A stretch of 64,000 nucleotides of DNA. Origin: Acidobacteriota bacterium. Its GTDB lineage: Bacteria; Acidobacteriota; UBA6911; RPQK01; JAJDTT01. Below, piece after piece: positions 1 to 64,000 of this stretch. Positions within the stretch are counted from its first letter, which is position 1; each line of letters starts with the position of its first letter. The stretch covers positions 2,432,001-2,496,000 of the forward strand of contig OZ242374.1 of assembly GCA_965209055.1 (NCBI GenBank). Direction: 5' to 3'. A program made the translations under genes and the position numbers. A model generated the notes under the pieces. The model had not been told where the DNA came from, ran no database searches, and worked only from the letters and a program-made list of their open reading frames with translations.

Positions 1-544
1 CCCCGGCCGCGGCGCCGTACAGAACGGCCAGGCTCGCCGCCGCCGACATACGCTTCGCGCCGGGCGCCACGGACCGGGTGAGCGACAACACAATCGGCGT
101 CATCATCACGATGACCGCCAGGTCACTGAACACTGAGGACATCACCGCGGATACGACCAGGATTGCCAGGATCAAGCCGGTGCCGGAACGCGCCACGCCT
201 GGAACGCATAGGGCGGCGAGGGCGATTCTCCGCGCCAGACCGTGCTTTTGAAACGCATGGCCGAAAAGCATGACGCCAATCAGGTAGGGCAGGATGACAT
301 GCCCGTAAGTGGCGGCCACTTCCGATAGGCCCATCTGCGCACCGATCGGCAGGAGCACGAACGGCAGGAAACTGGTGACCCCCCAAGGAACCGGCGTGGT
401 CACCCACCAGGCCACGACCCAGGCGTATCCACCGAGGGCGACGTGCGCCTCCGGCGCCAGACCGGTCAGTGGCGCGGCGAGGACGACGGCGAACGCGGCC
501 GGTCCGGCCAGTACGCGCAGTACGAAGATCCGCCGGCTGGTCAA
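1..544 (-). CDS. SLC13/DASS family (Na+:sulfate/di-tricarboxylate symporter) transporter, N-terminal part, runs off the window edge
   Basis: Not in the ORF track. Translated by hand from TTG at 544: MTSRRIFVLRVLAGPAAF...WVVAWWVTTPVPWGVTSFLPFVLLP...FQKHGLARRIAL...SSVFSDLAVIVMMTPI. The WWxT-xxP-xxxT, HGLxRRIA and S-x-x-A-xxMMxPI patterns are typical of DASS transporters. Confidence 0.8.
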   Translation of the reverse strand, partial: MTSRRIFVLRVLAGPAAFAVVLAAPLTGLAPEAHVALGGYAWVVAWWVTTPVPWGVTSFLPFVLLPIGAQMGLSEVAATYGHVILPYLIGVMLFGHAFQKHGLARRIALAALCVPGVARSGTGLILAILVVSAVMSSVFSDLAVIVMMTPIVLSLTRSVAPGAKRMSAAASLAVLYGAAAG

Positions 545-548
545 GAGT

Positions 549-2309
549 TTAGCGGTTCCCACGGTCCTTCTCCGGGACTGCTACGTGGACGGTGACGATA
601 TCCGTGTCGTGGAACTGCTGGTGGCGAACGGAGGACGCAATGTGCCGCAACAGCCGTAGCGAGATCTCCCGTTCCACCACTGCGTCGTCGGGCGTCTCCG
701 CCAGCAGTCCGATCCGGTTCTGAAGGTTCTCCTCGCCAGGCGCAGCTACGAACTCGAGGACGGCGCCCCCGGCTTCTTTGCGCGCCTGCAGCAACAGGCG
801 CCGCCGCTCACGCTTCTTGTGGTCCTCATCATCCCCGATCAGCGTCAGAATCGTCTCCTCGGTGGCGGCGTCGAGGCGATGCAGCATGTCCGCCCCCCAG
901 CCGTTGCGGGATGCGAACCTGTCGAGAAACTCCCTGAGCTTCGGCAGCACGGAAATATCCAACTCCGCTTCGATTCGGATGCGGCGCGGCGCCGTCGCTT
1001 CCAGAAACAGGGTCATGAGGATCGCCACGATTCCCCCGGCGGTAATGCCGTTCCCCAGCAGGCCCCCTCCCAGCTCTGAAAGAAGCCCTGGGAACAACAG
1101 GTCGTTCTGGCAACCGACTCCAATCCAGAAAGCGACACCGGAGATCATTCCCTTGCGATAGTCGACCCCTCCCTGCACGACTTCCGCCATGCCACGCACG
1201 AAGGTCATGGCCAGCACGACGGTCAGGTAGGCGACGATGACCGAGCTGGGTATCGCCAGAATCATGGCAAGGACCTTGGGCAGGAACGCCATGGCCATGA
1301 GCACGCCACCGGCGGCGATTCCCACGCGGCGTGCCGCGACCCCGGTCAGCTCAATGGTCGGGGCGCTGACCGCGATGGTCTGCGTCGGCACGATCGCCGT
1401 GAGGCCGGACAGCAGTTTGCCGATGCCGTCCGCGGTCACCGCACCTTCCACCGCCCGGTAGTCCACGGCCCGCGGCCGGCGCCAGGAAACGCGCTGGACG
1501 GCAACCGTACCGGTGATCGTCTGGATGGCGCCAATGAGAGACACGAACACGAAGGCAGGAAGCAACTCCACGAATCCCGGACCAAGGTCGATCCCGATAC
1601 CTGGCCAGTCGCCTGGTGGCAGGCCGATCCACGGCGCCCGGGCAACTCGTTCAATGTCGTAGAGGCCCAACATTCCCCCCACCGCCGAACCCGCAACGAC
1701 CCCGATCGCCGGAGCCCACAAACGCAACGACGCTCCCGCCGTCAGGGAGATGCCGCTGATGACCAGAATCGTCGCAAGTGCGGTGAGCAGCGGGGCCAGC
1801 GCCGTGTCGTGCGGCGTGTCGGCCAGGCGACCGAATACGACCGGCAGCACGGTCGCCGGTACCAGCATGTTCACGGTACCGACGATGGTGGGTGTCAGAA
1901 GCCGCCGGAACAGGGCGAGCCGCATCGAAATCACGATGGGAATGAGCGACGAAGCGACGACCAGAGTGGCAAGGAGCGTTGGACCGCCCTCGTCGAGGGC
2001 ACTGACGCAGACCCCGATAAAGGCCCCGGCGGGGCCCATGAAGAGCAGGTATCCCGCTCCGACCCGGCCCAACCGAACCGCTTGCAGCGCCGTACAGATG
2101 CCACTGACGGCGACCGCGCCGAACACGGCCCAGGACAGGTACGCGTCGGTTCCGCCGCCGGCCCGGATGACGATTGTGGGGATAAAGATGATGCTGGTGA
2201 TGCCCAGAACCACCAGCTGCAGGCTGCATCCGAAAGTTAAAGCCGCAGGAGGATTCTCGTTGGGTTCATAACGAACGTTTGGAGCTCGTTGCTTGTGACC
2301 GTCGCGCAC
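549..2309 (-). CDS. NCS2 (xanthine/uracil permease, SLC23) transporter with a C-terminal degenerate HATPase_c/RsbW-like domain
   Basis: N-terminus YEPNENPP..LTFGCSLQ, GICTALQA, ADGIGKLLSG and LPKVLAMILAIPSSV match the NCS2 helix pattern. A ~140-aa soluble tail (LPKLREFLDRFA...LDAATEE...SLRLLRHIASSVRH) follows. Confidence 0.85.
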   Translation of the reverse strand: MRDGHKQRAPNVRYEPNENPPAALTFGCSLQLVVLGITSIIFIPTIVIRAGGGTDAYLSWAVFGAVAVSGICTALQAVRLGRVGAGYLLFMGPAGAFIGVCVSALDEGGPTLLATLVVASSLIPIVISMRLALFRRLLTPTIVGTVNMLVPATVLPVVFGRLADTPHDTALAPLLTALATILVISGISLTAGASLRLWAPAIGVVAGSAVGGMLGLYDIERVARAPWIGLPPGDWPGIGIDLGPGFVELLPAFVFVSLIGAIQTITGTVAVQRVSWRRPRAVDYRAVEGAVTADGIGKLLSGLTAIVPTQTIAVSAPTIELTGVAARRVGIAAGGVLMAMAFLPKVLAMILAIPSSVIVAYLTVVLAMTFVRGMAEVVQGGVDYRKGMISGVAFWIGVGCQNDLLFPGLLSELGGGLLGNGITAGGIVAILMTLFLEATAPRRIRIEAELDISVLPKLREFLDRFASRNGWGADMLHRLDAATEETILTLIGDDEDHKKRERRRLLLQARKEAGGAVLEFVAAPGEENLQNRIGLLAETPDDAVVEREISLRLLRHIASSVRHQQFHDTDIVTVHVAVPEKDRGNR

Positions 2310-3043
2310 GAGGCCCCCTCGATTAGCTCACGTCCAGAGATATCCCGTACCGCCGGTGGAGTGATTCGTGTCCGGTGGAAGACCTGCCTGCTGTTTGCAC
2401 GCGGCCACGGGTGACTTCCTGCTGGCATCCGACATCAGTCGAAGCAGGTGCGCTCGCTCTTTGTCCGCTTGAGTTCGGCATCGTCCGTCATCAACCATCC
2501 TTCAGGGAGTCCCCCGAGGGCCCGACGGACCGATCGGCGCCGCAATGCGCTCAGCCTGGGCGTCCCGTCAACCACTTCCATGGACGGACGTGGGACTCGG
2601 CGAAGGTGCCCGACTGGGCATAGGGGCTGTCGCCGACGAATGCTTGTGCCGGCTCGAGTGAGGGAACCTCGAGCACCAGGACCAAGCCGGTAACGGCCTC
2701 GTCATTCTCGCTGAGAGTCTGCCCACCATGATGAACGGTAATGTCAGGATGATGGGTGGGATCGCGAAGGTAGGCGGCGAATGCGTCCTCCAGACCGAGC
2801 CGTCCCTATCCCATTTCTACTTTGTGAGTCGCGAAAATTACGAAATGCATGTTGTGATCTCCTTTCGCCGGAATATCCGTAGGACTCCACCATCACAAAG
2901 AGGCAACTGACAGGGCCTTTTTTTGGCGAATAGTACACCTGACACCACCAAATCTCCACTTCCGCCAGACAAACTCAGGACAGGCATATGGATCAAACAA
3001 ATTGCCGAGGCTATAATTTCAACCATAAATAATCCCCCCGCTC

Positions 3044-4021
3044 ATGAAACTCGTCAGCTACCTTCATTCGGAAGAGACCCGGCTCGGCGCGCTCAGCAAA
3101 TCGGGCGATCTGATCATTGATCTGAGCCGCGCCCATCGGGAACTGGTGCGGGGCGGACGGGACCCGATTGGGGGGCGGCACATCTCGCGGCCTCTGCCGA
3201 CGCTGATGGTCGAGTTCCTCGAACGTGGTGACGAAGCATTGCAGACGGCGAGGAAAGCGCTCGCCTACGTCGAAGAACAACTGCCGGGCGCGAAGGAAGA
3301 GTATCTCCGGCGGCGCATGCTGCTACCCCTCGCATCCACGCAGCTTCTCGCGCCGGTTCCACGCCCGCCCAAGCTGATTGCGGCTTGGGTCAACTACGAA
3401 GAACACGGCAAGGAGGCCACCGTAAAGGCGCCCCGGAACGTGCCGCTGTTCTTCACCAAGTGGTCGACCGCCGTCATCGGCCCCGGCCAGCCGATTGTCC
3501 TGCCGCAAAACAGTCGAAAGGTGGACTACGAGGCCGAGCTGGCGTTGGTGATCGGCGCCGGAGGGAAAAACATTCCGGCGGAAAATGCCTACGACCACAT
3601 CGCCGGCTACACGATCCTGAACGACGTGAGCGCACGGGATTTTTCGCTGCGCGCTCTGTTTGGGTCGCCGGGGCCGTACGACATCCAGAAATCGTTCGAT
3701 ACGTTCGCGCCGATGGGGCCGTGTCTCGTGACGCGCGATGAAATCCCCGATCCCCACTCGCTCGGCATCCGGCTGCGTATCGGCGACGAGGTTTTGCAGG
3801 ACGACACCACCGGATCGATGATCCACCGCATCCCGGCGATCGTCGCCTGTCTATCCTCCATCGCCACATTGGAACCGGGCGACACCATCGCCACCGGCAC
3901 TCCCGCGGGCGTCGGTTTCACCCGCACGCCGCCTCGCTGGCTGCAGCCGGGTGAAACCGTCCGCATCGAAATTGATGCCATCGGAGTGTTGGAAAACCCC
4001 GTGGTTGCGGAATCCGGGTGA
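3044..4021 (+). CDS. Fumarylacetoacetate hydrolase family protein
   Basis: Motifs VDYEAELA, YTILNDVSARD, KSFDTFAPMGP, LEPGDTIATGTPAGVG, IGVLENPV. Confidence 0.93.
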   Translation: MKLVSYLHSEETRLGALSKSGDLIIDLSRAHRELVRGGRDPIGGRHISRPLPTLMVEFLERGDEALQTARKALAYVEEQLPGAKEEYLRRRMLLPLASTQLLAPVPRPPKLIAAWVNYEEHGKEATVKAPRNVPLFFTKWSTAVIGPGQPIVLPQNSRKVDYEAELALVIGAGGKNIPAENAYDHIAGYTILNDVSARDFSLRALFGSPGPYDIQKSFDTFAPMGPCLVTRDEIPDPHSLGIRLRIGDEVLQDDTTGSMIHRIPAIVACLSSIATLEPGDTIATGTPAGVGFTRTPPRWLQPGETVRIEIDAIGVLENPVVAESG

Positions 4022-4023
4022 GA

Positions 4024-5013
4024 TCAGAGGGAAAGGCTCTCCACCTCTCGAATTAGCTTCGAATCGACGTTGGCGCCGGTGGCAATGAGGCAGACGCTTT
4101 CCCAGGACCAGGGTTCGTCCTCCTTCGACTGCTGACGGAGCTTCAGGGCTGCGGCCAGAGCGCCGGCGCCGGCGCCCTCGGGCAAGGTGCCGGTGACCCG
4201 TTGAAAGAGGAGCATGGCTCGCTTCAATTCGATTTCCGAGACCAGGACCATCCGGTCCACCACCTCCAGCATCAGCTCCACGGCCTCGGGGATGGCGACC
4301 CGCACCGCCATGCCGCCGGCGAAGGTCTCGGCCGTGGCAGTGTCCGTCGGCCTGCCGTTGGCGAATGACAAAGCCATGCAGGGCGCCTCTTCCGACTGGA
4401 TTCCGATGATCTGAACCGCCGGGTTCGCCGCCTTCAGGCTGCTGGCGAGCCCTCCGATCAGGGCGCCGTTTCCAACCGGCACGAAGACCGCCTCCAAATC
4501 GGGTTGCTGGGCAGCCAGCTCCAGCCCGATGGTCGAAGTCCCTTCGACGATCCGGGCCGACTTCCCGTCCTCGATGAAGAGATGGCCCGGTTCGAAACCG
4601 CGCGCCAGCAACATCTCCTTGCCCTCGTCCAGATCGCGTCCCAGCAGCTCCAGGTCGGCTCCGAACTCCCGGATCAGCGCCAACTTGCTCTCATCCGCCC
4701 CCACCGGCGCCACCACCGTCAACGCCATCCCGTACTGCCGGCAGGCGTAGGCCATGGCCGCGCCGTGGTTCCCGGTCGAAACCGTATAGAGGCGGGTGAT
4801 GCCGGGATCGGCCACCAGGTCGGCCACCAGGTTCACGGCTCCGCGGATCTTGAAGGATCGGACCGGACTCTCGTACTCATGCTTGACGTAGACTTCGGTC
4901 CCCAGGAGGCGAGACAGTTGATCCTCCCGGGTCAACGGAGTCGGCGGCACCCACCGGCGGACCTCCTCCAATGCGGCCAACGAACGCTCAGGGGACGGTC
5001 GAAGCGTAGCCAT
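4024..5013 (-). CDS. PLP-dependent threonine/serine dehydratase family protein (fold type II, no regulatory domain)
   Basis: SFKIRGA (PLP lysine), STGNHG, VPVGNGALIGG, EGAGAGALAA, TGANVD. Confidence 0.9.
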   Translation of the reverse strand: MATLRPSPERSLAALEEVRRWVPPTPLTREDQLSRLLGTEVYVKHEYESPVRSFKIRGAVNLVADLVADPGITRLYTVSTGNHGAAMAYACRQYGMALTVVAPVGADESKLALIREFGADLELLGRDLDEGKEMLLARGFEPGHLFIEDGKSARIVEGTSTIGLELAAQQPDLEAVFVPVGNGALIGGLASSLKAANPAVQIIGIQSEEAPCMALSFANGRPTDTATAETFAGGMAVRVAIPEAVELMLEVVDRMVLVSEIELKRAMLLFQRVTGTLPEGAGAGALAAALKLRQQSKEDEPWSWESVCLIATGANVDSKLIREVESLSL

Positions 5014-5218
5014 CTCAATTCCACTCCTGCATTGGTCGTCTCCAAACCATAATTCTCTCCGGTCGCGCCAAGATCGAGGCCATCATGATGCGCGATTTTG
5101 GAGAAAACCACACGCGGCACGGTCGGTATTGGACCTGGAATTGGACAACCTTCGAAGCCGGTAGTCAAAATGGTAGTGAGGCATCGATACAGTGTTCCAG
5201 CAATGAAGGAGTCGGACG

Positions 5219-5872
5219 ATGAAACATCTATTCGGGATCGGAGTGATCGGGATTCTTGTGTCGGCGCTCCTGTTCGGTCCTGCCGCCTGGGCGCAACTGG
5301 CCGGAGACGACTCGGTCGACGGCGGCGCGGACTCGGCGACGGCGACGCTGGCGGGAGGATGCTTCTGGTGCGTCGAGGCGGACCTTGAAAAGGTCGACGG
5401 TGTCCAAGAGGTGATCTCCGGCTACGCCGGTGGAACCGAGGTGAACCCGACCTACAAGCAGGTCTCTGCCGGAAGGACCAGCCACGTCGAGGCGGTGCAG
5501 GCGATCTACGATCCGTCCCGGGTGACGTTCAGCCAGTTGCTGGAAGTGTTCTGGAAGCACGTCGATCCGACAGACGCGGGCGGCCAGTTCGTGGATCGTG
5601 GACCCCACTACCGGACGGTCATCTTCTACGAGAACCAGATGCAACGGAAGCTGGCCGAGGAATCGAAGAAGCGCCTGGCGAAATCCGGCGTGTTCGATCG
5701 GCCCATCGTGACCGAGATCCGGGAGCTCAACCGGTTCTACAAGGCCGAGGACTACCACCAGGACTACTACAAGAGAAACGCCTTTCGTTACCGCTACTAC
5801 CGTTGGAACTCGGGGCGGGATCAGTTCCTGGAAAAGGTCTGGAAGGGACGACAGGTAAAACTGGCGGACTAA
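5219..5872 (+). CDS. msrA: Peptide-methionine (S)-S-oxide reductase MsrA with a signal peptide
   Basis: AGGCFWCVE, GYAGG, NPTY, DPTDAGGQFVDRG, AEDYHQDYY. The hydrophobic N-terminus ends in AWA. Confidence 0.95.
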   Translation: MKHLFGIGVIGILVSALLFGPAAWAQLAGDDSVDGGADSATATLAGGCFWCVEADLEKVDGVQEVISGYAGGTEVNPTYKQVSAGRTSHVEAVQAIYDPSRVTFSQLLEVFWKHVDPTDAGGQFVDRGPHYRTVIFYENQMQRKLAEESKKRLAKSGVFDRPIVTEIRELNRFYKAEDYHQDYYKRNAFRYRYYRWNSGRDQFLEKVWKGRQVKLAD

Positions 5873-5899
5873 CGCAGCCTGTTTCACCGCTCCGTCGAG

Positions 5900-7081
5900 A
5901 TGCGGTTCATCGGCGACATTCCGGTGTGGGGCGATCCCCAGGAGAATGCGGTTCTTCAGATGCAGAACTGCGCCGGGGAGGCGGAGAACTGCGCCCTGAT
6001 GGCGGACCATCATCTGGGTTATGCCGTCCCCATCGGCGGAGTCATCGCCTACGAGGGCCGCGTGAGCCCTTCGGGCGTCGGTTTCGACATCGCCTGCGGC
6101 AACAAGGCGGTCCGGCTCGACTGCGGCTACGGGGACATCCGGAAGCACATCCCGTCCGTCATGGATGAGATCTGGAAGTCCCTCTCCTTCGGTGTGGGCC
6201 GGGTCAACCGGGAGCCGGTCGACCACGACCTCTTCGACGACGATCCGGCCTGGAAAATACCGGCGGCCCAGCGGCTGAAACCGGTGGCCCGAAAGCAGTT
6301 GGGCACCATCGGGGGCGGCAACCACTACGTCGACCTCTTCTCCGACGAGCGAGAGCGGATCTGGGCCGGCGTGCACTTCGGTTCGCGCGGTCTGGGCCAC
6401 AAGCTGGCCACTCACTTCATCAAAGCCGGAGGCGGCAAGAACGGGATGCACGTGGACCCGGTGCTGCTGGACGTGGAGACCGAACTGGGAGCCGAATACG
6501 TGGCGTGCATGAAGCTGGCCGGCCGCTATGCTTACGCGGGCCGGGACTGGGTCTGCGAGAAGGTCGCTTCCATTCTGGGAGCGGAGATCCTGGAAGAAGT
6601 CCACAATCACCATAACTTCGCCTGGGAAGAAGAGCACGGGGGACGGCGGCTGTGGGTGGTTCGAAAAGGAGCCACTCCCGCCTTTCCCGGACAAAAAGGG
6701 TTCGTCGGGGGTTCCATGGGGGACCGGTCCGTGATCCTGGAAGGAGTCGACGCAAAAGAGAGCGAGCAGGCCCTCTACTCAACCGTCCATGGCGCCGGTC
6801 GGGTCATGTCCCGGACCCGGGCCGCCGGCAAGACCCGATTCAGGAAGGGAAAGCGGATCCGCATCTCGGCGGGAGAAATCAGCCGTGACATGATGCTGGC
6901 CTGGGTCCGCGGCATGGGAGTCGAGCTCCGCGGGGCCGGCACCGACGAATCGCCCCACTGCTACAAACGCCTGCCCGAGGTCCTCGAAGCCCACCACGGC
7001 ACTATCCGGATCCTGCACACCCTCGACCCCATCGGCGTGGCCATGGCCGCCGCGGGCGAGTTCGACCCCTACCGGGATTGA
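5900..7081 (+). CDS. rtcB: RtcB family RNA 3'-phosphate/5'-OH ligase
   Basis: MADHHLGYAVPIGG, GFDIACG, GTIGGGNHY, HFGSRG, HHNF, RKGATP, GSMG, HGAGR, DESPHCYK. Confidence 0.95.
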   Translation: MRFIGDIPVWGDPQENAVLQMQNCAGEAENCALMADHHLGYAVPIGGVIAYEGRVSPSGVGFDIACGNKAVRLDCGYGDIRKHIPSVMDEIWKSLSFGVGRVNREPVDHDLFDDDPAWKIPAAQRLKPVARKQLGTIGGGNHYVDLFSDERERIWAGVHFGSRGLGHKLATHFIKAGGGKNGMHVDPVLLDVETELGAEYVACMKLAGRYAYAGRDWVCEKVASILGAEILEEVHNHHNFAWEEEHGGRRLWVVRKGATPAFPGQKGFVGGSMGDRSVILEGVDAKESEQALYSTVHGAGRVMSRTRAAGKTRFRKGKRIRISAGEISRDMMLAWVRGMGVELRGAGTDESPHCYKRLPEVLEAHHGTIRILHTLDPIGVAMAAAGEFDPYRD

Positions 7082-7197
7082 AGCGACGCCGTCAACCGGG
7101 ACGCCGTCTGCCGGGCGTTCCGGTGGGACTCTCTCCCTTGTATTCTTGCAGCCGGGGCGGTAGTAAACTGGGCCGAGGCCCGGGAAGGGGATGTGCG

Positions 7198-8400
7198 ATG
7201 AGGCGACTGCTGCTGTGTGTTGCGAGTCTGGCATGGTTGCTGGAACCGATCCACGCGGCCGGCTGGGAGCGTGTCCAGGTCAAGATCGGCGAGACGGTCA
7301 ATATCGTTCCCCAAGGCACGCGGCTGGTCCGGGGAATGCTGGGAATCATACGGCATCCCGACGGGTCCATCTTCGTGAACACCCAGACCGGGGGTCTGGC
7401 CCGAAGCCGGGACCAGGGGAAGACCTGGAGCCTGCTCCCGACAGAGAGAGCCTTTGCCCTGGGTGTCTCCCGCGACGGACGGCTCTGGTTGGCGGACCAC
7501 GTCAAAAACGCTTCCCAGTTGGTGGTGCGCCACTCCTCCGACTCGGGCGAGACCTGGACCAAGACAGTGCTCGACGTCTCCGATCTCTCCCCGGAATCGA
7601 GCCGGCAGCCTTACAACTGGACCGGCGACGACTACAACACATTCATCGAGCGGCCCGACGGGACCCTCATGTTCTCGGCCGGTCTGCGGCGGATCCCCTG
7701 GTATTACGAGGATCCGTCCCTGATGGAGGATGGACTGGTCTCGCCCGATGCCGACGTGGGCGGCCTTTTCCTGTTCCGGAGCCGCGATGGCGGCAAAAGT
7801 TGGGGAGAACCGAGCCTGGTGCATGGGTTTGCCTCCGAAGTGGGCTATGCCGTCGATCCCGCGGACTCGGACCGCATCCTGGCCATGACCCGGATCCAGA
7901 GGCCTCTACTGGCGGGCGAGGACAGGTCGGAGACGCTGAAGAAGACGGGCGCCCCGGCCAGCACCAAGTCCAGCTATCCCTCCATCTACAAGAACGGCCT
8001 GCTGCTGGAATCGCGCGACGGCGGCCGCACATTCGCCGAGGTTCCGGGAGGGCTCACCGGATTCTACGAGATTCGCGGGACCATCCTCTGGACGGCGGAC
8101 AACCGGGTGGTGGTGACCCATCAGGGGGCGCACCCGGGTGGAGCCCCGGACGGAACCCTCCTGGCCAGAATCAGTCTCGACGGCGGTCGGCGCTGGCTCG
8201 ACGGCACGGCAACCGGGACGACGGCCATGAACCAATCCCGAAAATTCGTGCTGGTCCCCATGCCCCCCGGGCATTCCTTCACGGCACCCAGCGTGCAGAT
8301 CTCCGAAAATCGCTTTCTGAGCGTCTATTTTCACGGAAACCTGAGCCGGAACATCGCCATGGTCAGTGGTGTTTTCTGGCGTTTGGAGCACCTTCCGTGA
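7198..8400 (+). CDS. Secreted BNR/Asp-box (sialidase-like) beta-propeller protein
   Basis: Asp-boxes SRDQGKTW, SSDSGETW, SRDGGKSW, SRDGGRTF, SLDGGRRW. Start moved to ATG 7198, which gives the signal peptide MRRLLLCVASLAWLLEPIHA. Confidence 0.8.
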   Translation: MRRLLLCVASLAWLLEPIHAAGWERVQVKIGETVNIVPQGTRLVRGMLGIIRHPDGSIFVNTQTGGLARSRDQGKTWSLLPTERAFALGVSRDGRLWLADHVKNASQLVVRHSSDSGETWTKTVLDVSDLSPESSRQPYNWTGDDYNTFIERPDGTLMFSAGLRRIPWYYEDPSLMEDGLVSPDADVGGLFLFRSRDGGKSWGEPSLVHGFASEVGYAVDPADSDRILAMTRIQRPLLAGEDRSETLKKTGAPASTKSSYPSIYKNGLLLESRDGGRTFAEVPGGLTGFYEIRGTILWTADNRVVVTHQGAHPGGAPDGTLLARISLDGGRRWLDGTATGTTAMNQSRKFVLVPMPPGHSFTAPSVQISENRFLSVYFHGNLSRNIAMVSGVFWRLEHLP

Positions 8401-8439
8401 AAACGTTCGGAGACGCGGCTCGGGCGACATAGGGGAGGC

Positions 8440-10326
8440 ATGGAGCAAGTCGCGATCGCGGTTGTGGGCTGTGGGAATTTCGGCTCGCACATGGCCCGCC
8501 TGATCCAGGTGCTGGAGCCCTACCGGATCGCCGGATGCCATGATTCCGACCGGGCCGGCGCCGACGCGCTGGCCGCCAGCCTGCAGACATACGCCTACGA
8601 CTCGTTCTCCGAATGTCTCCGCGATCCCAATGTCGACGCCGTCTTCCTGGCGACGCCCAACCACCTGCACTGTCCCCAGGCCGTGGCTGCCGCCCGGGCG
8701 GGCAAGCACATCTTCTGCGAGAAGCCCATGGCGCTCGACGTCGAGGAGTGCCACCGGATGATGGAGGCGGCGACGGCGGCCGGGGTGAAACTCATGGTCG
8801 GCCACAAGCGCCGGCTGCGGCCCCAGTACGCCAAGATGTCCCAGGTGGTTCGGAGCGGCCGTCTGGGGCGCGTCATGGCGGTCAACATCAACGGCTTCTA
8901 CCACCGGGACTGGTGGAGCTGGTGGCTGCGGCGAGACCGGGGCGGAGGGTTGCTCCACGCCTCCGGCGTTCACGACATCGATTTTCTGCGGCACATCTGC
9001 GGCGAGGCGGCGAACGTGTTCGCCAGGAGTCCCGTGAAGACGGATCATCGAAGCGATTTCGAAGACCAGATCTCGATGCTGATCCACTTCGAGTCGGGCG
9101 CGGTGGCCACGCTTCAGGTCAGCCCCTTCTCTCCGATTCGGACCTTTCGCCAGGCCTTCGGCGTGCACATCGTGCTGGAGCAGGGAGGGATCCTCTACGA
9201 TCCCGGCGATTGCAGCGTCACCATTCGGAGCCGCGACGGATGGGAGGAGCGGCACGGGTTCGACAACGAGGCCGGCTTCCGGAGCGCCTATCTCGAAGAG
9301 TTGACCAGCTTCGCCGATTGGATTCTGAAGGACCGGGAGCCGGTGCTCACCGGTTGGGACGGGCTTCGCTGCGTGGAGATCATGGAAGCCGCCTATCTCT
9401 CGGCTCGGACCGGACGGCAGGTCGAGTTGCCGCTGCCGCGGCAAAACGCTCCCGCAGTCATTCGGGGCTCCCTCTCCCGAACGCGGGATCTGGAGGAGCC
9501 GGTCCTGGTCGCCCGAGGACTCTCCATGCCCGAGGGCCCCGCCTTCGACGCCGGCGGAAACCTCTTCGTGGCCAACTGCCGCGCCGACCACGTGTCCAAA
9601 ATCTCACCCGACGGCCGGGTGTCCCGCTTCCTGACCACGGGCGGCAAGCCCCAGGGCGTGGTGGTGAATCCGGACGGGAGCCTCCTGGTATCGGACCACA
9701 AGTTGCGCAAGATCCTCCGGGCCGGACCGGATGGTTCGCTGGAGGACTTCTGCACCCACTATGGCGACGGCCGGCGCCTGCGTGGACCCAACGAGATCCT
9801 TCACGGTCCCGAGGGTCAGGTCTATTTCACCGATCCGGGAACGGCTTGGCGGGGCCGGCCCACCGGAGCCGTCTCCCGGGTGACGGAGCAGGGAACCGCC
9901 GAGGTCCTGGCGGACGGCCTGGAGTTCACCAACGGTTTGGATTTTCCTCCCGGCGGGAAGGCGATCCATGTCGTGGAGACCACCAGCGGCAAGGTCCTGC
10001 GCGCGGCTCTGAACGAAACGGGAGATTTGGCCGGACCGTTGGAGGAATTCGTGCGTTTCCCGGGGAGGGTCGGTCCCGACGGGATCCGATTCGCCGCCGA
10101 TGGCGATCTCTACGTCACTCTTTTCGGCCGCGGCCAGATCGCCGTGGTCTCCCCGGACGCCGAGGTGATGGATCGAATCCGGCTTCCCGGCCTGTACCCC
10201 ACCAACGCGGTCTTCCGGGACGGTAATCTGTTGGTGTGCGAAGGAGCCACGGGAGCCATTTGGAGGCTGAGTCTGGGTGTGGAGGGGTTGCCGAGCTACT
10301 CGGAGAGGATCTGGAACGGATCGTGA
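8440..10326 (+). CDS. Gfo/Idh/MocA NAD(P)-dependent oxidoreductase fused to an SMP-30/gluconolactonase domain
   Basis: N-half has VVGCGNFG, ATPNHLH, GKHIFCEKP, GVHDID. C-half has PEGPAFD, GPNE, FTNGL, PDGI, PTN. Single open frame with a GGAGG RBS. Confidence 0.88.
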   Translation: MEQVAIAVVGCGNFGSHMARLIQVLEPYRIAGCHDSDRAGADALAASLQTYAYDSFSECLRDPNVDAVFLATPNHLHCPQAVAAARAGKHIFCEKPMALDVEECHRMMEAATAAGVKLMVGHKRRLRPQYAKMSQVVRSGRLGRVMAVNINGFYHRDWWSWWLRRDRGGGLLHASGVHDIDFLRHICGEAANVFARSPVKTDHRSDFEDQISMLIHFESGAVATLQVSPFSPIRTFRQAFGVHIVLEQGGILYDPGDCSVTIRSRDGWEERHGFDNEAGFRSAYLEELTSFADWILKDREPVLTGWDGLRCVEIMEAAYLSARTGRQVELPLPRQNAPAVIRGSLSRTRDLEEPVLVARGLSMPEGPAFDAGGNLFVANCRADHVSKISPDGRVSRFLTTGGKPQGVVVNPDGSLLVSDHKLRKILRAGPDGSLEDFCTHYGDGRRLRGPNEILHGPEGQVYFTDPGTAWRGRPTGAVSRVTEQGTAEVLADGLEFTNGLDFPPGGKAIHVVETTSGKVLRAALNETGDLAGPLEEFVRFPGRVGPDGIRFAADGDLYVTLFGRGQIAVVSPDAEVMDRIRLPGLYPTNAVFRDGNLLVCEGATGAIWRLSLGVEGLPSYSERIWNGS

Positions 10327-10351
10327 AACTACACTGAAGAGGAGAGAAAAC

Positions 10352-11368
10352 ATGCCGAAACATCGTCTCGTCTGGCTGACCATCGTCGACCAGGACCCGT
10401 CCCCGCTGGAGGCTCAACTCTCCAGTCTGGACTATGAGCTGGAAGTGGTTCTATTGCCGGACCCGGAGCAGACGGTTCAGGCGGTCCGCGGCGGCGACGC
10501 GGTCGTCACGGTCGGCGTGCCGCTTCGGACCGAGGTGCTGGATCAGGCCCAGAGGCTTCGGGCGATACTGAGCCAGGGGCACGGCGTCGATCACATCGAC
10601 ATCGACGATGCCACCCGGCACGGAATCATGGTGGTCAATACGCCCGGCTTCTGCACCGAAGAGGTCTCCAATCACGCTCTGGCGCTGCTGTTGGCCTGTA
10701 CCCGCCAGATCGTCAGTCTGGACCGCCGGGTCAGGAACGGGGAGTGGACGCCGGACCTGTGGGGCCGGATCGACCCCATTCCTCCCCTCGTCGGGCAGGT
10801 GCTGGGTCTGGTGAGCTTCGGCGGCATCGCCCGGCTTTTTGCCCGCAAGGCCCGGGCTCTGGGATTGAAGATCATCGCCTACGACCCGTACATTCCCCCC
10901 TGGATCGCGCAGGAGTACCGGATCGAGCTGGTCCCGGACCTGAACGAGCTGGCCCGCCGCTCCGACTTCGTTTCCATGCACGTGCCCAACGCCGCCGCCA
11001 CCCGGGGCATGCTTGGCGAAGACTTCTTCCGGGCCATGAAGCCGAGTGCTTATTTCGTGAACACGGGCCGGGGCCGCACCGTCGACGAGGCGGCCATGAT
11101 TTCGGCGCTTCAAGAGGGGGAGATCGCCGGCGCCGGACTGGACGTTTTCGAGGTGGAACCGCTTTCTTCGGACAGTCCGCTCATGGACATGGTCAACGTC
11201 GTCCTGACCCCGCATTCGGCCGGGCTCTCGGACGCGATCTGGAATCGGGGGGCCACCATCATGGGGCAGGAAGCGGCTCGCATCTTCAGGGGGGAGTGGC
11301 CCATGTCCCTGGCCAATCCCCAGGTAAGGGACCGCGTGCCTCCCCGCAAGCCGGCCACCAACTCCTGA
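10352..11368 (+). CDS. D-isomer-specific 2-hydroxyacid dehydrogenase (CtBP/SerA-like)
   Basis: GVDHIDID, NTPGFCTEEVS, SFGGIAR, YDPY, VNTGRG, AGLDVFEVEP, TPHSA. Start set at ATG 10352 after AGGAG. Confidence 0.9.
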   Translation: MPKHRLVWLTIVDQDPSPLEAQLSSLDYELEVVLLPDPEQTVQAVRGGDAVVTVGVPLRTEVLDQAQRLRAILSQGHGVDHIDIDDATRHGIMVVNTPGFCTEEVSNHALALLLACTRQIVSLDRRVRNGEWTPDLWGRIDPIPPLVGQVLGLVSFGGIARLFARKARALGLKIIAYDPYIPPWIAQEYRIELVPDLNELARRSDFVSMHVPNAAATRGMLGEDFFRAMKPSAYFVNTGRGRTVDEAAMISALQEGEIAGAGLDVFEVEPLSSDSPLMDMVNVVLTPHSAGLSDAIWNRGATIMGQEAARIFRGEWPMSLANPQVRDRVPPRKPATNS

Positions 11369-11410
11369 TCGAATGGGACTGAAATCCCGTCAGCGGCGGC
11401 AAGCCTCCAT

Positions 11411-11773
11411 TCAGGCGGGGTGCACGTACTCCACCGGCTGGGGTTGGATCTCGTCGGCCGGCCGGCGTCCGGCGTCACGCCGGCCGCTGCCTTGAAGCCG
11501 GCTGATGATCCGCACCGTCATCTCGTGGTCGCAACAGATCTGGCAGCTCAGGCGGACGCCGGTCACTCGGCGCATCTCCAGGACATTCTTTTCCGCAGCC
11601 GTCATCCGAGCCGGCTCGCCGTCGACGAACTCCACCCTGCAGGTGGTGCAGCGGGCGTTCCCGCCGCAGGCGTGAAGCTGATCGATGCCGGCCTCGTCGG
11701 TGAGAGCCAGGACCAGCCGTTTGCCGGCATCCACGTCGAAATCGCCTACACCCTCCACAGTCAGCTTGGGCAT
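11411..11773 (-). CDS. 2Fe-2S ferredoxin (adrenodoxin-like)
   Basis: HACGGNARCTTC...RLSCQ. Confidence 0.9.
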   Translation of the reverse strand: MPKLTVEGVGDFDVDAGKRLVLALTDEAGIDQLHACGGNARCTTCRVEFVDGEPARMTAAEKNVLEMRRVTGVRLSCQICCDHEMTVRIISRLQGSGRRDAGRRPADEIQPQPVEYVHPA

Positions 11774-11775
11774 GC

Positions 11776-12567
11776 CTACTCCTCTTTTGTGGTTTCCAAC
11801 TTTCGATCGAAGTCTTGCCGGTATTGCAGGTCGTCCCCCAGCGGAACCGCCCGGAACTCGTGTTCGATCGTGCGGTCCAACACCGGGTCGTTGAGACCCA
11901 CCAGGAAGCGGTCACCCACGCCCAGCGCCGTTTCCGGGGGAAGGTCCAGCCGCTGGACGGTCTCATCCACCGAATCCAGGAAGGAACCGCAACCGCAGTA
12001 CAGGACCATGGGATCGGACAGCGATCGCACCTCGTTCATGTTCAGCAGGTATTCCAGGTCCACCAACTCCGAGATCTTACTGTCCTGCAACGGGACCGTA
12101 TTCTCCCCCACCACCACGTGGCTGAAGATGCGCAATTCGTCCCAGTGGGGACGGATCTCCTCGTAAGGCCAGGCCGTCCGCGCCAACGGGTGGGGACACA
12201 TCTGTTTCGGCTTGTCCGGAAAGAGGGGGTCGAGTTCCCGGTCGCACTGGTCGCTGCCCACGGAAATGAGGATCTCCTGCCCGTCGCGGATGGCGACGAC
12301 TTCGGCTTCCCCACCCGTCATCGAACCCTGGACCTCGAAGTCGGGACTCTGGGTGAGCAGATAACGGCCGAGGTGGAAGATGGACGGATTCGTAAGCGTC
12401 GCCATGGTGAAGCGTCCGTCCCGCTCGAGCTGTTCATCCATCTCCTTCCGCATCCCCTTCACGTCCCGGGAGCAGAATCGGGCTCCGGACACCGACCCCA
12501 CCGGGAGAGAGCGCTGCTCCGTACCTGACCGGCCCTGGACCGTCATCTCGACATAGGTGATCTGCAT
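11776..12567 (-). CDS. DUF2848 family protein (FAH-like fold)
   Basis: TGGEAE, VGSDQCDRELD, KQMCPHPLA, WPYEEIRPHWDEL, LNDPVLDRTIEHEF resemble the DUF2848 consensus as I recall it. Confidence 0.7.
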   Translation of the reverse strand: MQITYVEMTVQGRSGTEQRSLPVGSVSGARFCSRDVKGMRKEMDEQLERDGRFTMATLTNPSIFHLGRYLLTQSPDFEVQGSMTGGEAEVVAIRDGQEILISVGSDQCDRELDPLFPDKPKQMCPHPLARTAWPYEEIRPHWDELRIFSHVVVGENTVPLQDSKISELVDLEYLLNMNEVRSLSDPMVLYCGCGSFLDSVDETVQRLDLPPETALGVGDRFLVGLNDPVLDRTIEHEFRAVPLGDDLQYRQDFDRKLETTKEE

Positions 12568-12915
12568 CGGCGTAGAATACTCGGATTCTTCCTTGCGTGC
12601 GACAGCATCGAACCGGCTGATGCGGGATCGGATGCGCGCTGGCTACGGTTACAGGAAACCGCCGGAAACGGCCGGGTCTCCCGGTTCGATTCTCTAGACG
12701 TGCCCATTCTTTCGTGCTATTTCTGGAAAAAATTTAGTCGCGAACAGGACTTTCATCTCCGCGCGCCGGTCGGGGCTGCCAAGTCGGAAGGTCTCCCCAG
12801 AGTAGATAGCGCAGTGTTCGAGACCCTTTCCCAACCGAAATTCTTCAAACCATTCAGAAACCATGCACCGCCGCCCGGCTTATCGATGCCGTGGCGGCGC
12901 CGGAGGACCTCCACC

Positions 12916-13893
12916 ATGGCCGGATTCCGATGGCCCTATCTGTTGATCACTTCGATTCTGGCGGTCGCCGGACCGGGAATCGCTCCGGCGCAAACCTCGG
13001 CTTGCGCCGATCACTCGATTTCCGCCGGGGCCGTGCGGACATACGAGGACGTGGAGGCGTTCGTCAAATGCGCCTACGAGTTTGTCCAGGAAGTGGGCTT
13101 CGAGGAGGCGAAAAGGGCCTTCCACGAAGACGAACGGTGGAGAAAGGGACCCAACTATATTTTCGTCTCCGAGGATACGCCCGTGAGTGAAGAGACTCGG
13201 AGCTTGGTATTTCCGCCCGACCCGTCCAGGGAAGGACGGACGATAACGCGGCTGCTGGACGACGCCTTCGGCAACAATTACTACAGGGATCGGCATCGTA
13301 TCCTGAGCCTCGTCGGTGAGGGCTGGATCCATTACGCGTTCACGAACCCGGCGACCGGCATGGAAGAGCCCAAGGCCTCCTACGTCAAGAGCATCGACTG
13401 GGACGGGACCCCGGCCGCCATCGGCTCCGGCATCTACCGGCGCGACCTCCCGGGGACCTGCCGGCGAGAAGAGGTCAACGCCACGGTGCTCGGGATGGAC
13501 CCGTCCAACGAGAGGCTGCAGGAGTTCGTCCGTTGCGCCGCCATGGAAGTGGAAGCGATGGGGTACTTCGCCTCCATCAGCCTGTCCGCGGATCCCCGTT
13601 GGAGGCACGACTCGATCTATGTGTTCGGCGTCGACGGAAACGGAAACACGCTGTTCAGCGGGGATCCCTACCGCTGGGGCGGTTGGACCTTGGGCGGCCC
13701 CGATACCGAGCTGACCTCCCTGGCCGACCGGGACGACCTGAGCGTGGCCCAGGCCTTCGGTGAAACCTTCCTCTACTACCTGAGCCGAAACCCCGCCACC
13801 GGGATGGAGCAGCGGAAAGTCGTCTTCGTCAAGCGGGTGGTCACCTACGGCCTGCCGATCCTCATCGGCTCGGGTTATTATCTGGATGAATGA
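12916..13893 (+). CDS. Secreted stand-alone tandem Cache-domain protein, paralog 1
   Basis: Signal peptide, then two Cache-like modules (YIFV...GEGWIHYAFTNPATGMEEPKASYVK...IGSGIY and YVFG...YYLSRNPATGMEQRKVVFVK...IGSGYY). No TM or output domain. GGAGG RBS before ATG 12916. Confidence 0.8.
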   Translation: MAGFRWPYLLITSILAVAGPGIAPAQTSACADHSISAGAVRTYEDVEAFVKCAYEFVQEVGFEEAKRAFHEDERWRKGPNYIFVSEDTPVSEETRSLVFPPDPSREGRTITRLLDDAFGNNYYRDRHRILSLVGEGWIHYAFTNPATGMEEPKASYVKSIDWDGTPAAIGSGIYRRDLPGTCRREEVNATVLGMDPSNERLQEFVRCAAMEVEAMGYFASISLSADPRWRHDSIYVFGVDGNGNTLFSGDPYRWGGWTLGGPDTELTSLADRDDLSVAQAFGETFLYYLSRNPATGMEQRKVVFVKRVVTYGLPILIGSGYYLDE

Positions 13894-13936
13894 AAAACTG
13901 CGGGCTCAAGCCCGATTGCGAATCTGGAGGACAATC

Positions 13937-14923
13937 ATGACAATGAATCGCAGACTGTCCGGTTGCCTTTTTCTCTTATCCCTGCTGGTGGCGCCGCCCC
14001 AGGCATTCGGCAGCGATGACGGTCCGTCGTGTGCGGAGAATTCCGTCGTCGCCAGCGCCGTGCAGACTCGCGAAGACGTTCGCGCATTCGTTCAGTGCGC
14101 CTACGAATACGCCATTGAGATGGGGCCGGAAGAAGCTCGCAGGGCGTTCAACGAGGACGAGCGTTGGAATAGCGGTTCCATCTACGTCTTCATTTCCGAA
14201 TCGACGCCGGAAAGCGATCAGGCCCATCACTTTGTTTTCCCGCCCGAACCCGAGCGGGAGGGAACTTCGCGCGGACTCCTGATCGACGTCTTCGGCAACG
14301 ACTACTACAAGGAGCAACACCGCATCACCAGCGGCTTCGGAGAAGGTTGGTTGTACTATTCCTTCACGAATTTCGCGACCGGCAGGGACGAGCCGAAGGC
14401 GACCTACATCAAGAGCATCGACTGGAACGGAACCCCGGCCGGCATCGGCGCGGGAATCTACCTGCGGGACATTCCGGGCTCCTGCAATCGGGAAGAGGTC
14501 AACGCAGCGGGACTCCTTGCCGCTCCTTCCCATCGGAGCTTGCAGGAATTCGTCCGGTGCGCGGCCATGGAACTGGAGGCCATGGGGTATTTCGCCTCCA
14601 TCAGCTTGTCGGCGGATCCGCGCTGGAGGCAGGACTCGGTCTATGTGTTCGGGGTGGACGGGAACGGCAACACTCTGTTCAGCGGCGAACCCTACCGCTG
14701 GGGCGGCTGGACCCTGGGCGGAACCGGCACCGAGCTGACCTCGCTCGAGGATCGGGACGACCTCAGCGTGGCCGACGCCTTCGGTGAGACCTTCCTCTAC
14801 TACAGGTCCCGAAACCCCTCCACCGGCATGCAGCAGCGTAAGGTGGTATTCGTCAAGCGGGTTGTCACCTATGGCCTGCCGATCCTGATCGGCTCCGGCT
14901 ACTATCTTGAGGATGAGGAATAG
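13937..14923 (+). CDS. Secreted stand-alone tandem Cache-domain protein, paralog 2
   Basis: Same architecture as 12916-13893, with a nearly identical C-terminal module. GGAGG RBS before ATG 13937. Confidence 0.8.
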   Translation: MTMNRRLSGCLFLLSLLVAPPQAFGSDDGPSCAENSVVASAVQTREDVRAFVQCAYEYAIEMGPEEARRAFNEDERWNSGSIYVFISESTPESDQAHHFVFPPEPEREGTSRGLLIDVFGNDYYKEQHRITSGFGEGWLYYSFTNFATGRDEPKATYIKSIDWNGTPAGIGAGIYLRDIPGSCNREEVNAAGLLAAPSHRSLQEFVRCAAMELEAMGYFASISLSADPRWRQDSVYVFGVDGNGNTLFSGEPYRWGGWTLGGTGTELTSLEDRDDLSVADAFGETFLYYRSRNPSTGMQQRKVVFVKRVVTYGLPILIGSGYYLEDEE

Positions 14924-14965
14924 GCTCCCGGGTCCCTGAATCAAGTCCGGGTTCCGGGCCCTGAA

Positions 14966-16465
14966 TCACCCCATTTCGTTCTTGGCCTTCTGCAACAGCT
15001 CCAGTCCTTTCGCCGCGATGGCATTTCCCGCCGGACGCGCGAATGGAGGCCGCAGGTAGTAGCGGTAGGCGGCCGACATGTACTCTCCGTCCCCCACGTC
15101 CTGGCTGGCTCCGATGTAACCCAGGTACCCGTTGCTGTAGGCCGCCGGAATCGTCATGGGGAAGGGGCTTCCCCGACGGATCTGCCGCCCGATGTCGGAA
15201 AAGGCTTCACAGGGGATGGTCACGACGGCCACGTCCCCCAGAACGATAGCCTGCACCGGCACCGGCAGGGACGCGGGCAGCGCCGTGCCCTCTTTTTGAA
15301 CCTTCAAAGCCCAGTCGGTCCATCTCAGCAGCGGCCGGGCCAGGTTCCTCCGGTATTTCATCTTCATGGTCGCGGAAAAGTTGTAGCCCAGGACCCGGAG
15401 CGTGTCGGGGTCGCCGGCCTCGGTTCTCCGCTGGAAATCCATCAGTTCCTGCCGCTGTTGCCGGAGTTCCTCAGGTGAGGGCAGGGGACCATAGGGAACC
15501 TGGGCCGTACCCCAGGCCAGGGCCAGGGCGGACCTGGAATTGGGCCGGGTTTCGGACGCGGCCCGGATGAAGGCGTCTCCCAGGCGCCGTCCGGCGGCCC
15601 GGGCCCTTGCGGCGCCGTCGAACATGCCCTTGACGTTGATGTCCCCCGCGCAGCCCTGGAGGAAGAACCCCACCGGCCGTTGGGGGTGAAACGATTCCAG
15701 CAGGTCCAGTATGGCCCAGCCCGAGAAGTCGGGATTGATCACCGGTTCCTCCAGGTTGTAGGAGGCCACCGGGTGGCCCGTGAAATGTCCCATGACGGCC
15801 AGAGGCGTACCGTCGCGCCGATCGAAGCGAAGCAGCGAAACCAGGGGATCGTTGGCGCCCTCGAAGTCCCCCAACAGAACCCGGTCCTCCTCTCGCATGA
15901 AGTAGGTGGAACCGTCGGGCCGGACCCCCTTGCGGTTGTAGGTGATGGAGGACTCCTCCGTTGTCGCCCAGGAGAGTCTGGCCGGCTCGAAACCGGCCTC
16001 CAGGGAACGGGCGGCCTCCCGGAGATTCCTGAAGAACCGCTTCCCGAACCCTCGTGCGTTGTTCCTCAGGCCGCCCAGGGTGACGACGGAGTGGTTGTGG
16101 GTCGCGGAGGTGATGGTCTGCTCCTGGGGAATGCCCAGTCCCCGGGCCAGATGGCGCCGTCCCTCGGACCAGATGTTGTAGTCGCTGTTGGCCCAGCCCA
16201 GAGTCAGCTTCCCCTGCCGCAGAGCCAGGAGACGGGTCTCCATGGGACCCTCGATCTTCCGGACCACCGGATTGACGCCCAGGGTCGGAGACGGGACGCC
16301 TGTGGGCGGGGTGCAATCGAAGCGGAGGGCGGAGATTTCCAACTCCCCGCGGCCCACCATCACCTGATCGGCCGCCGGTTTCCCCCACGCACGCCGCGGA
16401 AACGGCAGCAGGGAAGCTCCCAGACCCACCAGAAAGTGACGCCGGCCGGTGCTTCTTCTCACCAT
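14966..16465 (-). CDS. Tat-exported neutral/alkaline ceramidase-like metallo-amidohydrolase
   Basis: GRRHFL Tat motif, SATHNHS, GHPV, FLQGCAGDIN, IPCEAF, YSNGYLGY. Confidence 0.7.
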   Translation of the reverse strand: MVRRSTGRRHFLVGLGASLLPFPRRAWGKPAADQVMVGRGELEISALRFDCTPPTGVPSPTLGVNPVVRKIEGPMETRLLALRQGKLTLGWANSDYNIWSEGRRHLARGLGIPQEQTITSATHNHSVVTLGGLRNNARGFGKRFFRNLREAARSLEAGFEPARLSWATTEESSITYNRKGVRPDGSTYFMREEDRVLLGDFEGANDPLVSLLRFDRRDGTPLAVMGHFTGHPVASYNLEEPVINPDFSGWAILDLLESFHPQRPVGFFLQGCAGDINVKGMFDGAARARAAGRRLGDAFIRAASETRPNSRSALALAWGTAQVPYGPLPSPEELRQQRQELMDFQRRTEAGDPDTLRVLGYNFSATMKMKYRRNLARPLLRWTDWALKVQKEGTALPASLPVPVQAIVLGDVAVVTIPCEAFSDIGRQIRRGSPFPMTIPAAYSNGYLGYIGASQDVGDGEYMSAAYRYYLRPPFARPAGNAIAAKGLELLQKAKNEMG

Positions 16466-16531
16466 TTTTTTATAGCCATAATAATTCGCGCCGGCACGGA
16501 AAGATGGATCGCCCGGCGGGAGCCGTCGCTC

Positions 16532-17314
16532 CTACCAGAGGGTGTAGCCTCCATCGATGACGATGCTGGCTCCGGTCACATAGCGGGAGGCGTCGCTGGC
16601 CAGGTAGACGGCCAGCGGTCCCAGGTCTTCGGGTTGCCCGAAGCCACCCATGGGGATGTTGGCTATGAAGGTCTTGATCACCTGGGGGTGGTCCTTGGAC
16701 CAGCGGAGGTTGGGCTCGGTCATGAAGCCTCCGGGACAGATGGCGTTGACCGTGATGCCGTGGGGCGCCCAGTCGGCCGCCACGGCCCGGGTGAAGTGAA
16801 TCACGGCAGCCTTGGACGTCTCGTAGTGACGGCCGCCGATGTCGCGGGCCACGATCAGTCCGTTGATGGAAGCATTGTTGATGATTCGTCCTCCCTGGCC
16901 CCGGCTCACCATGGCCCCGCCGATGATCTTGGTGCAGAGAAAAGTGCTGGTCAGATTCAGGTCGGTGAGGCGGCGCCATTGTTCCAGGGTCATCTCCGTG
17001 GTGGGAATGTTCTCGCGGCGTCCCCCCACGTTGTTGATCAGGATGTCGATGGGCCCATGATCCCGGAGGGCCGTCTCGCAGGCCCGCTCGCAGTCCTCCA
17101 TATCGCCGACGTCGGCCTGGATGGGAAAGGCCTTCCGGCCCCGGCTCACCAGATCCGCAGCCGTCCGCTCCAGGGAGGCTCCATCCCGTCCCACCAGGAT
17201 CACGTCGGCGCCGGCCTCGGCGATGGCCAGGGCCATCTCGCGCCCCAGCCCCCGGCTGCCGCCGGTGATGAACATCTTCTTTCCCGTCAGTCGAAACCGG
17301 TCAAATACGCTCAT
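16532..17314 (-). CDS. SDR family oxidoreductase (gluconate 5-dehydrogenase/KduD-like)
   Basis: TGGSRGLG, NNVG, YETSK, VNAICPG, IDGGYT. Confidence 0.9.
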   Translation of the reverse strand: MSVFDRFRLTGKKMFITGGSRGLGREMALAIAEAGADVILVGRDGASLERTAADLVSRGRKAFPIQADVGDMEDCERACETALRDHGPIDILINNVGGRRENIPTTEMTLEQWRRLTDLNLTSTFLCTKIIGGAMVSRGQGGRIINNASINGLIVARDIGGRHYETSKAAVIHFTRAVAADWAPHGITVNAICPGGFMTEPNLRWSKDHPQVIKTFIANIPMGGFGQPEDLGPLAVYLASDASRYVTGASIVIDGGYTLW

Positions 17315-17336
17315 GATTTATTTCTCTTTGGGAACT

Positions 17337-17431
17337 GGAGGGGCGGCTTCCAGCCGCCCGTTCCCCCGTTTCCCATTCCGCTCGTCTCCCCATGCCGCCC
17401 CCGGAGTTCGGCGGTTGGAAACCGCCGCTCC
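17337..17431. repeat. REP doublet (REPIN), GGAG-type, copy 1
   Basis: GGAGGGGCGGCTTCCAGCCGCC (17337-17358) and GGCGGTTGGAAACCGCCGCTCC (17410-17431) are inverted (3 mismatches in 22) and each is itself a hairpin. Related copies at 26497 and 36883. Confidence 0.75.
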
Positions 17432-17439
17432 CCTCTTTC

Positions 17440-18465
17440 CTAATCCCCGTGCGCGTCCCGCCAGTCGAACACCACGTTCATGATGGTCTTGTCCCGGTGG
17501 TAGGCCATCTCGTAGGCCTCCACCATCCGAGTGTAGTGGAGCCGGTGGGTCACGAGGCGCTTGGGTTCCAGCAACCCGTCGGCCATCAGCGTGAAGAGGT
17601 GCGACCGGTGCCGTGTCTGCTGGACGTCGCCGCCGGCTCCGGGAAAGAGGTTGGGATCCTCGCCGCTGACGGCGATGAGTGAGATCCCTTTGATGTAGAA
17701 GAGCTGCATGGAGAGGGGGTTGAACTCCAGACCTTCCTCACCGCGGCCCAAAAGGCTGACGATGGAGACGCGGCCACCGTCCCGGACGATCTCCACGGCG
17801 GTTCGGTAGGCGGGCCAAGGGTTGGCCGTCAGTATGACCAGGTCGATGCCGCGTCCGGAGCTGAACTCGTCCAACTTCTTGGCCAAGTCTGGATCATCGC
17901 TGCGGAAGAGGCCGTGGGCCCCCATGTTCTTGGCCATCTCCAGCCGCAGGTCGCTGTTGCCGATGGCGGCAGTGCGCGCCCCATAGAGGGGGCCGACGGC
18001 GACGGCTCCCAAGCCCAGAGTCCCGAGCCCGACCACGGCCACGGTTTCGCCCGGCCGGAAGAGTCCCTTGTGATAACAGTGGGCGCTCAGGGAATAGAGA
18101 TTCGCGAACACCGCATCTTCCGGTTCAACGCCGTCGGGAACCGTGACCAGGGCCCCCTCGGCGGGAGTACAGATGTACTCCGACTGGTGGTGCATCTGGG
18201 ACAGGACCCGGTCTCCAACTTTGAAGCCTGTGACGTTGGAGCCGACGCCCCGGACTTCGCCCAAATTGCTGTCACCTACCCACCGGGGATAGACGGGGGC
18301 TCCGGGGACGTCCTCGGCCCCTTCGTAGTTGCCGCGGTCGGTCCCGATCTTGAATCCGGTCACGATGGTCCGGACCCAGACCTGGTCCGGCGCCAGATTC
18401 GACGGGTCGAGCTCATGGTCTTCGATGCGAAGGTCCCGGGGGCCGTGCAGGATGGCGATCTTCAT
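17440..18465 (-). CDS. MDR (zinc-binding alcohol dehydrogenase superfamily) oxidoreductase, canonical Zn ligands absent
   Basis: GroES-like N-terminus, FKVGDRV, VVGLGTLG, LVTHR. IGTD and GDS stand where CGTD and GHE are usual. Confidence 0.85.
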   Translation of the reverse strand: MKIAILHGPRDLRIEDHELDPSNLAPDQVWVRTIVTGFKIGTDRGNYEGAEDVPGAPVYPRWVGDSNLGEVRGVGSNVTGFKVGDRVLSQMHHQSEYICTPAEGALVTVPDGVEPEDAVFANLYSLSAHCYHKGLFRPGETVAVVGLGTLGLGAVAVGPLYGARTAAIGNSDLRLEMAKNMGAHGLFRSDDPDLAKKLDEFSSGRGIDLVILTANPWPAYRTAVEIVRDGGRVSIVSLLGRGEEGLEFNPLSMQLFYIKGISLIAVSGEDPNLFPGAGGDVQQTRHRSHLFTLMADGLLEPKRLVTHRLHYTRMVEAYEMAYHRDKTIMNVVFDWRDAHGD

Positions 18466-18638
18466 CTGGGCTTGCTCCTGGTCGGTATGTCAGTCCTGGC
18501 GAAATTCGGGAGTGCCAACGTTACCAGCCCGTATCGACTTTTGCCACGGTCCGGGAGGAGCGCAAATGGGCGCAGAATTCATCGCCTGACTATCGCGGAA
18601 AGAGAATCGGCACTATCCTGGAAATAGGAGATCGGCCT

Positions 18639-19241
18639 ATGACGGCGAAGCGGATTCGGCGTAGAGACGCCCTCAAGACGATGGCGGTGGGCTCTTCCGG
18701 TCTGGTCCGGTTGGCCGTGTCGGCGCCGGTGGCGGGATCCGCCCCGGGAGCGGCCGCGGCAGCGGCTCAAGGCGCGGGCGGGGCTTGGACGCCCGGTTTT
18801 CTGACGCCGGATCAGGGCGAGCTGGTGGCGACGCTCGCCGAACTCATTATCCCGGAAACCGGCACTCCCGGGGCAAGAGCCGCCCGGGTCCACGAGCACA
18901 TCGATCTGGTCTTGAGTCACGAGACCGATGAGGTTCGAAAGGCATTTCTCGAGGGACTGGAGGAGGTCGACCGCCTCAGCCTCGTCCGGTACGAGAAGGA
19001 GTTTGTCCGGCTTTCTCCCGAGGACCGGGAGGCGCTCCTGAGCCGGCTTGCGGATCCGGAACCGGATCAACCTGAGGAAGGGGCGGGACACCGCTTCTTC
19101 CGGGACCTGCGCCGGAGAACGGTGTTCGCCTACTACACCTCCCGCGAGGGGATCCACCAGGAACTGGGGTACCAGGGAAAGCAGGTCCTGGCCCAATGGG
19201 AGGGTTGCCCCCATCCCGGCCATCACGGGGACGGTGACTAG
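18639..19241 (+). CDS. Gluconate 2-dehydrogenase subunit 3 family protein (Tat signal)
   Basis: RRRDALK, LAELIIPETGTPGA, AYYTSREG, LGYQG. Lies directly upstream of a GMC flavoprotein. Confidence 0.88.
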   Translation: MTAKRIRRRDALKTMAVGSSGLVRLAVSAPVAGSAPGAAAAAAQGAGGAWTPGFLTPDQGELVATLAELIIPETGTPGARAARVHEHIDLVLSHETDEVRKAFLEGLEEVDRLSLVRYEKEFVRLSPEDREALLSRLADPEPDQPEEGAGHRFFRDLRRRTVFAYYTSREGIHQELGYQGKQVLAQWEGCPHPGHHGDGD

Positions 19242-19257
19242 CCTTCGAGGTTCGGCA

Positions 19258-20943
19258 ATGGCCCAGCGTGAATACGATGTCCTGGTCGTCGGCAGCGGCG
19301 CCGCCGGTGGCATGGCGGCCAAGGTCCTGACCGAGCATGGACTGGAGGTGGTCGTGCTGGAGGCCGGACCCTCCATCAAGAACACCGACTTCCTGACCCA
19401 TGCCATGCCCTACGATTTCCCTTTTCGGGGACGGGGCAACCCCCAAGTCATCCGGAAGGACGGCTTGCTGGCGGCGAGGGAGCAGACGCCGTTTTCCGGC
19501 TACTACGCCAAGGAAAGCGAGCATCCCTACACCAATGCTCCCACTACGGGCGCGCAAAAGCCCTACAAGTGGACGGGACGATCCCGGATTCTGGGGGGGC
19601 GGACCCTGCACTGGGGCCGCCAGTCGTTCCGCCTGGCCGAGTTCGACTTCAAGGCGGCGAGCATCGACGGCTTCGGGGTGGACTGGCCCTTCACTTACGC
19701 GGACCTGGCGCCCTACTACGACAAGGTGGAGGACTACGTGGGAATCCAGGGGTTCCAGGAGGGCCTGCCCCAGATTCCGGACGGACGGTTCCTGCCCCCC
19801 TTCGCCTACAACTGCTTCGAGCATCTGATCCGGAAGGCGGCGGCCCGGAAAGGCTGGCGCATGACGGCCCTCAGGACCGCCCAGTTGAGCCGGTACCACC
19901 GGGGACGGCCGCCCTGCCACTACTGCGGAAGCTGCGGCTCCGGATGCGACATCGGGGCCTTCTTCTCCAGCATCGCCGTCACCCTTCCCGACGCCGCCAA
20001 GACGGGAAAGCTGACCCTGCTGACCGACGCGGTGGTCCGGGAGGTGGCGGTGGACAAGGAAGGCCGGGTCCGGGGCGTCTCCTATGTCGACCGGAAGAGC
20101 AAAGTGGAGCGGAAGGTCCGCGCCAAGGTGGTGGTGTTGGCCGCCGGCACGCTGGAGTCGACCCGGATCCTGCTCAATTCGGTGTCCCGTTTCCACCCCC
20201 AGGGCATGGCCAACGCCAGCGGTGTCCTGGGCCATTACCTGACCGATCACTTCACGGCCGGTCAGGTGATCGGGGTCCTGCCCGAGCTGGTGGGATCGAA
20301 AATCCGCAATGACGACGGCAAGGCCAATGGATCCTACATTCCCCGGTACAGCAATCTGGGAAACCGCCATCCCAATTTCCTTCGCGGTTACGCGATCATG
20401 GTCAAGGGGGGCAGCAATGTCTTCCCGGGACACGCCGACCTGATCGGCGGTTTCGGAGCCGGCTACAAGAAAAGGATCAAGGATCTGCACCCGGCGGTGG
20501 TCCGGATCTACGCCCGGGGGGAGCCGCTACAGATCTTCGACAGCTACGTGGAGATCGACAAAGAGGTGGTGGACGCGTGGGGAATCCCGGTCCTGAAGTT
20601 CCACTACAAGCGGACCGACAACGACTACCACATGCTGGACGACGCCTTTCAGAATCTGCAGGAGCTCATGCATGAGGCGGGAGCCGAGATCCTCAGCGAG
20701 GACAAGTCGCTGAGCGCTCCCGGGCGGATCATCCACGAGATGGGGACCACCCGGATGGGCGACGATCCTCGGACCAGCGTCCTGAACCAGTTCTGCCAGG
20801 CCCACGAGATTTCGAATCTGTTCGTCATGGACGGCGGTTGCTGGCCCAGTTCCGCCTGCCAGAATCCTACCGAAACCATTCTGGCCATCGCCTGGCGGTC
20901 CAGCGACTATCTGGCGGAGCAGTTCCGGACGGGCGATCTCTGA
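19258..20943 (+). CDS. GMC family flavoprotein oxidoreductase (glucoside 3-dehydrogenase-like)
   Basis: YDVLVVGSGAAGG, LGGRTLHWG, CHYCGSCGSGC, IHEMGTTRMG, NPTETI. Start set at ATG 19258. Confidence 0.92.
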   Translation: MAQREYDVLVVGSGAAGGMAAKVLTEHGLEVVVLEAGPSIKNTDFLTHAMPYDFPFRGRGNPQVIRKDGLLAAREQTPFSGYYAKESEHPYTNAPTTGAQKPYKWTGRSRILGGRTLHWGRQSFRLAEFDFKAASIDGFGVDWPFTYADLAPYYDKVEDYVGIQGFQEGLPQIPDGRFLPPFAYNCFEHLIRKAAARKGWRMTALRTAQLSRYHRGRPPCHYCGSCGSGCDIGAFFSSIAVTLPDAAKTGKLTLLTDAVVREVAVDKEGRVRGVSYVDRKSKVERKVRAKVVVLAAGTLESTRILLNSVSRFHPQGMANASGVLGHYLTDHFTAGQVIGVLPELVGSKIRNDDGKANGSYIPRYSNLGNRHPNFLRGYAIMVKGGSNVFPGHADLIGGFGAGYKKRIKDLHPAVVRIYARGEPLQIFDSYVEIDKEVVDAWGIPVLKFHYKRTDNDYHMLDDAFQNLQELMHEAGAEILSEDKSLSAPGRIIHEMGTTRMGDDPRTSVLNQFCQAHEISNLFVMDGGCWPSSACQNPTETILAIAWRSSDYLAEQFRTGDL

Positions 20944-20962
20944 GTCACGCTGCCACGGTTCG

Positions 20963-22849
20963 CTACATCAACATCCTGTGACGGTCGTCCGGAGCCTGAT
21001 CCTGCGGCTGACCCGGCGTGGCCGGCACTCTCAATTCGACTTCCGCCCCTGTGGCGGGTGAAGCGATCTTCAGTTTCGCTCGTTCGCCATAGCAAAGGCG
21101 GAGGCGCCGCCGCACGTTCGCCAGCCCTTGGGCGCCGGTTGGCGGACGTTTTGCAGGAAATCCGGGGCCGTCGTCCGAGACGATCACCTGCAACGTTCCG
21201 CCGACTATTCGGGACTCGATCCGAACCGTTCCCTCGTCGATTCCGGTGCTCACGCCGTGTTTTACGGCGTTCTCGACCAGGGGTTGGATGGAGAGGACGG
21301 GGACGGAGATCTGCAAGGTGTCTTCGGCAATGTCAATCGCGGTCCGCAGGCGCTCTCCGAGACGCAGCCGCTCGATCTGGAGGTAGGCTTGGACGATTCG
21401 CATCTCCTGGTCCAGAGACACGAACTGGCGATTGCCTTGCAGCGAGTAGCGGAAGATCTCAGCCAGACTGACCAGGGTCTCCCGGGCGTCCACAGCGGAT
21501 CGAGGAATCGTGGCGTACAGCGCGTTCAGGGAGTTGAACAGGAAGTGGGGGTTGATCTGGGCCCGGAGGGCGTCCAGCTCCGCTTCGGCCACCAGCCGAT
21601 TGAGTTCGGTCCGGCGCCTGCGCTCCAGTTGATCGGAGAGTTCGGCGGAGAGCCGGTCCAGATCCTCCAGGTCCCGGCTCAGATATCGGTGTCCGCCCCG
21701 CCGGCGACCCAGCAGCAGACGGCAGGTCTCATCGCCGCTTGTTCGGATGGGAACTTCGACTTCCGCCCAGCGATGGCGTCGAGACTTGCCGTCGGTTTCC
21801 CGGTCCGGCCGAATCCGGGTCCGAATCAACTTTTGCCCGGTTTTGATGCCATCTTCCACGACCTGCCAGCGCTCCGCTTTGGCGAAACGGGCCATCACCT
21901 CGCCTGCGCGGCCCAGAGATTCCTCGCCGCCCTCGTTGTCCTCGAGACAAGCACGGATCTCCCCGAGTGCCCGTTCGGGATCGCCTCGCCGGAAAACGGT
22001 GGTTTCCAGGCGATTCTGCACGCGCTTCCGCATTGCCGGAAAGGCCACCAAGGCCAACCCTCCCGAGACGATCAGGATGGACTGAGCGAAGGGAGCGTTC
22101 GAAGTGGGCTCCAGCAGACCCAGAAATCCGGCGAGTCCCAGCAGCAGAATCGCCGCTGCGGCCGCCATCAGGGCATTGCCGAGAAACCGCACGAACACGT
22201 CCAGCAACAGCAGTCGGTGGGCTTGCAGGAGAATGACGAGAGCCAGAGGGATTCCGGCGTGGTGCAAGATAATTTGATGAGCCCAGGCATCGGACCCGTG
22301 GCTCGAACCGAAGTGAATAAAGGAGACTGCGAAGAAAAAGAGCGCCATGGCCGCGATGGCACGCAGGCTGGCGCCTTTGAGCCGGCGCTTCTGCCGGGCC
22401 AGGGCCGAGGCCGCGAGGAGCGCCAAAGCACCGAATCCGAATGTGATCAGGAGCAGTCCGAATCGGTGCGAGGACTCGCCCCCTCCGAACAATTCCGCCA
22501 GGTGGGTGGCCACCGCGGTGAAGGACAGCAGGTAACCGCAAAGGAGAATCCAGCGTGGGCCGGATCCCAACGAGAGATGGAGCAGGACCCCCGGAAGCAG
22601 ACTCAGAACGGCGAAACTCAAGGCCACGGCGATTGACGTGTAACCGCCTCCGAGTTCGACGGTGGTCAGGACCGTCAGAGACAGAGCATTCCAGAGAAGG
22701 GCCAAGGTGGCCGCCATGGCCGGCACCACGAAATCTCCTCCCGGATCCCGTCGCCGTCCCAGCCACAGCAGGCATAGGAATGCGCCGAAGATGATGACGC
22801 CCGCAGCGTGTCCCAGCGCATTGATGATGAATGGGAGGTTCCCTTGCAT
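20963..22849 (-). CDS. LytS/YehU-type membrane sensor histidine kinase
   Basis: Multi-TM N-terminus, ALRAQINPHFLFNSLN, IQPLVENAVKHG, SDDGPG, GLANV. Start could alternatively be TTG 22885. Confidence 0.92.
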   Translation of the reverse strand: MQGNLPFIINALGHAAGVIIFGAFLCLLWLGRRRDPGGDFVVPAMAATLALLWNALSLTVLTTVELGGGYTSIAVALSFAVLSLLPGVLLHLSLGSGPRWILLCGYLLSFTAVATHLAELFGGGESSHRFGLLLITFGFGALALLAASALARQKRRLKGASLRAIAAMALFFFAVSFIHFGSSHGSDAWAHQIILHHAGIPLALVILLQAHRLLLLDVFVRFLGNALMAAAAAILLLGLAGFLGLLEPTSNAPFAQSILIVSGGLALVAFPAMRKRVQNRLETTVFRRGDPERALGEIRACLEDNEGGEESLGRAGEVMARFAKAERWQVVEDGIKTGQKLIRTRIRPDRETDGKSRRHRWAEVEVPIRTSGDETCRLLLGRRRGGHRYLSRDLEDLDRLSAELSDQLERRRRTELNRLVAEAELDALRAQINPHFLFNSLNALYATIPRSAVDARETLVSLAEIFRYSLQGNRQFVSLDQEMRIVQAYLQIERLRLGERLRTAIDIAEDTLQISVPVLSIQPLVENAVKHGVSTGIDEGTVRIESRIVGGTLQVIVSDDGPGFPAKRPPTGAQGLANVRRRLRLCYGERAKLKIASPATGAEVELRVPATPGQPQDQAPDDRHRMLM

Positions 22850-22979
22850 CGGTTTGAACAGTCTACTATGAGCCCCAGGAAGCAATCTTCATGTGCTCTC
22901 CGGTCACCGGCGTTCGGCGGATCAATTGGTAGAATCGGGGATCGATGGCGTCCGAACGGCGATTGAGGAGGTTTGAAAC

Positions 22980-23741
22980 GTGCCCGTGAAGAGACTGCGC
23001 GTACTGGTCGTGGACGACGAGCCGCTGGCCCGCCGCGTGCTTCTGGATGGGCTGGACCTTGTGGAAAACATCCAGGTTGTGGGCGAGGCGGACAATGGTG
23101 AGACGGCTTTGCAGCAGATTGGCCGTCTCCAGCCGGACCTGGTTCTCCTCGACGTCCAGATGCCGGTCATGGACGGTTTCCAGGTGATTCGGCGGCTCAA
23201 GGGTCCCCTGCCGGCCATCGTGTTCGTGACCGCATACTCCGAGTATGCGCTCGATGCCTTCGAGGTCGGCGCCGTGGATTACCTGCTCAAGCCGGTCAGC
23301 GAGGATCGCCTCGGAATGGCTGTCGGCCGGGCCCGCCGGGCCCGGCGCAGGCCCCGGGAGAGCGCCCTCAGAGTGGAGCGAACCCTGGCCGCTCTGGAAA
23401 GGCGCGAAACCCGGACTGTCGCCAAGCTGGTGGCTCGCCGCGGGTTGGACTACTACCTTTTGGACCTGGACGACGTGTACGCACTGCAGGCGGAAGGAGA
23501 GATCGTTTGGATTCTCACCTCACGCAGGAAATTCCGGGCCGTGCACAGTCTGGGGAGTCTTGAGGAACGACTTCGAGGGACCCAGTTTCAAAGGGTTCAC
23601 CGAAGCGTGCTGGTGAACACGAACCGGATTCGAAAGATGAGTGCTCTGAGCAGCCGCCGTTGGCTGCTGATCCTGACCAATGGCCTGAAGTTCATCGTCA
23701 GCAAGCGCCGGGCGCCGCTGGTGCGGGATCTGCTTTTGTAG
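22980..23741 (+). CDS. LytTR family DNA-binding response regulator
   Basis: VVDDEPLAR, LLDVQMP, VTAYSEYA, DYLLKP, FQRVHRSVLVN. Confidence 0.93.
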   Translation: MPVKRLRVLVVDDEPLARRVLLDGLDLVENIQVVGEADNGETALQQIGRLQPDLVLLDVQMPVMDGFQVIRRLKGPLPAIVFVTAYSEYALDAFEVGAVDYLLKPVSEDRLGMAVGRARRARRRPRESALRVERTLAALERRETRTVAKLVARRGLDYYLLDLDDVYALQAEGEIVWILTSRRKFRAVHSLGSLEERLRGTQFQRVHRSVLVNTNRIRKMSALSSRRWLLILTNGLKFIVSKRRAPLVRDLLL

Positions 23742-23823
23742 CTGCGAGGGGTATAGAGGGGGGGACTGCTCCTACTCGCCGACAGGGATGGTTCCGCTCC
23801 ATGGACAGGGATGCCGCGGCTTC

Positions 23824-26379
23824 TCATCGCCGGAAGTGCCAGTTGGTGGTGTTGCCGGGCGGTGGATAGTTGGATTCGGACGCCTTCCCGTCCCGGGAAT
23901 GGATGAAGACGCGGATCTCCGTAGCTGCCGGATCGGGGAAGTCGAGGAGCGAGAATTCGTACAGGTAGCCGCTGTTGTCGATCTCTGAGCTGCCGTAGGT
24001 CCTGACGACGTCCTTCCGGTATCGGCCGGTCCGTCCCGCGTACAGGAATTCTCCGTCCCGAAACAGGACGATGGATCGAGGCAGGACGCGTTTTCCCACG
24101 TCGGCCCCCCAACCGCCGATGAAAATCCGGCTTCGGTCCGGGCTCGGGCGCGAGACGACCCACCCGGTGACGCCCGGGTCGCCGATGGGGATTTCCGCCC
24201 CTTCCGGTGTCACCAGGAGGGTTTCCGCCCCGGACACATCCAGCCGGTAGGAAGCCGGGGCGGGGACTTTCACGGACAGGAGCGCGAGGCTGGATTCGGT
24301 CCGGCGCGTCTCGTAGATTCGAATCTGGTTGCTGCCGTCCCGGAAGGCCGATTCCGGGACGATGGCCGAGAAGACGGTTGCTCCGCCCAGTTGCGAGGTC
24401 CGGGTCACTGCGCGGACCGCTCCGTTGACGCCGATGGCGAGGGTCCGGCCGGTCTGGGCGCCCTGGCCTCCGAGAACCCTTCCCGAGATTCTTGACAGCA
24501 GGAAGGTGGAGTCGAGGTCGACCTGCCGGTGCAGGTGGGCTCCGTCGACCTCCACCGTCAGGTCCGAGTGCCCTTGGATCAACGCGTCCGTCCGCTGGCC
24601 CACCAGTTCGGCATGAGGTCCGATCCGGTAGAGATCCTGCTTCGAGAGTTCACCGTTCGCGGCGCCGAAGAGCGCCAGCTTCCGTTCGAGGCTCTCCCAG
24701 CGCGCCTCCAGGCGGGGGTCGAACGAGAATATCTCGCCGTCGTCGGTGTAGACGATCTTGTCGGGCCGTTCCGGAGCCTCGGCGGAAAGGGCCGACTGGC
24801 CCTCCAGTGGCCAGTCCGTTTCGCTGCCCAGAAGCTCCACCAGGGTCGGCAGGATGTCCATGCTCTCCACGTTGCGGTCGCTTACGACTCCCCGCCGTTG
24901 TCCCGGCGCCTTGACGATCAACGGGACGGAAATGATGTCCATGTAGTTGGTGGCGGTCACCAGGCGGCGGGAGTCGCCGGGGCGGAAGCTGGCTCCGTGG
25001 TCGGCGGTGATGACCAGTAGCGTGGAGTCGAAGAGGTTCCGCTCACGAAGCCGCTGGACCAGTTCTCCGACCAGGCGATCCAGGAACATGACCTGCAGGA
25101 GGTGGCGCTGGTAGGACTGGATCACCAGCCACCGATCGTCCAGCCACTGATTCACGTCGAGACCCTGGTTGTTGGGTCCCACCACCCCGGCCACGCCCGG
25201 CCGCTCCGAGAGCGTGTACAACTTGCCCGAAGGAAGGTAGATCCAACTGGCGTGGGGAAGCATGGAGTGCAGGAAATAGAGAGCCGGCGGTCCGTCCTCC
25301 CGAATGGATTCGACGAAGTTCCGAAAACGGTTCGCCCGTCTCGACCAGTCGACATGGAAATCCTTCCAGGTTCGCCGGATCGGGCCGGGAGCGCCCGGGT
25401 CCAGGAACTGGTTCCAGGTCTGGGTCACCGGCGGAAGCCATCGCGAGGCCCATGACGCCGGCAGCAGGAGATGGAGATAGGCGACCGACAGGTCCTCCAC
25501 CAGCAACCGGAAGCGGGGAACGAAGGGCGCAGGTGTTCTCCGGGGGTTCAATCCGGTGACGTTTTCCCGGATTTCAAGTTCGTGGGAGCCGGAAAGGAGC
25601 GAGAAGAGGTTCCTGGGGTATTCGCGAAACAGAGGCAGTGGGAAGGGGCGCTGCTTGGGCAGGGTCCCCGACAAGATCACCGGAATCGACAACAGGGTGC
25701 TCTCGTTGTTGGTGGTCGCGTTCCGGAACCAGTAGGAGTTTTCCGCCAACTCGGCCAGGTTGGGGAAGAGGTTCGAGTCGATCTCCCGGCGCTCGTTGAG
25801 CAGGGAAATGAGGGGGAACTCGTCGAAGATCACCATCACCACGGGCGCTTTGGCGCCGGTCCCGGCCTCCACCTGGGAATCCGGTTCGGGAAGGATCAGC
25901 TTCCGGATCTCCGAATCCAGGAGGAACAGGACGGGAAACAGCACGGCTGCAGGGATCAGATAGGACAGATAGGTCCTGATCACCGCAAATCGGCGGTACG
26001 CCAGCACGAAGGCCGTTCCGGAGAGCAGGGCAAGGACCAGCGACGCCCCTTCGGGTGCCGGAAGTCTCTTGAGCGCCTGCAGGACGAGTCCCGCGGTCAG
26101 GAGGCCCAGAAGAGCCTGGTAGGTCCCGAGGCCCAACTGCGGGTGGACCCTGGCCAAACTCCGGACCACGATCGCCGCCGCTCCCGGCAACAGGAGCGAC
26201 AACATCAGGGTCAGCAGGAGGATGTCCACCCGTTCGCTCTGGTGGGCCGGCAGGAACTCAGGGTGCCGGGTCAGGAGGTCGTAGATGGGCTGCGCCGTGG
26301 TGAACGCCGACAGAACCAGGAGGTGGATGATCCGGATTTGAATCCCGGCGGCTGGATTTCCTCGGCTCGGGTTACTCAT
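23824..26379 (-). CDS. Membrane-anchored sulfatase/LTA-synthase-like (alkaline phosphatase superfamily) transferase
   Basis: About 5 TM helices, then VMVIFDEF, T nucleophile region (NESTLLSIPVILSG), LPHASW, ITADHG, DILPT. Start uncertain (26379/26406/26430). Confidence 0.8.
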   Translation of the reverse strand: MSNPSRGNPAAGIQIRIIHLLVLSAFTTAQPIYDLLTRHPEFLPAHQSERVDILLLTLMLSLLLPGAAAIVVRSLARVHPQLGLGTYQALLGLLTAGLVLQALKRLPAPEGASLVLALLSGTAFVLAYRRFAVIRTYLSYLIPAAVLFPVLFLLDSEIRKLILPEPDSQVEAGTGAKAPVVMVIFDEFPLISLLNERREIDSNLFPNLAELAENSYWFRNATTNNESTLLSIPVILSGTLPKQRPFPLPLFREYPRNLFSLLSGSHELEIRENVTGLNPRRTPAPFVPRFRLLVEDLSVAYLHLLLPASWASRWLPPVTQTWNQFLDPGAPGPIRRTWKDFHVDWSRRANRFRNFVESIREDGPPALYFLHSMLPHASWIYLPSGKLYTLSERPGVAGVVGPNNQGLDVNQWLDDRWLVIQSYQRHLLQVMFLDRLVGELVQRLRERNLFDSTLLVITADHGASFRPGDSRRLVTATNYMDIISVPLIVKAPGQRRGVVSDRNVESMDILPTLVELLGSETDWPLEGQSALSAEAPERPDKIVYTDDGEIFSFDPRLEARWESLERKLALFGAANGELSKQDLYRIGPHAELVGQRTDALIQGHSDLTVEVDGAHLHRQVDLDSTFLLSRISGRVLGGQGAQTGRTLAIGVNGAVRAVTRTSQLGGATVFSAIVPESAFRDGSNQIRIYETRRTESSLALLSVKVPAPASYRLDVSGAETLLVTPEGAEIPIGDPGVTGWVVSRPSPDRSRIFIGGWGADVGKRVLPRSIVLFRDGEFLYAGRTGRYRKDVVRTYGSSEIDNSGYLYEFSLLDFPDPAATEIRVFIHSRDGKASESNYPPPGNTTNWHFRR

Positions 26380-26496
26380 CAGAGGCGGTCCCCGTCGGGC
26401 GTCCATGGGTGTTCCCCACGGCGCCGACATTCCAGCAGAAGGACCTGAACGAGCGCAAGAAGAGAGGGGTGACTGGAGGCGCCTTTCTTTTCGCCG

Positions 26497-26578
26497 GGAG
26501 GGGCGATTTCCTAATCGCCCATTCTTCCCTCTACCTTTCTGTTACGTGGGAGTCCGGCGGTCAGGAAACCGCCGTTCC
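26497..26578. repeat. REP doublet (REPIN), GGAG-type, copy 2
   Basis: GGAGGGGCGATTTCCTAATCGCCC ... GGAGTCCGGCGGTCAGGAAACCGCCGTTCC, intergenic between divergent genes. Confidence 0.7.
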
Positions 26579-26662
26579 GCACTCTTCCCCTGCCGTGTTA
26601 TGTTTTCTTCGGTCCGGCCCAGGGCGGGGAGCCGAGTGGATCGGGCCGGCCCGGCGAGTCCC

Positions 26663-27511
26663 ATGGAACATCTCGTTCGTCCGCTGTCACCGGCCTCCGT
26701 CGTGCTGGATCTGGGTGCGGGACCGGGGAGTTTTTCCTATGCCGGGACCGAGGCGCGAGTCTTGGCTCTGGACGTGGATTTTCCCGGCGCCGCGCAAGAA
26801 CCTTGGGCCCGGGTGCTGGGTGACTCGGGTGCGATTCCCCTCGGCCAGGAGACCGTGGACGTGGTGGTCTGCAACCATACGCTGGAGCACTTTCCGGACT
26901 GCCGTCAGGCCATAAGGGAAATCGATCGGGTGCTCCGGCCGGGGGGCTCCCTCTGGGTTGCGGTGCCCGACGGCGGTTGTCTGGACGACCGGCTGTATCG
27001 CTATCTCTTTCTCGGAGGAGGTCATGTCAACCGCTTTTCTCTCGCCAGCCTGGTGGAAGCGATCGAGACCGGCACCCGTCTTCGGGCCCGTTCCTGCAAG
27101 AAGCTCTTCACCGGGTTCGTCTATCTGAATCCTCCCGATCCGGAAAAAGTCCAATATTATCCCCCGCGGGCACAGTTTCTGGCGCGGATCCCGTCCCGAG
27201 TGTTGAGGACTCTGCTTCGCTGGATGAATTATGGGGTTCGGGTGCTGGATCGTATTTTTCGGACCCGTTTGAGCCAGTACGGCTGGGCGCTCGTGGCCCG
27301 GCGGGAAGACGACGACTCGGGACCGGCGACCGATCCGTCCCGACTTGGAGTCGAATCCGGCGACACCAATGTCTGTTTTGCCTGTGGGGACGGCCATGTG
27401 GAGGCGACGCTGAAGCCCGTTCGCATCCTTTTCCTGACCTTTTTCCAATGTCCCAATTGTGGGACTCGCAACCTCATGTCTCCCCTGAGGGATTCTTCAG
27501 GACCGGTTTGA
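26663..27511 (+). CDS. Class I SAM-dependent methyltransferase (type 11) with a C-terminal CxxC..CxxC zinc ribbon
   Basis: VLDLGAGPG, DVVVCNHTLEH, RVLRPGG, then CFAC...CPNC. The longer upstream extension would run through a REPIN. Confidence 0.82.
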   Translation: MEHLVRPLSPASVVLDLGAGPGSFSYAGTEARVLALDVDFPGAAQEPWARVLGDSGAIPLGQETVDVVVCNHTLEHFPDCRQAIREIDRVLRPGGSLWVAVPDGGCLDDRLYRYLFLGGGHVNRFSLASLVEAIETGTRLRARSCKKLFTGFVYLNPPDPEKVQYYPPRAQFLARIPSRVLRTLLRWMNYGVRVLDRIFRTRLSQYGWALVARREDDDSGPATDPSRLGVESGDTNVCFACGDGHVEATLKPVRILFLTFFQCPNCGTRNLMSPLRDSSGPV

Positions 27512-27559
27512 ATGGGCCCGTCTCCCGATCTTTCAGGTGAAACCGGTTCCCGGTTCGGA

Positions 27560-29122
27560 ATGAAGTTCCGGCACTACTCCGTCCGGATACTCCTGGCGCT
27601 GGGGGTGACGGCCCTCTGCCTGGCTCTGGCCGCTCCCCTGGCGATGAAGTTCCTGCGGCCGGCGCTGCTTCACTTCCTGCTCGACAACCTCTCGGACGCC
27701 CGGCGGTCGGAGCTCTACGAGTCCCTGGCCGCCCGGGCCGGTCAGTTCTACGACGCCGTGCCCGAACCCGCGGTGGGCCGCTTGGGGAAGAGGGGCGTCG
27801 TGACTCGATACCGGGGCGCCGAGGTCCGGATCAACAACGCGGGCATGCGGAGCTCCATCGACTACCGGGCCAAGCCGAAAGGGGTTTTTCGGATCGTCTG
27901 CCTGGGAGACTCCTATGTGTTCGGGACCGGCGGACCGGAGGCGGACCGGTTCTGCGATCAGATTGGAGACTTTTACCGAAGCCGCGAAATCCGGGCCGGC
28001 GGCAAGTCCATCGAGACCTATGCCCTGGGGCTCGACAGTTGGACCCTGTCCCAGGAAGCGTCCTATCTCTCCAGCCGGATCTCCGCCTACGATCCGGACG
28101 TCATCCTGCAACTGAGCGTCTCCAACGACATCACCCCCCTGGCCGGCGTCAACGGCCTCGGCATGGCCACCTACGAATTCAGCCCCGAGGTGAGGCAATG
28201 GGGCTCCGGACTGTTTTCAAACCAGGCAGCGCGGTATTTCGGCGAGCGGAACTTCAGCGCCCTGGCGTGGAGCCTCTCGCCCCAGAGCCGGAAGGAGTGG
28301 GGCCGCGCCTTCTCGGCCTTGGGCCGCCTGGTGGACCTGCAACAGGGAAGGGAGGGCAAGATCCTGCTCTCGGTCCTGGACTACCCCTTCTCCGGCCAGT
28401 TCTTCAGCGAGCTCTACACGTGGCATTTTCGCCAGTCACAGCTCCAGGCCCCCTTTCTGGCGACCTCGTTCCTGCCTTCATTCGAGACGCAACTGACGCA
28501 TGACGCGCACCCCAACCGCCTGGGAAACAGTTATCTGGCCGCCCACTATGTTCACGCCCTGAATCGGCTCGGATGGATTCCGGTTCCCGACTCGGATCTG
28601 CCTCACCTGCCGGAAGGGCTCGACCTGGACCTCAATCCTGAACCCGATCCGGACCGTCTGAAGCGGGATCGGGAGGAATTCGTCTCCACTCACCTGCGGT
28701 CCAGCCTGGACTTCGGCCGGTTGACCCGCGGGGAGACCCGGGCATTTCTGGGGGGCATCTTTCCGGACCAGGGGGGAGAGAACGCGCTTCAGGGCTATCC
28801 TTGGGCCTCCATCCGAAGCGGTTTTCTCATGAGCCGGCTGGAGGGGGGCCGCGAGCGCCGACTGTTGCTGGAGATCCGGATTCCAGCCCTCCCCGAGATC
28901 TTTCCTTTCAGTCTGAGGGTCTCGGCGGAAGGCACGGAGATCGCCTCCCTGGTCCTGGAGGATCCCGGTCCTTCAAATCATTACCGGTTGGAGGGGGAGC
29001 TTCCCGCATTGGACCGGCGGGAGCCGGCCCGGGAGATCGTCCTCGTGGCCTCGTCCTACTTTGCCGGCATCGGCAACCCGAGGATGAAGTCGTTCCGCCT
29101 GGTGTCGGCGCAACTCGAGTAG
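27560..29122 (+). CDS. Membrane-anchored SGNH/GDSL hydrolase-fold protein
   Basis: N-terminal TM, INNAGMR, RIVCLGDSYVFG, ND, DAHPN. Confidence 0.8.
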   Translation: MKFRHYSVRILLALGVTALCLALAAPLAMKFLRPALLHFLLDNLSDARRSELYESLAARAGQFYDAVPEPAVGRLGKRGVVTRYRGAEVRINNAGMRSSIDYRAKPKGVFRIVCLGDSYVFGTGGPEADRFCDQIGDFYRSREIRAGGKSIETYALGLDSWTLSQEASYLSSRISAYDPDVILQLSVSNDITPLAGVNGLGMATYEFSPEVRQWGSGLFSNQAARYFGERNFSALAWSLSPQSRKEWGRAFSALGRLVDLQQGREGKILLSVLDYPFSGQFFSELYTWHFRQSQLQAPFLATSFLPSFETQLTHDAHPNRLGNSYLAAHYVHALNRLGWIPVPDSDLPHLPEGLDLDLNPEPDPDRLKRDREEFVSTHLRSSLDFGRLTRGETRAFLGGIFPDQGGENALQGYPWASIRSGFLMSRLEGGRERRLLLEIRIPALPEIFPFSLRVSAEGTEIASLVLEDPGPSNHYRLEGELPALDRREPAREIVLVASSYFAGIGNPRMKSFRLVSAQLE

Positions 29123-29145
29123 GGGCCGGCCCCCAGGACGCTGAA

Positions 29146-29823
29146 TCACCCGCCGCCGAGAGGCCGCCTGTGGAGACGGGGCACGGGCATTTCGAAGTGG
29201 ACGTCTTCCTGAAGCTGAATGGTCAGAGTGGAGCCCCGGGGCAGGACGACGTCCTCTCCCCGCTTCAAGAGCGCCATAATTCCGCCCACGGCGGCGCCGA
29301 TGGCGGCGCCCGCTGCGGCGCCGCGGCCCATGCGGCCCCGCATGGCGCCGGCAGTGACTCCCACAATGGTCCCGGTCACCGCTCCTCCGGCAGCGCCCGC
29401 CAGGACCTCGCCTGTCGCGCCTCCCTCGCCCTGGATCGTACCCTCTTCGCCGTCCAGATCCGTGGCGTACCCTTCCGAGGTCTGCACACCGGCTCTCATG
29501 TAGCGTGTCGTCCCATCGGGGAGGATCACGGTGTCGAACTTCAGCGTCAGTTCCGCCTTGCCCTTGAGCCGCCCCGCGCGCTTGCTCCTGTCCACGTAGC
29601 CGATGATGTAGCTGCCCACGGGTATCACGATCCGGTCGTGGGCGGTGACGGGGACCTGGACCTGGCTGGAAAACTTGTCTCCGGAGCGGGCCGACTTGGT
29701 GTTCAGGGTCTGCTGCAGGCTGATGAAGACAGCGGACTTTCCGGGAATGATGGTGTCGTCGATGCTCTGACCGCTGAGCGGAATCGTGCTCAGGAGTCCA
29801 GTTGCGAGAAGGCGTTTGATCAT
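29146..29823 (-). CDS. Secreted TrbI/VirB10-like beta-barrel protein with a glycine-zipper segment
   Basis: Signal peptide, TIIPG, ARSGDKF, IVIPVGS, AGRLKGKAEL, GAAGGA/GAAIGA zipper, RGEDVVLPRGS. Confidence 0.7.
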   Translation of the reverse strand: MIKRLLATGLLSTIPLSGQSIDDTIIPGKSAVFISLQQTLNTKSARSGDKFSSQVQVPVTAHDRIVIPVGSYIIGYVDRSKRAGRLKGKAELTLKFDTVILPDGTTRYMRAGVQTSEGYATDLDGEEGTIQGEGGATGEVLAGAAGGAVTGTIVGVTAGAMRGRMGRGAAAGAAIGAAVGGIMALLKRGEDVVLPRGSTLTIQLQEDVHFEMPVPRLHRRPLGGG

Positions 29824-30007
29824 ACCAATCTCTCCTCCGCCGGCTTGGGCCGTTCGGGACGGCGTGAGGTCTTTCCCGGACCCAAGCCGCATTGATGGGG
29901 TGAGTCTGCTACCGACTCCTCATGCTTAGATTGTACGGGATGCAAAGGGGTTCACCAGGCGTCCGGAGGCCCCCCTTCCGGTGCGGTGGATAGGGATCCG
30001 GACAGAG

Positions 30008-30400
30008 TCACGAACTGGACGACTCGTCTTCATCCGGCCCGCCGGATCCGAAGATCTCGTGGACGGCGGCGATTCCCTCCCAGGCCGCCGGAAACCCGGC
30101 GTAAGGCGCAATGTGAAGCAGGGTCTCCACGATCTCCCGCCGGGTGGCTCCGTTGCGGCGGGCCATGCGGATGTTCAGGTCCAGGCCTCGCTGCCGCCCC
30201 AGCGCCGCCAGGGCGGCGATGGTGCACAGGCTCTTGGTGCGCCGGTCGAGACCGGGCCGGGCCCAGATTTCTCCCGAGAGGAAGCCGATGACGTAGGCTT
30301 CGAAATCGGGTGAGATCTCCTGCCACGCGCGTTGGACCTGCGCGGCCTGATCCTCTCCCAGCATCTCCTTGAGAATCCGGAGTCCCCGTTCCCTGTTCAT
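30008..30400 (-). CDS. Carboxymuconolactone decarboxylase family protein
   Basis: GEIWARPGLDRRTKSLCTIAALAALG, EIVETLLHIAPYAGFPA. Confidence 0.9.
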   Translation of the reverse strand: MNRERGLRILKEMLGEDQAAQVQRAWQEISPDFEAYVIGFLSGEIWARPGLDRRTKSLCTIAALAALGRQRGLDLNIRMARRNGATRREIVETLLHIAPYAGFPAAWEGIAAVHEIFGSGGPDEDESSSS

Positions 30401-30410
30401 GTGTGCTCCT

Positions 30411-31187
30411 TCACAGATTCAGACCGGCGCAGACGTGAATGGCCTGGCCGGTGACGCTCCGGGAGGCGTCCGACGCCAGGAACAGGACCATGTCGGTGAT
30501 GTCCTCGGGAGGGATCATGCGCCGGAGAGCGATGTGGTCCGTGAACTCCGCCCTCACCTCGGTGTCGGATAGACCCGTGGCCAGGCGCCGGTCCCGGAGG
30601 ACCCGTTCGATTCGATCCCCTTCCACGGGACCGGGGCAGATGGCGTTGGATCGGACGTTGTAGGGTCCCAACTCGACCGCCAGTGTCCGGCTCAACCCCA
30701 CGACGGCCCACTTGGAGGCGACGTAGGGCGCCCTCAGCGGCAGACCGATACGGCCCGCCATGGACGAGATGTTCACGATGGATCCGGACCGCCGGGCCAT
30801 CATGTGGCGATAGACGGCCTTGGCGCAGAGGAAGGAGCCGGTCAGGTTGACTGCGATCACCTGCTCCCAGTCCTCCAAGGCGACTTCGGAAACGGGCGCC
30901 GTGGGACCGGCGATCCCCGCATTGTTCACCAGGACGTCGATACAACCCCACTGATTCAGGATCGCGGCCACCGCCCGCTCGATTTGCTGAGGCCGGGTCA
31001 GATCCAGGTCGATGGCCAGCGCCTCCCCTCCCTGGTCTTCGATGTCCCGTGTGGTTTCCTCGACGCCCTCGATGTCGGTGACCGCCACCCGGTAGCCATG
31101 CTCCGACAGGGCGAGGCTGATCTTCCGGCCCAGGCCCACTCCGCCGCCGGTGACCATGGCCGTACGCCGAGTGTCCGTGTTTCCCAT
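30411..31187 (-). CDS. SDR family oxidoreductase
   Basis: TGGGVGLG, NNAGIAGPT, YVASK, NAICPG. Start ATG at 31187 overlaps the hisG stop (TGATG). Confidence 0.9.
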   Translation of the reverse strand: MGNTDTRRTAMVTGGGVGLGRKISLALSEHGYRVAVTDIEGVEETTRDIEDQGGEALAIDLDLTRPQQIERAVAAILNQWGCIDVLVNNAGIAGPTAPVSEVALEDWEQVIAVNLTGSFLCAKAVYRHMMARRSGSIVNISSMAGRIGLPLRAPYVASKWAVVGLSRTLAVELGPYNVRSNAICPGPVEGDRIERVLRDRRLATGLSDTEVRAEFTDHIALRRMIPPEDITDMVLFLASDASRSVTGQAIHVCAGLNL

Positions 31188-32065
31188 CAGTCGATGATCT
31201 TGTTGAGAGGATACTCCACGATTCCCACCGCGCCGGCCGCCCGAACCCGGGGCACGATGTCCCGCACCACCGCCTCGTCGATGATGGTGTTGACGGCGGT
31301 CCAGCCCTCGGCCGACAGAGACGAGATGGTGGGTTTCTGGAGAGCGGGCAGGATTTCCAGGACCGCTTCGACGGAATCCCTGGGAACGTTCATCATCATT
31401 CCCACCTTGCCCTCGGCGGCCATGGCTCCCCGCAGCATGAGCGAAATATTCTCGATCTTCTGCCGCTTCCAGGGGTCTTCCCACGCGTCCTGGTTGGCGA
31501 TGAGCCGTGGCGTGCTCACCAGGATCGTATCGATGACCCTGAGGTTGTTGGCGCGCAGGGAGGAACCGGTCTCGGTCACCTCCACGATGGCGTCGGCCAG
31601 GCGGGGAGGCTTCACCTCGGTGGCGCCCCAGGAGAACTCCACGTGCGCTTCCACGCCGTGGCGTTTCAGATAGGCCCGGGTCAGGTTGACCCCCTCGGTG
31701 GCGATATGCTTGCCGGCCAGATCCGCCGGTTCGCGTATGGGAGAGTCCTCGGGAACGGCCAGGACCCAACGCACCGGCTTCCGGCTCACCTTGGAGAAGA
31801 CCAACTCGGCGACTTCGACCACTTGGGCTTCATTCTCCACGATCCAGTCATGCCCGGTCAGACCGGCGTCCATGACTCCATCTTGCACGTAGCGGGCCAT
31901 TTCCTGGGCCCGGATCAGGATGCACTCGATCTCCGGGTCGTCGATGGACGGATAGTAGGACCGGGAGCGGAACCGGATCTGGTATCCGGCCTTGGCGAAG
32001 AGCTGGGCCGTCGCTTCCTGGAGGCTGCCCGCGGGAATTCCCAACGTCAGGATTCGTTCGCTCAT
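31187..32065 (-). CDS. hisG: ATP phosphoribosyltransferase, long form
   Basis: [44 protein letters not shown], plus the C-terminal regulatory domain with PTIS. Confidence 0.96.
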
Positions 32066-32460
32066 TTGGATTTCCCGCTCCCGTAGACCTCGGATGGATC
32101 GAATACCGGCTCCGCAACGACGGACAGCTTGCCGTCATCCACCACTCGAAAAAAACAACTCCTGTAGCCCTTGTGGCAGGCGGCGCCTCCCACCTGAGTG
32201 ACCCGGACCAGAATTGTGTCGGAGTCGCAGTCCACATGAACCGAATGGATCCGCTGCACGTGTCCGCTCTCTTCTCCCTTCCGCCAGAGGCGGTCGCGGC
32301 TGCGCGAGTAATAGCAGACCCGGCCGGTGCGGAGCGACTCCTCCAGCGCCTCCGGGTTCATGTAGGCCAGCATGAGGACGTCGCCCGTCTCGTCATCCTG
32401 GGCGATGACGGGGACGAGCCCTCCCTGCTTGTCGAAGTCGATCTGGTCCTGAAGCGACAC
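32062..32460 (-). CDS. hisI: Phosphoribosyl-AMP cyclohydrolase (monofunctional)
   Basis: [41 protein letters not shown] start after AGGAAGG. Confidence 0.95.
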
Positions 32461-32462
32461 GT

Positions 32463-33503
32463 TCAACCTTCCTTTCCCGCAGTGTCGAACATGGGTGCCA
32501 AGTCCCGGTGGTGATAGAAGAGCGCCGGTGTTCCGCCGGTGTGCACGAAGACGAGATTCTGGCCCTTCCGCCACCGGCCCCGCCGAACGTCCGCCACGAG
32601 AGCCCCCATGGCCTTGCCCGTATAGATGGGATCCAGCAGGATCCCCTCCTGCCGGGCCAACAGCGAGATGGCTTCCAGTCCTTCGGGGGTCGGGATACCG
32701 TATCCGGCGCCGATGTAATCGGGGCTCGCCTGAATGTCCTCCAGCGTCACGGCCGGTTCGAGTCCCATCAGCTCGGCCGCGCCGTTGGCCAGTTTGGCCA
32801 TGTACTCAGCCGTATCGAAAGGCCATTCGATGGGCATGATCGCCTCCAGAACCGCCTCCCATTGAAGCAGTTTCCGGCCCAGGAACATCCCCGCTCCGGT
32901 GGAGCCGCTGGAGGAGAAATAGACGGCGTCGGCCCGGACGTTCTGCTCGTCCAACTGGTCCCGGAGCTCCATAAAAGCCCCGGTGTAACTCACGGAGGCC
33001 GCGAACCGCGACGGCGGGTCGGCGATGGTGAAGACCCTTTTCCCCTCGTCCCTCAGGCTGTCGGACTTTTCCTTGATCTTGTTCCAAAGCGGGGGACCCA
33101 TGGGTTCCGAGTTGAGCTCGATCCGGGCCCCGACCAGATGATCCAGGAGGAAGTTTCCCTGGAACTCCATCTCGGCGTGATCCGTGGTCAGGACCAAGTG
33201 GCATTCCAGGCCGAGCTTGGCCGCGGCGGCGGCGGTCTGACGGCAGTTGTTGGACTGGATTCCGGCTCCCCAGACCAACGTGTCGGCGCCTTCCTCCAGG
33301 GCCCGGCCCAGGATGAACTCGTTGTGCCGGGCCTTGTTGCCGCCGAAGGCCAGACCGGTGCAGTCGTCCCGTTTGATGAAGATCCGGGGACCGCCCAGCG
33401 CGGCGCTCAGCCGCGGAAGTTCTTCCAGAGGTGTGGGCAGATGGGCCAGGGAAACCCGGGGAAGACGGTCAATCCTGTCTCGAAGTTCCTGGGGACTGAT
33501 CAT
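32463..33503 (-). CDS. D-cysteine desulfhydrase/ACC deaminase family PLP enzyme
   Basis: [39 protein letters not shown]. Confidence 0.9.
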
Positions 33504-33595
33504 TTCGGGAGTCGATGGTTTGGAGTTTAGAAACTGCGACGAAACTTTCCGTGTTGCCGGCCGAGGCGCCCGCCGACGGCTGACGCCCCCTAGTT

Positions 33596-33660
33596 TAACA
33601 GCCTGTGGTGAAACTACCCCAAGAGTCGGTCGTATTTCGGCGGAAAATCGGGTCGCGCGC
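33596..33660. mobile_element. Possible solitary IS/MITE terminus
   Basis: TAACAGCCTGTGGTGAAACT (33596-33615) matches the end of the split repeat, TAGCAGTCCGTGGTGAAAGT, at 16 of 20 positions. No partner end seen. Confidence 0.4.
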
Positions 33661-33662
33661 CG

Positions 33663-35252
33663 CTATTGGGGCGCGGCCTCCCTGGCGTGGGTGTACAGCA
33701 ACCTGCCCTTTTCGTCGTAGAAGGTGAAATCCATGCGGGCCCGCCCCTCGCCGGTCCGGCCGATCTTCATGAGCAGGAAACCGCCGGTGGGCTCCTCGTA
33801 GTGGTAGGGCTGTTTCACTTTTCCCTCGGGGTCCGAAGACTTGGGGTCGCCCGGAAAGTACCCGATGATGGCGTTGGCGTCGATCATCGCGCCGACGGAG
33901 AATTCCTGGAAGCCGGAGGGGTGGATGGCGTGGTATTGCCAGTGGCGGTCCCCGCAGATGATGACGAATCGTTCGGGAGAGAACCGGTTTTCCGTCAACC
34001 AGCGGAAGAACTCGTTGCCTTCATGGCGGAATCCCCCGGGATTGACGTGGTTGTCCCGCTTATACTCGTAGCCGGGTCCCACCATGGGGGTCGCGGAGAG
34101 AAGGACCTTGAAGGTGGCGTCGCTTTCCAGCAGGGTCCGCTTGAGCCACTCCTTTTGCTCCTTTCCCCAGATCGTCTTCTGGGGACCGTCGGGAAAGTCG
34201 TTGGGGCTGCGGTAGTCGCGTCCCTCCACCATCCAGATCTGCAGGTCCCGGTTCACTCTTCTGGTGAAGTAGGTCACCGTATCGGACCCCTGCGGATCGA
34301 CGACGGGATACTGTTCCCTGAACATCCGGACCCCCAGCTCGTGGGAAGGAGCGTGGCCGGATCCGGAGTGCGTCGGGTAGAGGTTCTCCTTGGGGTAGGC
34401 CCCGATCCTGTCCTGGGCGTAGACGCGGACCGGGTTCACCGGATCGGAGTCGTTGAACCGGTAGTCGTGGTCGTCTTTCATCCAGTAGGTGGCCACCTGT
34501 GCGAACAGGTCCAGGAATCTTTGCTGCGAGTACTGCTCCTGGTGCTTCATCCGCAACTGGTGCTGCGTCTCCGCCCGTCCTCTCATCTGGTGGCCGCTTC
34601 CGGGGCCGTCGTAATAGACGTTGTCTCCCAGTCCCACGAAGAAATCGGGCTCCAAGGCCAGGATTGTCGCCAACGCCGGATAGCCCAGCGCCTTGTCCGG
34701 TCCGCTGTAAGGCGGTTGGGAACCGCTGCCGGTGTAGTGGAATTTGCTGTAGTGCATGCAGGTGGAGAGGGCGAAGCTGTAGGAGCCCTGTCCGGTTTCC
34801 CCGCCCAGGGTGGTGAACGCCGCCGCCGCCGATTTCTCGAGACGTGACTTGTCCGGTCCGTAGGCCAGGCGGTAGTGGTAGCGGGTTTCCGGCCGCAGCC
34901 CTTCCACCTTCACCTTCACGATGAAGTCGTTTTCCGGGAGGGCGGTGAGCCATTCGGTCCGGATCGGGTCCTTGAAATCGGCTCCCATCGCCACCTCGAA
35001 GCGGGCGACTCCCTCGATGCCCAAAACCCCCGACCAGCGGCGGTCGACGACACGGTTCGTCGAGGTCAGGCGCGACTGGAGGATGGCCGACGTGTCATCC
35101 ACGGCTCCCGCCATCAGACCGTGGCCCAGTTCCATGGGAAAGGGGTCGCCGGACTGGGAGAAACCCAAGGTGCCCGGGACCAGGAATGCAACCAGCGTGC
35201 AGATCCGGGCCAGGCGGCCGATTCTTTCTGTAAGTTCCTGGAAAATGATCAT
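33663..35252 (-). CDS. PhoD-like alkaline phosphatase D family metallophosphoesterase, paralog 1
   Basis: Signal peptide, Fn3-like GLRPETRYHYR, GDNVYYD, DDHD, GKEQKEWL, GDRH. Confidence 0.88.
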   Translation of the reverse strand: MIIFQELTERIGRLARICTLVAFLVPGTLGFSQSGDPFPMELGHGLMAGAVDDTSAILQSRLTSTNRVVDRRWSGVLGIEGVARFEVAMGADFKDPIRTEWLTALPENDFIVKVKVEGLRPETRYHYRLAYGPDKSRLEKSAAAAFTTLGGETGQGSYSFALSTCMHYSKFHYTGSGSQPPYSGPDKALGYPALATILALEPDFFVGLGDNVYYDGPGSGHQMRGRAETQHQLRMKHQEQYSQQRFLDLFAQVATYWMKDDHDYRFNDSDPVNPVRVYAQDRIGAYPKENLYPTHSGSGHAPSHELGVRMFREQYPVVDPQGSDTVTYFTRRVNRDLQIWMVEGRDYRSPNDFPDGPQKTIWGKEQKEWLKRTLLESDATFKVLLSATPMVGPGYEYKRDNHVNPGGFRHEGNEFFRWLTENRFSPERFVIICGDRHWQYHAIHPSGFQEFSVGAMIDANAIIGYFPGDPKSSDPEGKVKQPYHYEEPTGGFLLMKIGRTGEGRARMDFTFYDEKGRLLYTHAREAAPQ

Positions 35253-36839
35253 TTAGTCTGGTCCGGCCTCCTTGGCGTGGGTGTAGAGGACATGGCCCTT
35301 TTCGTCGTGGAAGGTGAAATCCATGCGGGCCCGTCCCCCGCCGGTCTGGCCGATCTTCATGATCAGGAAACCGCCGGTGGGTTCCTCGAAATGATAGGGA
35401 TGCTTGATCTTTCCCTCGGGGTCCGACGATTTGGGGTCGCCGGGAAAGAATCCCAGAATCGCATTGGAGTCGTCCATCGCGCCGACGGAGAATTCCTGAA
35501 AGCCGGAGGGGTGGACGGCGTGATACTGCCAGTGCCGGTCACCGCAGACGATCATGAAGCGGTCCGGAGAGAAACCCTTGTCCGTCAGCCAGCGGAAGAA
35601 CTCGTCGCCCTCGGTTTGAAATCCTCCCGGGTTGACGTGGTTGTCGCGCTTTGCGGCGTAGTCGGGTCCCACCATGGGGGTCGCCGAGAGGAGAACCTTG
35701 AAGGTGGCGTCGCTCTCCAGCAGGGTCCGTTGCAGCCATTCCTTCTGTTCTTTCCCCCAGATCGTCTTTTGGGGACCGTCGGGGGAGTCGTTGGGACTGC
35801 GGTATTCGCGTCCCTCCACGATCCAGATCTGCAGGTCCCGGTTCACTCGCCGAGTGGAGTAGGTCACCGCGCCGGACGCCCGTGGATCGGCCACGGGAAG
35901 CTGCTCCCGGAACATCCGCGCGCCGAGTTCATGGGTCGGGTCGTGGCCGGAACCGGAGTGCTTCGGGAAGAGGTTCTCCTTGGGATAGGTTCCCGAATTC
36001 GACTCGTCATAAATATGGATACGGACCGGATTGACCGGATCGGAGTCGTTGAACCGGTAGTCGTGGTCGTCCTTCAACCAGTAGGTGGCCACTCGGGCGA
36101 ACAAGTCCGGGAACCTCTGCTGCGAGAACTGCTCGTGGTACTTCATCCGCAACTGGTGCTGCGTCTCCGCCCGCCCTCTCATGTCCTGGTCGGCGCCGGG
36201 GACGTCGTAGTAGACGTTGTCGCCCAGGCCCACGAAGAAGTCGGGTTCCAAGGCCAGGATGGCGGCCAGAGCGGGATAGCCCAGCTCCTTGTCCGGTCCG
36301 CTGTAGGGTGGTTTGGAACCGTGGCCCGTGTAGTGGAAATAGGTGTAGTTCATGCAGGCGGCCAGGGCGAAGCTGTAGGAGACCTGCCCGTCGGGTCCGC
36401 CCATAGTGGTGAAAATCGCGGGAGGCGATTTCTTGAGCCGCGACTTGTCCGGTCCGTAGACCAGGCGATAGTGGTAGCGGGTCTCCGGCCGAAGCCCTTC
36501 CACCTTGACCTTCACGATGAAGTCGTTCTCCGGGAGGGCGGCGAGCCACGCGGTCCGGATCGGGTCCTTGAAATCGGCCCCGGTTGCCACCTCGAAACGG
36601 GAGATTCCCCTGATCCCCAGGACGCCCGACCAGCGGGGGTCGACGAGACTCTCGGTCGAGGTGAGGCGGGACTGGAGAATCGCCGAAGTATCGTCCACGG
36701 CGCCCGCCATCAGACCCTGGGCCAGTTGCACGGGAAAGGGGTCCCCGGACTGGGAAAAACCCGGATTTCCCATGGCCAGGAAGAGGACAAGAGCGGGGAG
36801 CCGAATCTGGCAGGATCGGCGGGTGATATCGGTGGTCAT
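35253..36839 (-). CDS. PhoD-like alkaline phosphatase D family metallophosphoesterase, paralog 2
   Basis: Same motifs and collinear with paralog 1. GGAGG precedes ATG 36839. The leader contains TRR. Confidence 0.88.
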   Translation of the reverse strand: MTTDITRRSCQIRLPALVLFLAMGNPGFSQSGDPFPVQLAQGLMAGAVDDTSAILQSRLTSTESLVDPRWSGVLGIRGISRFEVATGADFKDPIRTAWLAALPENDFIVKVKVEGLRPETRYHYRLVYGPDKSRLKKSPPAIFTTMGGPDGQVSYSFALAACMNYTYFHYTGHGSKPPYSGPDKELGYPALAAILALEPDFFVGLGDNVYYDVPGADQDMRGRAETQHQLRMKYHEQFSQQRFPDLFARVATYWLKDDHDYRFNDSDPVNPVRIHIYDESNSGTYPKENLFPKHSGSGHDPTHELGARMFREQLPVADPRASGAVTYSTRRVNRDLQIWIVEGREYRSPNDSPDGPQKTIWGKEQKEWLQRTLLESDATFKVLLSATPMVGPDYAAKRDNHVNPGGFQTEGDEFFRWLTDKGFSPDRFMIVCGDRHWQYHAVHPSGFQEFSVGAMDDSNAILGFFPGDPKSSDPEGKIKHPYHFEEPTGGFLIMKIGQTGGGRARMDFTFHDEKGHVLYTHAKEAGPD

Positions 36840-36882
36840 GGCGTCCTCCAATTCCCGGAATCATAACCGATTTGGGGCGGCA

Positions 36883-36960
36883 GGAGGCGTTCTCCAAATC
36901 GCCCGGTCTTCGGCACCAAATCGTTCCTCCGGAGTTCGGCGGCTAGGCAACCGCCGCTCC
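36883..36960. repeat. REP doublet (REPIN), degenerate copy 3
   Basis: CCGGAGTTCGGCGGCTAGGCAACCGCCGCTCC closely matches 17401-17431. The left half is degenerate (GGAGGCGTTCTCCAAATCGCCC). Confidence 0.6.
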
Positions 36961-37010
36961 AAGTCGCGGCTCCAGACTTGCTATACTCGCTGATCGATAC
37001 CGGCAAACCC

Positions 37011-37769
37011 ATGTTGAACCTGGAAAACAGGACCGCCCTGATGGTGGGGACGAAGCGGATGGGCGGCGTTGTGGCGCGGCGTCTGGCTCAGGCGGGCGTT
37101 CGGCTGGCGCTCAGCTACCGGGGTTCCAAGCGTGCCGCCGAGGTGCTTCAGGCGGAGTTGGAGCCTCTGACCCGAACCTGTCTGGTCCAGGCTGACGTGA
37201 GCCGGCCCGACGACGTGGATCGTCTGATGCGGACGGTCCGGGCGGAACTCGGGGACCTCTCCTTTCTCGTCAACCTGGCGTCGGGATTTCCGCGGGCTCC
37301 CTTGGATTCGTTGGACGCGGCCGCCTGGGAAGCCGCGGAGCCGGCGGCCCGGGCCAACTATCTCCTGGCGGTCCACGCTTCCCGTATCATGCGGCGGAAC
37401 CCGGGTCCGACCCGGGGACACCTGGTCTTCTTCAGCGACTGGGCCGCCGGAGGGACTCCCTACCGGAACTACCTCCCCTATCTCACCTCCAAGGCGTCCA
37501 TCGACTTCATGACCCGCGCCTTCGCCGCCGAACTGGCTCCCCACGGCATTCTGGTCAACGCCATCGCTCCGGGCCCCACCATGCGCCCGCCGGAAATCAG
37601 CCGTGAGGACTGGGACCGCAGCGTGATCGCCCGGACACCCCTCCGGCGCGAGTCCGCTGCCGGCGAGATCGCCGAGATGATCGTGACCCTCCTGAAGAGC
37701 GAGACCATTACGGGCGAAACCATCCGGATCGACGCCGGCCGCCATCTGGCGGGTCCGGGAGTGGATTGA
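37011..37769 (+). CDS. SDR oxidoreductase, pteridine reductase/FolM-like
   Basis: VGTKRMG, YRGS, NLAS, SDWA, YLTSK, VNAIAPG, IDAGRH. Confidence 0.8.
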   Translation: MLNLENRTALMVGTKRMGGVVARRLAQAGVRLALSYRGSKRAAEVLQAELEPLTRTCLVQADVSRPDDVDRLMRTVRAELGDLSFLVNLASGFPRAPLDSLDAAAWEAAEPAARANYLLAVHASRIMRRNPGPTRGHLVFFSDWAAGGTPYRNYLPYLTSKASIDFMTRAFAAELAPHGILVNAIAPGPTMRPPEISREDWDRSVIARTPLRRESAAGEIAEMIVTLLKSETITGETIRIDAGRHLAGPGVD

Positions 37770-37838
37770 TTCCCCCGCCCGCACATTCGGTCCGCAGCCG
37801 AAACTTGCAAGTTCAAGACCGTAATTGCAGTCTAAGCA

Positions 37839-38849
37839 ATGATGTTGCGGTTGATCGGCGCATCGTGTTTTTCACTGATTCTCGTGGCCGAAGCCGTCTC
37901 CGGGGAGACCTCGCTCACCTGGTCCAGGGGCCCCGATCTGGACCTTCCCAGGGGCGGCTACAGCGCCGTCGTCTACCAGGAGGGAATTCTCGTCGCCGGG
38001 GGAGCCTACTGGCGGGAAGGCGAGAAACTCTGGACGGATCGAGTCGACTTCTACGATCCGGAAGCCGAAAGGTGGTCCCAGCGGCCGTCTCTGCCGGAAC
38101 CTCTGGGTTACGGTGGAATGGTCCGGATCGGGGAGGAGATCTACCTGTTGGGCGGAGGCAACGGTCCGCAGCCGCAACGCCAGGTCTTCAAGCTGACGGA
38201 AGGAGGCTGGTCCGTGGCGGGACAGAATCCGGCGCCGCGCTATTTGGCAACGGTGGTGGCCGTCGGATCCACCATCTACCAGGTGGCGGGAAGCCACAGC
38301 ATGACCGATCTGGACCGTTGTACCGATGAGGTCTGGTCCCTGGACATTGCGACCGGCGATTGGCAGAGGTTGGCGCCGATTCCGGGACCGCCCCGGATGA
38401 TTCACGCAGCCGCCGTACTCGGGAGCTCGGTGTACATCTTCGGAGGCTCCACCAAGGAACTGGGGCAGCAGTTGCGGAACCTGGACGACGCCTACCGGTT
38501 CGACACCGGGACGGGGCAATGGAGCCTGTTGGGTCCGGCTCCGGTGGCGGCCCGGGCCTGGTGGGCGGAACCGGTGGGCGAACTGATCTACCTGTCCGGC
38601 GGGTACGCCCGGACGTTTCTGGGAACCGTCTACGAATACGATCCTTCCGGAGACACCTACACCCTGGTTTCCAGCTTTGAGCCGGGCCTGGCGGATACCG
38701 AGTTCCTGCACCTGGACGGAGCCTTCTACGGAATCTCCGGCGAAGACAAGGGCCGGTCCCGCTTCCCCGGGCTTCTCGTCGGCCGATTTCCGGAGGACCC
38801 GTCCGGGGAGGAGTCCGCAGAAGAGTCCGGGGAACCCTCCGGCGAGTAG
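37839..38849 (+). CDS. Secreted Kelch-repeat beta-propeller protein
   Basis: Signal peptide and repeated GG...Y/FDP...W blades (LVAGG, YLLGG, YIFGG, YLSGG). Confidence 0.85.
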   Translation: MMLRLIGASCFSLILVAEAVSGETSLTWSRGPDLDLPRGGYSAVVYQEGILVAGGAYWREGEKLWTDRVDFYDPEAERWSQRPSLPEPLGYGGMVRIGEEIYLLGGGNGPQPQRQVFKLTEGGWSVAGQNPAPRYLATVVAVGSTIYQVAGSHSMTDLDRCTDEVWSLDIATGDWQRLAPIPGPPRMIHAAAVLGSSVYIFGGSTKELGQQLRNLDDAYRFDTGTGQWSLLGPAPVAARAWWAEPVGELIYLSGGYARTFLGTVYEYDPSGDTYTLVSSFEPGLADTEFLHLDGAFYGISGEDKGRSRFPGLLVGRFPEDPSGEESAEESGEPSGE

Positions 38850-38900
38850 CCGAAGGACCGCCTTTCCCGTTTCCAGAGCCTCATTCATTCCCGGTGGCCG

Positions 38901-41330
38901 ATGCGCCTGACGAGCGACGGACAGAATGAATCCCGGTGGAAGGATTTCATTCGGCGCTGCGGACTCCGGTACGCGGGATTCTGGCTTGTGGTCCTGGCAT
39001 GGGCGGCCTGCTACTCGCCGCTCTTGAGTGGCTTGAGGGTCGTCACCTACGACGCCCTGGCTCAGAATTTCCCCGCCGCCGCGTTTTCCGCGAGAGCGAT
39101 TCAGCAGGGAGATTCACCCCTTTGGAATCCGAACCTCTTCGCCGGGCATCCCGCGTTGTCCGATCCCCAGATGTTCCTGTTCTCTCCCCTGTTCATGCCC
39201 TTGATGGTGCTGGGGGACCCTCACGACATCCACTGGTTCACCCTGGTCGTGGCGCTCCACGTGCTTTTGGGCGGGATCGGCTTTTACGTCCTGCTCCGGC
39301 GTGAGGACGTGGCGTTGTTGCCGGCGGTGCTGGGCGCCGCCGTCTTCATGTTCGGCGGGTACGCCCTGACCCGGCTGCAACACACGACCATGATCTTGAG
39401 CTACGCCTACTTCCCGTGGGCGCTGGTGCTCTTGCGCCGTCTGTTGAGCTCTCCCCGGGTTGGCGTTGCGGCAGGTTTCGGTGTCGCCGCCGGGGGCATG
39501 GCGGCGCACGGCAACCAGGTGGCGTACCTGCTGTCGCTGGTTCTGGCCGCCGTCGCGGCGGCGGCGTTCTTCAGGGCGCCGGACAAGGTGGCATTTCTAG
39601 TGCGGAGACTGCCCTGGCTGGCCGCGGCCGGGATCCTTGCATTCCTGGTTCTGCTGCCCCAGCTCTACGGCATCTTCCTGTTCCTGGATGACAGCAACCG
39701 TCCCCATTACGAGTACGCGTTCGGGGCCCGGCAGTCCATGTGGCCCTATATTCCGGCAACGCTGCTGGCGCCGGACCTCTTCGGCGCTCTCGGCGACAAC
39801 TATGTCGGGGCGGATGATCGGACCGAGTCGTTGTTGTACGTCGGAGGCCTCGGTGTGTGGGTGCTGGGGTTCTGGGGCTTGTGGCGCGGAGTCCTCTGGA
39901 GGCGCCGCAACCTGTTCTTCCTCGCCATGCTGGCGTTTTCGCTCCTGTACATGCTTGGCGACCTGACGCCGGCGTACCGTTTGTTCTACGAAGTCATCCC
40001 CGGCGTCGCGCTCTTTCAGCGGCCCCTGGACGGCGGGTTTCTGCTCAATATCGCCTTGGCGGGCCTGATCGCCCTGGTGTTGGACGAGGTGTTGCGAGGG
40101 GACCGGGAGAGGCTTCCGTCGCGGCCGATGCAATTGGCAGGAAGGGTGTGCCTGGCGTTTCTGGGGACGGCTTTCACAGTCGCCGTATGGAAGGGCGTGA
40201 CTCTGCACCAGGATTGGCGGCCGGTGCCGGAGGCCCTCGCCGCGGCCGGGGCCTGGGTGTTCGCATCCGCAGTGGTCCTGTTTCTGTTGTTGCGTTACCA
40301 ACAACTGCGATGGCCGTTGTCTCTGACCCTCACAGCCCTTCTGGTGGCCAACCTGGGATGGGTGAACCTGAACCGCAGGATCAATGTGGTGCCGACCGGA
40401 AAAATCAGCCATCCCGGCGGCTTGCCCAAGGCCCACCGGCAAATCGTGGAGTTCATCGGCGAAAATACGGCTGCCGGAGAGAGCGGCGCTCCCCCTCGCC
40501 GGGTCGACCTGATTTACGCCGGTGCAGAGATGTCGAATCTGCCCAATCTCTATCCGATTCATTCCATTTCGGGCGCCAATCCGTTTGTATCCGGCCGCTA
40601 CCAGATGTTTGCGGGCAAACGAAACGTCTACTCGGGACCGCCGCTGTTTTCACCCATGATGCCCGGCTATGCATCGGAAGCACTGGACAGTCTCGACGTG
40701 AAATATGTGATCACCGCCCTGGACCTGGAAGAGTACGATTCGACCTACGATGCCGCCGATCTGCCGCTGGTGGAGCGCTTCGCCAACATCTCGGTCTACG
40801 AGAATCCGGATGCGCTTCCCCGCGTACGCCTGCTGAACCGGTTCCAGGTCGCCTGCAGTCGAGAGCAGGCGGCGGAACTGCTGTCCAGCCCTTCCTTCTC
40901 CCACCACGGCAATGCGGTGGTCGAACTGCGGGATGATCCGGTCCCCGAGTTGCAACGAGTCTTCGGCGCCGGAGGAGCCCCGCCGTGCGCTGACGGCTCG
41001 AGTATCGAGATTTCAACCGAGCCGGGCGGCCCGGATCAGGTCCGGATCGTGAACTATGAAAACGACCGGGTCGAGGTGGTGACCGACAGCAGGCATCCGC
41101 GCCTGCTGGTCCTGGCGGATGTCCTCACCGAGGGATGGAAGGCCTCGCTGGACGGTCGGGAAGTGCCGATCCACTACGCCAACTATGCTTTCCGGGGCGT
41201 GTTTTTGCCTCCGGGACACCACGAGATCAGCTTCCGGTTCCGGCCGTTCGACGCCGACGTCGCCGTCCGTGTCCTGCGGAGAATCTTATCGGGCCGCGAC
41301 GAGAACCCGGTGCCGATTCGTTACCGTTGA
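38901..41330 (+). CDS. YfhO family polytopic membrane protein (GT-C glycosyltransferase-like)
   Basis: PLWNPNLFAGHP, YVG, YENPDALPR, GWKASLDG, ANYAFRGVFLPPGHHEISFRF. Confidence 0.88.
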   Translation: MRLTSDGQNESRWKDFIRRCGLRYAGFWLVVLAWAACYSPLLSGLRVVTYDALAQNFPAAAFSARAIQQGDSPLWNPNLFAGHPALSDPQMFLFSPLFMPLMVLGDPHDIHWFTLVVALHVLLGGIGFYVLLRREDVALLPAVLGAAVFMFGGYALTRLQHTTMILSYAYFPWALVLLRRLLSSPRVGVAAGFGVAAGGMAAHGNQVAYLLSLVLAAVAAAAFFRAPDKVAFLVRRLPWLAAAGILAFLVLLPQLYGIFLFLDDSNRPHYEYAFGARQSMWPYIPATLLAPDLFGALGDNYVGADDRTESLLYVGGLGVWVLGFWGLWRGVLWRRRNLFFLAMLAFSLLYMLGDLTPAYRLFYEVIPGVALFQRPLDGGFLLNIALAGLIALVLDEVLRGDRERLPSRPMQLAGRVCLAFLGTAFTVAVWKGVTLHQDWRPVPEALAAAGAWVFASAVVLFLLLRYQQLRWPLSLTLTALLVANLGWVNLNRRINVVPTGKISHPGGLPKAHRQIVEFIGENTAAGESGAPPRRVDLIYAGAEMSNLPNLYPIHSISGANPFVSGRYQMFAGKRNVYSGPPLFSPMMPGYASEALDSLDVKYVITALDLEEYDSTYDAADLPLVERFANISVYENPDALPRVRLLNRFQVACSREQAAELLSSPSFSHHGNAVVELRDDPVPELQRVFGAGGAPPCADGSSIEISTEPGGPDQVRIVNYENDRVEVVTDSRHPRLLVLADVLTEGWKASLDGREVPIHYANYAFRGVFLPPGHHEISFRFRPFDADVAVRVLRRILSGRDENPVPIRYR

Positions 41331-41467
41331 CGGCTCCACCCGTCCGGTTTGGAGGCCTTCGGCCGCCACCGAAAAGGTCCATCGATCCAACTCGTAGCGC
41401 GCCCCTGCGGTATGATGCGCAACGAACGAATCTTGCCCGCACAAGCGGAGGACAGGAGAGACTTCCC

Positions 41468-42460
41468 ATGACCGGTTCGATAGTTACGATTATTTTTTCG
41501 CTCGTGTTGAGTGCCCCCGGTTTCGCCGGCCGGCTTCCCGCGGAGACCGCGGCGGGTCCGGGCCGTCCCGGTTCGGCAGCCGAATCCGCGCCCGAGGGGG
41601 TCCGCTGCAAAGGCCAGCCCCAAGGCACGTCCTGCTGGATGGAGTTGGCCAACCAGCCGGGATGTTACGTCTGGAACAGCTACTTCCAGGAGGACGAGGC
41701 CCTGACCTGGACCGCAGAGTGCGTCGAGGGCTTGGCTCACGGCAAAGGCACGCTGACGGAGGCCTGGGACGGGGGCAAAAAAAAGGAGGAAAAAACCGGG
41801 CGCATTGTGAAAGGAAAGGCACTCGGGAAATGGGTCTACCGCGACCAGGATGGGAACGTCTCGGAGGGCCCGTTCAAGGAGGGCATGCGTCACGGAGACT
41901 GGGTCGAGCGCCTGGCGGGAGGGACCGTCCAGGAAGGGCCGTATGAGGCGGGGAAACGGCAGGGCAAGTGGTCTCTGCGCTTCGCTACCGGGACCGTCAT
42001 GGAGGGCTCGTTTGCGAAGGGGTACCAAGAGGGCAAGTGGGTGTTGCGTTTCGCTAACGGAAACGTCCATGAAGGCCCGTACAAGGTCAACAGGCGTCAC
42101 GGAGACTGGGTCGAGCGCCTGGCGAATGGGACCGTCCAGGAAGGCCCGTACGTGAGAGGGAGACGGCAGGGCAAGTGGGTGTTGCGTTTCGCTTCCGGCA
42201 CTGTGATGGAAGGCCCGTTCGTGGCCGGGAAGCGTCAGGGTCATTGGGTCGAGCGCTACGCGGATGGGGCCGTCCTGGAAGGCTCGTATGAGGCGGGCAA
42301 GGAGCAGGGGCATTGGGTCGAGCGTTTGGCGGACGGGACCATCCAGGAAGGCCCGTATGAGGCGGGGAAGCGCCACGGATGGTGGTTCAAGCGGAGGAAA
42401 GGGGTCGTGGTTGAGGAAGCGTACTTTGTGAAGGGGGAAGGGGCGTGGGGCCAAAGCTAG
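41468..42460 (+). CDS. Secreted MORN-like (23-aa) repeat protein with a Cys-rich N-domain, paralog 1
   Basis: Signal peptide, CWMELANQPGCYVWN, then 8 full GxWVxRxxxGTVxEGPYxxGKRx repeats and a terminal variant. Confidence 0.82.
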   Translation: MTGSIVTIIFSLVLSAPGFAGRLPAETAAGPGRPGSAAESAPEGVRCKGQPQGTSCWMELANQPGCYVWNSYFQEDEALTWTAECVEGLAHGKGTLTEAWDGGKKKEEKTGRIVKGKALGKWVYRDQDGNVSEGPFKEGMRHGDWVERLAGGTVQEGPYEAGKRQGKWSLRFATGTVMEGSFAKGYQEGKWVLRFANGNVHEGPYKVNRRHGDWVERLANGTVQEGPYVRGRRQGKWVLRFASGTVMEGPFVAGKRQGHWVERYADGAVLEGSYEAGKEQGHWVERLADGTIQEGPYEAGKRHGWWFKRRKGVVVEEAYFVKGEGAWGQS

Positions 42461-42516
42461 CAGCCCGTGGTAAAAGTCATCACGGCATTCGACCGTCCCT
42501 GCATCCCGGCGGACTG
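42457..42516. repeat. Left part of a split 166-bp palindromic repeat (ERIC/MITE-like), including the left att core
   Basis: CTAGCAGCCCGTGGTAAAAGTC (42457-42478) is the inverted partner of 53437-53458 (20 of 22). The segment ends in CCCGGCGGACTG (42505-42516). Confidence 0.85.
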
Positions 42517-42651
42517 ATTCCAAAAATTCCGTAAACTATTCAACTTAAAAGAGTTACGAATATTTCTTCGACTCTCTTCCCCCCATTATTTCCACCTGAT
42601 CGAATCGGATGCCATTGGCCCTTCGTGGCCGTAAACGGAGTAACCGTTCGG

Positions 42652-42868
42652 TCAGGCCGTGGAAGAGCGGTCGGTCGGCATCCGCTCAAGCAGTGCGACG
42701 GCCGGTGCCCTCGATACCGTGGGGTAGCCGTCTAGAAACTCGCCGAGCTGGTCGCCGACTTCGAGGTGCGATCAGCATGCGCACCGGAACCCTGGTCCCC
42801 GAGAATACGGGAGTCGTCCAAGATGGCAGGATTTCTGCAGGATTTCTGTTAGTGAGCTTCTCGGTCAT
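42652..42868 (-). pseudogene. DUF433 antitoxin pseudogene
   Basis: MTEKLTNRNP..TPVFSGTRVPVRMLI, then a frameshift to HLEVGDQLGEFLDGYPTVSR..AVALLE. It also contains an 11-bp tandem duplication (CAGAAATCCTG x2). Confidence 0.8.
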
Positions 42869-42940
42869 TGTGACCTCCACTCGCGTCCGTCCCGTGTATC
42901 GGTCTGCCAAGCACCCACGCTCGCTCGAATGGGGAGTCTA

Positions 42941-45900
42941 CTATGGCAAGCTGGAGGATGACACCAACAGCAATGCGGCGATTCGTCGTGCGGTGTCGGC
43001 GAAGTGCTGAACTTCCTCGGAACGAAGACTCCTGCCCAGAACCTCGTTCTCCCGGTAGGACAACCACTTCTTGAGCACTTGGTAGCCGCCAAGCCGGTAG
43101 TCCCAGACGGCGGAGGGTAGGTTGCGCCAGTACGCCTCCCCATTCAGGTAGACATCGCAGGTGGTCTCACCAAGGACGGCAAGGTGTTCTGCCAACGCTG
43201 CGCGCTCCTCAGGTCGATAGGGACGCTCGACGATGTGGCCTCTGCCGGGCATCACGGCATCGCCCGCTCCGAAGTGGCCCCAGCCCGCGGTCACGGCGAA
43301 GTCCTCGCCCGCCATGTAGCGTCCCGTAACGGTGTCGGGCACCGCGATCTCGGGACGTAGGGGCGTCCCGGTCCCGCTTGACACAGGCAGTTCCGAGTCG
43401 AGCAGTGCGGCGACCATACGGCCTCTGGTCGCTGATCCAGCGAGTGCTTCCGCCGCTCCTTCGGACTCCCCGTCCGGCCAGCCGGGCAGCGGAATGCGCG
43501 GCCATTCCATGCGCAGCGCCCCCGCGTTGGCCTCCCGATACGCTGGATCGTGAAGGGTGGCGAGCACATGGTGGAACAGATCCTCGACACCGAGACCGAG
43601 GCGGGCAAGATACCGTTGCGCCTTCCCCGAGAGATTGGCACGACGTTCCGTGCCGGTTGCCGCGCCCAAGCCGTCCTCGCGAAGCCATGCCGGGAAGCAG
43701 GTGGCGCTACGATCCATTAAATCGATGCACCCGATCTGAGAGATGACTTGGGGCGGTGACCATTCCCGGCGTGGCTTTCGCTGCGTCACAAAGAACTTGT
43801 TTCCCGTGAAGACATGCGGTGGGTAGCGAGGGCTCTTCTCGCGCAGCAGCTTGGTATCGCGTTCCCAATACAGCCACCGGCTGTCGAACGGTCGGTACGC
43901 GTAGGCAACAAACCCCTCTTCAGCGGGTCCACCTCGCGCGAGCAGTGTGTTTCGGACTCCTCGCGCATCGAACCGTCTGGTGTCCTGCATCACGCGTGGG
44001 TAGCGCCGCGCAATCTCTTCGTGCCTCACCATCGGGTCGAAGTACTCCTCGATGCGTGCCCTGAGTCGGTTTAGGTCCACGTCGACGAGGAACTCGTCGC
44101 GACCGGTCTGGACACCCGGAAACGAGACCGGGAACAGGTCGGGCAGCGCGGGCCAATCGAACCAATCGGGGCTCACCGCAGTCTCCGCGAACGGCAGGCC
44201 CAGCGGCAGAAGCGGTGCGACTTCGGAGTAGAGCGTGTCCGGTTCCGCGTCGGCCGTGGCGGTCAACTCCGTCGGTTTGGACTGCCCCCACAAGTGCCGG
44301 AACGCAATGGCTTCGGTGGGTTCGTGGTTCCTCTTGCGCACCAGCGTCGCGATGGCCGTACCCACTTGGATACCGACCGGATCTCCCTCGGTCGAAAAGA
44401 TGCTCGGGTCGGGCGATCCGTCCGGCGCGACCTTGCCCGTCTTGTACTTGTCGCCGTTCAGACAGTCGATCCGGATCGCGTCGAACGCTTCGAGGTAGCG
44501 CTCCCGCATCCCAGTGAAGGACAGCCCGTCGAGCCACGAGTAGTTGGAGATGAAGCAGACGACGCCCTGTCCGGTCTTCTCCGCGATGCGGCGCTCCGCC
44601 ATTCGGAAGAACCGGACGTATAGGTCATTCAGGCCCTGTCCTTCGGGCTTCCGCACGCGCTCTGTCGTGCGGTACGCTTCCGAGAGTTCACGTTCTTCTT
44701 CCACTGCCATGCCCGCGAACCCGTTGTAGGGCGGGTTGCCGAGGATCACCAGGATCGGGACGTCCTGCTTCACTGCTTCCGCGAGGTCGCGCTCCTCTTC
44801 AAGCTCCGGGAACGGCAACGGCTTGGTCGTGTGCGGTTCCCAGCCCGTCAGAGCGTTGGTGAGAAACACCCCGGCGCGCTCCGATCCGTCCTCCGCCAGC
44901 GGTGCGCCCAGATTCTGCATGGTTAGGCCGACCTGCAAATGAGATACGACGAACGGCGCGGGCATGATCTCGAACCCGAACACTCGCTCGATTGCCGCCC
45001 TCCTGACCTCCGCGCCCGCGAGCGCCCCGAGGCCCTGCTCCCCGAGATTGACGGCGATGCGCCGGAGCACCTCTGCCAGATAGGCCCCCGTTCCACAGCA
45101 GGGGTCCAGCACATAGACGTTCTCGGCTGCGAGCCCCGCTGGAATCCCCAGATCGTCCTTGAGCGCCCTGTCCACCCGCGCGACCATGTAGCGGACCACT
45201 TCGGTCGGCGTGTACCACACCCCCAACTGCTTTCGGAGAACAGGGTCGAAAGCTTCCAGGAACGGTTCATAAAAGTACGGCACGGCCTCGCCTTCGTTGA
45301 ACCGTGAGAAGAACGCCGTCCGGTCCACGCGGTCGAGCGCCGCCGATGTCCAGTCCAATACCTCGACCAGGCCGAGCGACATCAACCGGCCCGGGTCGGC
45401 CAACTGTTGGAATAAGGCCCGCAGCACGGGTGCGCGCAGGTGCCAGACCGCCTCGCGCCACCGGAACCGCTGGGGACCGTAGTGGTCCTGGAACAGCGGG
45501 CCGTTCCTGTTCTGCTCGTGGCGGGACCACAGCACCCACGCGGAGAAGATGCCGTAGAACAGCGTCTGGATCAGGGTCGAACGGAAGAGACGTTCCCCGC
45601 GCTCGTCCTCGAAGCGAATCCCGAGCGCTTCCTCCATCGCCGAGCGGACGGCCACAAGCGATGGAACATTCCCCGCGGCCTCGACGCGGGCCAAGCCGTC
45701 GCGGGCGTAGGAAGCCAGCAGCCACGCCAAGTCCTTCGGCTCCGCCAGGGCGGCCCGATGCGACAGCGCCCGCGCTAGATACTCGCCGAGGCCCGCGCCG
45801 ATCTCGCGGGCGAAGGCGCGAGGAGTCTCCACCCGGCGCCAGAAGTCGTCCGCATCCTTGGCCAAGCGGTAGGTTTCGAGCTTGGCTGGGCCTCCCCTCC

Positions 45901-46306
45901 CGTCCGCGCCCACCAAGACGAAATTCCGTAGGTTCGTAACCAGCACCAGCCGGTAACGGCCCCAATAGCGGCTCACCTGATCGGATTCCGCCGTCAACCA
46001 GGCATTGTCACCAACGCCCTTGACCTCGACGACGCCACGCTCTGGAACCTGCCCCGGCCTCGGGCGGCCCCTCTGAACCTGCCTCGCCGTGTACAGGGCA
46101 CAGTCGGGATGGCCAGCCCCCTGATCCGCGGGTTCCAAAACGCAGAACACCTTGGGTCTCAGTGTAGCCCCGACCGCCCGCAGCAAGCTCGCCAGCGCCG
46201 GATAGTACGAGCGCTCGCCCGTAGCGCCGCCCGATGCGCGCACGCGCCGGAGTTCGCCGAAATACGCCTCCACTGCGGCGGCTAACTTCTTGTTCGGTTG
46301 GGCCAT
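42941..46306 (-). CDS. Single-chain restriction-modification enzyme (N6-adenine MTase with Type ISP-like C-terminal specificity domain and N-terminal PD-(D/E)xK-like domain; no helicase)
   Basis: GHPD...VVEVK, FYEPFLEAFDP..RKQLGVWYTP, VLDPCCGTG, GNPPY, YRPFD, WDYRLGGYQVLKKWL. Start ATG 46306 after AGGAAGG. Confidence 0.88.
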   Translation of the reverse strand: MAQPNKKLAAAVEAYFGELRRVRASGGATGERSYYPALASLLRAVGATLRPKVFCVLEPADQGAGHPDCALYTARQVQRGRPRPGQVPERGVVEVKGVGDNAWLTAESDQVSRYWGRYRLVLVTNLRNFVLVGADGRGGPAKLETYRLAKDADDFWRRVETPRAFAREIGAGLGEYLARALSHRAALAEPKDLAWLLASYARDGLARVEAAGNVPSLVAVRSAMEEALGIRFEDERGERLFRSTLIQTLFYGIFSAWVLWSRHEQNRNGPLFQDHYGPQRFRWREAVWHLRAPVLRALFQQLADPGRLMSLGLVEVLDWTSAALDRVDRTAFFSRFNEGEAVPYFYEPFLEAFDPVLRKQLGVWYTPTEVVRYMVARVDRALKDDLGIPAGLAAENVYVLDPCCGTGAYLAEVLRRIAVNLGEQGLGALAGAEVRRAAIERVFGFEIMPAPFVVSHLQVGLTMQNLGAPLAEDGSERAGVFLTNALTGWEPHTTKPLPFPELEEERDLAEAVKQDVPILVILGNPPYNGFAGMAVEEERELSEAYRTTERVRKPEGQGLNDLYVRFFRMAERRIAEKTGQGVVCFISNYSWLDGLSFTGMRERYLEAFDAIRIDCLNGDKYKTGKVAPDGSPDPSIFSTEGDPVGIQVGTAIATLVRKRNHEPTEAIAFRHLWGQSKPTELTATADAEPDTLYSEVAPLLPLGLPFAETAVSPDWFDWPALPDLFPVSFPGVQTGRDEFLVDVDLNRLRARIEEYFDPMVRHEEIARRYPRVMQDTRRFDARGVRNTLLARGGPAEEGFVAYAYRPFDSRWLYWERDTKLLREKSPRYPPHVFTGNKFFVTQRKPRREWSPPQVISQIGCIDLMDRSATCFPAWLREDGLGAATGTERRANLSGKAQRYLARLGLGVEDLFHHVLATLHDPAYREANAGALRMEWPRIPLPGWPDGESEGAAEALAGSATRGRMVAALLDSELPVSSGTGTPLRPEIAVPDTVTGRYMAGEDFAVTAGWGHFGAGDAVMPGRGHIVERPYRPEERAALAEHLAVLGETTCDVYLNGEAYWRNLPSAVWDYRLGGYQVLKKWLSYRENEVLGRSLRSEEVQHFADTARRIAALLLVSSSSLP

Positions 46307-46367
46307 CCTGCCTTCCTGGTGATTCGGACGCGCCTCCGCATTGAGGCTGCCCTCTGGCGATTCAATC

Positions 46368-46598
46368 GTGACCGTAAGCACTCTAACAAAGGCGGCGCTC
46401 GTGGAGAACGTGGCCAACGTCGCCAACCTCACGAAGAAGCACTCCGGAAGTCGTCGTCGAGACCGTGTTCAGCAACATCGCCAAGGCGCTTCTCGGCGGG
46501 AGAAGGTCGAACTTCGTGGCTCCCGGCAGCTTTCGCCTCCCGCGCCGCCGAGAGCCGCCAGGAGCCTCAATCCCACGAAGCGGTCCAGCAGGCCGTAG
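46368..46598 (+). pseudogene. Integration host factor/HU family pseudogene
   Basis: Pieces in shifting frames read LTKAALVENVANVANLTKKHS / VVVETVFSNIAKAL / EKVELRG / GSFRL / RRE / LNP, which is the IHF/HU consensus broken by several frameshifts. Confidence 0.8.
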
Positions 46599-47069
46599 CA
46601 TCGAAGAACGGTGCAGGCTGGAGCCATCGTCGGTGCCTTGGTCGGCATCGCGGGAATCGTAGTCAGTGTCCTCAGGTTGTACGGTTGACAGCCCTTACGA
46701 AGCTACCGGCTGCCGCTAGTACACAGCGATTTGCGATGCCTGAAACCAATGCCGCAGTGGATTCTCCAGACTGCGCCAGATTGTCCTTTCCGCCGCAATC
46801 TGTTGGTGGAACCCGCGATGTGGCACGCCTGAAGGCGACGGCCGACGTGCTCGGGGATGTGTCCGCGCTCGTTCTGGGTGACCGGGCCAACAGGTGCCGG
46901 TCCTTGCATTAAGTGCTGCGAACTGCGGCTTCTGGAGCAGATGCCGGCGATTAGTTCTCCATGTGGAACCTGCGGCGCACCCGCGCACCCAAACGCCGCG
47001 GACTTGGTATGGCAGATTGCGGCTTCATCACGTTTGTCGCTCGCGGTTCAGCGCGTGAGATCGCCGGAC

Positions 47070-47318
47070 ATGGCAGAGCCGGAGGTTGACGTTACCTTGG
47101 TCTACGCGCCGCAATCTGGGAAACGGTCTTGGCTCCGGCTGACCGGTCGGCGCGACGAGATACCAGCGGGTGATCGGTACCGGTTGCTGATCCATGTCGT
47201 GGTCAAGAGCCTCGCAAAGTATGAAGTCGTCATCGACGTGAAGGGCCGGAATGACGACCCGATTTCTCGCAAAGTCATAGCTGCTCTGGAGCTTGAGTTG
47301 GTGTCCGTGTACGACTAG
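47070..47318 (+). CDS. Hypothetical protein or gene fragment
   Basis: Plausible amino-acid composition in the 3' part of ORF 46857-47318. No recognisable motif. Confidence 0.3.
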   Translation: MAEPEVDVTLVYAPQSGKRSWLRLTGRRDEIPAGDRYRLLIHVVVKSLAKYEVVIDVKGRNDDPISRKVIAALELELVSVYD

Positions 47319-47815
47319 ATGGACAGTTCGATTATTCCACTGTCTGCTCCGCGTCCGCACAATAGCCAAATTTGCTCGAAGGGATGTTCACCGAAGATGA
47401 TACTCTTATCTGCAAGATAGGATTGGAAGTCGGCATACGTCCACAGTGGATTGGCGTTTCGAACCAGGAGCCACACTGGAGTCGTACTGTACGTCTTCTT
47501 GCACTTAGACTGAAGCACTCTCGCCAGGCTGTCGCCAATTCGGCTACTCAACGGGGTAAGTCGTGCTTGCTGCTGCTCTTCCTCACTCGGGTAGGAATGG
47601 CCTCGTCTTCCAAGAAGTCTCTTTGCGTCAGATGGGGGACCATATACGTGAGCAACTTCAATGTAGACATCTTCGCCAGCCAATGTGCATCGCGTGTCTG
47701 GGCGAGGGGGTTGGCAGCATTTCTTATACTCTAAGTGGCGTCCGGGATGCCGCCGGTTGTACGCCTCACAGAACTCGATGACCCCGAACTTCTCAAGATC
47801 GGATTTTTCAGACAT
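47315..47815 (-). CDS. Hypothetical protein, putative PD-(D/E)xK nuclease fold
   Basis: PRPD...VYIEVA arrangement, plus K..KTY, WLLV and PFEQIWLL strands seen in small restriction-like proteins. GGAG RBS. Visibly lower GC. Confidence 0.55.
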   Translation of the reverse strand: MSEKSDLEKFGVIEFCEAYNRRHPGRHLEYKKCCQPPRPDTRCTLAGEDVYIEVAHVYGPPSDAKRLLGRRGHSYPSEEEQQQARLTPLSSRIGDSLARVLQSKCKKTYSTTPVWLLVRNANPLWTYADFQSYLADKSIIFGEHPFEQIWLLCGRGADSGIIELSI

Positions 47816-48007
47816 TCGTTGCTCCGGCGGCTCTCAGTTCGAAAAGCTCGTGTCGTCCACGACATAGGACTACACGCTTGGCAGGTCGCGACTATAGCAG
47901 GCGCACGACTCGGGTGATCACCGCGCTGGCCGCCCATGGGCTGACGACCACGCACGGCTGCAACCGCTACGCGACGCGTAATTACGATCCGTGAAAGTCG
48001 GCTCGTA

Positions 48008-50353
48008 TCACGACTCCATCATGGATGATGCTAGCTGCCGTCGAACACGCTCGATTTCCGTCGCACGAACCTCGGCGGCCTTCGCTTCGGAGGATCTTCC
48101 GAGACCTTCGTCGACCATGGCCAAGAGTCTCCATGTCTGTGCCCTCCAAGGAGCCAGTTCCACCGCCCGTTCAGCGTGACCAATGGCACTGCGAAAATCA
48201 CGCGTTCGCCACCGGAACGAGGCTCGCTGAAACGGAATTTCCCAATATCGTGGATAAAGCGCTTGGGCTTGATCTAGGACTGTTTCGGCTTCCTCGTATT
48301 GTTCGGTCCATTCTTGCAACCGCGCCAAGTAGCAGAAGTCACCCGATTCCCTCAGCTTTTCGTCCTGAACAATTCGAGCAAAGAACTCCACGGCATCGGG
48401 CACAATCACCCGCTTACCGGCCGACGTTATTCTTCCGATGCAGAAACCGTCAGCTATCGTACTCGCTCGCACACGTTCGAGCCTGACAACGTTGTATCGT
48501 TCCCTCAGGTCCGTATCGCTAAACTCGGAAATCTTCTTCAGCCAACCGTCACAGAACTTCAAGCAATCGTGATGGGCGTTGACTCGATCCAAACAACGCG
48601 CCATCAGGTAAGCGATAAAGATACGATCGGAATTATGGATCGGCAGGTCCTGCATCTCGCGGAGTTCGTTGGAGCATTGAGCGTAGGCGGTCATCGCCTC
48701 AAGCACAATCGTCAATTGAAGCCGAGCAGGAAGGTACCGCGAATTATCCTTCTTCGCTTCGCGAAGGAGGCTAGCGGCGTATTTGAATCGTTTCACCGCC
48801 AATGGCCAATCGGTTTCGCGGATGCTCTCAGCTGCCTTGAAATATAGAGTCCCGACCTCTTGCAACGAGTGGACATCACGTTGTTGCGCGAGCCGGGTTT
48901 TGGCCGTCTCGAACGCGTCGTCAAAGGCACCCATCGCGGTTTGTGCAACGAGGAGGTTGCCGGTGAGATCTCGGTCACGACGATATAGTCGCAACCCCTC
49001 AAGTGCGACCGTGGCTGCAGCACGATGGTCAGAGGTTCTAATCAGGGCAAGCGAGAGATTGACGAAGTACTCGGCTGGTTTATCGATCGCAGCTGATATG
49101 CACGCGAGAACTTCAGTTGCCTCGTCGGCGCGGCCGAGGTGGATGAGGCACAAAGCATAGCAAACCGTGACGGCTTGATTGTAAGAGTAGTCTGGGGTGG
49201 CCACCACCATTTCCGGCACGAACAGGCTGCGTAGGATCGCCTCAGCTTTGGTGTAATCACCGACGGCGATGAGGGCGTCGGCTTCCCGCATGAACGGTTC
49301 CAGGTCGGATCCCTCGACAACACGATGAGTGCCCGCGTCGTTGGTTACGCCTCCCGCCACTCTGGAAAGGTCGCGATGAGTCTTTGCGCCGACCATGGAT
49401 ATTACGTATCGGCTAGTGGGTAGGAATCTTCGATAAGCTACCCGCCTTTTCTTCGCAGCTTCGGCGAGGGCAAGATCGATCGAGGCATAGTCAGGCGGTC
49501 TCTTCCTAGGGTCCTTTTCAAGACACTGGCGTATCAACCTCTCGGTGCCGAACGTGGTCTTCTTGAAGAGGCCCCCGAGCGGGGACGGTGCTTGGGACAA
49601 GTGCTTGAAAAGCACCTCGGCCACCGTAGTACCGACGAACGGGCACCTCCCGCATTCCCATTCGTACATGAGGCAACCCAAGCTGTAGATGTCGCTTCGG
49701 TGATCAACGTCACCACCCCTGCCGAGCTGCTCTGGAGAAGCGTAAGAGACAGTCCCCAAGATTTGCCCAGCCGCGGTGAGGCCGGGGTCTCCGCCGTCCC
49801 GTGCGGCAGCGGAGCCGTCGGTTTGCGTCGTGGGGTTGGCGACTGTAAGGGGTCGGGCTAAACCCCAGTCGGAGACGAATGCGAGATTGCGTTCGTCGAG
49901 CAAGATGTTGTCCGGCTTAAGGTCGCGGTGAATAACAGCGTGCTCTTGGTGCGCCCAAGCGAGGGTTCCGACGATACGCGCCATAACCGAGAAAAAGAAA
50001 TCCGGGGATCGGTTCTTCAGGTGTACACGGAGATTGCCACCCGGCATCCAGCGTGAGCATACAACGGGGACTTCATCGATCCGAGTGATGCACAGCGCTT
50101 CGACAACGCCATCACAGGCAGAAAGCGTGGTCCAGACGCGGACTTCACGGAGATATCGGGCCCAAGCGTCAGAATCATCAATGATTTCGCGTTGGATTGT
50201 CTTCAGAGCAAACGAAGCGCTACCCTGCACGACGCGGATGCACTCACCCATGCCGCCCCTCAAGATCCGATCAACCCTGAATTCCGCTGATGGCAATCCC
50301 AGGTGCGCGGCGAGTTCGGGCAGCGTTAGAATCTGACTCGGTCTAATAATCAA
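48008..50353 (-). CDS. Hanks-type Ser/Thr protein kinase with C-terminal TPR-like repeats (cytoplasmic)
   Basis: GGMG, ALK, HRDLKPDNIL, DWG, GTVSYASPEQ, DIYSLG, RP. Helical repeat C-terminus (AVELAPW). No TM segment. TTG start. Confidence 0.88.
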   Translation of the reverse strand: MIIRPSQILTLPELAAHLGLPSAEFRVDRILRGGMGECIRVVQGSASFALKTIQREIIDDSDAWARYLREVRVWTTLSACDGVVEALCITRIDEVPVVCSRWMPGGNLRVHLKNRSPDFFFSVMARIVGTLAWAHQEHAVIHRDLKPDNILLDERNLAFVSDWGLARPLTVANPTTQTDGSAAARDGGDPGLTAAGQILGTVSYASPEQLGRGGDVDHRSDIYSLGCLMYEWECGRCPFVGTTVAEVLFKHLSQAPSPLGGLFKKTTFGTERLIRQCLEKDPRKRPPDYASIDLALAEAAKKRRVAYRRFLPTSRYVISMVGAKTHRDLSRVAGGVTNDAGTHRVVEGSDLEPFMREADALIAVGDYTKAEAILRSLFVPEMVVATPDYSYNQAVTVCYALCLIHLGRADEATEVLACISAAIDKPAEYFVNLSLALIRTSDHRAAATVALEGLRLYRRDRDLTGNLLVAQTAMGAFDDAFETAKTRLAQQRDVHSLQEVGTLYFKAAESIRETDWPLAVKRFKYAASLLREAKKDNSRYLPARLQLTIVLEAMTAYAQCSNELREMQDLPIHNSDRIFIAYLMARCLDRVNAHHDCLKFCDGWLKKISEFSDTDLRERYNVVRLERVRASTIADGFCIGRITSAGKRVIVPDAVEFFARIVQDEKLRESGDFCYLARLQEWTEQYEEAETVLDQAQALYPRYWEIPFQRASFRWRTRDFRSAIGHAERAVELAPWRAQTWRLLAMVDEGLGRSSEAKAAEVRATEIERVRRQLASSMMES

Positions 50354-50618
50354 TTGGAGAATCTCGCTGTCACTTGCGTCGTTTCGCGTGTTCTAGCGCA
50401 TGCATACCGGATGAGCCGATCCGACAGGCCCCAGCCGCATGTATCAGCGCTCGTCTGGTGACACCGATACCGCACGATAGTGAACGTGTGGATTCGATGG
50501 CAACTGGTTCGATCCGCAACATCTCCGTCGTCTTGCGCCGAATCTTCGTTGCTGCCGACTGCATACTCGGAGGCGACGGGTGGCTCCCGACACGTTTGGG
50601 TGTCATGAGCCAGCCTAT

Positions 50619-50635
50619 CCAATGTAATACATTGG
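50619..50635. promoter_or_regulatory. Perfect operator-like palindrome CCAATGTA-A-TACATTGG
   Basis: 8-bp perfect arms, further flanked by CCAGCC/GGCTGG. Confidence 0.45.
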
Positions 50636-50768
50636 GGCTGGTGAGGGGATGCTACGCTACCCTTCGAACCCCGCTCGAAGTTCCGGCCAGTGGAGCCGGA
50701 GGCCCGACCGGCCGGTTGATCCGCCGCGTTCTCAGCAGCGCTTCGAGGCCTTCCCGCCAGGGATATAT

Positions 50769-50869
50769 TGGACGGGAGCGACCCCCCCAGGGGGTGTGGC
50801 GCAGATGTAAATTGCGCCACACCCCCGCGCCCGCACCGGGCAGGAAAAAGGGGGGGTCGCTCCCGTCCA
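50769..50869. repeat. Nested perfect inverted repeats (three-way junction/cruciform); candidate origin or protein-binding site
   Basis: 20-bp IR 50769-50788/50850-50869 encloses a 14-bp IR 50790-50803/50813-50826 and a 5-bp hairpin 50829-50841. Confidence 0.8.
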
Positions 50870-51069
50870 CCTCCGATTTCCCCGTGCGGGCACGGCGGAG
50901 CCGGGAATGTGGCCGTAACTGCATGAGCGACAAAGAGATCGGGGAAAGCGGAGGTGAAAGTCAAAAGGCTGCCGGGATGTAAGTCGCGTCCTTTGTCTCC
51001 CTTACACTCCCGGATCGACACCGGGAAGCCCTTTCACCTCCCCATGAACCTCGTCGATCCGCAAGTGAC

Positions 51070-51400
51070 GCAGCTGTTGCAAGCGCTGGCGGCGCTTGGC
51101 CTTTCCCGGCGGCTGTTCCCGTGCCGCCACTATGCCGGCCATGTCCAGGGACGGCGCCGGTACTTCCCCCGCAAGCTCCCCCTGGCCCTGGAGGAGGACC
51201 GGGCGACCTTCGTCTATGTCGATCCCGGTCGGGATACCGACTCGGAGCTGCTTTCGTGGAGGGCGGAGCACGCCCCGATCTGGGCCGGGCTGCGCGCACG
51301 AGAGCGCCCGGTGCACGTGGTCGCGGTGGCCCGCGACGACCTCCGGCGGGAGCGGGCCGGGAAGATCCTGCGGCGCTGGGCCAGCCCGGACCCCGAGGCC
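51070..51400 (+). pseudogene. Truncated fragment of a mobile-element-associated protein (possibly replication/relaxation related)
   Basis: LGLSRRLFPCRHY...RRYFPRKLPLAL...FVYVDPG..SW..EH..IW..LR..VHVVAV reads as the C-terminal part of a protein, with host-like GC. No credible N-terminus. Function is inference. Confidence 0.45.
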
Positions 51401-51581
51401 GTGTTCCACTTCCGGTGGGCCGGTCCGGAGAAGTCCCAGGATGTGAAACACACATGGGGGAGTGTGTTCCACTCTCGGAGCGGCGAGTTTCACAAGCCCC
51501 CTTTCCGTCATCTTGTTGAGCCCCTTCGGGTTGTCCCCGTCCTTCCGGAGGAGGCGCGCCCGGACGGGGAGTCCGGGTAGG

Positions 51582-51690
51582 AGAAGTGAGCGACCCCCCT
51601 GTTTTCGTGCCTCGCACGTCACGCAAGCGCTGCCAGTGTTCCACTCCGTTGGACACCAGCGCGGCATGCGCGGGGGGGTCGCTCACTTCT
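51582..51690. repeat. Perfect 18-bp inverted repeat sharing the GAGCGACCCCCC core
   Basis: AGAAGTGAGCGACCCCCC (51582-51599) / GGGGGGTCGCTCACTTCT (51673-51690). Confidence 0.8.
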
Positions 51691-51955
51691 TCATTGATCC
51701 CTGCGGGAAGGCCTCTGCGAAGATGGGGACGGGAGAATTCCAGTCTGTCGTGAGAGAATGCCCCGCATGGGAGAGGACAACGTCCAACGGCCTATCCCGA
51801 ACCCTTGGCCCGGTCTCACCAAGCCAACACAGGCGAAATGGCGGGCTTGTTTTTTCGGGAATTCTCGAAGACTGCGCCTGAGTGGGTTTCAGGCGGCGAA
51901 TCGGCGGGCTATGGCTTCGCGCAGGCCTTCAAGCAGGCGCTCTGCGCACGGCGGA

Positions 51956-53179
51956 TCAACGGAGCAGTCCGGCCGCCGAGTCTCGACTCTCGCCAGCCAG
52001 GTAGTCCGCCCATTCGTCCATGAGCCGACGCCGGCGCTCGAACAGGTCCGTGCGTCGGTAGGCCGCCTCGATCGGGTTGCGCACCTTGTGCGCCAAAGCC
52101 GCCTCCGCCACCTCGCGCGGATGATCCGTCTCCTCCGCCGCCCAGTCCCGGAAACTCGACCGGAACCCGTGCGGTACCGCCGCGATCCTCAACCTCCGGA
52201 GCAGCTCCGCCATCGCCGTGTTCCCGACTGGCTTTCCGCCCACGCTCGGAAACACGAGGGGTCCGATGCCACCGAGGGCCCGCGCCTCCTCCAGGATCTC
52301 CAACGCTCGCCGGGACAACGGGACCCGGTGCTCCCGATTCCCCTTCGTACGCCGGGCCGGGATGGTCCACACCCCCTCCTCCCGGTCGATCTCCGTCCAC
52401 GCGGCCCTGCGGACCTCGCCGGAACGTGTCGCCGTCAGCACCAGGAACTCGAACGCCAGCTTCAACACCGGCCGCGCGTTGGACGCCTGCACCGACTGGA
52501 GCGCGGCTGCAACCTCGCGGTGGGGCAACGCCCGCATGTGACGCACTACCTTCCCCTGCGCACCAAGCACCGGGCCGATCCGGTCACAGGGGTTGTCGGG
52601 CCGAAGATCCATCGCCACGGCCCACTCCAGGACCGCGCGGATGCGCTGGCGCAGCTTCCGGGCCGTGGAGGCCTTCTCGTGCCAGATCGGAGCGAGGATG
52701 CCGATCACGTCGGCACTCGTCACCTCCGCAATCGGCATCTCGCCGATGCGAGGGAAGGCGTGGTATTCCAGGCTCCCCAGCCAGAGCCGCGCATGCCGGG
52801 CGGAGCGCCAGCCCGGCCGCAGTTGCTTCCAGACCGTCCGGGTGGCGTCCGCGAACGTGGGCATCGCGACGGACTCCCGCTTCCCGGCCCGGGGATCGCC
52901 CCCCTCGCGGGCCAGCTTGCGGTTGGCGAACGCCTTCTCTCGCGCTTCCCTGAGCGAGACGAGGGGGAATCCACCGAGTCCGAGCTCGGCTCGGCGGCCA
53001 CGGATCGTGAGGCGTTGAATCCAGCCCCGGCTGCCCGTGGGCCGGACGTCGAGATAGAGACCCTGGCCGTCGCAGTAGCGTCCGGCCTGACTCACGTTGC
53101 GGACAAAGACCGGTGTCAGGGCGTTGAGGGGATGCCGGCCGCGCGGCTTGCGTTTCGGGGGACGTTTCACAAGTGCCAT
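51956..53179 (-). CDS. P4-like tyrosine integrase with an N-terminal arm-DNA-binding (DUF4102) domain
   Basis: DGQGLYLDV...LGLGGFPLVSLREAREKA. Catalytic R (TATRSGEV), K (RTKG), HGFR, ALAH and Y (AAYRR) all present. Confidence 0.95.
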   Translation of the reverse strand: MALVKRPPKRKPRGRHPLNALTPVFVRNVSQAGRYCDGQGLYLDVRPTGSRGWIQRLTIRGRRAELGLGGFPLVSLREAREKAFANRKLAREGGDPRAGKRESVAMPTFADATRTVWKQLRPGWRSARHARLWLGSLEYHAFPRIGEMPIAEVTSADVIGILAPIWHEKASTARKLRQRIRAVLEWAVAMDLRPDNPCDRIGPVLGAQGKVVRHMRALPHREVAAALQSVQASNARPVLKLAFEFLVLTATRSGEVRRAAWTEIDREEGVWTIPARRTKGNREHRVPLSRRALEILEEARALGGIGPLVFPSVGGKPVGNTAMAELLRRLRIAAVPHGFRSSFRDWAAEETDHPREVAEAALAHKVRNPIEAAYRRTDLFERRRRLMDEWADYLAGESRDSAAGLLR

Positions 53180-53200
53180 ACCCACCACTATACCCCCACA
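53178..53200. promoter_or_regulatory. Putative integrase arm-type binding sites
   Basis: Tandem ATACCCACCA / ATACCCCCAC, 12 bp apart at the int start. A C-rich look-alike (TTCCCCCCATTATTTCCACC) lies ~60 bp inside the other end. Confidence 0.45.
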
Positions 53201-53340
53201 ATATCGTGGATGCAAGGGGACGAAGCGGATCGGTATGGGACACCATTGGGCGTCAGAAATCCTGATAAATCAATGAAAAACAGACACTTATGTACAGCAC
53301 TGGACATATCTGGACGCTATGTCCATCTCACAAACTACAG

Positions 53341-53458
53341 CCCGGCGGACTGCGTTGCGATTCGGGCACATACTCAAGGTATGCACCCGAATCGCGCCTT
53401 GTCCGGCGGGCGCAGGAACGGTCTCGGTGCTCGCGGGACTTTCACCACGGACTGCTAG
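53341..53458. repeat. Right part of the split 166-bp palindromic repeat, including the right att core
   Basis: Core CCCGGCGGACTG, central hairpin GCGATTCGGG..CATAC-TCAAG-GTATG..CCCGAATCGC, an arm complementary to 42485-42514, and terminal GACTTTCACCACGGACTGCTAG. Confidence 0.85.
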
Positions 53459-53559
53459 GCCGTTCTCCCCGACGGGAGATCGATGAACCCGTGGAACACT
53501 CCTTCGGATCGGCCGTTTTCCATTCTTCACCTCCAGCGTAATTTCATATACTTCGAGCC

Positions 53560-54162
53560 ATGTCCAAGGAGGCCGTCCCGCATCATCCCGTTCACAGATT
53601 CATCTCGGCGCGCTGGAGTCCATACGCCTTCTCGCGGCGGCTGATCCCTCGCGAAGATCTGCTGTCCATCTTCGAGGCGGCGCGCTGGGCGGCATCCTCG
53701 TTCAACGAACAGCCCTGGCGCTATCTCGTCGCGAGTCGCGACCGGAAGGAGGAATTCGAGAAGGTCTTGAGCTGCCTGCTCGAGGGCAACCAGGCCTGGG
53801 CCCGCGAAGTTCCGACGCTCGCGCTCGGGTGCATCAGGACAAGCTTCACCCACAACGGCCGGTTCAACCGCGTCGCACAGCACGATCTGGGACTGGCTTC
53901 CGCGAGCCTCACGTTCGAGGCGACGAGCCGGGGAATCTACGTGCATCAAATGGCCGGAATTCGGCCCGACAAGGCGCGGGAGGTATTTTCCATCCCGGAC
54001 GGGTTCGAGGCAGTAACGGCGCTGGCGCTCGGCTATCGGGCCGATCCCGGCGCTGGAGCCCCGAAATTGCGGGCACGAGACGAAGGTTCGCGCACCCGCC
54101 GGCCCCAGAGCGAGTTCGTGTTCGGCGCCGAGTGGGGAAAGCCGGGTCTTGGATCCACGTAG
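53560..54162 (+). CDS. Nitroreductase family protein
   Basis: RWSPYAF, EAARWAASSFNEQPWRY, HDLG, HQMAG. Confidence 0.92.
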   Translation: MSKEAVPHHPVHRFISARWSPYAFSRRLIPREDLLSIFEAARWAASSFNEQPWRYLVASRDRKEEFEKVLSCLLEGNQAWAREVPTLALGCIRTSFTHNGRFNRVAQHDLGLASASLTFEATSRGIYVHQMAGIRPDKAREVFSIPDGFEAVTALALGYRADPGAGAPKLRARDEGSRTRRPQSEFVFGAEWGKPGLGST

Positions 54163-54264
54163 AGAGGTGGGCAGCGGTTCTCGACGATCGATTGCCCATC
54201 GGACCCCTTGCCTATATCGTGTCGGATATCCTCCCGCCACCTGTCGAGAGTAAGGAGAACGTCG

Positions 54265-54678
54265 ATGAAGCTCCTGTCGCTGGCCCTTTCCGTCATCCTG
54301 GTGCTGTCGTCCAGCCTTCCTGCCGCCCCCGGGCCGGACGCGGTTCACATCGTGTCCATTGAAGACCTGAAAGCCGAGATCGCGGCAGGCAATGCCGAAC
54401 GCGCCGGCGACATCCGCGAAGTTCTGACACTGCTCCAACGTCCGGAGGTGCAGAAACTTGGCCGCCATTTCGACCTGGAGAAGATCGAAGCGGCAATCCC
54501 GGCACTCGATGACGACACTCTGGCCCGGCTGGCCGATGAGAGCGCTCGGATGAACGAGCAGTTTCGGGCGGGAGATTCGGAACCGCAATGCGGATGCGAC
54601 TTGAAGAGAGCCATCGCCTTATGGACCATCTTTTGGGGCTCCATAGTGGCCATTGTCGCGATTGCTGTTCTTGGGTAA
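54265..54678 (+). CDS. Small exported helical protein with a C-terminal TM (PA2779-like)
   Basis: AAGGAG RBS, signal peptide, LQRPEVQ, IPALDDDTLARLA, hydrophobic C-terminus. Confidence 0.6.
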   Translation: MKLLSLALSVILVLSSSLPAAPGPDAVHIVSIEDLKAEIAAGNAERAGDIREVLTLLQRPEVQKLGRHFDLEKIEAAIPALDDDTLARLADESARMNEQFRAGDSEPQCGCDLKRAIALWTIFWGSIVAIVAIAVLG

Positions 54679-54859
54679 CGGCAGCTGTCGTACAGGCGTT
54701 GGACAGAGTGGTCGAAAACGAGCAGACGTTCTGACGAATTCTGATCCGTTCCCACACCGGGACAGCCCGCCCGATGCGCTTCCCGGCGGTGCTCGGCTTC
54801 GGTAAGATCAAGAGCAATCGATCCTTCTCCGAGCGCGCCCAGGACAGTTGGGAATGCCC

Positions 54860-56011
54860 ATGCCAGGTCCGATTCGCACTCTCGTTGTTTTCCTCCTGTT
54901 GATCGCTCCCGGGTTCGCCGGTCAAGAGTGCCAGGTTCCACCGGAAGCCCTCGTGGAACCGGGCGGTTCCGGGGCGGTTCCAGGACCTCCCCCCGTGGGT
55001 TTCCGGTGCAAAGACCAACCCGAGGGCGCGTCCTGCTGGATGGAGTTGGCCAACCAGCCGGGATGTTACGTCTGGAACAACTACTTCGAGCCGGACGAGA
55101 ACGTGACCTGGACGGCCGAGTGCTCGGAGGGGTTGGCTCGGGGCACCGGCACGCTCAGGGAGGTCTGGGAGGCGGGCAAGAAATCCCAGGAAAAAACGGG
55201 GTCCCTCGAAGGAGGCAGGGCACAGGGCCAATGGGTTTACCGCGACAAGGACGGGAACATTTCCGAAGGCGCCTATGAGGACGGGAACAAGCACGGCCAT
55301 TGGGTGGAGCGCCTGGAGAACGGCACGGTCCAGGAAGGCCCCTATGAGTCGGGGGAGCGTCATGGCGATTGGGTCTTGCGATTCGCTTCCGGGACTGTCA
55401 TGGAAGGCCCGTTCGCGGCGGGGAAACAGCAGGGCCGGTGGGTCTTGCGTTTCGCGTCCGGGAACGTCTCGGAAGGTTCCTATGATGCGGGTCAGCGTCA
55501 CGGGCATTGGGTCGAGAAATTCGTTTCCGGGACCGTCCAGGAAGGACCGTACAAGGAAGGGAACCGCCAGGGCCGGTGGGTGTTGCGCTTCACTTCCGGG
55601 ACCGTGATGGAGGGCGCGTTCGCGGCGGGGAAGCGTCACGGTCATTGGGTGGAACGCTACGGGGACGGGGGTGTTCAGGAAGGCCCGTATGAAACGGGGA
55701 AGCGCCACGGTCATTGGGTGGAGCGCTACCCGGACGGGACCGTCCTGGAGGGTCCGTACGAGGCGGGGAAGGAGCAGGGCCATTGGGTTTTGCGTTTGCC
55801 GGACGGGGGCGTGCAGGAAGGTCCGTACGAGGCGGGGAAACGCCACGGCCGGTGGGTCGAGCGCGACGCGGACGGTTATGTCCAAGAAGGCCCCTATGAG
55901 GAATCGCTGCGTCAGGGTTGGTGGGTGATGCGCAAGAAGGGGCTCGTGGTTGACATGGCGTACTTTACGGACGGGGAAGGCCAGTGGACATTAGGCCGTA
56001 CTCCCCGATAA
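54860..56011 (+). CDS. Secreted MORN-like (23-aa) repeat protein with a Cys-rich N-domain, paralog 2
   Basis: Same architecture as 41468-42460 with 10 full repeats. 51 bp are identical between paralogs (41628-41678 = 55029-55079). Confidence 0.82.
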   Translation: MPGPIRTLVVFLLLIAPGFAGQECQVPPEALVEPGGSGAVPGPPPVGFRCKDQPEGASCWMELANQPGCYVWNNYFEPDENVTWTAECSEGLARGTGTLREVWEAGKKSQEKTGSLEGGRAQGQWVYRDKDGNISEGAYEDGNKHGHWVERLENGTVQEGPYESGERHGDWVLRFASGTVMEGPFAAGKQQGRWVLRFASGNVSEGSYDAGQRHGHWVEKFVSGTVQEGPYKEGNRQGRWVLRFTSGTVMEGAFAAGKRHGHWVERYGDGGVQEGPYETGKRHGHWVERYPDGTVLEGPYEAGKEQGHWVLRLPDGGVQEGPYEAGKRHGRWVERDADGYVQEGPYEESLRQGWWVMRKKGLVVDMAYFTDGEGQWTLGRTPR

Positions 56012-56191
56012 GAGGGCCGGATCAGAAGCGTCAACCCGGCAACACCTGAAGGAAGGGGGCCCTGTCCAGTGGAATCCGCCGGGGAGGCGTCATCGGACCT
56101 TCGCCCGAGACGAACTCCAGGTTCGATCGACCTGCCGTAGGTCCTGGCTCCCTGCCAATCTTTCCCGATTCCAACGCCGGCGGATGCTTCG

Positions 56192-56407
56192 TCAGTCACC
56201 CTGTAAATCGCGCGCTCGCCGCCGGGCCTGCGCTACGAGTACGCCGCCGAGCCCCAGTACTCCGCCGATCAGTACGAACGCCGGCGTGTCCGCGCCTTGA
56301 TCGCCGAGCGAAGCATTGAACGCGCCGCCCGCCAGCATGCCGATCAGCATTGCAAGCAGAGCTCTCACCATGTCGCGCTTGTCCGGAAGGAATCTTCCTT
56401 TGGTCAT
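56192..56407 (-). CDS. Small two-TM membrane protein
   Basis: Two hydrophobic helices. ATGA overlap with the upstream GNAT gene. Confidence 0.55.
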   Translation of the reverse strand: MTKGRFLPDKRDMVRALLAMLIGMLAGGAFNASLGDQGADTPAFVLIGGVLGLGGVLVAQARRRARDLQGD

Positions 56408-56904
56408 TTTTCAGTCTCCAATCGCCGAGCCGCAATCTGGTGCTCCCGGGCAATTACGAAATCAACTTCGTACATGTGAAACACTGCCCGGGCCATTCCC
56501 AGTTGCCGGTACGCCTCCTGAGCCGTGCGGTTCTCGTTCTCGACATAGAGCCGAATCCCACACACGCCACGGTCCTTGGCCATTTCCAGAACCTGTCCGT
56601 AAAGCGCGCGCAGAACCCCTTGGCGCCGGAATTCAGGACGCACGTAGACACTTTGAAGCCACCAGAACACTCCGTTCCTCCAGTCGCTCCATTCGTAGGT
56701 CAGCCCCAGTTGGCCGGCCGGCCCGGACCCCGACTCCGCGATGAAGTAAAGGCCCAGTGCCTCGTCACGCAACATCGCGGCGACCCCCGCTCTCAGCCGG
56801 TCCATGTCCAAGTCCACTCCTTCGGTTTCCTGCGCCAGACGCGCGTTGAATTCAACGATGGTTTCGAGATCGGACAGTGCTGCGGGACGGATCTTCACAG
56901 TCAC
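56404..56904 (-). CDS. GNAT family N-acetyltransferase
   Basis: TYEWSDWRNG, SVYVRPEFRRQGV, RLYVENEN..AQEAY..LGM. Confidence 0.92.
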   Translation of the reverse strand: MTVKIRPAALSDLETIVEFNARLAQETEGVDLDMDRLRAGVAAMLRDEALGLYFIAESGSGPAGQLGLTYEWSDWRNGVFWWLQSVYVRPEFRRQGVLRALYGQVLEMAKDRGVCGIRLYVENENRTAQEAYRQLGMARAVFHMYEVDFVIAREHQIAARRLETEK

Positions 56905-57067
56905 GAGGATAGACCACGGGGAGATTGGCTATCCACCCTCACAGCCGTACGACGCGGCCCGCTCCGGCCTGGTCGGCAGACGGCCGAGTTCCCGGCGTTT
57001 CACGTCGTTTTCGAATGAAGGGGGCCGCAGGGTCCAACAGGTCCCTCGATGCAGCCCCGGGGCAGAC

Positions 57068-58294
57068 CTAACGCCGTTTCACCTCGATCATCCGGCCATA
57101 GATCCGGCGGGAGGGGGAGGTGTAGAAGTCGTCCCGCTTGTCGTAGACGACAAACAGCTTGCCGGGACTGATCTCGCGAACCGTGGTGTAGGCGCCGGTG
57201 ATGTCCATGGCGAGCCGCGTCACCTGGGTCCAGGAATGGCCCTGGTCCAGACTGAAGGCCACGAAGATCCCGTCGTCCTTGAAGTCGGGCTTGTGCCCGA
57301 AGCTGGCCACCAGGGTGCCGTCCCACATCTCGATCAGGTCGGGATCGACACCCACGATGTCCCGCCACCTGCCCCAGCGGCTGTACTGCCAGCGCATGGG
57401 CAGGGCTTGGCTCCAAGTGGTCCCTTCATCGTCCGAGTGGGCCTGGTAGAGGGGGTTTTCCCTTCCGGTCCGCATCAGGCAGACGAGCCGTCCCTCGTGC
57501 CGCCCCCGGCTGAGGCGGACGATCACCGGCTCGTTGAATCCCTCCTGACCCATGGGCCCCGCGGCGATGGTGGAGACGTAGGACCAGTTCTTGCCCACGT
57601 CCGTGGAGCGAAGCAGCAACGCGCGGAATTGCTTCATGCTGGGCCGGTACTGGCTCGGGGTGTTGTCCTCCTGGAAGACGCCGTAGATGCCGGCCAGAAG
57701 GTCTCCGTCGGGCATCTCCAGAATGGTGCGGTGCCACAGAATCCCGGTGGGGACGGTGTCTCCCCGGTCGTCGCCGAGATTCGGTTTGGCCCGGGGAACG
57801 TGGGCGATGTAGGGCGAGGGCGTCACCGTCCGCCACTGGTCGTCGGAGTGCCAGACCTGACCCTGGAAGCGGCCGTCCCCGATGTGCCGGCTGTAGTAGT
57901 CGTAGATCAGGATCCGGCCGGACCGCAACTGGAGGGTGCATCCGGAGATGATGGGTCCGTCTCCCTGTTCCTCCGTGGGGAACCAGAGTTCCCAGGACTT
58001 GCCGCCGTCGGTGGAGCGCACGGTCCTGGGAATGTCCCGCGGGTAGTTGGGTCCGGTGTACGACTCGGGATTGGGCCGGAGGACGGTCCCGACCACGATG
58101 ATGGTCCCTTCCCGGGTGGTGGTCATGTAGGGGAAGATGGCGTCCTCCATGACCACCGTCTGGGGGCCGACGCGGATTTCCAGAGCCTCGTGTTCCGACC
58201 CGGTCGCGCCGACCGCCGGGATCAGTGGAGTGCACAACGCCAATATGTACACCATCGAGGCGATTCGCAACCGCTCTGCCGTCATCACGTTCAT
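57068..58294 (-). CDS. Secreted BNR/Asp-box (sialidase-like) protein
   Basis: STDGGKSW, SDDQWRT, STDVGKNW, SDDEGTTW, SLDQGHSW. Signal peptide and GGAGG RBS. Confidence 0.85.
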   Translation of the reverse strand: MNVMTAERLRIASMVYILALCTPLIPAVGATGSEHEALEIRVGPQTVVMEDAIFPYMTTTREGTIIVVGTVLRPNPESYTGPNYPRDIPRTVRSTDGGKSWELWFPTEEQGDGPIISGCTLQLRSGRILIYDYYSRHIGDGRFQGQVWHSDDQWRTVTPSPYIAHVPRAKPNLGDDRGDTVPTGILWHRTILEMPDGDLLAGIYGVFQEDNTPSQYRPSMKQFRALLLRSTDVGKNWSYVSTIAAGPMGQEGFNEPVIVRLSRGRHEGRLVCLMRTGRENPLYQAHSDDEGTTWSQALPMRWQYSRWGRWRDIVGVDPDLIEMWDGTLVASFGHKPDFKDDGIFVAFSLDQGHSWTQVTRLAMDITGAYTTVREISPGKLFVVYDKRDDFYTSPSRRIYGRMIEVKRR

Positions 58295-58628
58295 TGCCTC
58301 CTCCCAGGTAAATCGAAGGAATCAATACCTGAGAAAAACGCCCGGATTCTACTCGGATTCACTTACGGGCTCCAACCGGCTACAGTTGATTCTCGAGTAT
58401 TTACCGCCGGACGAGTTGTATTTCGACCGTGACCTTCAAGATACAAATACTCTGAAGTACGGAATCAGAATGCAGGCGGCTATAGTTGATCGTTGAAGTT
58501 TCACTTGGCAACCGTCGCGGTATCCTCGTCCGGCTATTGGCGCCGGTGGCGGCCACGATACGTGTCGGAGTCTGAATCAAGCTGTTGTCAGAAAGGGATT
58601 CCTGAATGGCCACACGTGAGGAATTGAA

Positions 58629-59699
58629 ATGACCGGTTTATGGATCAACTCGTCAGAGGGATGGAGGTTGGAGTCGCCCGAAGTGTTTGATGACGAAGAG
58701 GCGCTTCACGGATTGGTAATCGACAACCCGGAGTTGCTACCGCTGTATGGGTCTCCTCGCCTTACGGTCTTGGGCAAAGAAGTCGTTCTCGGAAACGGAT
58801 ATGCGGATATCTTGGCAGTCGAACCGTCGGGGCGCCCCGTGATCATCGAAGTGAAATTGGGTCGCAACCCTGAGGCTCGCAGGGCCATTGTGTCGCAGAT
58901 CATTGCCTACGCGGCTTTTCTTCACGGGTTCGATGTCGACGCCCTTGAGCAAGGACCTCTCCGCAGACATCTCGCAGATGCCGGTCATCAGTCCATTCTC
59001 GACGCTGTGCGGGCGCAATATCAGGGCGGGTCCGTGGACCCCGGGTCATTCATAACTTCGTTGCAAGAGAGTCTGAACACGGGCAGTTTCAGATTGGTCT
59101 TCGTTCTGGACGACGTTCCGGCCGAACTGGAACGGATCGTTGCCTATTTGGAAACCGTGACGGTTCCGCAACTGACGATTGACCTGATCACCCTAAGGAC
59201 TTACGAGATCAACGAAGCGCTGGTCGCCTTGCCCCAACGGGTTTCACCGGGTTTCCAATCGAGCGGTCCCAATGTTGGCCCTGGCGGTTCGAGGTCTGCG
59301 GTATCCGATGGGGTCCTCTCCAACGGCTCAGGTGCGTTTAGAGCTTCGATCGCAAGCTCCGCCGAACAGGACCGTGCAGTGTTCGAGCAATTGATTGCAT
59401 GGGCGGAGAAGTTGGCTGAACTGCCGAACGTGCGTCTTCTGACCAACTCCTACCCTGATACGATTAATCTACTCCCCGCAGTGAAGCCAGCCAATGCCAG
59501 CTTGGCGTACATAGCGAATTACAAGAGCAAACCAAGCCTCTACGCTTATCGCAGCGTGATCGACCGAGTGGCGCCTGACTCGATTGAATCTATCGAAAGA
59601 GCAGTGGGGACATCGATAGGGCAGGGAACCAGGCTGCCGATAGAGCGTAATATCTTGAACGCCTTGGAATCAGCCTATCGAGAGGCAAGCGGTCACTGA
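58629..59699 (+). CDS. PD-(D/E)xK nuclease, EndoMS/NucS (DUF91)-like N-terminal domain
   Basis: EEALH..NPELL, ADILAV...IIEVK, RAIVSQIIAYA. Visibly lower GC than its neighbours. Confidence 0.75.
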   Translation: MTGLWINSSEGWRLESPEVFDDEEALHGLVIDNPELLPLYGSPRLTVLGKEVVLGNGYADILAVEPSGRPVIIEVKLGRNPEARRAIVSQIIAYAAFLHGFDVDALEQGPLRRHLADAGHQSILDAVRAQYQGGSVDPGSFITSLQESLNTGSFRLVFVLDDVPAELERIVAYLETVTVPQLTIDLITLRTYEINEALVALPQRVSPGFQSSGPNVGPGGSRSAVSDGVLSNGSGAFRASIASSAEQDRAVFEQLIAWAEKLAELPNVRLLTNSYPDTINLLPAVKPANASLAYIANYKSKPSLYAYRSVIDRVAPDSIESIERAVGTSIGQGTRLPIERNILNALESAYREASGH

Positions 59700-59979
59700 T
59701 GTCCCGACCGGGGAACAGGCTACAGCAATTGCAGTCAATTGGTGGTTGGTAGTCGATTAAGTTCACCGGGCCAACTGAGAATCCGTTCGTCAGCAGTTTC
59801 CTGCCGGTGTCCATCAAACGCCGTTGCGACGATCAGACGGTCTGGCGGGTCAGCTCTGTAGACGAGGTCGAACCCGTTGGGGTAGACAAAGGAACACACG
59901 AATCGCGCCGAAAAAAGCAAGGACCTCCGAAGAGGCCCTGCGCCCTGCGGTCGAAACCGCAAGGGGAGTTGCCGCAAAT

Positions 59980-60432
59980 CTACGCGCCCGAGCCGAAGAT
60001 TTCCAGCAACTTCTCCCGCCGGTAGTCGAAGATCCGCTTCACGTCTCTCCCGACTGCCAGCCAGTTCACCAGGGCGCCGCCCCAGACGGCGTAGCGGACC
60101 GTGTCCTCGCAGATCGCACCATTTCCCGAGTCGCGAAATCGATGTTCGTGGATCCAGAGGCGGTAGGGGCCCTTGACCTGCCGGTCCACGAATCGATGGG
60201 GTGGTTCCCAGGCCGTGATCTCGCTGATCCAGCGGACCGGCACGCCTCGGAGGCGCAAACGGTACTCGATCCGGGTTCCCTCCTGCATCCGGATCGGTCC
60301 GGGCGTGAACACCTGGAAACGGAGCCAGGGAGGGGTGAGCCTCTCCAGGTTGAAGGCGTCCGAGAAGAAGGGGAAAACGTCTACGGTCCGGCGGGCGACC
60401 TCGACCTCGCTGTTCAGTTCGAAAATTCTCAT
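59980..60432 (-). CDS. SRPBCC family protein
   Basis: VFPFFSDAFNLERLTPPWL, WISEITAWEPP..FVD.QVKGPY..W.HEHRF, IFDYR. Confidence 0.88.
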   Translation of the reverse strand: MRIFELNSEVEVARRTVDVFPFFSDAFNLERLTPPWLRFQVFTPGPIRMQEGTRIEYRLRLRGVPVRWISEITAWEPPHRFVDRQVKGPYRLWIHEHRFRDSGNGAICEDTVRYAVWGGALVNWLAVGRDVKRIFDYRREKLLEIFGSGA

Positions 60433-60655
60433 ACGGGTCCTGTCCGTGGCTCGACGATCCCACGGGTCGGCCGAAGTGATGGTGGCGGGCACTGCCGGAA
60501 CCGTACACGTCCCCGATCCACCAATCAGTCTATCCAGTTCGGAATTCCCGGGCCCGGGTACCGTCTGACCGAATCCCGAAAACGCGAAGGGACGGTGCGG
60601 GGCTGGCCGCCGATGCTCCCTCCTGGGTAAACTTGGCGCCGGATCGGAGGCATCG

Positions 60656-61441
60656 ATGGCCCACCTCGTTTCGGATCGACTCGAAGAACTGCTCCAGGAA
60701 CATGAACATCTCTACGGCGTCCTCTGCCGGGACGCGACCCTGACCGACATCGAGTTGATGGCGCAGGCCGGTTACCACGTCGTTTGGCTGGACCTGGAGC
60801 ACTGTCCCCAGTCCATTTCCGAGCTGATCCGGCTCACGCGGAGCATCGAGCATCTGGGGATGGTGCCCCTGGTGCGGATCCCCGAGCTGCTGCGAACCAA
60901 CGTCCAGCCGTTGCTGGACGGGGGCGTCCGCATCGTGACCCTGCCGGACGTCCGGACCGTGGAGCAGGCCGCTCGCCTGGTTCAACTGGGAAAGTTTCCG
61001 CCCCTGGGACAGCGGGGCGTCTCCTCCACCGGCGCCGGTACCGGCTTTCAGCTCGGCCCCGATTCCCTGGAGACCCTGCGCCAAGCCGACCGGACGGTGC
61101 GGATGATGGTCATGTTCGAGAGCGATGAGGGTTACGGGAACCTGGAAGAGATCGTCGGCCTCGACGGAATCGACATGGTCTCCGTGGGTCCCGGGGACTG
61201 GGCCACCGGCCTGGGTCTCAGCGGCCGGGAGGCCAAAGAGTATCTGGCCCCCAGGATCGAGCGCATCCTGCGGGTGACCCGGGACGCCGGCAAGATTTCG
61301 GTCATGTCCGCGTCCGGACCCGCTGATGCGCGTTACTATTCCGATCTGGGCGTCCGGATTTTTGTCGTGGGCGTCGACGTGGCCATGAAGCGCATGGCGC
61401 TGGTGAAGACGTTGCGCCAATTTCAGGGCGGGGAGGTGTGA
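60656..61441 (+). CDS. HpcH/HpaI aldolase family protein
   Basis: WLDLEH, PLVR, LDGG, FPPLGQRG, MFES, VGPGD. Confidence 0.9.
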   Translation: MAHLVSDRLEELLQEHEHLYGVLCRDATLTDIELMAQAGYHVVWLDLEHCPQSISELIRLTRSIEHLGMVPLVRIPELLRTNVQPLLDGGVRIVTLPDVRTVEQAARLVQLGKFPPLGQRGVSSTGAGTGFQLGPDSLETLRQADRTVRMMVMFESDEGYGNLEEIVGLDGIDMVSVGPGDWATGLGLSGREAKEYLAPRIERILRVTRDAGKISVMSASGPADARYYSDLGVRIFVVGVDVAMKRMALVKTLRQFQGGEV

Positions 61442-62193
61442 TGACGGTTCGACTCGAGTTTGTAGGGCATGCCTGCTTTCGTGTCTTGGAAGAGGGAAGG
61501 CCGACGCTGGTCACGGACCCGTTCACCCTGACCATTACGGGTCTCGGTAACGACGGCATGAGTCTGGACGGGGATGTCGTGATCGTCAGCTCGCTGACCG
61601 ATGAATTGCATGACAACGTGTCCCTGGTCGGGGGAGAGCCGCACGTCATCAACGCCCTGGACGTGGCCAATGGCCGGGCGGAGGAGACCATCAACGGCCA
61701 ACCGGTGGCGGCCATTCCGGCGGCGGAGACGCCGGATCATCCCGACGGTCCGGAAGACAACGCCCTCTACGCCTTCCAAGCCGGCGGCCTCTGGTTCGCG
61801 CACATGGGAGACGTGGGATACGAACTGGGACGGGAGGAGTTGGCCCCGTGGGCCGGCCGGTGCGACGTGCTGCTGGCGCTGGTGGGCGAGGGGTTCACCG
61901 TCCCCTTGGATGCCCTGGACCGGATGATCGATATCCTGCAGCCCACCTGGATCGTTCCCATGCACTACGCTCTGCCGCCCTTCGGATTCCGGGGGGTTCC
62001 CGGCGGGAACATGAGTCCGGTGGACGTCTTTCTGAATCGGCGCCCGCGCGATCCGGTCATCCTCGCCCGCCATCACACCATTTCGTTCCCGACGCGGCGC
62101 GACCGCAACGGACGACCAACCATCGTGGTCCTGGAGCCGTCGGGCTATCAGGCAACCGCAGGCCTTCCTGAATTCCGGGTCGCCCCCTATTGA
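61438..62193 (+). CDS. MBL-fold metallo-hydrolase (Lactamase_B_3-like), HxHxDH motif degenerate
   Basis: GHACF, TDPF, SSLTDELH, HMGDVG, VPMHY. Confidence 0.8.
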   Translation: MMTVRLEFVGHACFRVLEEGRPTLVTDPFTLTITGLGNDGMSLDGDVVIVSSLTDELHDNVSLVGGEPHVINALDVANGRAEETINGQPVAAIPAAETPDHPDGPEDNALYAFQAGGLWFAHMGDVGYELGREELAPWAGRCDVLLALVGEGFTVPLDALDRMIDILQPTWIVPMHYALPPFGFRGVPGGNMSPVDVFLNRRPRDPVILARHHTISFPTRRDRNGRPTIVVLEPSGYQATAGLPEFRVAPY

Positions 62194-62427
62194 ATCCAGC
62201 GGCCGGGAAGCGCACTGATAAGAAAAATGGGCGAGAAAGATAGACGCACCGGGAGTTTGGTGGGTTGGCCCAGCCGGTACATAGTGCGCCGGCCCTACAA
62301 CCCGCAAGACTGATGTTCCCACCGTAGCGCCCCGAGCCAAAGGAGCCGGTCGAGTTCGTATCCAGGAAGATAGATCGGGAGAAAGTGATGTCCGCACCCC
62401 CACGCGGACTGGAAAAATCCGATTAAA

Positions 62428-62439
62428 TGTAGTAACAAT
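62428..62439 (+). promoter_or_regulatory. Putative brnTA operator and -10 element
   Basis: TGT-N4-ACA (TGTAGTAACA) overlaps TAACAAT, 5 nt upstream of the inferred toxin start. Confidence 0.5.
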
Positions 62440-62444
62440 AAATC

Positions 62445-62714
62445 CTGCTCATCGAATTCGACGAGACCAAGCGCGCGGCGACTTTGGAGGCCCGAGGGTT
62501 GGACATGGCCCTCGCCGGAGAGGTGTTCGCCGGCAATACGCTCACGGTCGAGGATGATCGTCGAGACTATGGCGAGGACCGTTTCATCACGGTCGGCTTT
62601 CTCGACGAAACGATGGTAGTTCTGGTCTGGACGCCCCGCGCCGCGGCGTATCGGGTCATTAGCATGAGGAAGGCCAATGAACGCGAAAGGAAGCTCTATT
62701 CCCCAAGATTTTGA
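62445..62714 (+). CDS. brnT: BrnT family toxin (RelE-like RNase); probable non-canonical CTG start
   Basis: In-frame extension of the track ORF gives (L)LIEFDETKRAATLEARGLD...DDRRDYGEDRF..G...RVISMRKANERE. Confidence 0.85.
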   Translation: MLIEFDETKRAATLEARGLDMALAGEVFAGNTLTVEDDRRDYGEDRFITVGFLDETMVVLVWTPRAAAYRVISMRKANERERKLYSPRF

Positions 62715-62934
62715 TCTGGACACGGCGCCGGACCTTTCCAGGGATGGCTGGCCGGAGAAGTTTGCGAAGACGGCGGTTCGCCGCGGGCGCCCCCCTCTCG
62801 CCAGACCGAAAGTGTCCACCACTATTCGACTGTCGCAGGATGTGATCGATCATTTCCGCGCCGGCGGACGCGGCTGGCAGACGCGGATAGACGAAGCTCT
62901 TCGCGAGTGGATCGGGAAACCCGACACGGCGTAA
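62677..62934 (+). CDS. brnA: BrnA family antitoxin
   Basis: RRGRP..PKVSTTIRLSQDVIDHFRAGGRGWQTRIDEALR. Overlaps the brnT 3' end. Confidence 0.92.
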   Translation: MNAKGSSIPQDFDLDTAPDLSRDGWPEKFAKTAVRRGRPPLARPKVSTTIRLSQDVIDHFRAGGRGWQTRIDEALREWIGKPDTA

Positions 62935-63056
62935 GAGGGAATGCCAACGCTTCACCTGGACCCGTTCTCCTGGATTAACATCCATGCGGCCGGCGACTGT
63001 CGGTCATCCCGAGTTCCTTGTGTCGCCCTATCGACGCCGGCGGACGCAAGAATCGC

Positions 63057-63545
63057 ATGACTCAAGTCACCACATATTACTTGGAGATGAGACGGTCTTC
63101 CTGGCTCAGGGGCAAGAGGAAGCCTGGAGGATTGCGGGTATCTGAATGTGAAATTAAAGCTTATCAATTGAATCGATTTTTGTATCAATATGTTGGAGGG
63201 GCCTGGGAGTGGACCGATAAGCTCTCCTGGTCTGAAGAACAATGGGAGACCTACGCGGAGAGCGACCACCTTCGAACCTGGATGGCCTACTACAGGGGAT
63301 CCCCGGCTGGTTACTACGAACTACGGCAGGAAGACGGCGATGTGGAAATCGCCTACTTCGGCCTGGCGCCGGGATTCATCGGCCGGGGTTTGGGAGGCTA
63401 CCTCCTGTCGCACGCTATCGAGTCGGCCTGGGCGTGGAAGGGAACGACAAGGGTGTGGGTCCACACCTGCACTCTCGATCATCCGAACGCCTTGCCCAAC
63501 TATAGGGCAAGAGGCATGAAGGTCTTCCGGACGGAGACTTGTTAG
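63057..63545 (+). CDS. GNAT family N-acetyltransferase
   Basis: TTYYLEM, PAGYYEL, EIAYFGL..FIGRGLG, VWVHTCTLDHPNALPNY..RG. Confidence 0.9.
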   Translation: MTQVTTYYLEMRRSSWLRGKRKPGGLRVSECEIKAYQLNRFLYQYVGGAWEWTDKLSWSEEQWETYAESDHLRTWMAYYRGSPAGYYELRQEDGDVEIAYFGLAPGFIGRGLGGYLLSHAIESAWAWKGTTRVWVHTCTLDHPNALPNYRARGMKVFRTETC

Positions 63546-63615
63546 CGGGCTCCCGGGAGGAAAATCAAGATGGTCCCCGCAAGGTGACGGGGACGATATA
63601 CAAAACCGGCCACGC

Positions 63616-63870
63616 CTAAAATCTTTGCTCGGTTTGTTCCCGAAAATAGGTCTGGGCCTTGTTGATCTCGCTCATGATCTTATCGTCGGGCACGTCTCCC
63701 CGAACGAAGATGAGTACTGACGCCGGATCGGAACCATCAATATCCAAGTGCATCGCCCACAGGTTGAAACCACACTTGCCTGTAGCAGTGCCGTAGCGGC
63801 GCTTGAACAGCAGGTCCTGATTGGCTTTTCCCCGGCGCATCAGAGCGTAGCAGAAAGGATTCTTTTGCAT
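63616..63870 (-). CDS. Hypothetical protein or fragment in an AT-richer segment
   Basis: 84-aa ORF with no recognisable motif. Confidence 0.35.
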   Translation of the reverse strand: MQKNPFCYALMRRGKANQDLLFKRRYGTATGKCGFNLWAMHLDIDGSDPASVLIFVRGDVPDDKIMSEINKAQTYFREQTEQRF

Positions 63871-64000
63871 CTTTCGTCTTCGATTCTCTAGTAATTTATG
63901 TTTTCACCTCGGGCATTCAGGATAATCACATAATCCAACAATTATTTATGTTACCCTCGCCGGCCGGTTATCCGGCCCCATAGGCCCCCCAGGGGTTCTT

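Follow-up and report, generated by a model that had tools for sequence, protein, structure and literature searches.

P4/CP4-57-type integrases usually target the 3' ends of tRNA or tmRNA genes, or conserved genes. Site-specific integrases in general are usually confined to a single conserved site in the chromosome or to a handful of them, which limits the number of related islands per genome. The integron integrase IntI acts on folded single-stranded attC sites and moves single promoterless cassettes. The nearest precedents for islands that dock in repeats are the insertion of PLE, whose integrase is a large serine recombinase, into VCR, and of IS elements, ~1-2 kb in size, into REP. The attachment site of the PLE defence islands of Vibrio cholerae is the ~124-bp VCR repeat, present in >100 copies, and PLE transductants carry the island at differing places because this site is multicopy (PMC5481146). 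IS1397, ISKpn1, IS621, ISPa11 and ISPpu9/10 are described as homing to REP/BIME palindromic interspersed repeats at a defined position (PMC1525189, PMC3184786).

The window, by which we mean the whole 64-kb stretch of DNA analysed, contains a region that is very probably a 10.8-kb integrative island, one that entered a single copy of the 158-bp repeat MITE-1 through site-specific recombination. As the initial annotation had recorded, the 12-mer CCCGGCGGACTG occurs at 42505-42516 and again at 53341-53352, flanking a 10,836-bp insert; the window holds these two occurrences only, whereas 100 shuffles gave an expectation of 0.04 and none of them reached 2. The features of the locus are as follows, with HMM positions referring to a model built from intact MITE-1 copies.

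42457-42460: left copy (CTAG) of the target-site duplication (TSD) from MITE insertion, which holds the stop codon of the ORF at 41135-42460
42461-42516 (+): left part of MITE-1, from the terminal inverted repeat (CAGCCCGTGG...) through the core (HMM positions 5-65); with the island end, attL
42505-42516 (+): attL core copy, CCCGGCGGACTG; its internal 7-bp CCGGCGG is the inferred strand-exchange region
42517-42680 (+): integrase-distal attP arm (ATTCCAAAAATTCCGTAAAC...), common to sister islands
42941-46432 (-): cargo, type IIG restriction-modification enzyme, 1163-aa ORF (PADLOC REase_MTase_IIG, E 1.6e-83)
47315-47815 (-): cargo, 166-aa ORF with no match in Pfam, PADLOC, PHROGs or NCBIfam
48008-50353 (-): cargo, Ser/Thr protein kinase with C-terminal TPR repeats, 781 aa (Pfam Pkinase 7e-31, and TPR families)
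50761-51050 (-): copy of repeat X inside the island backbone (blastn, genome 2483050-2482761, 90% over 291 nt)
51051-51955: backbone between X and the integrase, conserved in 5 islands, with 51468-51770 least variable
51956-53179 (-): P4/CP4-57-type tyrosine integrase, 407 aa, frame intact (Pfam and PHROGs)
53180-53340 (-): integrase-proximal attP arm, in which GTCCAG/TGGACA-like motifs recur and a conserved TTGCAT...TATAGT stands directly before the ATG
53341-53454 (+): right part of MITE-1, starting with the second core copy at 53341-53352 (HMM positions 48-171); with the island end, attR
53455-53458: right TSD copy, CTAG

Identical cores around the island and conserved attP arms inside it identify its two ends as attL and attR. 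No tRNA or tmRNA lies in the 64-kb window, in agreement with the initial annotation, and the usual outcome of P4-type integration, a restored tRNA or tmRNA 3' end, is not found: the target is MITE-1, and it remains split. The pieces outside the island do rebuild an end-to-end hairpin as proposed. Its outer ends pair up across 22 bp, bar 2 mismatches, duplicated flank included (left 1-22 against genome 2485458-2485437), its inner helix has 10 perfect pairs (positions 65-74 with 94-103), and core positions 49-60 pair with 109-118 of the opposite arm. The claimed distance of ~160 bp between the right core and the integrase start is borne out by an ATG at 161 bp. The claimed element length needs correction: 166 nt are rebuilt by script and fold end to end, but the outermost CTAG on each side is the TSD, which leaves 158 bp for the repeat proper.

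MITE-1 is a genuine mobile repeat present in many copies. As befits a MITE, it is bounded by terminal inverted repeats and has no ORF within its 158 bp, and nhmmer found 50 non-overlapping matches in the 6.08-Mb genome (G000), 19 of them full length. The intact copies that the initial annotation called for thus exist, and five of the 19 carry the exact core and represent unoccupied attB copies. All seven occupied copies have a CATCCCGGCGG-type core. Cores read by script in ten high-scoring intact copies are divided equally between the CATCCCGGCGG type and a CACAGGCGCGG variant (5 each); two further such copies gave no core call. The 4-bp flanks, read in 9 of 11 aligned intact copies, are identical in six (TTAG, TTAA, TTGA, CTAA or CTAG), as they are at this locus, and one base off in the remaining three. 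MITE-1 was present in all eight same-genus genomes searched and in none of six sister-genus genomes. Its parent IS or transposase was not found: a search for terminal repeats with up to 3 mismatches gave no convincing full-length element, the ORF inside one 1.46-kb terminal-repeat pair had no Pfam match, and a DUF772 ORF occurs in one island but without visible matching ends.

Could the target instead be no transposon relic but a family of genes for small structured RNAs, or of REP-like hairpins with a regulatory role, used as relatives use tRNA genes? The long hairpin folds far better than shuffled sequences (as DNA, a natural intact copy, L146:54-227, takes the same fold at -53.8 kcal/mol; 200 shuffles gave -32.7 ± 3.3; z = -6.5), and the element here stands directly downstream of a stop codon. 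However, no Rfam family reaches the gathering score in the window, and 50500-53600, which includes the right part of the element, has only two weak, unrelated Rfam matches (E up to 1), each of which lies on the X copy. The terminal inverted repeats, the duplicated 4 bp and the presence or absence at orthologous loci are all marks of a transposon, and copy positions differ between species. We regard an RNA-gene or regulatory-hairpin target as very unlikely.

The genome has seven left/right MITE-1 pairs that we observe to be split at the core (HMM positions ~65 and ~48-56). Five adjoin integrases 93.8-96.8% identical to the one at 51956-53179, all with open frames, and the other two (genome 4556k and 5258k) lack an integrase of the same family. 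The loci at 68k and 571k have duplicated flanks in common (97%) and so are not fully independent events. The right part of MITE-1 here is 94-98% identical to those of other copies. Seven related genomes contribute 14 far-arm junctions, eight in MITE-1 (4 direct, 4 inverted), five where repeat X ends and one elsewhere. Since sister islands split other copies at the same site in this and related genomes, MITE-1 is apparently a many-copy docking site. Splitting of other copies at the same 12-mer beside homologous integrases had been predicted, and the refuting case, homologs at tRNAs that fit the core better, did not materialize, as no inspected homolog sits at such a tRNA-like target. The sole point in favour of a secondary site that was hit only once, or of a chance 12-bp repeat without MITE specificity, is that recombination was not directly observed. 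Against the expectation for the 12-mer, and with the same position used by seven split copies here and eight junctions in relatives, such an accident can be practically dismissed.

Alleles without the island were also observed. MITE-1 is absent at orthologous loci in relatives, including G004 and G001, where the empty site is a single TTAG, and contigs of four runs join 42455 to 53454, with MITE and island both missing. Contigs of runs X5 and X6 hold the MITE-left/island junction (42474-43078) and cargo (46013-50810), and these runs also join 42455 to 53454, without MITE or island, at similar depth. Other sponge metagenomes thus show this locus empty while the island is still present, an independent sign of mobility. 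Neither excision nor a circular form was seen in the metagenome contigs, and no circular attP joint is among the contig joints listed, which come from contigs rather than raw reads. One contig joint, 42504 to 53341, was rejected as evidence of excision; its sides are 19-22 nt and it derives from other MITE copies. This locus was never seen with an intact MITE, and because the MITE itself is missing from the orthologous sites of relatives, these sites leave the order of events unfixed.

The joint absence of MITE and island from every empty orthologous site examined, and the 4-bp duplication around the whole unit, would also fit a composite transposon. After a single integration into a MITE, the entire MITE-left/island/MITE-right unit would have spread via its terminal inverted repeats, with transposase supplied in trans, and most occupied copies would not be integrase events. 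Consistent with this, the 68k and 2474k MITEs are mutually nearest (97.6%). However, the island occurs in both orientations relative to the MITE, here and in relatives (4 direct, 4 inverted); the islands at genome 3838514-3848533 and in G007 are inverted yet split the MITE at the same place, and several integrase events are therefore needed. The MITE halves at 68k are 98% identical to those at this locus and the far arm just 77%; judged by such comparisons, MITE halves have not co-diverged with islands. Occupied MITEs also differ in the intact copy that they group with (2985k for 571k, at 97.1%; 1074k for 4956k), and a sister integrase clade behaves alike at another repeat. We consider spread as a composite unit improbable, and favor repeated site-specific integration into MITE-1.

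In its domain content the integrase is of the P4/CP4-57 type. It has Arm-DNA-bind_3 (7e-17), Phage_int_M (2.5e-24) and Phage_integrase (4.5e-15) matches in Pfam and matches phrog_1 (E 4.2e-55). The arm-binding domain (PF13356, Arm-DNA-bind_3 / DUF4102) spans residues 22-102, and the N-domain of a CP4-like integrase in the PDB (3jtz) matches with E 3.7e-08; core-binding (PF22022) and catalytic (PF00589, profile positions 3-165 of 172) domains are present. Candidates for the R-K-H-R-H/W-Y residues were picked by eye against the motif (TATRSGE, TKGNREHRV, HGFRSSFRDW, LAHK, AAYRR), without alignment to a catalytic-domain structure. The nearest annotated phage integrase is 40% identical and the nearest plasmid-borne one 48%. 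In a 61-row tree, a branch with moderate support (81/57) has all seven MITE-targeting integrases on the same side; this branch lies inside a well-supported genus-level clade.

Both attP arms are conserved among sister islands. Between islands, the first ~167 bp align (the distal arm), with 95-96% identity at genome 571k and 4956k, 88% at 3848k and 77% at 84k. Identity in the proximal arm is 89-91% for the four sister islands but 75-79% for the sister clade, and the arm's repeated motifs are inferred to be arm-type binding sites. The rebuilt attP core is the near-palindrome CAGYCCGSCGGRCTG, which would account for the island being found in both orientations. Strand exchange most likely occurs within the 7-bp CCGSCGG, a crossover position inferred from inverted junctions. 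This motif is palindromic but for its central base and has imperfect inverted CAKY/RMTG half-sites on both sides, from which we infer that the island can enter either way round.

The events may be pictured as follows, although their order, the recombination chemistry and the exact overlap region are inferred only. MITE-1 would have transposed into TTAG/CTAG just past the stop codon of the ORF at 41135-42460, duplicating 4 bp. In a second step, presumably catalyzed by the island's own P4-type tyrosine integrase, a circular island with attP (...ACTACAG-CCCGGCGGACTG-ATTCC...) would have recombined at the 12 matching bp of the hairpin's left arm, leaving attL and attR with one core copy each and a split MITE. 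Given that the MITE moves and exists in many copies, the genome would offer many docking sites, and sister islands with differing cargo may accumulate in one chromosome. The proposal of an integrative element family that uses a multicopy repeat as a landing pad is supported by intact and split copies, with the caveat that integration and excision themselves were not directly observed.

Sister islands share only the arms, the integrase and ~1.2 kb adjoining it. The cargo is observed to vary: restriction systems of types IIG and I occur, as do nucleases, a kinase and giant LRR proteins. Its earlier description as defence cargo is mostly apt, the exception being one island with two giant LRR proteins. 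Here, the restriction enzyme also matches Type_ISP_C (3.8e-40), N6_Mtase and Eco57I in Pfam, and the kinase matches PD-T4-6 (9.8e-46) and mad6 (1.9e-37) in PADLOC; the remaining non-integrase ORFs tried match no family. The backbone at 51051-51955 has no assignable coding frame and no family match. No excisionase or recombination directionality factor (Xis/AlpA) was matched in Pfam, PHROGs or NCBIfam among the backbone ORFs tried, with ORFs <45 aa outside the scope, and no replication, transfer or packaging genes were recognized in the backbone. The island does not qualify as a P4-like phage satellite with primase/helicase, capsid-size and packaging genes, as only the integrase matches PHROGs among the ORFs tried.

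Repeat X is interspersed in 54 copies, and a sister integrase clade inserts at its end; the attB-like sequence used by that clade is carried at the end of the X copy in this island. The integrases are ~85% identical and their cores differ (CCCGGCGG in MITE-1, CCTTGCGG at the X end). Acidobacteriota and Gemmatimonadota MAGs encode members of the same integrase family at 75-88% identity. One speculative reading, possible but on balance doubtful, is a superfamily of repeat-homing integrative islands, in which each integrase clade re-tuned a near-palindromic core to another repeat (A to MITE-1, B to the X end, C to a short REP-like hairpin). Because they carry X, islands would supply each other with fresh docking sites; mobile repeats and islands would then make up a two-tier system stockpiling defence and eukaryote-like genes, and the presence of the family in both phyla would mean that the system moves between phyla in sponge microbiomes.

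With a mobile multicopy repeat as docking site, the number of sites can grow and sister islands can coexist. Each insertion would fall in already dispensable DNA, although we have no data on the neutrality of the sites. This offers a possible mechanism by which uncultured symbionts amass restriction systems, nucleases, kinases and eukaryote-like repeat proteins. The natural series of specificity switches could serve the study and engineering of target choice in arm-binding tyrosine integrases. For annotation, island finders based on tRNA flanks will overlook MITE-docked islands.

How does this island compare with known systems? Like P4/CP4-57-type islands and prophages, it has a three-domain integrase encoded beside one att site, short flanking direct repeats, a small backbone and variable cargo; unlike them, its target is a multicopy MITE that is left unrestored and used in both orientations. 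Integrons resemble it in the action of a tyrosine recombinase on imperfect palindromic repeats in attC x attI recombination, but here an arm-binding P4-type integrase travels with the cargo and there is no sign of folded-strand use. REP-targeting IS elements are likewise mobile elements homing to an interspersed palindromic repeat at a fixed position. These use DDE or DEDD transposases and carry no cargo, whereas here a tyrosine integrase moves islands of 9-16 kb by what we infer to be attP x attB recombination. PLE is similarly a defence island with a multicopy repeat as attachment site. However, VCRs are integron attC sites in a single superintegron array and there is one PLE per cell, whereas the MITEs are dispersed and one chromosome holds 5-7 islands.

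The 12-mer CCCGGCGGACTG described in the initial annotation is present as a direct repeat at both reported places; the window contains it exactly twice, where shuffles predict 0.04. The 10,836 bp between equivalent positions of the two cores are a site-specific integrative island in a genome of 6.08 Mb (G000) assembled as a single contig, of which the window covers C1:2432001-2496000. Joined by script, the outer pieces form a 166-nt sequence with an end-to-end fold whose inner helix, as described earlier, has ten perfect pairs; in this fold the core of the left arm pairs with positions 109-118 of the right arm. A natural intact copy of the interrupted repeat, MITE-1, adopts the same fold (z = -6.5 versus 200 shuffles).

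Features of the island and its left flank (window positions unless marked genome)
41135-42460: flanking ORF, 441 aa
42505-42516: left core
50761-51050 (genome 2482761-2483050): copy of a second interspersed repeat, X
51051-51955: backbone segment
51956-53179, minus strand: integrase, 407 aa, start 161 bp from the right core
53180-53225: conserved motif upstream of the integrase
53341-53352: right core

The integrase, found beside the right core as expected, satisfies the domain definition of the P4/CP4-57 type. The usual target rule of that type is not met, because the window contains no tRNA; the absence of a tRNA target noted initially extends to all tRNA and tmRNA genes across the 64 kb. 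The motif CCCTTGCATCC-N(12-14)-TATAGTGGTRGGTATG directly abuts the integrase ATG and is kept at the same position in most of the upstream regions read from Acidobacteriota and Gemmatimonadota loci. One possibility is a promoter that yields a leaderless mRNA; the two hexamers enclose a small palindrome. A consensus promoter scan did not list TTGCAT...TATAGT before the integrase ATG among its predictions, and we take it only as a conserved motif.

MITE-1 is a mobile repeat with many copies. An HMM built from 11 near-full copies yielded 67 matches in the source genome (E up to 1e-3), or 50 places once opposite-strand duplicates, which arise because the repeat is a palindrome, were dropped. Nineteen places are full length, 20 are left-only and 11 right-only. 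Intact copies start with CAGCCCGTGG, finish with CCACGGACTG and are flanked by 4-bp words (TTAG, TTAA, TTGA, CTAA and CTAG) that match exactly in six and differ by one base in three of the nine copies read, from 11 aligned. Because intact copies have such matching flanks, the CTAG at either extremity of the element first delimited at 166 bp is a target-site duplication; the repeat itself stands, with its extent trimmed to 158 bp. MITE-1 is present in all eight same-genus genomes and in none of six sister-genus genomes; among 26 further genomes of the order, four have weak matches. At the orthologous locus in two relatives, G001 and G004, the flanks are joined by a single TTAG, without repeat or island. 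A different insertion of ~162 bp, perhaps a further small mobile repeat and including the palindrome GGGGCACCCCTTGTGGGTGCCC, lies 60 bp downstream of the MITE site at the orthologous locus in G001 (C1:4490436-4490597) and G008 (C234:1818-1978).

No Rfam family reached its gathering score in a scan of the whole window. The parent transposase of MITE-1 was not found by terminal-repeat search (81 matches, mostly MITE ends) or by ORF and self-comparison checks, and ORFs inside a 4.6-kb split copy matched no Pfam family. Around a DUF772 ORF in another island, blast self-comparison found no inverted ends.

At seven places in the source genome, a left part that stops at the core is paired with a right part that starts there; five of these places carry intact integrases 93.8-96.8% identical to this one, located ~160 bp inside one junction. 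The initial annotation had proposed a palindromic repeat as docking site and named the test, namely intact copies elsewhere and copies split at the same core beside homologous integrases; both were found, and the proposal is supported.

Split MITE-1 copies in the source genome and the cargo between their halves (genome positions)
67853-84052 (68k): integrase intact; two LRR proteins (1100 and 1230 aa) and a methyltransferase
571451-580354 (571k): integrase intact; PDDEXK_4 nuclease
2474456-2485458 (this island): integrase intact; type IIG restriction-modification enzyme (PADLOC, 1.6e-83) and Ser/Thr kinase with TPR repeats (PD-T4-6, 9.8e-46)
3838514-3848533 (3838k): integrase intact; DUF4357 and T5orf172 proteins
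4556126-4560882 (4556k): degenerate core, no integrase of this family
4956906-4968856 (4956k): integrase intact; type I restriction system (HsdR, HsdS, HsdM) and AAA_13 protein
5258823-5273366 (5258k): degenerate core, no integrase of this family; ResIII helicase and DUF772 transposase-like ORF

Alignment between islands reveals three shared parts: the first ~167 bp, ~600 bp around the copy of repeat X, and the last ~1.95 kb, which comprises the integrase and its arm; outside these parts the islands differ. The arms common to the islands just inside the junctions are ATTCCAAAAATTCCGTAAAC... at the distal end and ...TGGACATATCTGGACGCTATGTCCATC...ACTACAG at the integrase-proximal end. The backbone segment has no match in Pfam, PHROGs or NCBIfam. 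No single coding frame could be assigned to it, all frames being open at this G+C content, and a 208-aa ORF is fragmented in the sister islands. The cargo is mostly defence-like, as proposed initially, but not solely so: the 68k LRR proteins (ORFs 3451-6753 and 9858-13550 of G000:C1:67800-84100, locus L140; LRR_8 E values of 4e-100 and 3e-152) are eukaryote-like rather than defence. Outside the island, the flanking 441-aa ORF has no Pfam family and shares internally repeated DNA with the far side of the island (54848-56011 region) and with other parts of the genome, where flank searches gave many partial matches.

Both orientations of island relative to MITE-1 occur. In the 3838k island the integrase lies beside the left MITE part and the distal arm abuts the right part. 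Among relatives, the integrase is beside the right part in G004 (locus L033) and beside the left part in G007 (L032/L061), where the other half is 6 kb away. Further split copies contain a broken integrase in G008 (L044) and a truncated integrase in G004 (L120). Searching with the distal arm located 14 junctions in seven related genomes, eight in MITE-1 (four direct, four inverted), five at the end of repeat X and one elsewhere. The attP core deduced from attL and attR is CAG-CCCGGCGGACTG, an imperfect 15-bp palindrome, CAGYCCGSCGGRCTG; the same stretch in MITE-1 reads CATCCCGGCGGACTG, with CACAGGCGCGGACTG as a variant. As the inverted junctions follow MITE sequence up to CCGCCGG and then switch to island sequence, we infer, without counting it as a result, that strand exchange takes place inside the 7-bp CCGSCGG. 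Such a nearly symmetric overlap region would permit the island to enter in either orientation.

Could MITE and island instead have moved together, as a composite transposon? Empty sites that lack both are compatible with either order of events. In relatives, the sites orthologous to this island and to the 571k island have no MITE, nothing in the relatives' loci corresponds to the right flank of the 4956k island, and an intact-MITE ‘before’ state at the same locus was not found among relatives' orthologous sites. The source genome also lacks a MITE where G004 has an occupied one; the flanks of the G004 L120 locus are ~1 kb apart in it, with no MITE match between. Repeated integration is favoured over movement as one transposing unit because both orientations occur, because the 68k MITE halves are 98% identical to those of this locus whereas the distal arm is only 77% identical, and because the intact partner differs between occupied MITEs (571k with 2985k, 97.1%; 4956k with 1074k) in a copy tree whose branch supports are weak (0.68-0.86, ~160 columns). 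It is also favoured because all seven occupied copies have a CATCCCGGCGG-type core, whereas the ten high-scoring intact copies with a core read by script divide equally between that type and the variant CACAGGCGCGG. The 68k and 571k loci are not fully independent, because their outer flanks are duplicated (97% identical). This segmental duplication covers genome 570500-571450 and 84053-85003 plus the right flanks, and its two copies differ in the cargo of their islands, while their MITEs share just 95.5% identity. On this evidence a composite transposon seems improbable, and we hold with considerable confidence that the integrase mediates docking into MITE-1 copies. The recombination itself is unproven, as are the excision machinery and the way of travel between cells.

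Part of the island is present in twenty sequencing runs, of which four were compared at the level of contigs only, where rare excised forms are not visible. In all four, contigs join 42455 to 53454, the allele without MITE and without island, with sides of at least 255 nt in runs X5, X6 and X7. Because contigs from X5 and X6 span 42474-43078, the junction between the left MITE part and the island is confirmed outside the assembly. Contigs of these two runs also span cargo at 46013-50810 with about 1-2% difference, and the depth of island contigs is close to that of the empty-locus contig (17-22 versus 19 in X5). Most simply, the island occupies another MITE copy in the X5 and X6 populations; a strain mixture is not excluded. 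No joint of an attP circle was present among 15 of the 57 contig joints. A 42504 to 53341 joint was rejected as evidence of excision, since its sides are only 19-22 nt and, MITE-1 being multicopy, it reflects other MITE copies.

The wider integrase family has 16 members in the source genome. In an IQ-TREE phylogeny of 61 integrases (six rows dropped as same-place duplicates and seven for stops), all seven MITE-targeting integrases, clade A, fall on one side of a branch with support 81/57, nested in a genus-level clade (100/99). Their sister group, clade B (97/92), is 83-88% identical to the integrase studied here. At about 85% identity between the clades, the cores are CCCGGCGG in clade A versus CCTTGCGG in clade B. 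The distal clade B junction reads ...ATCC(T)TGCGG|ACTGTTTC and the integrase-end junction ...|CCTTGCGGGAAGGC, with the end of repeat X as the distal flank. This repeat of about 200-300 bp has long internal inverted repeats (GACGGGAGCGACCCCCCC ... GGGGGGGTCGCTCCCGTC) and 54 copies in the source genome at E values up to 1e-20. Of these copies, 33 are more than 3 kb from any integrase and the other 21 have one within 3 kb; many islands have X downstream of their integrase. Rfam gave no convincing match to X, and a scan of 50500-53600 returned only two weak, unrelated matches at E up to 1. Among the 49 X ends read, 44 have an intact CCCTGCGGGAAGG-like terminus and five are split there; judged from sequence alone, CCCTGCGGGAAGG serves as the attachment site for clade B integrases. 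An apparent island-within-island occurs at genome 1583228-1610640, where the X copy of one island, whose own integrase (1580736-1581899) is 31% identical, contains the distal end of a clade B island (integrase at 1610463). A second clade B island (1598887-1608675) lies between the ends of the 1610463-integrase island.

A third clade, 63-67% identical (integrases at genome 185750, 469925, 817984, 1064814, 2675793 and 2971074), adjoins a short hairpin rich in GC, GCGGCGGTTTTCCTACCGCCG, with a run of G after it. Elements like it, 35-50 bp long, were seen at no fewer than 11 other places in a light check, and this clade may also be repeat-targeting. The titles of records with integrases of 75-88% identity (L061-L103) name Acidobacteriota, Longimicrobiales/Gemmatimonadota, Palauibacter and Versatilivoraceae. 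Among these records are complete chromosomes titled Gemmatimonadota/Longimicrobiales and Acidobacteriota; such integrases are also present in bins titled Gammaproteobacteria, whose short contigs could be mis-binned. Most upstream regions read in these relatives have a CTTCCCGCAGGG-like junction with varied flanks, some of them repeated within the genome. The occurrence of these integrases under such different titles suggests transfer between phyla. Among annotated phage integrases, identity to the one studied here peaks at 40%; the best plasmid-borne match has 48%.

These islands are of interest for the interplay of mobile repeats and islands, and for how symbiont genomes gather defence genes. 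We found no description of a tyrosine-integrase island using MITE copies as attB in the open-access literature, supplements and subscription journals excluded, and one may exist. According to published accounts, PLE islands of Vibrio cholerae integrate into VCR repeats, which number more than 100 copies (PMC5481146), and insertion sequences home to REP elements (PMC1525189, PMC3184786). PLE/VCR and IS/REP are the nearest functional precedents, but neither is a tyrosine-integrase island docking in dispersed MITEs.
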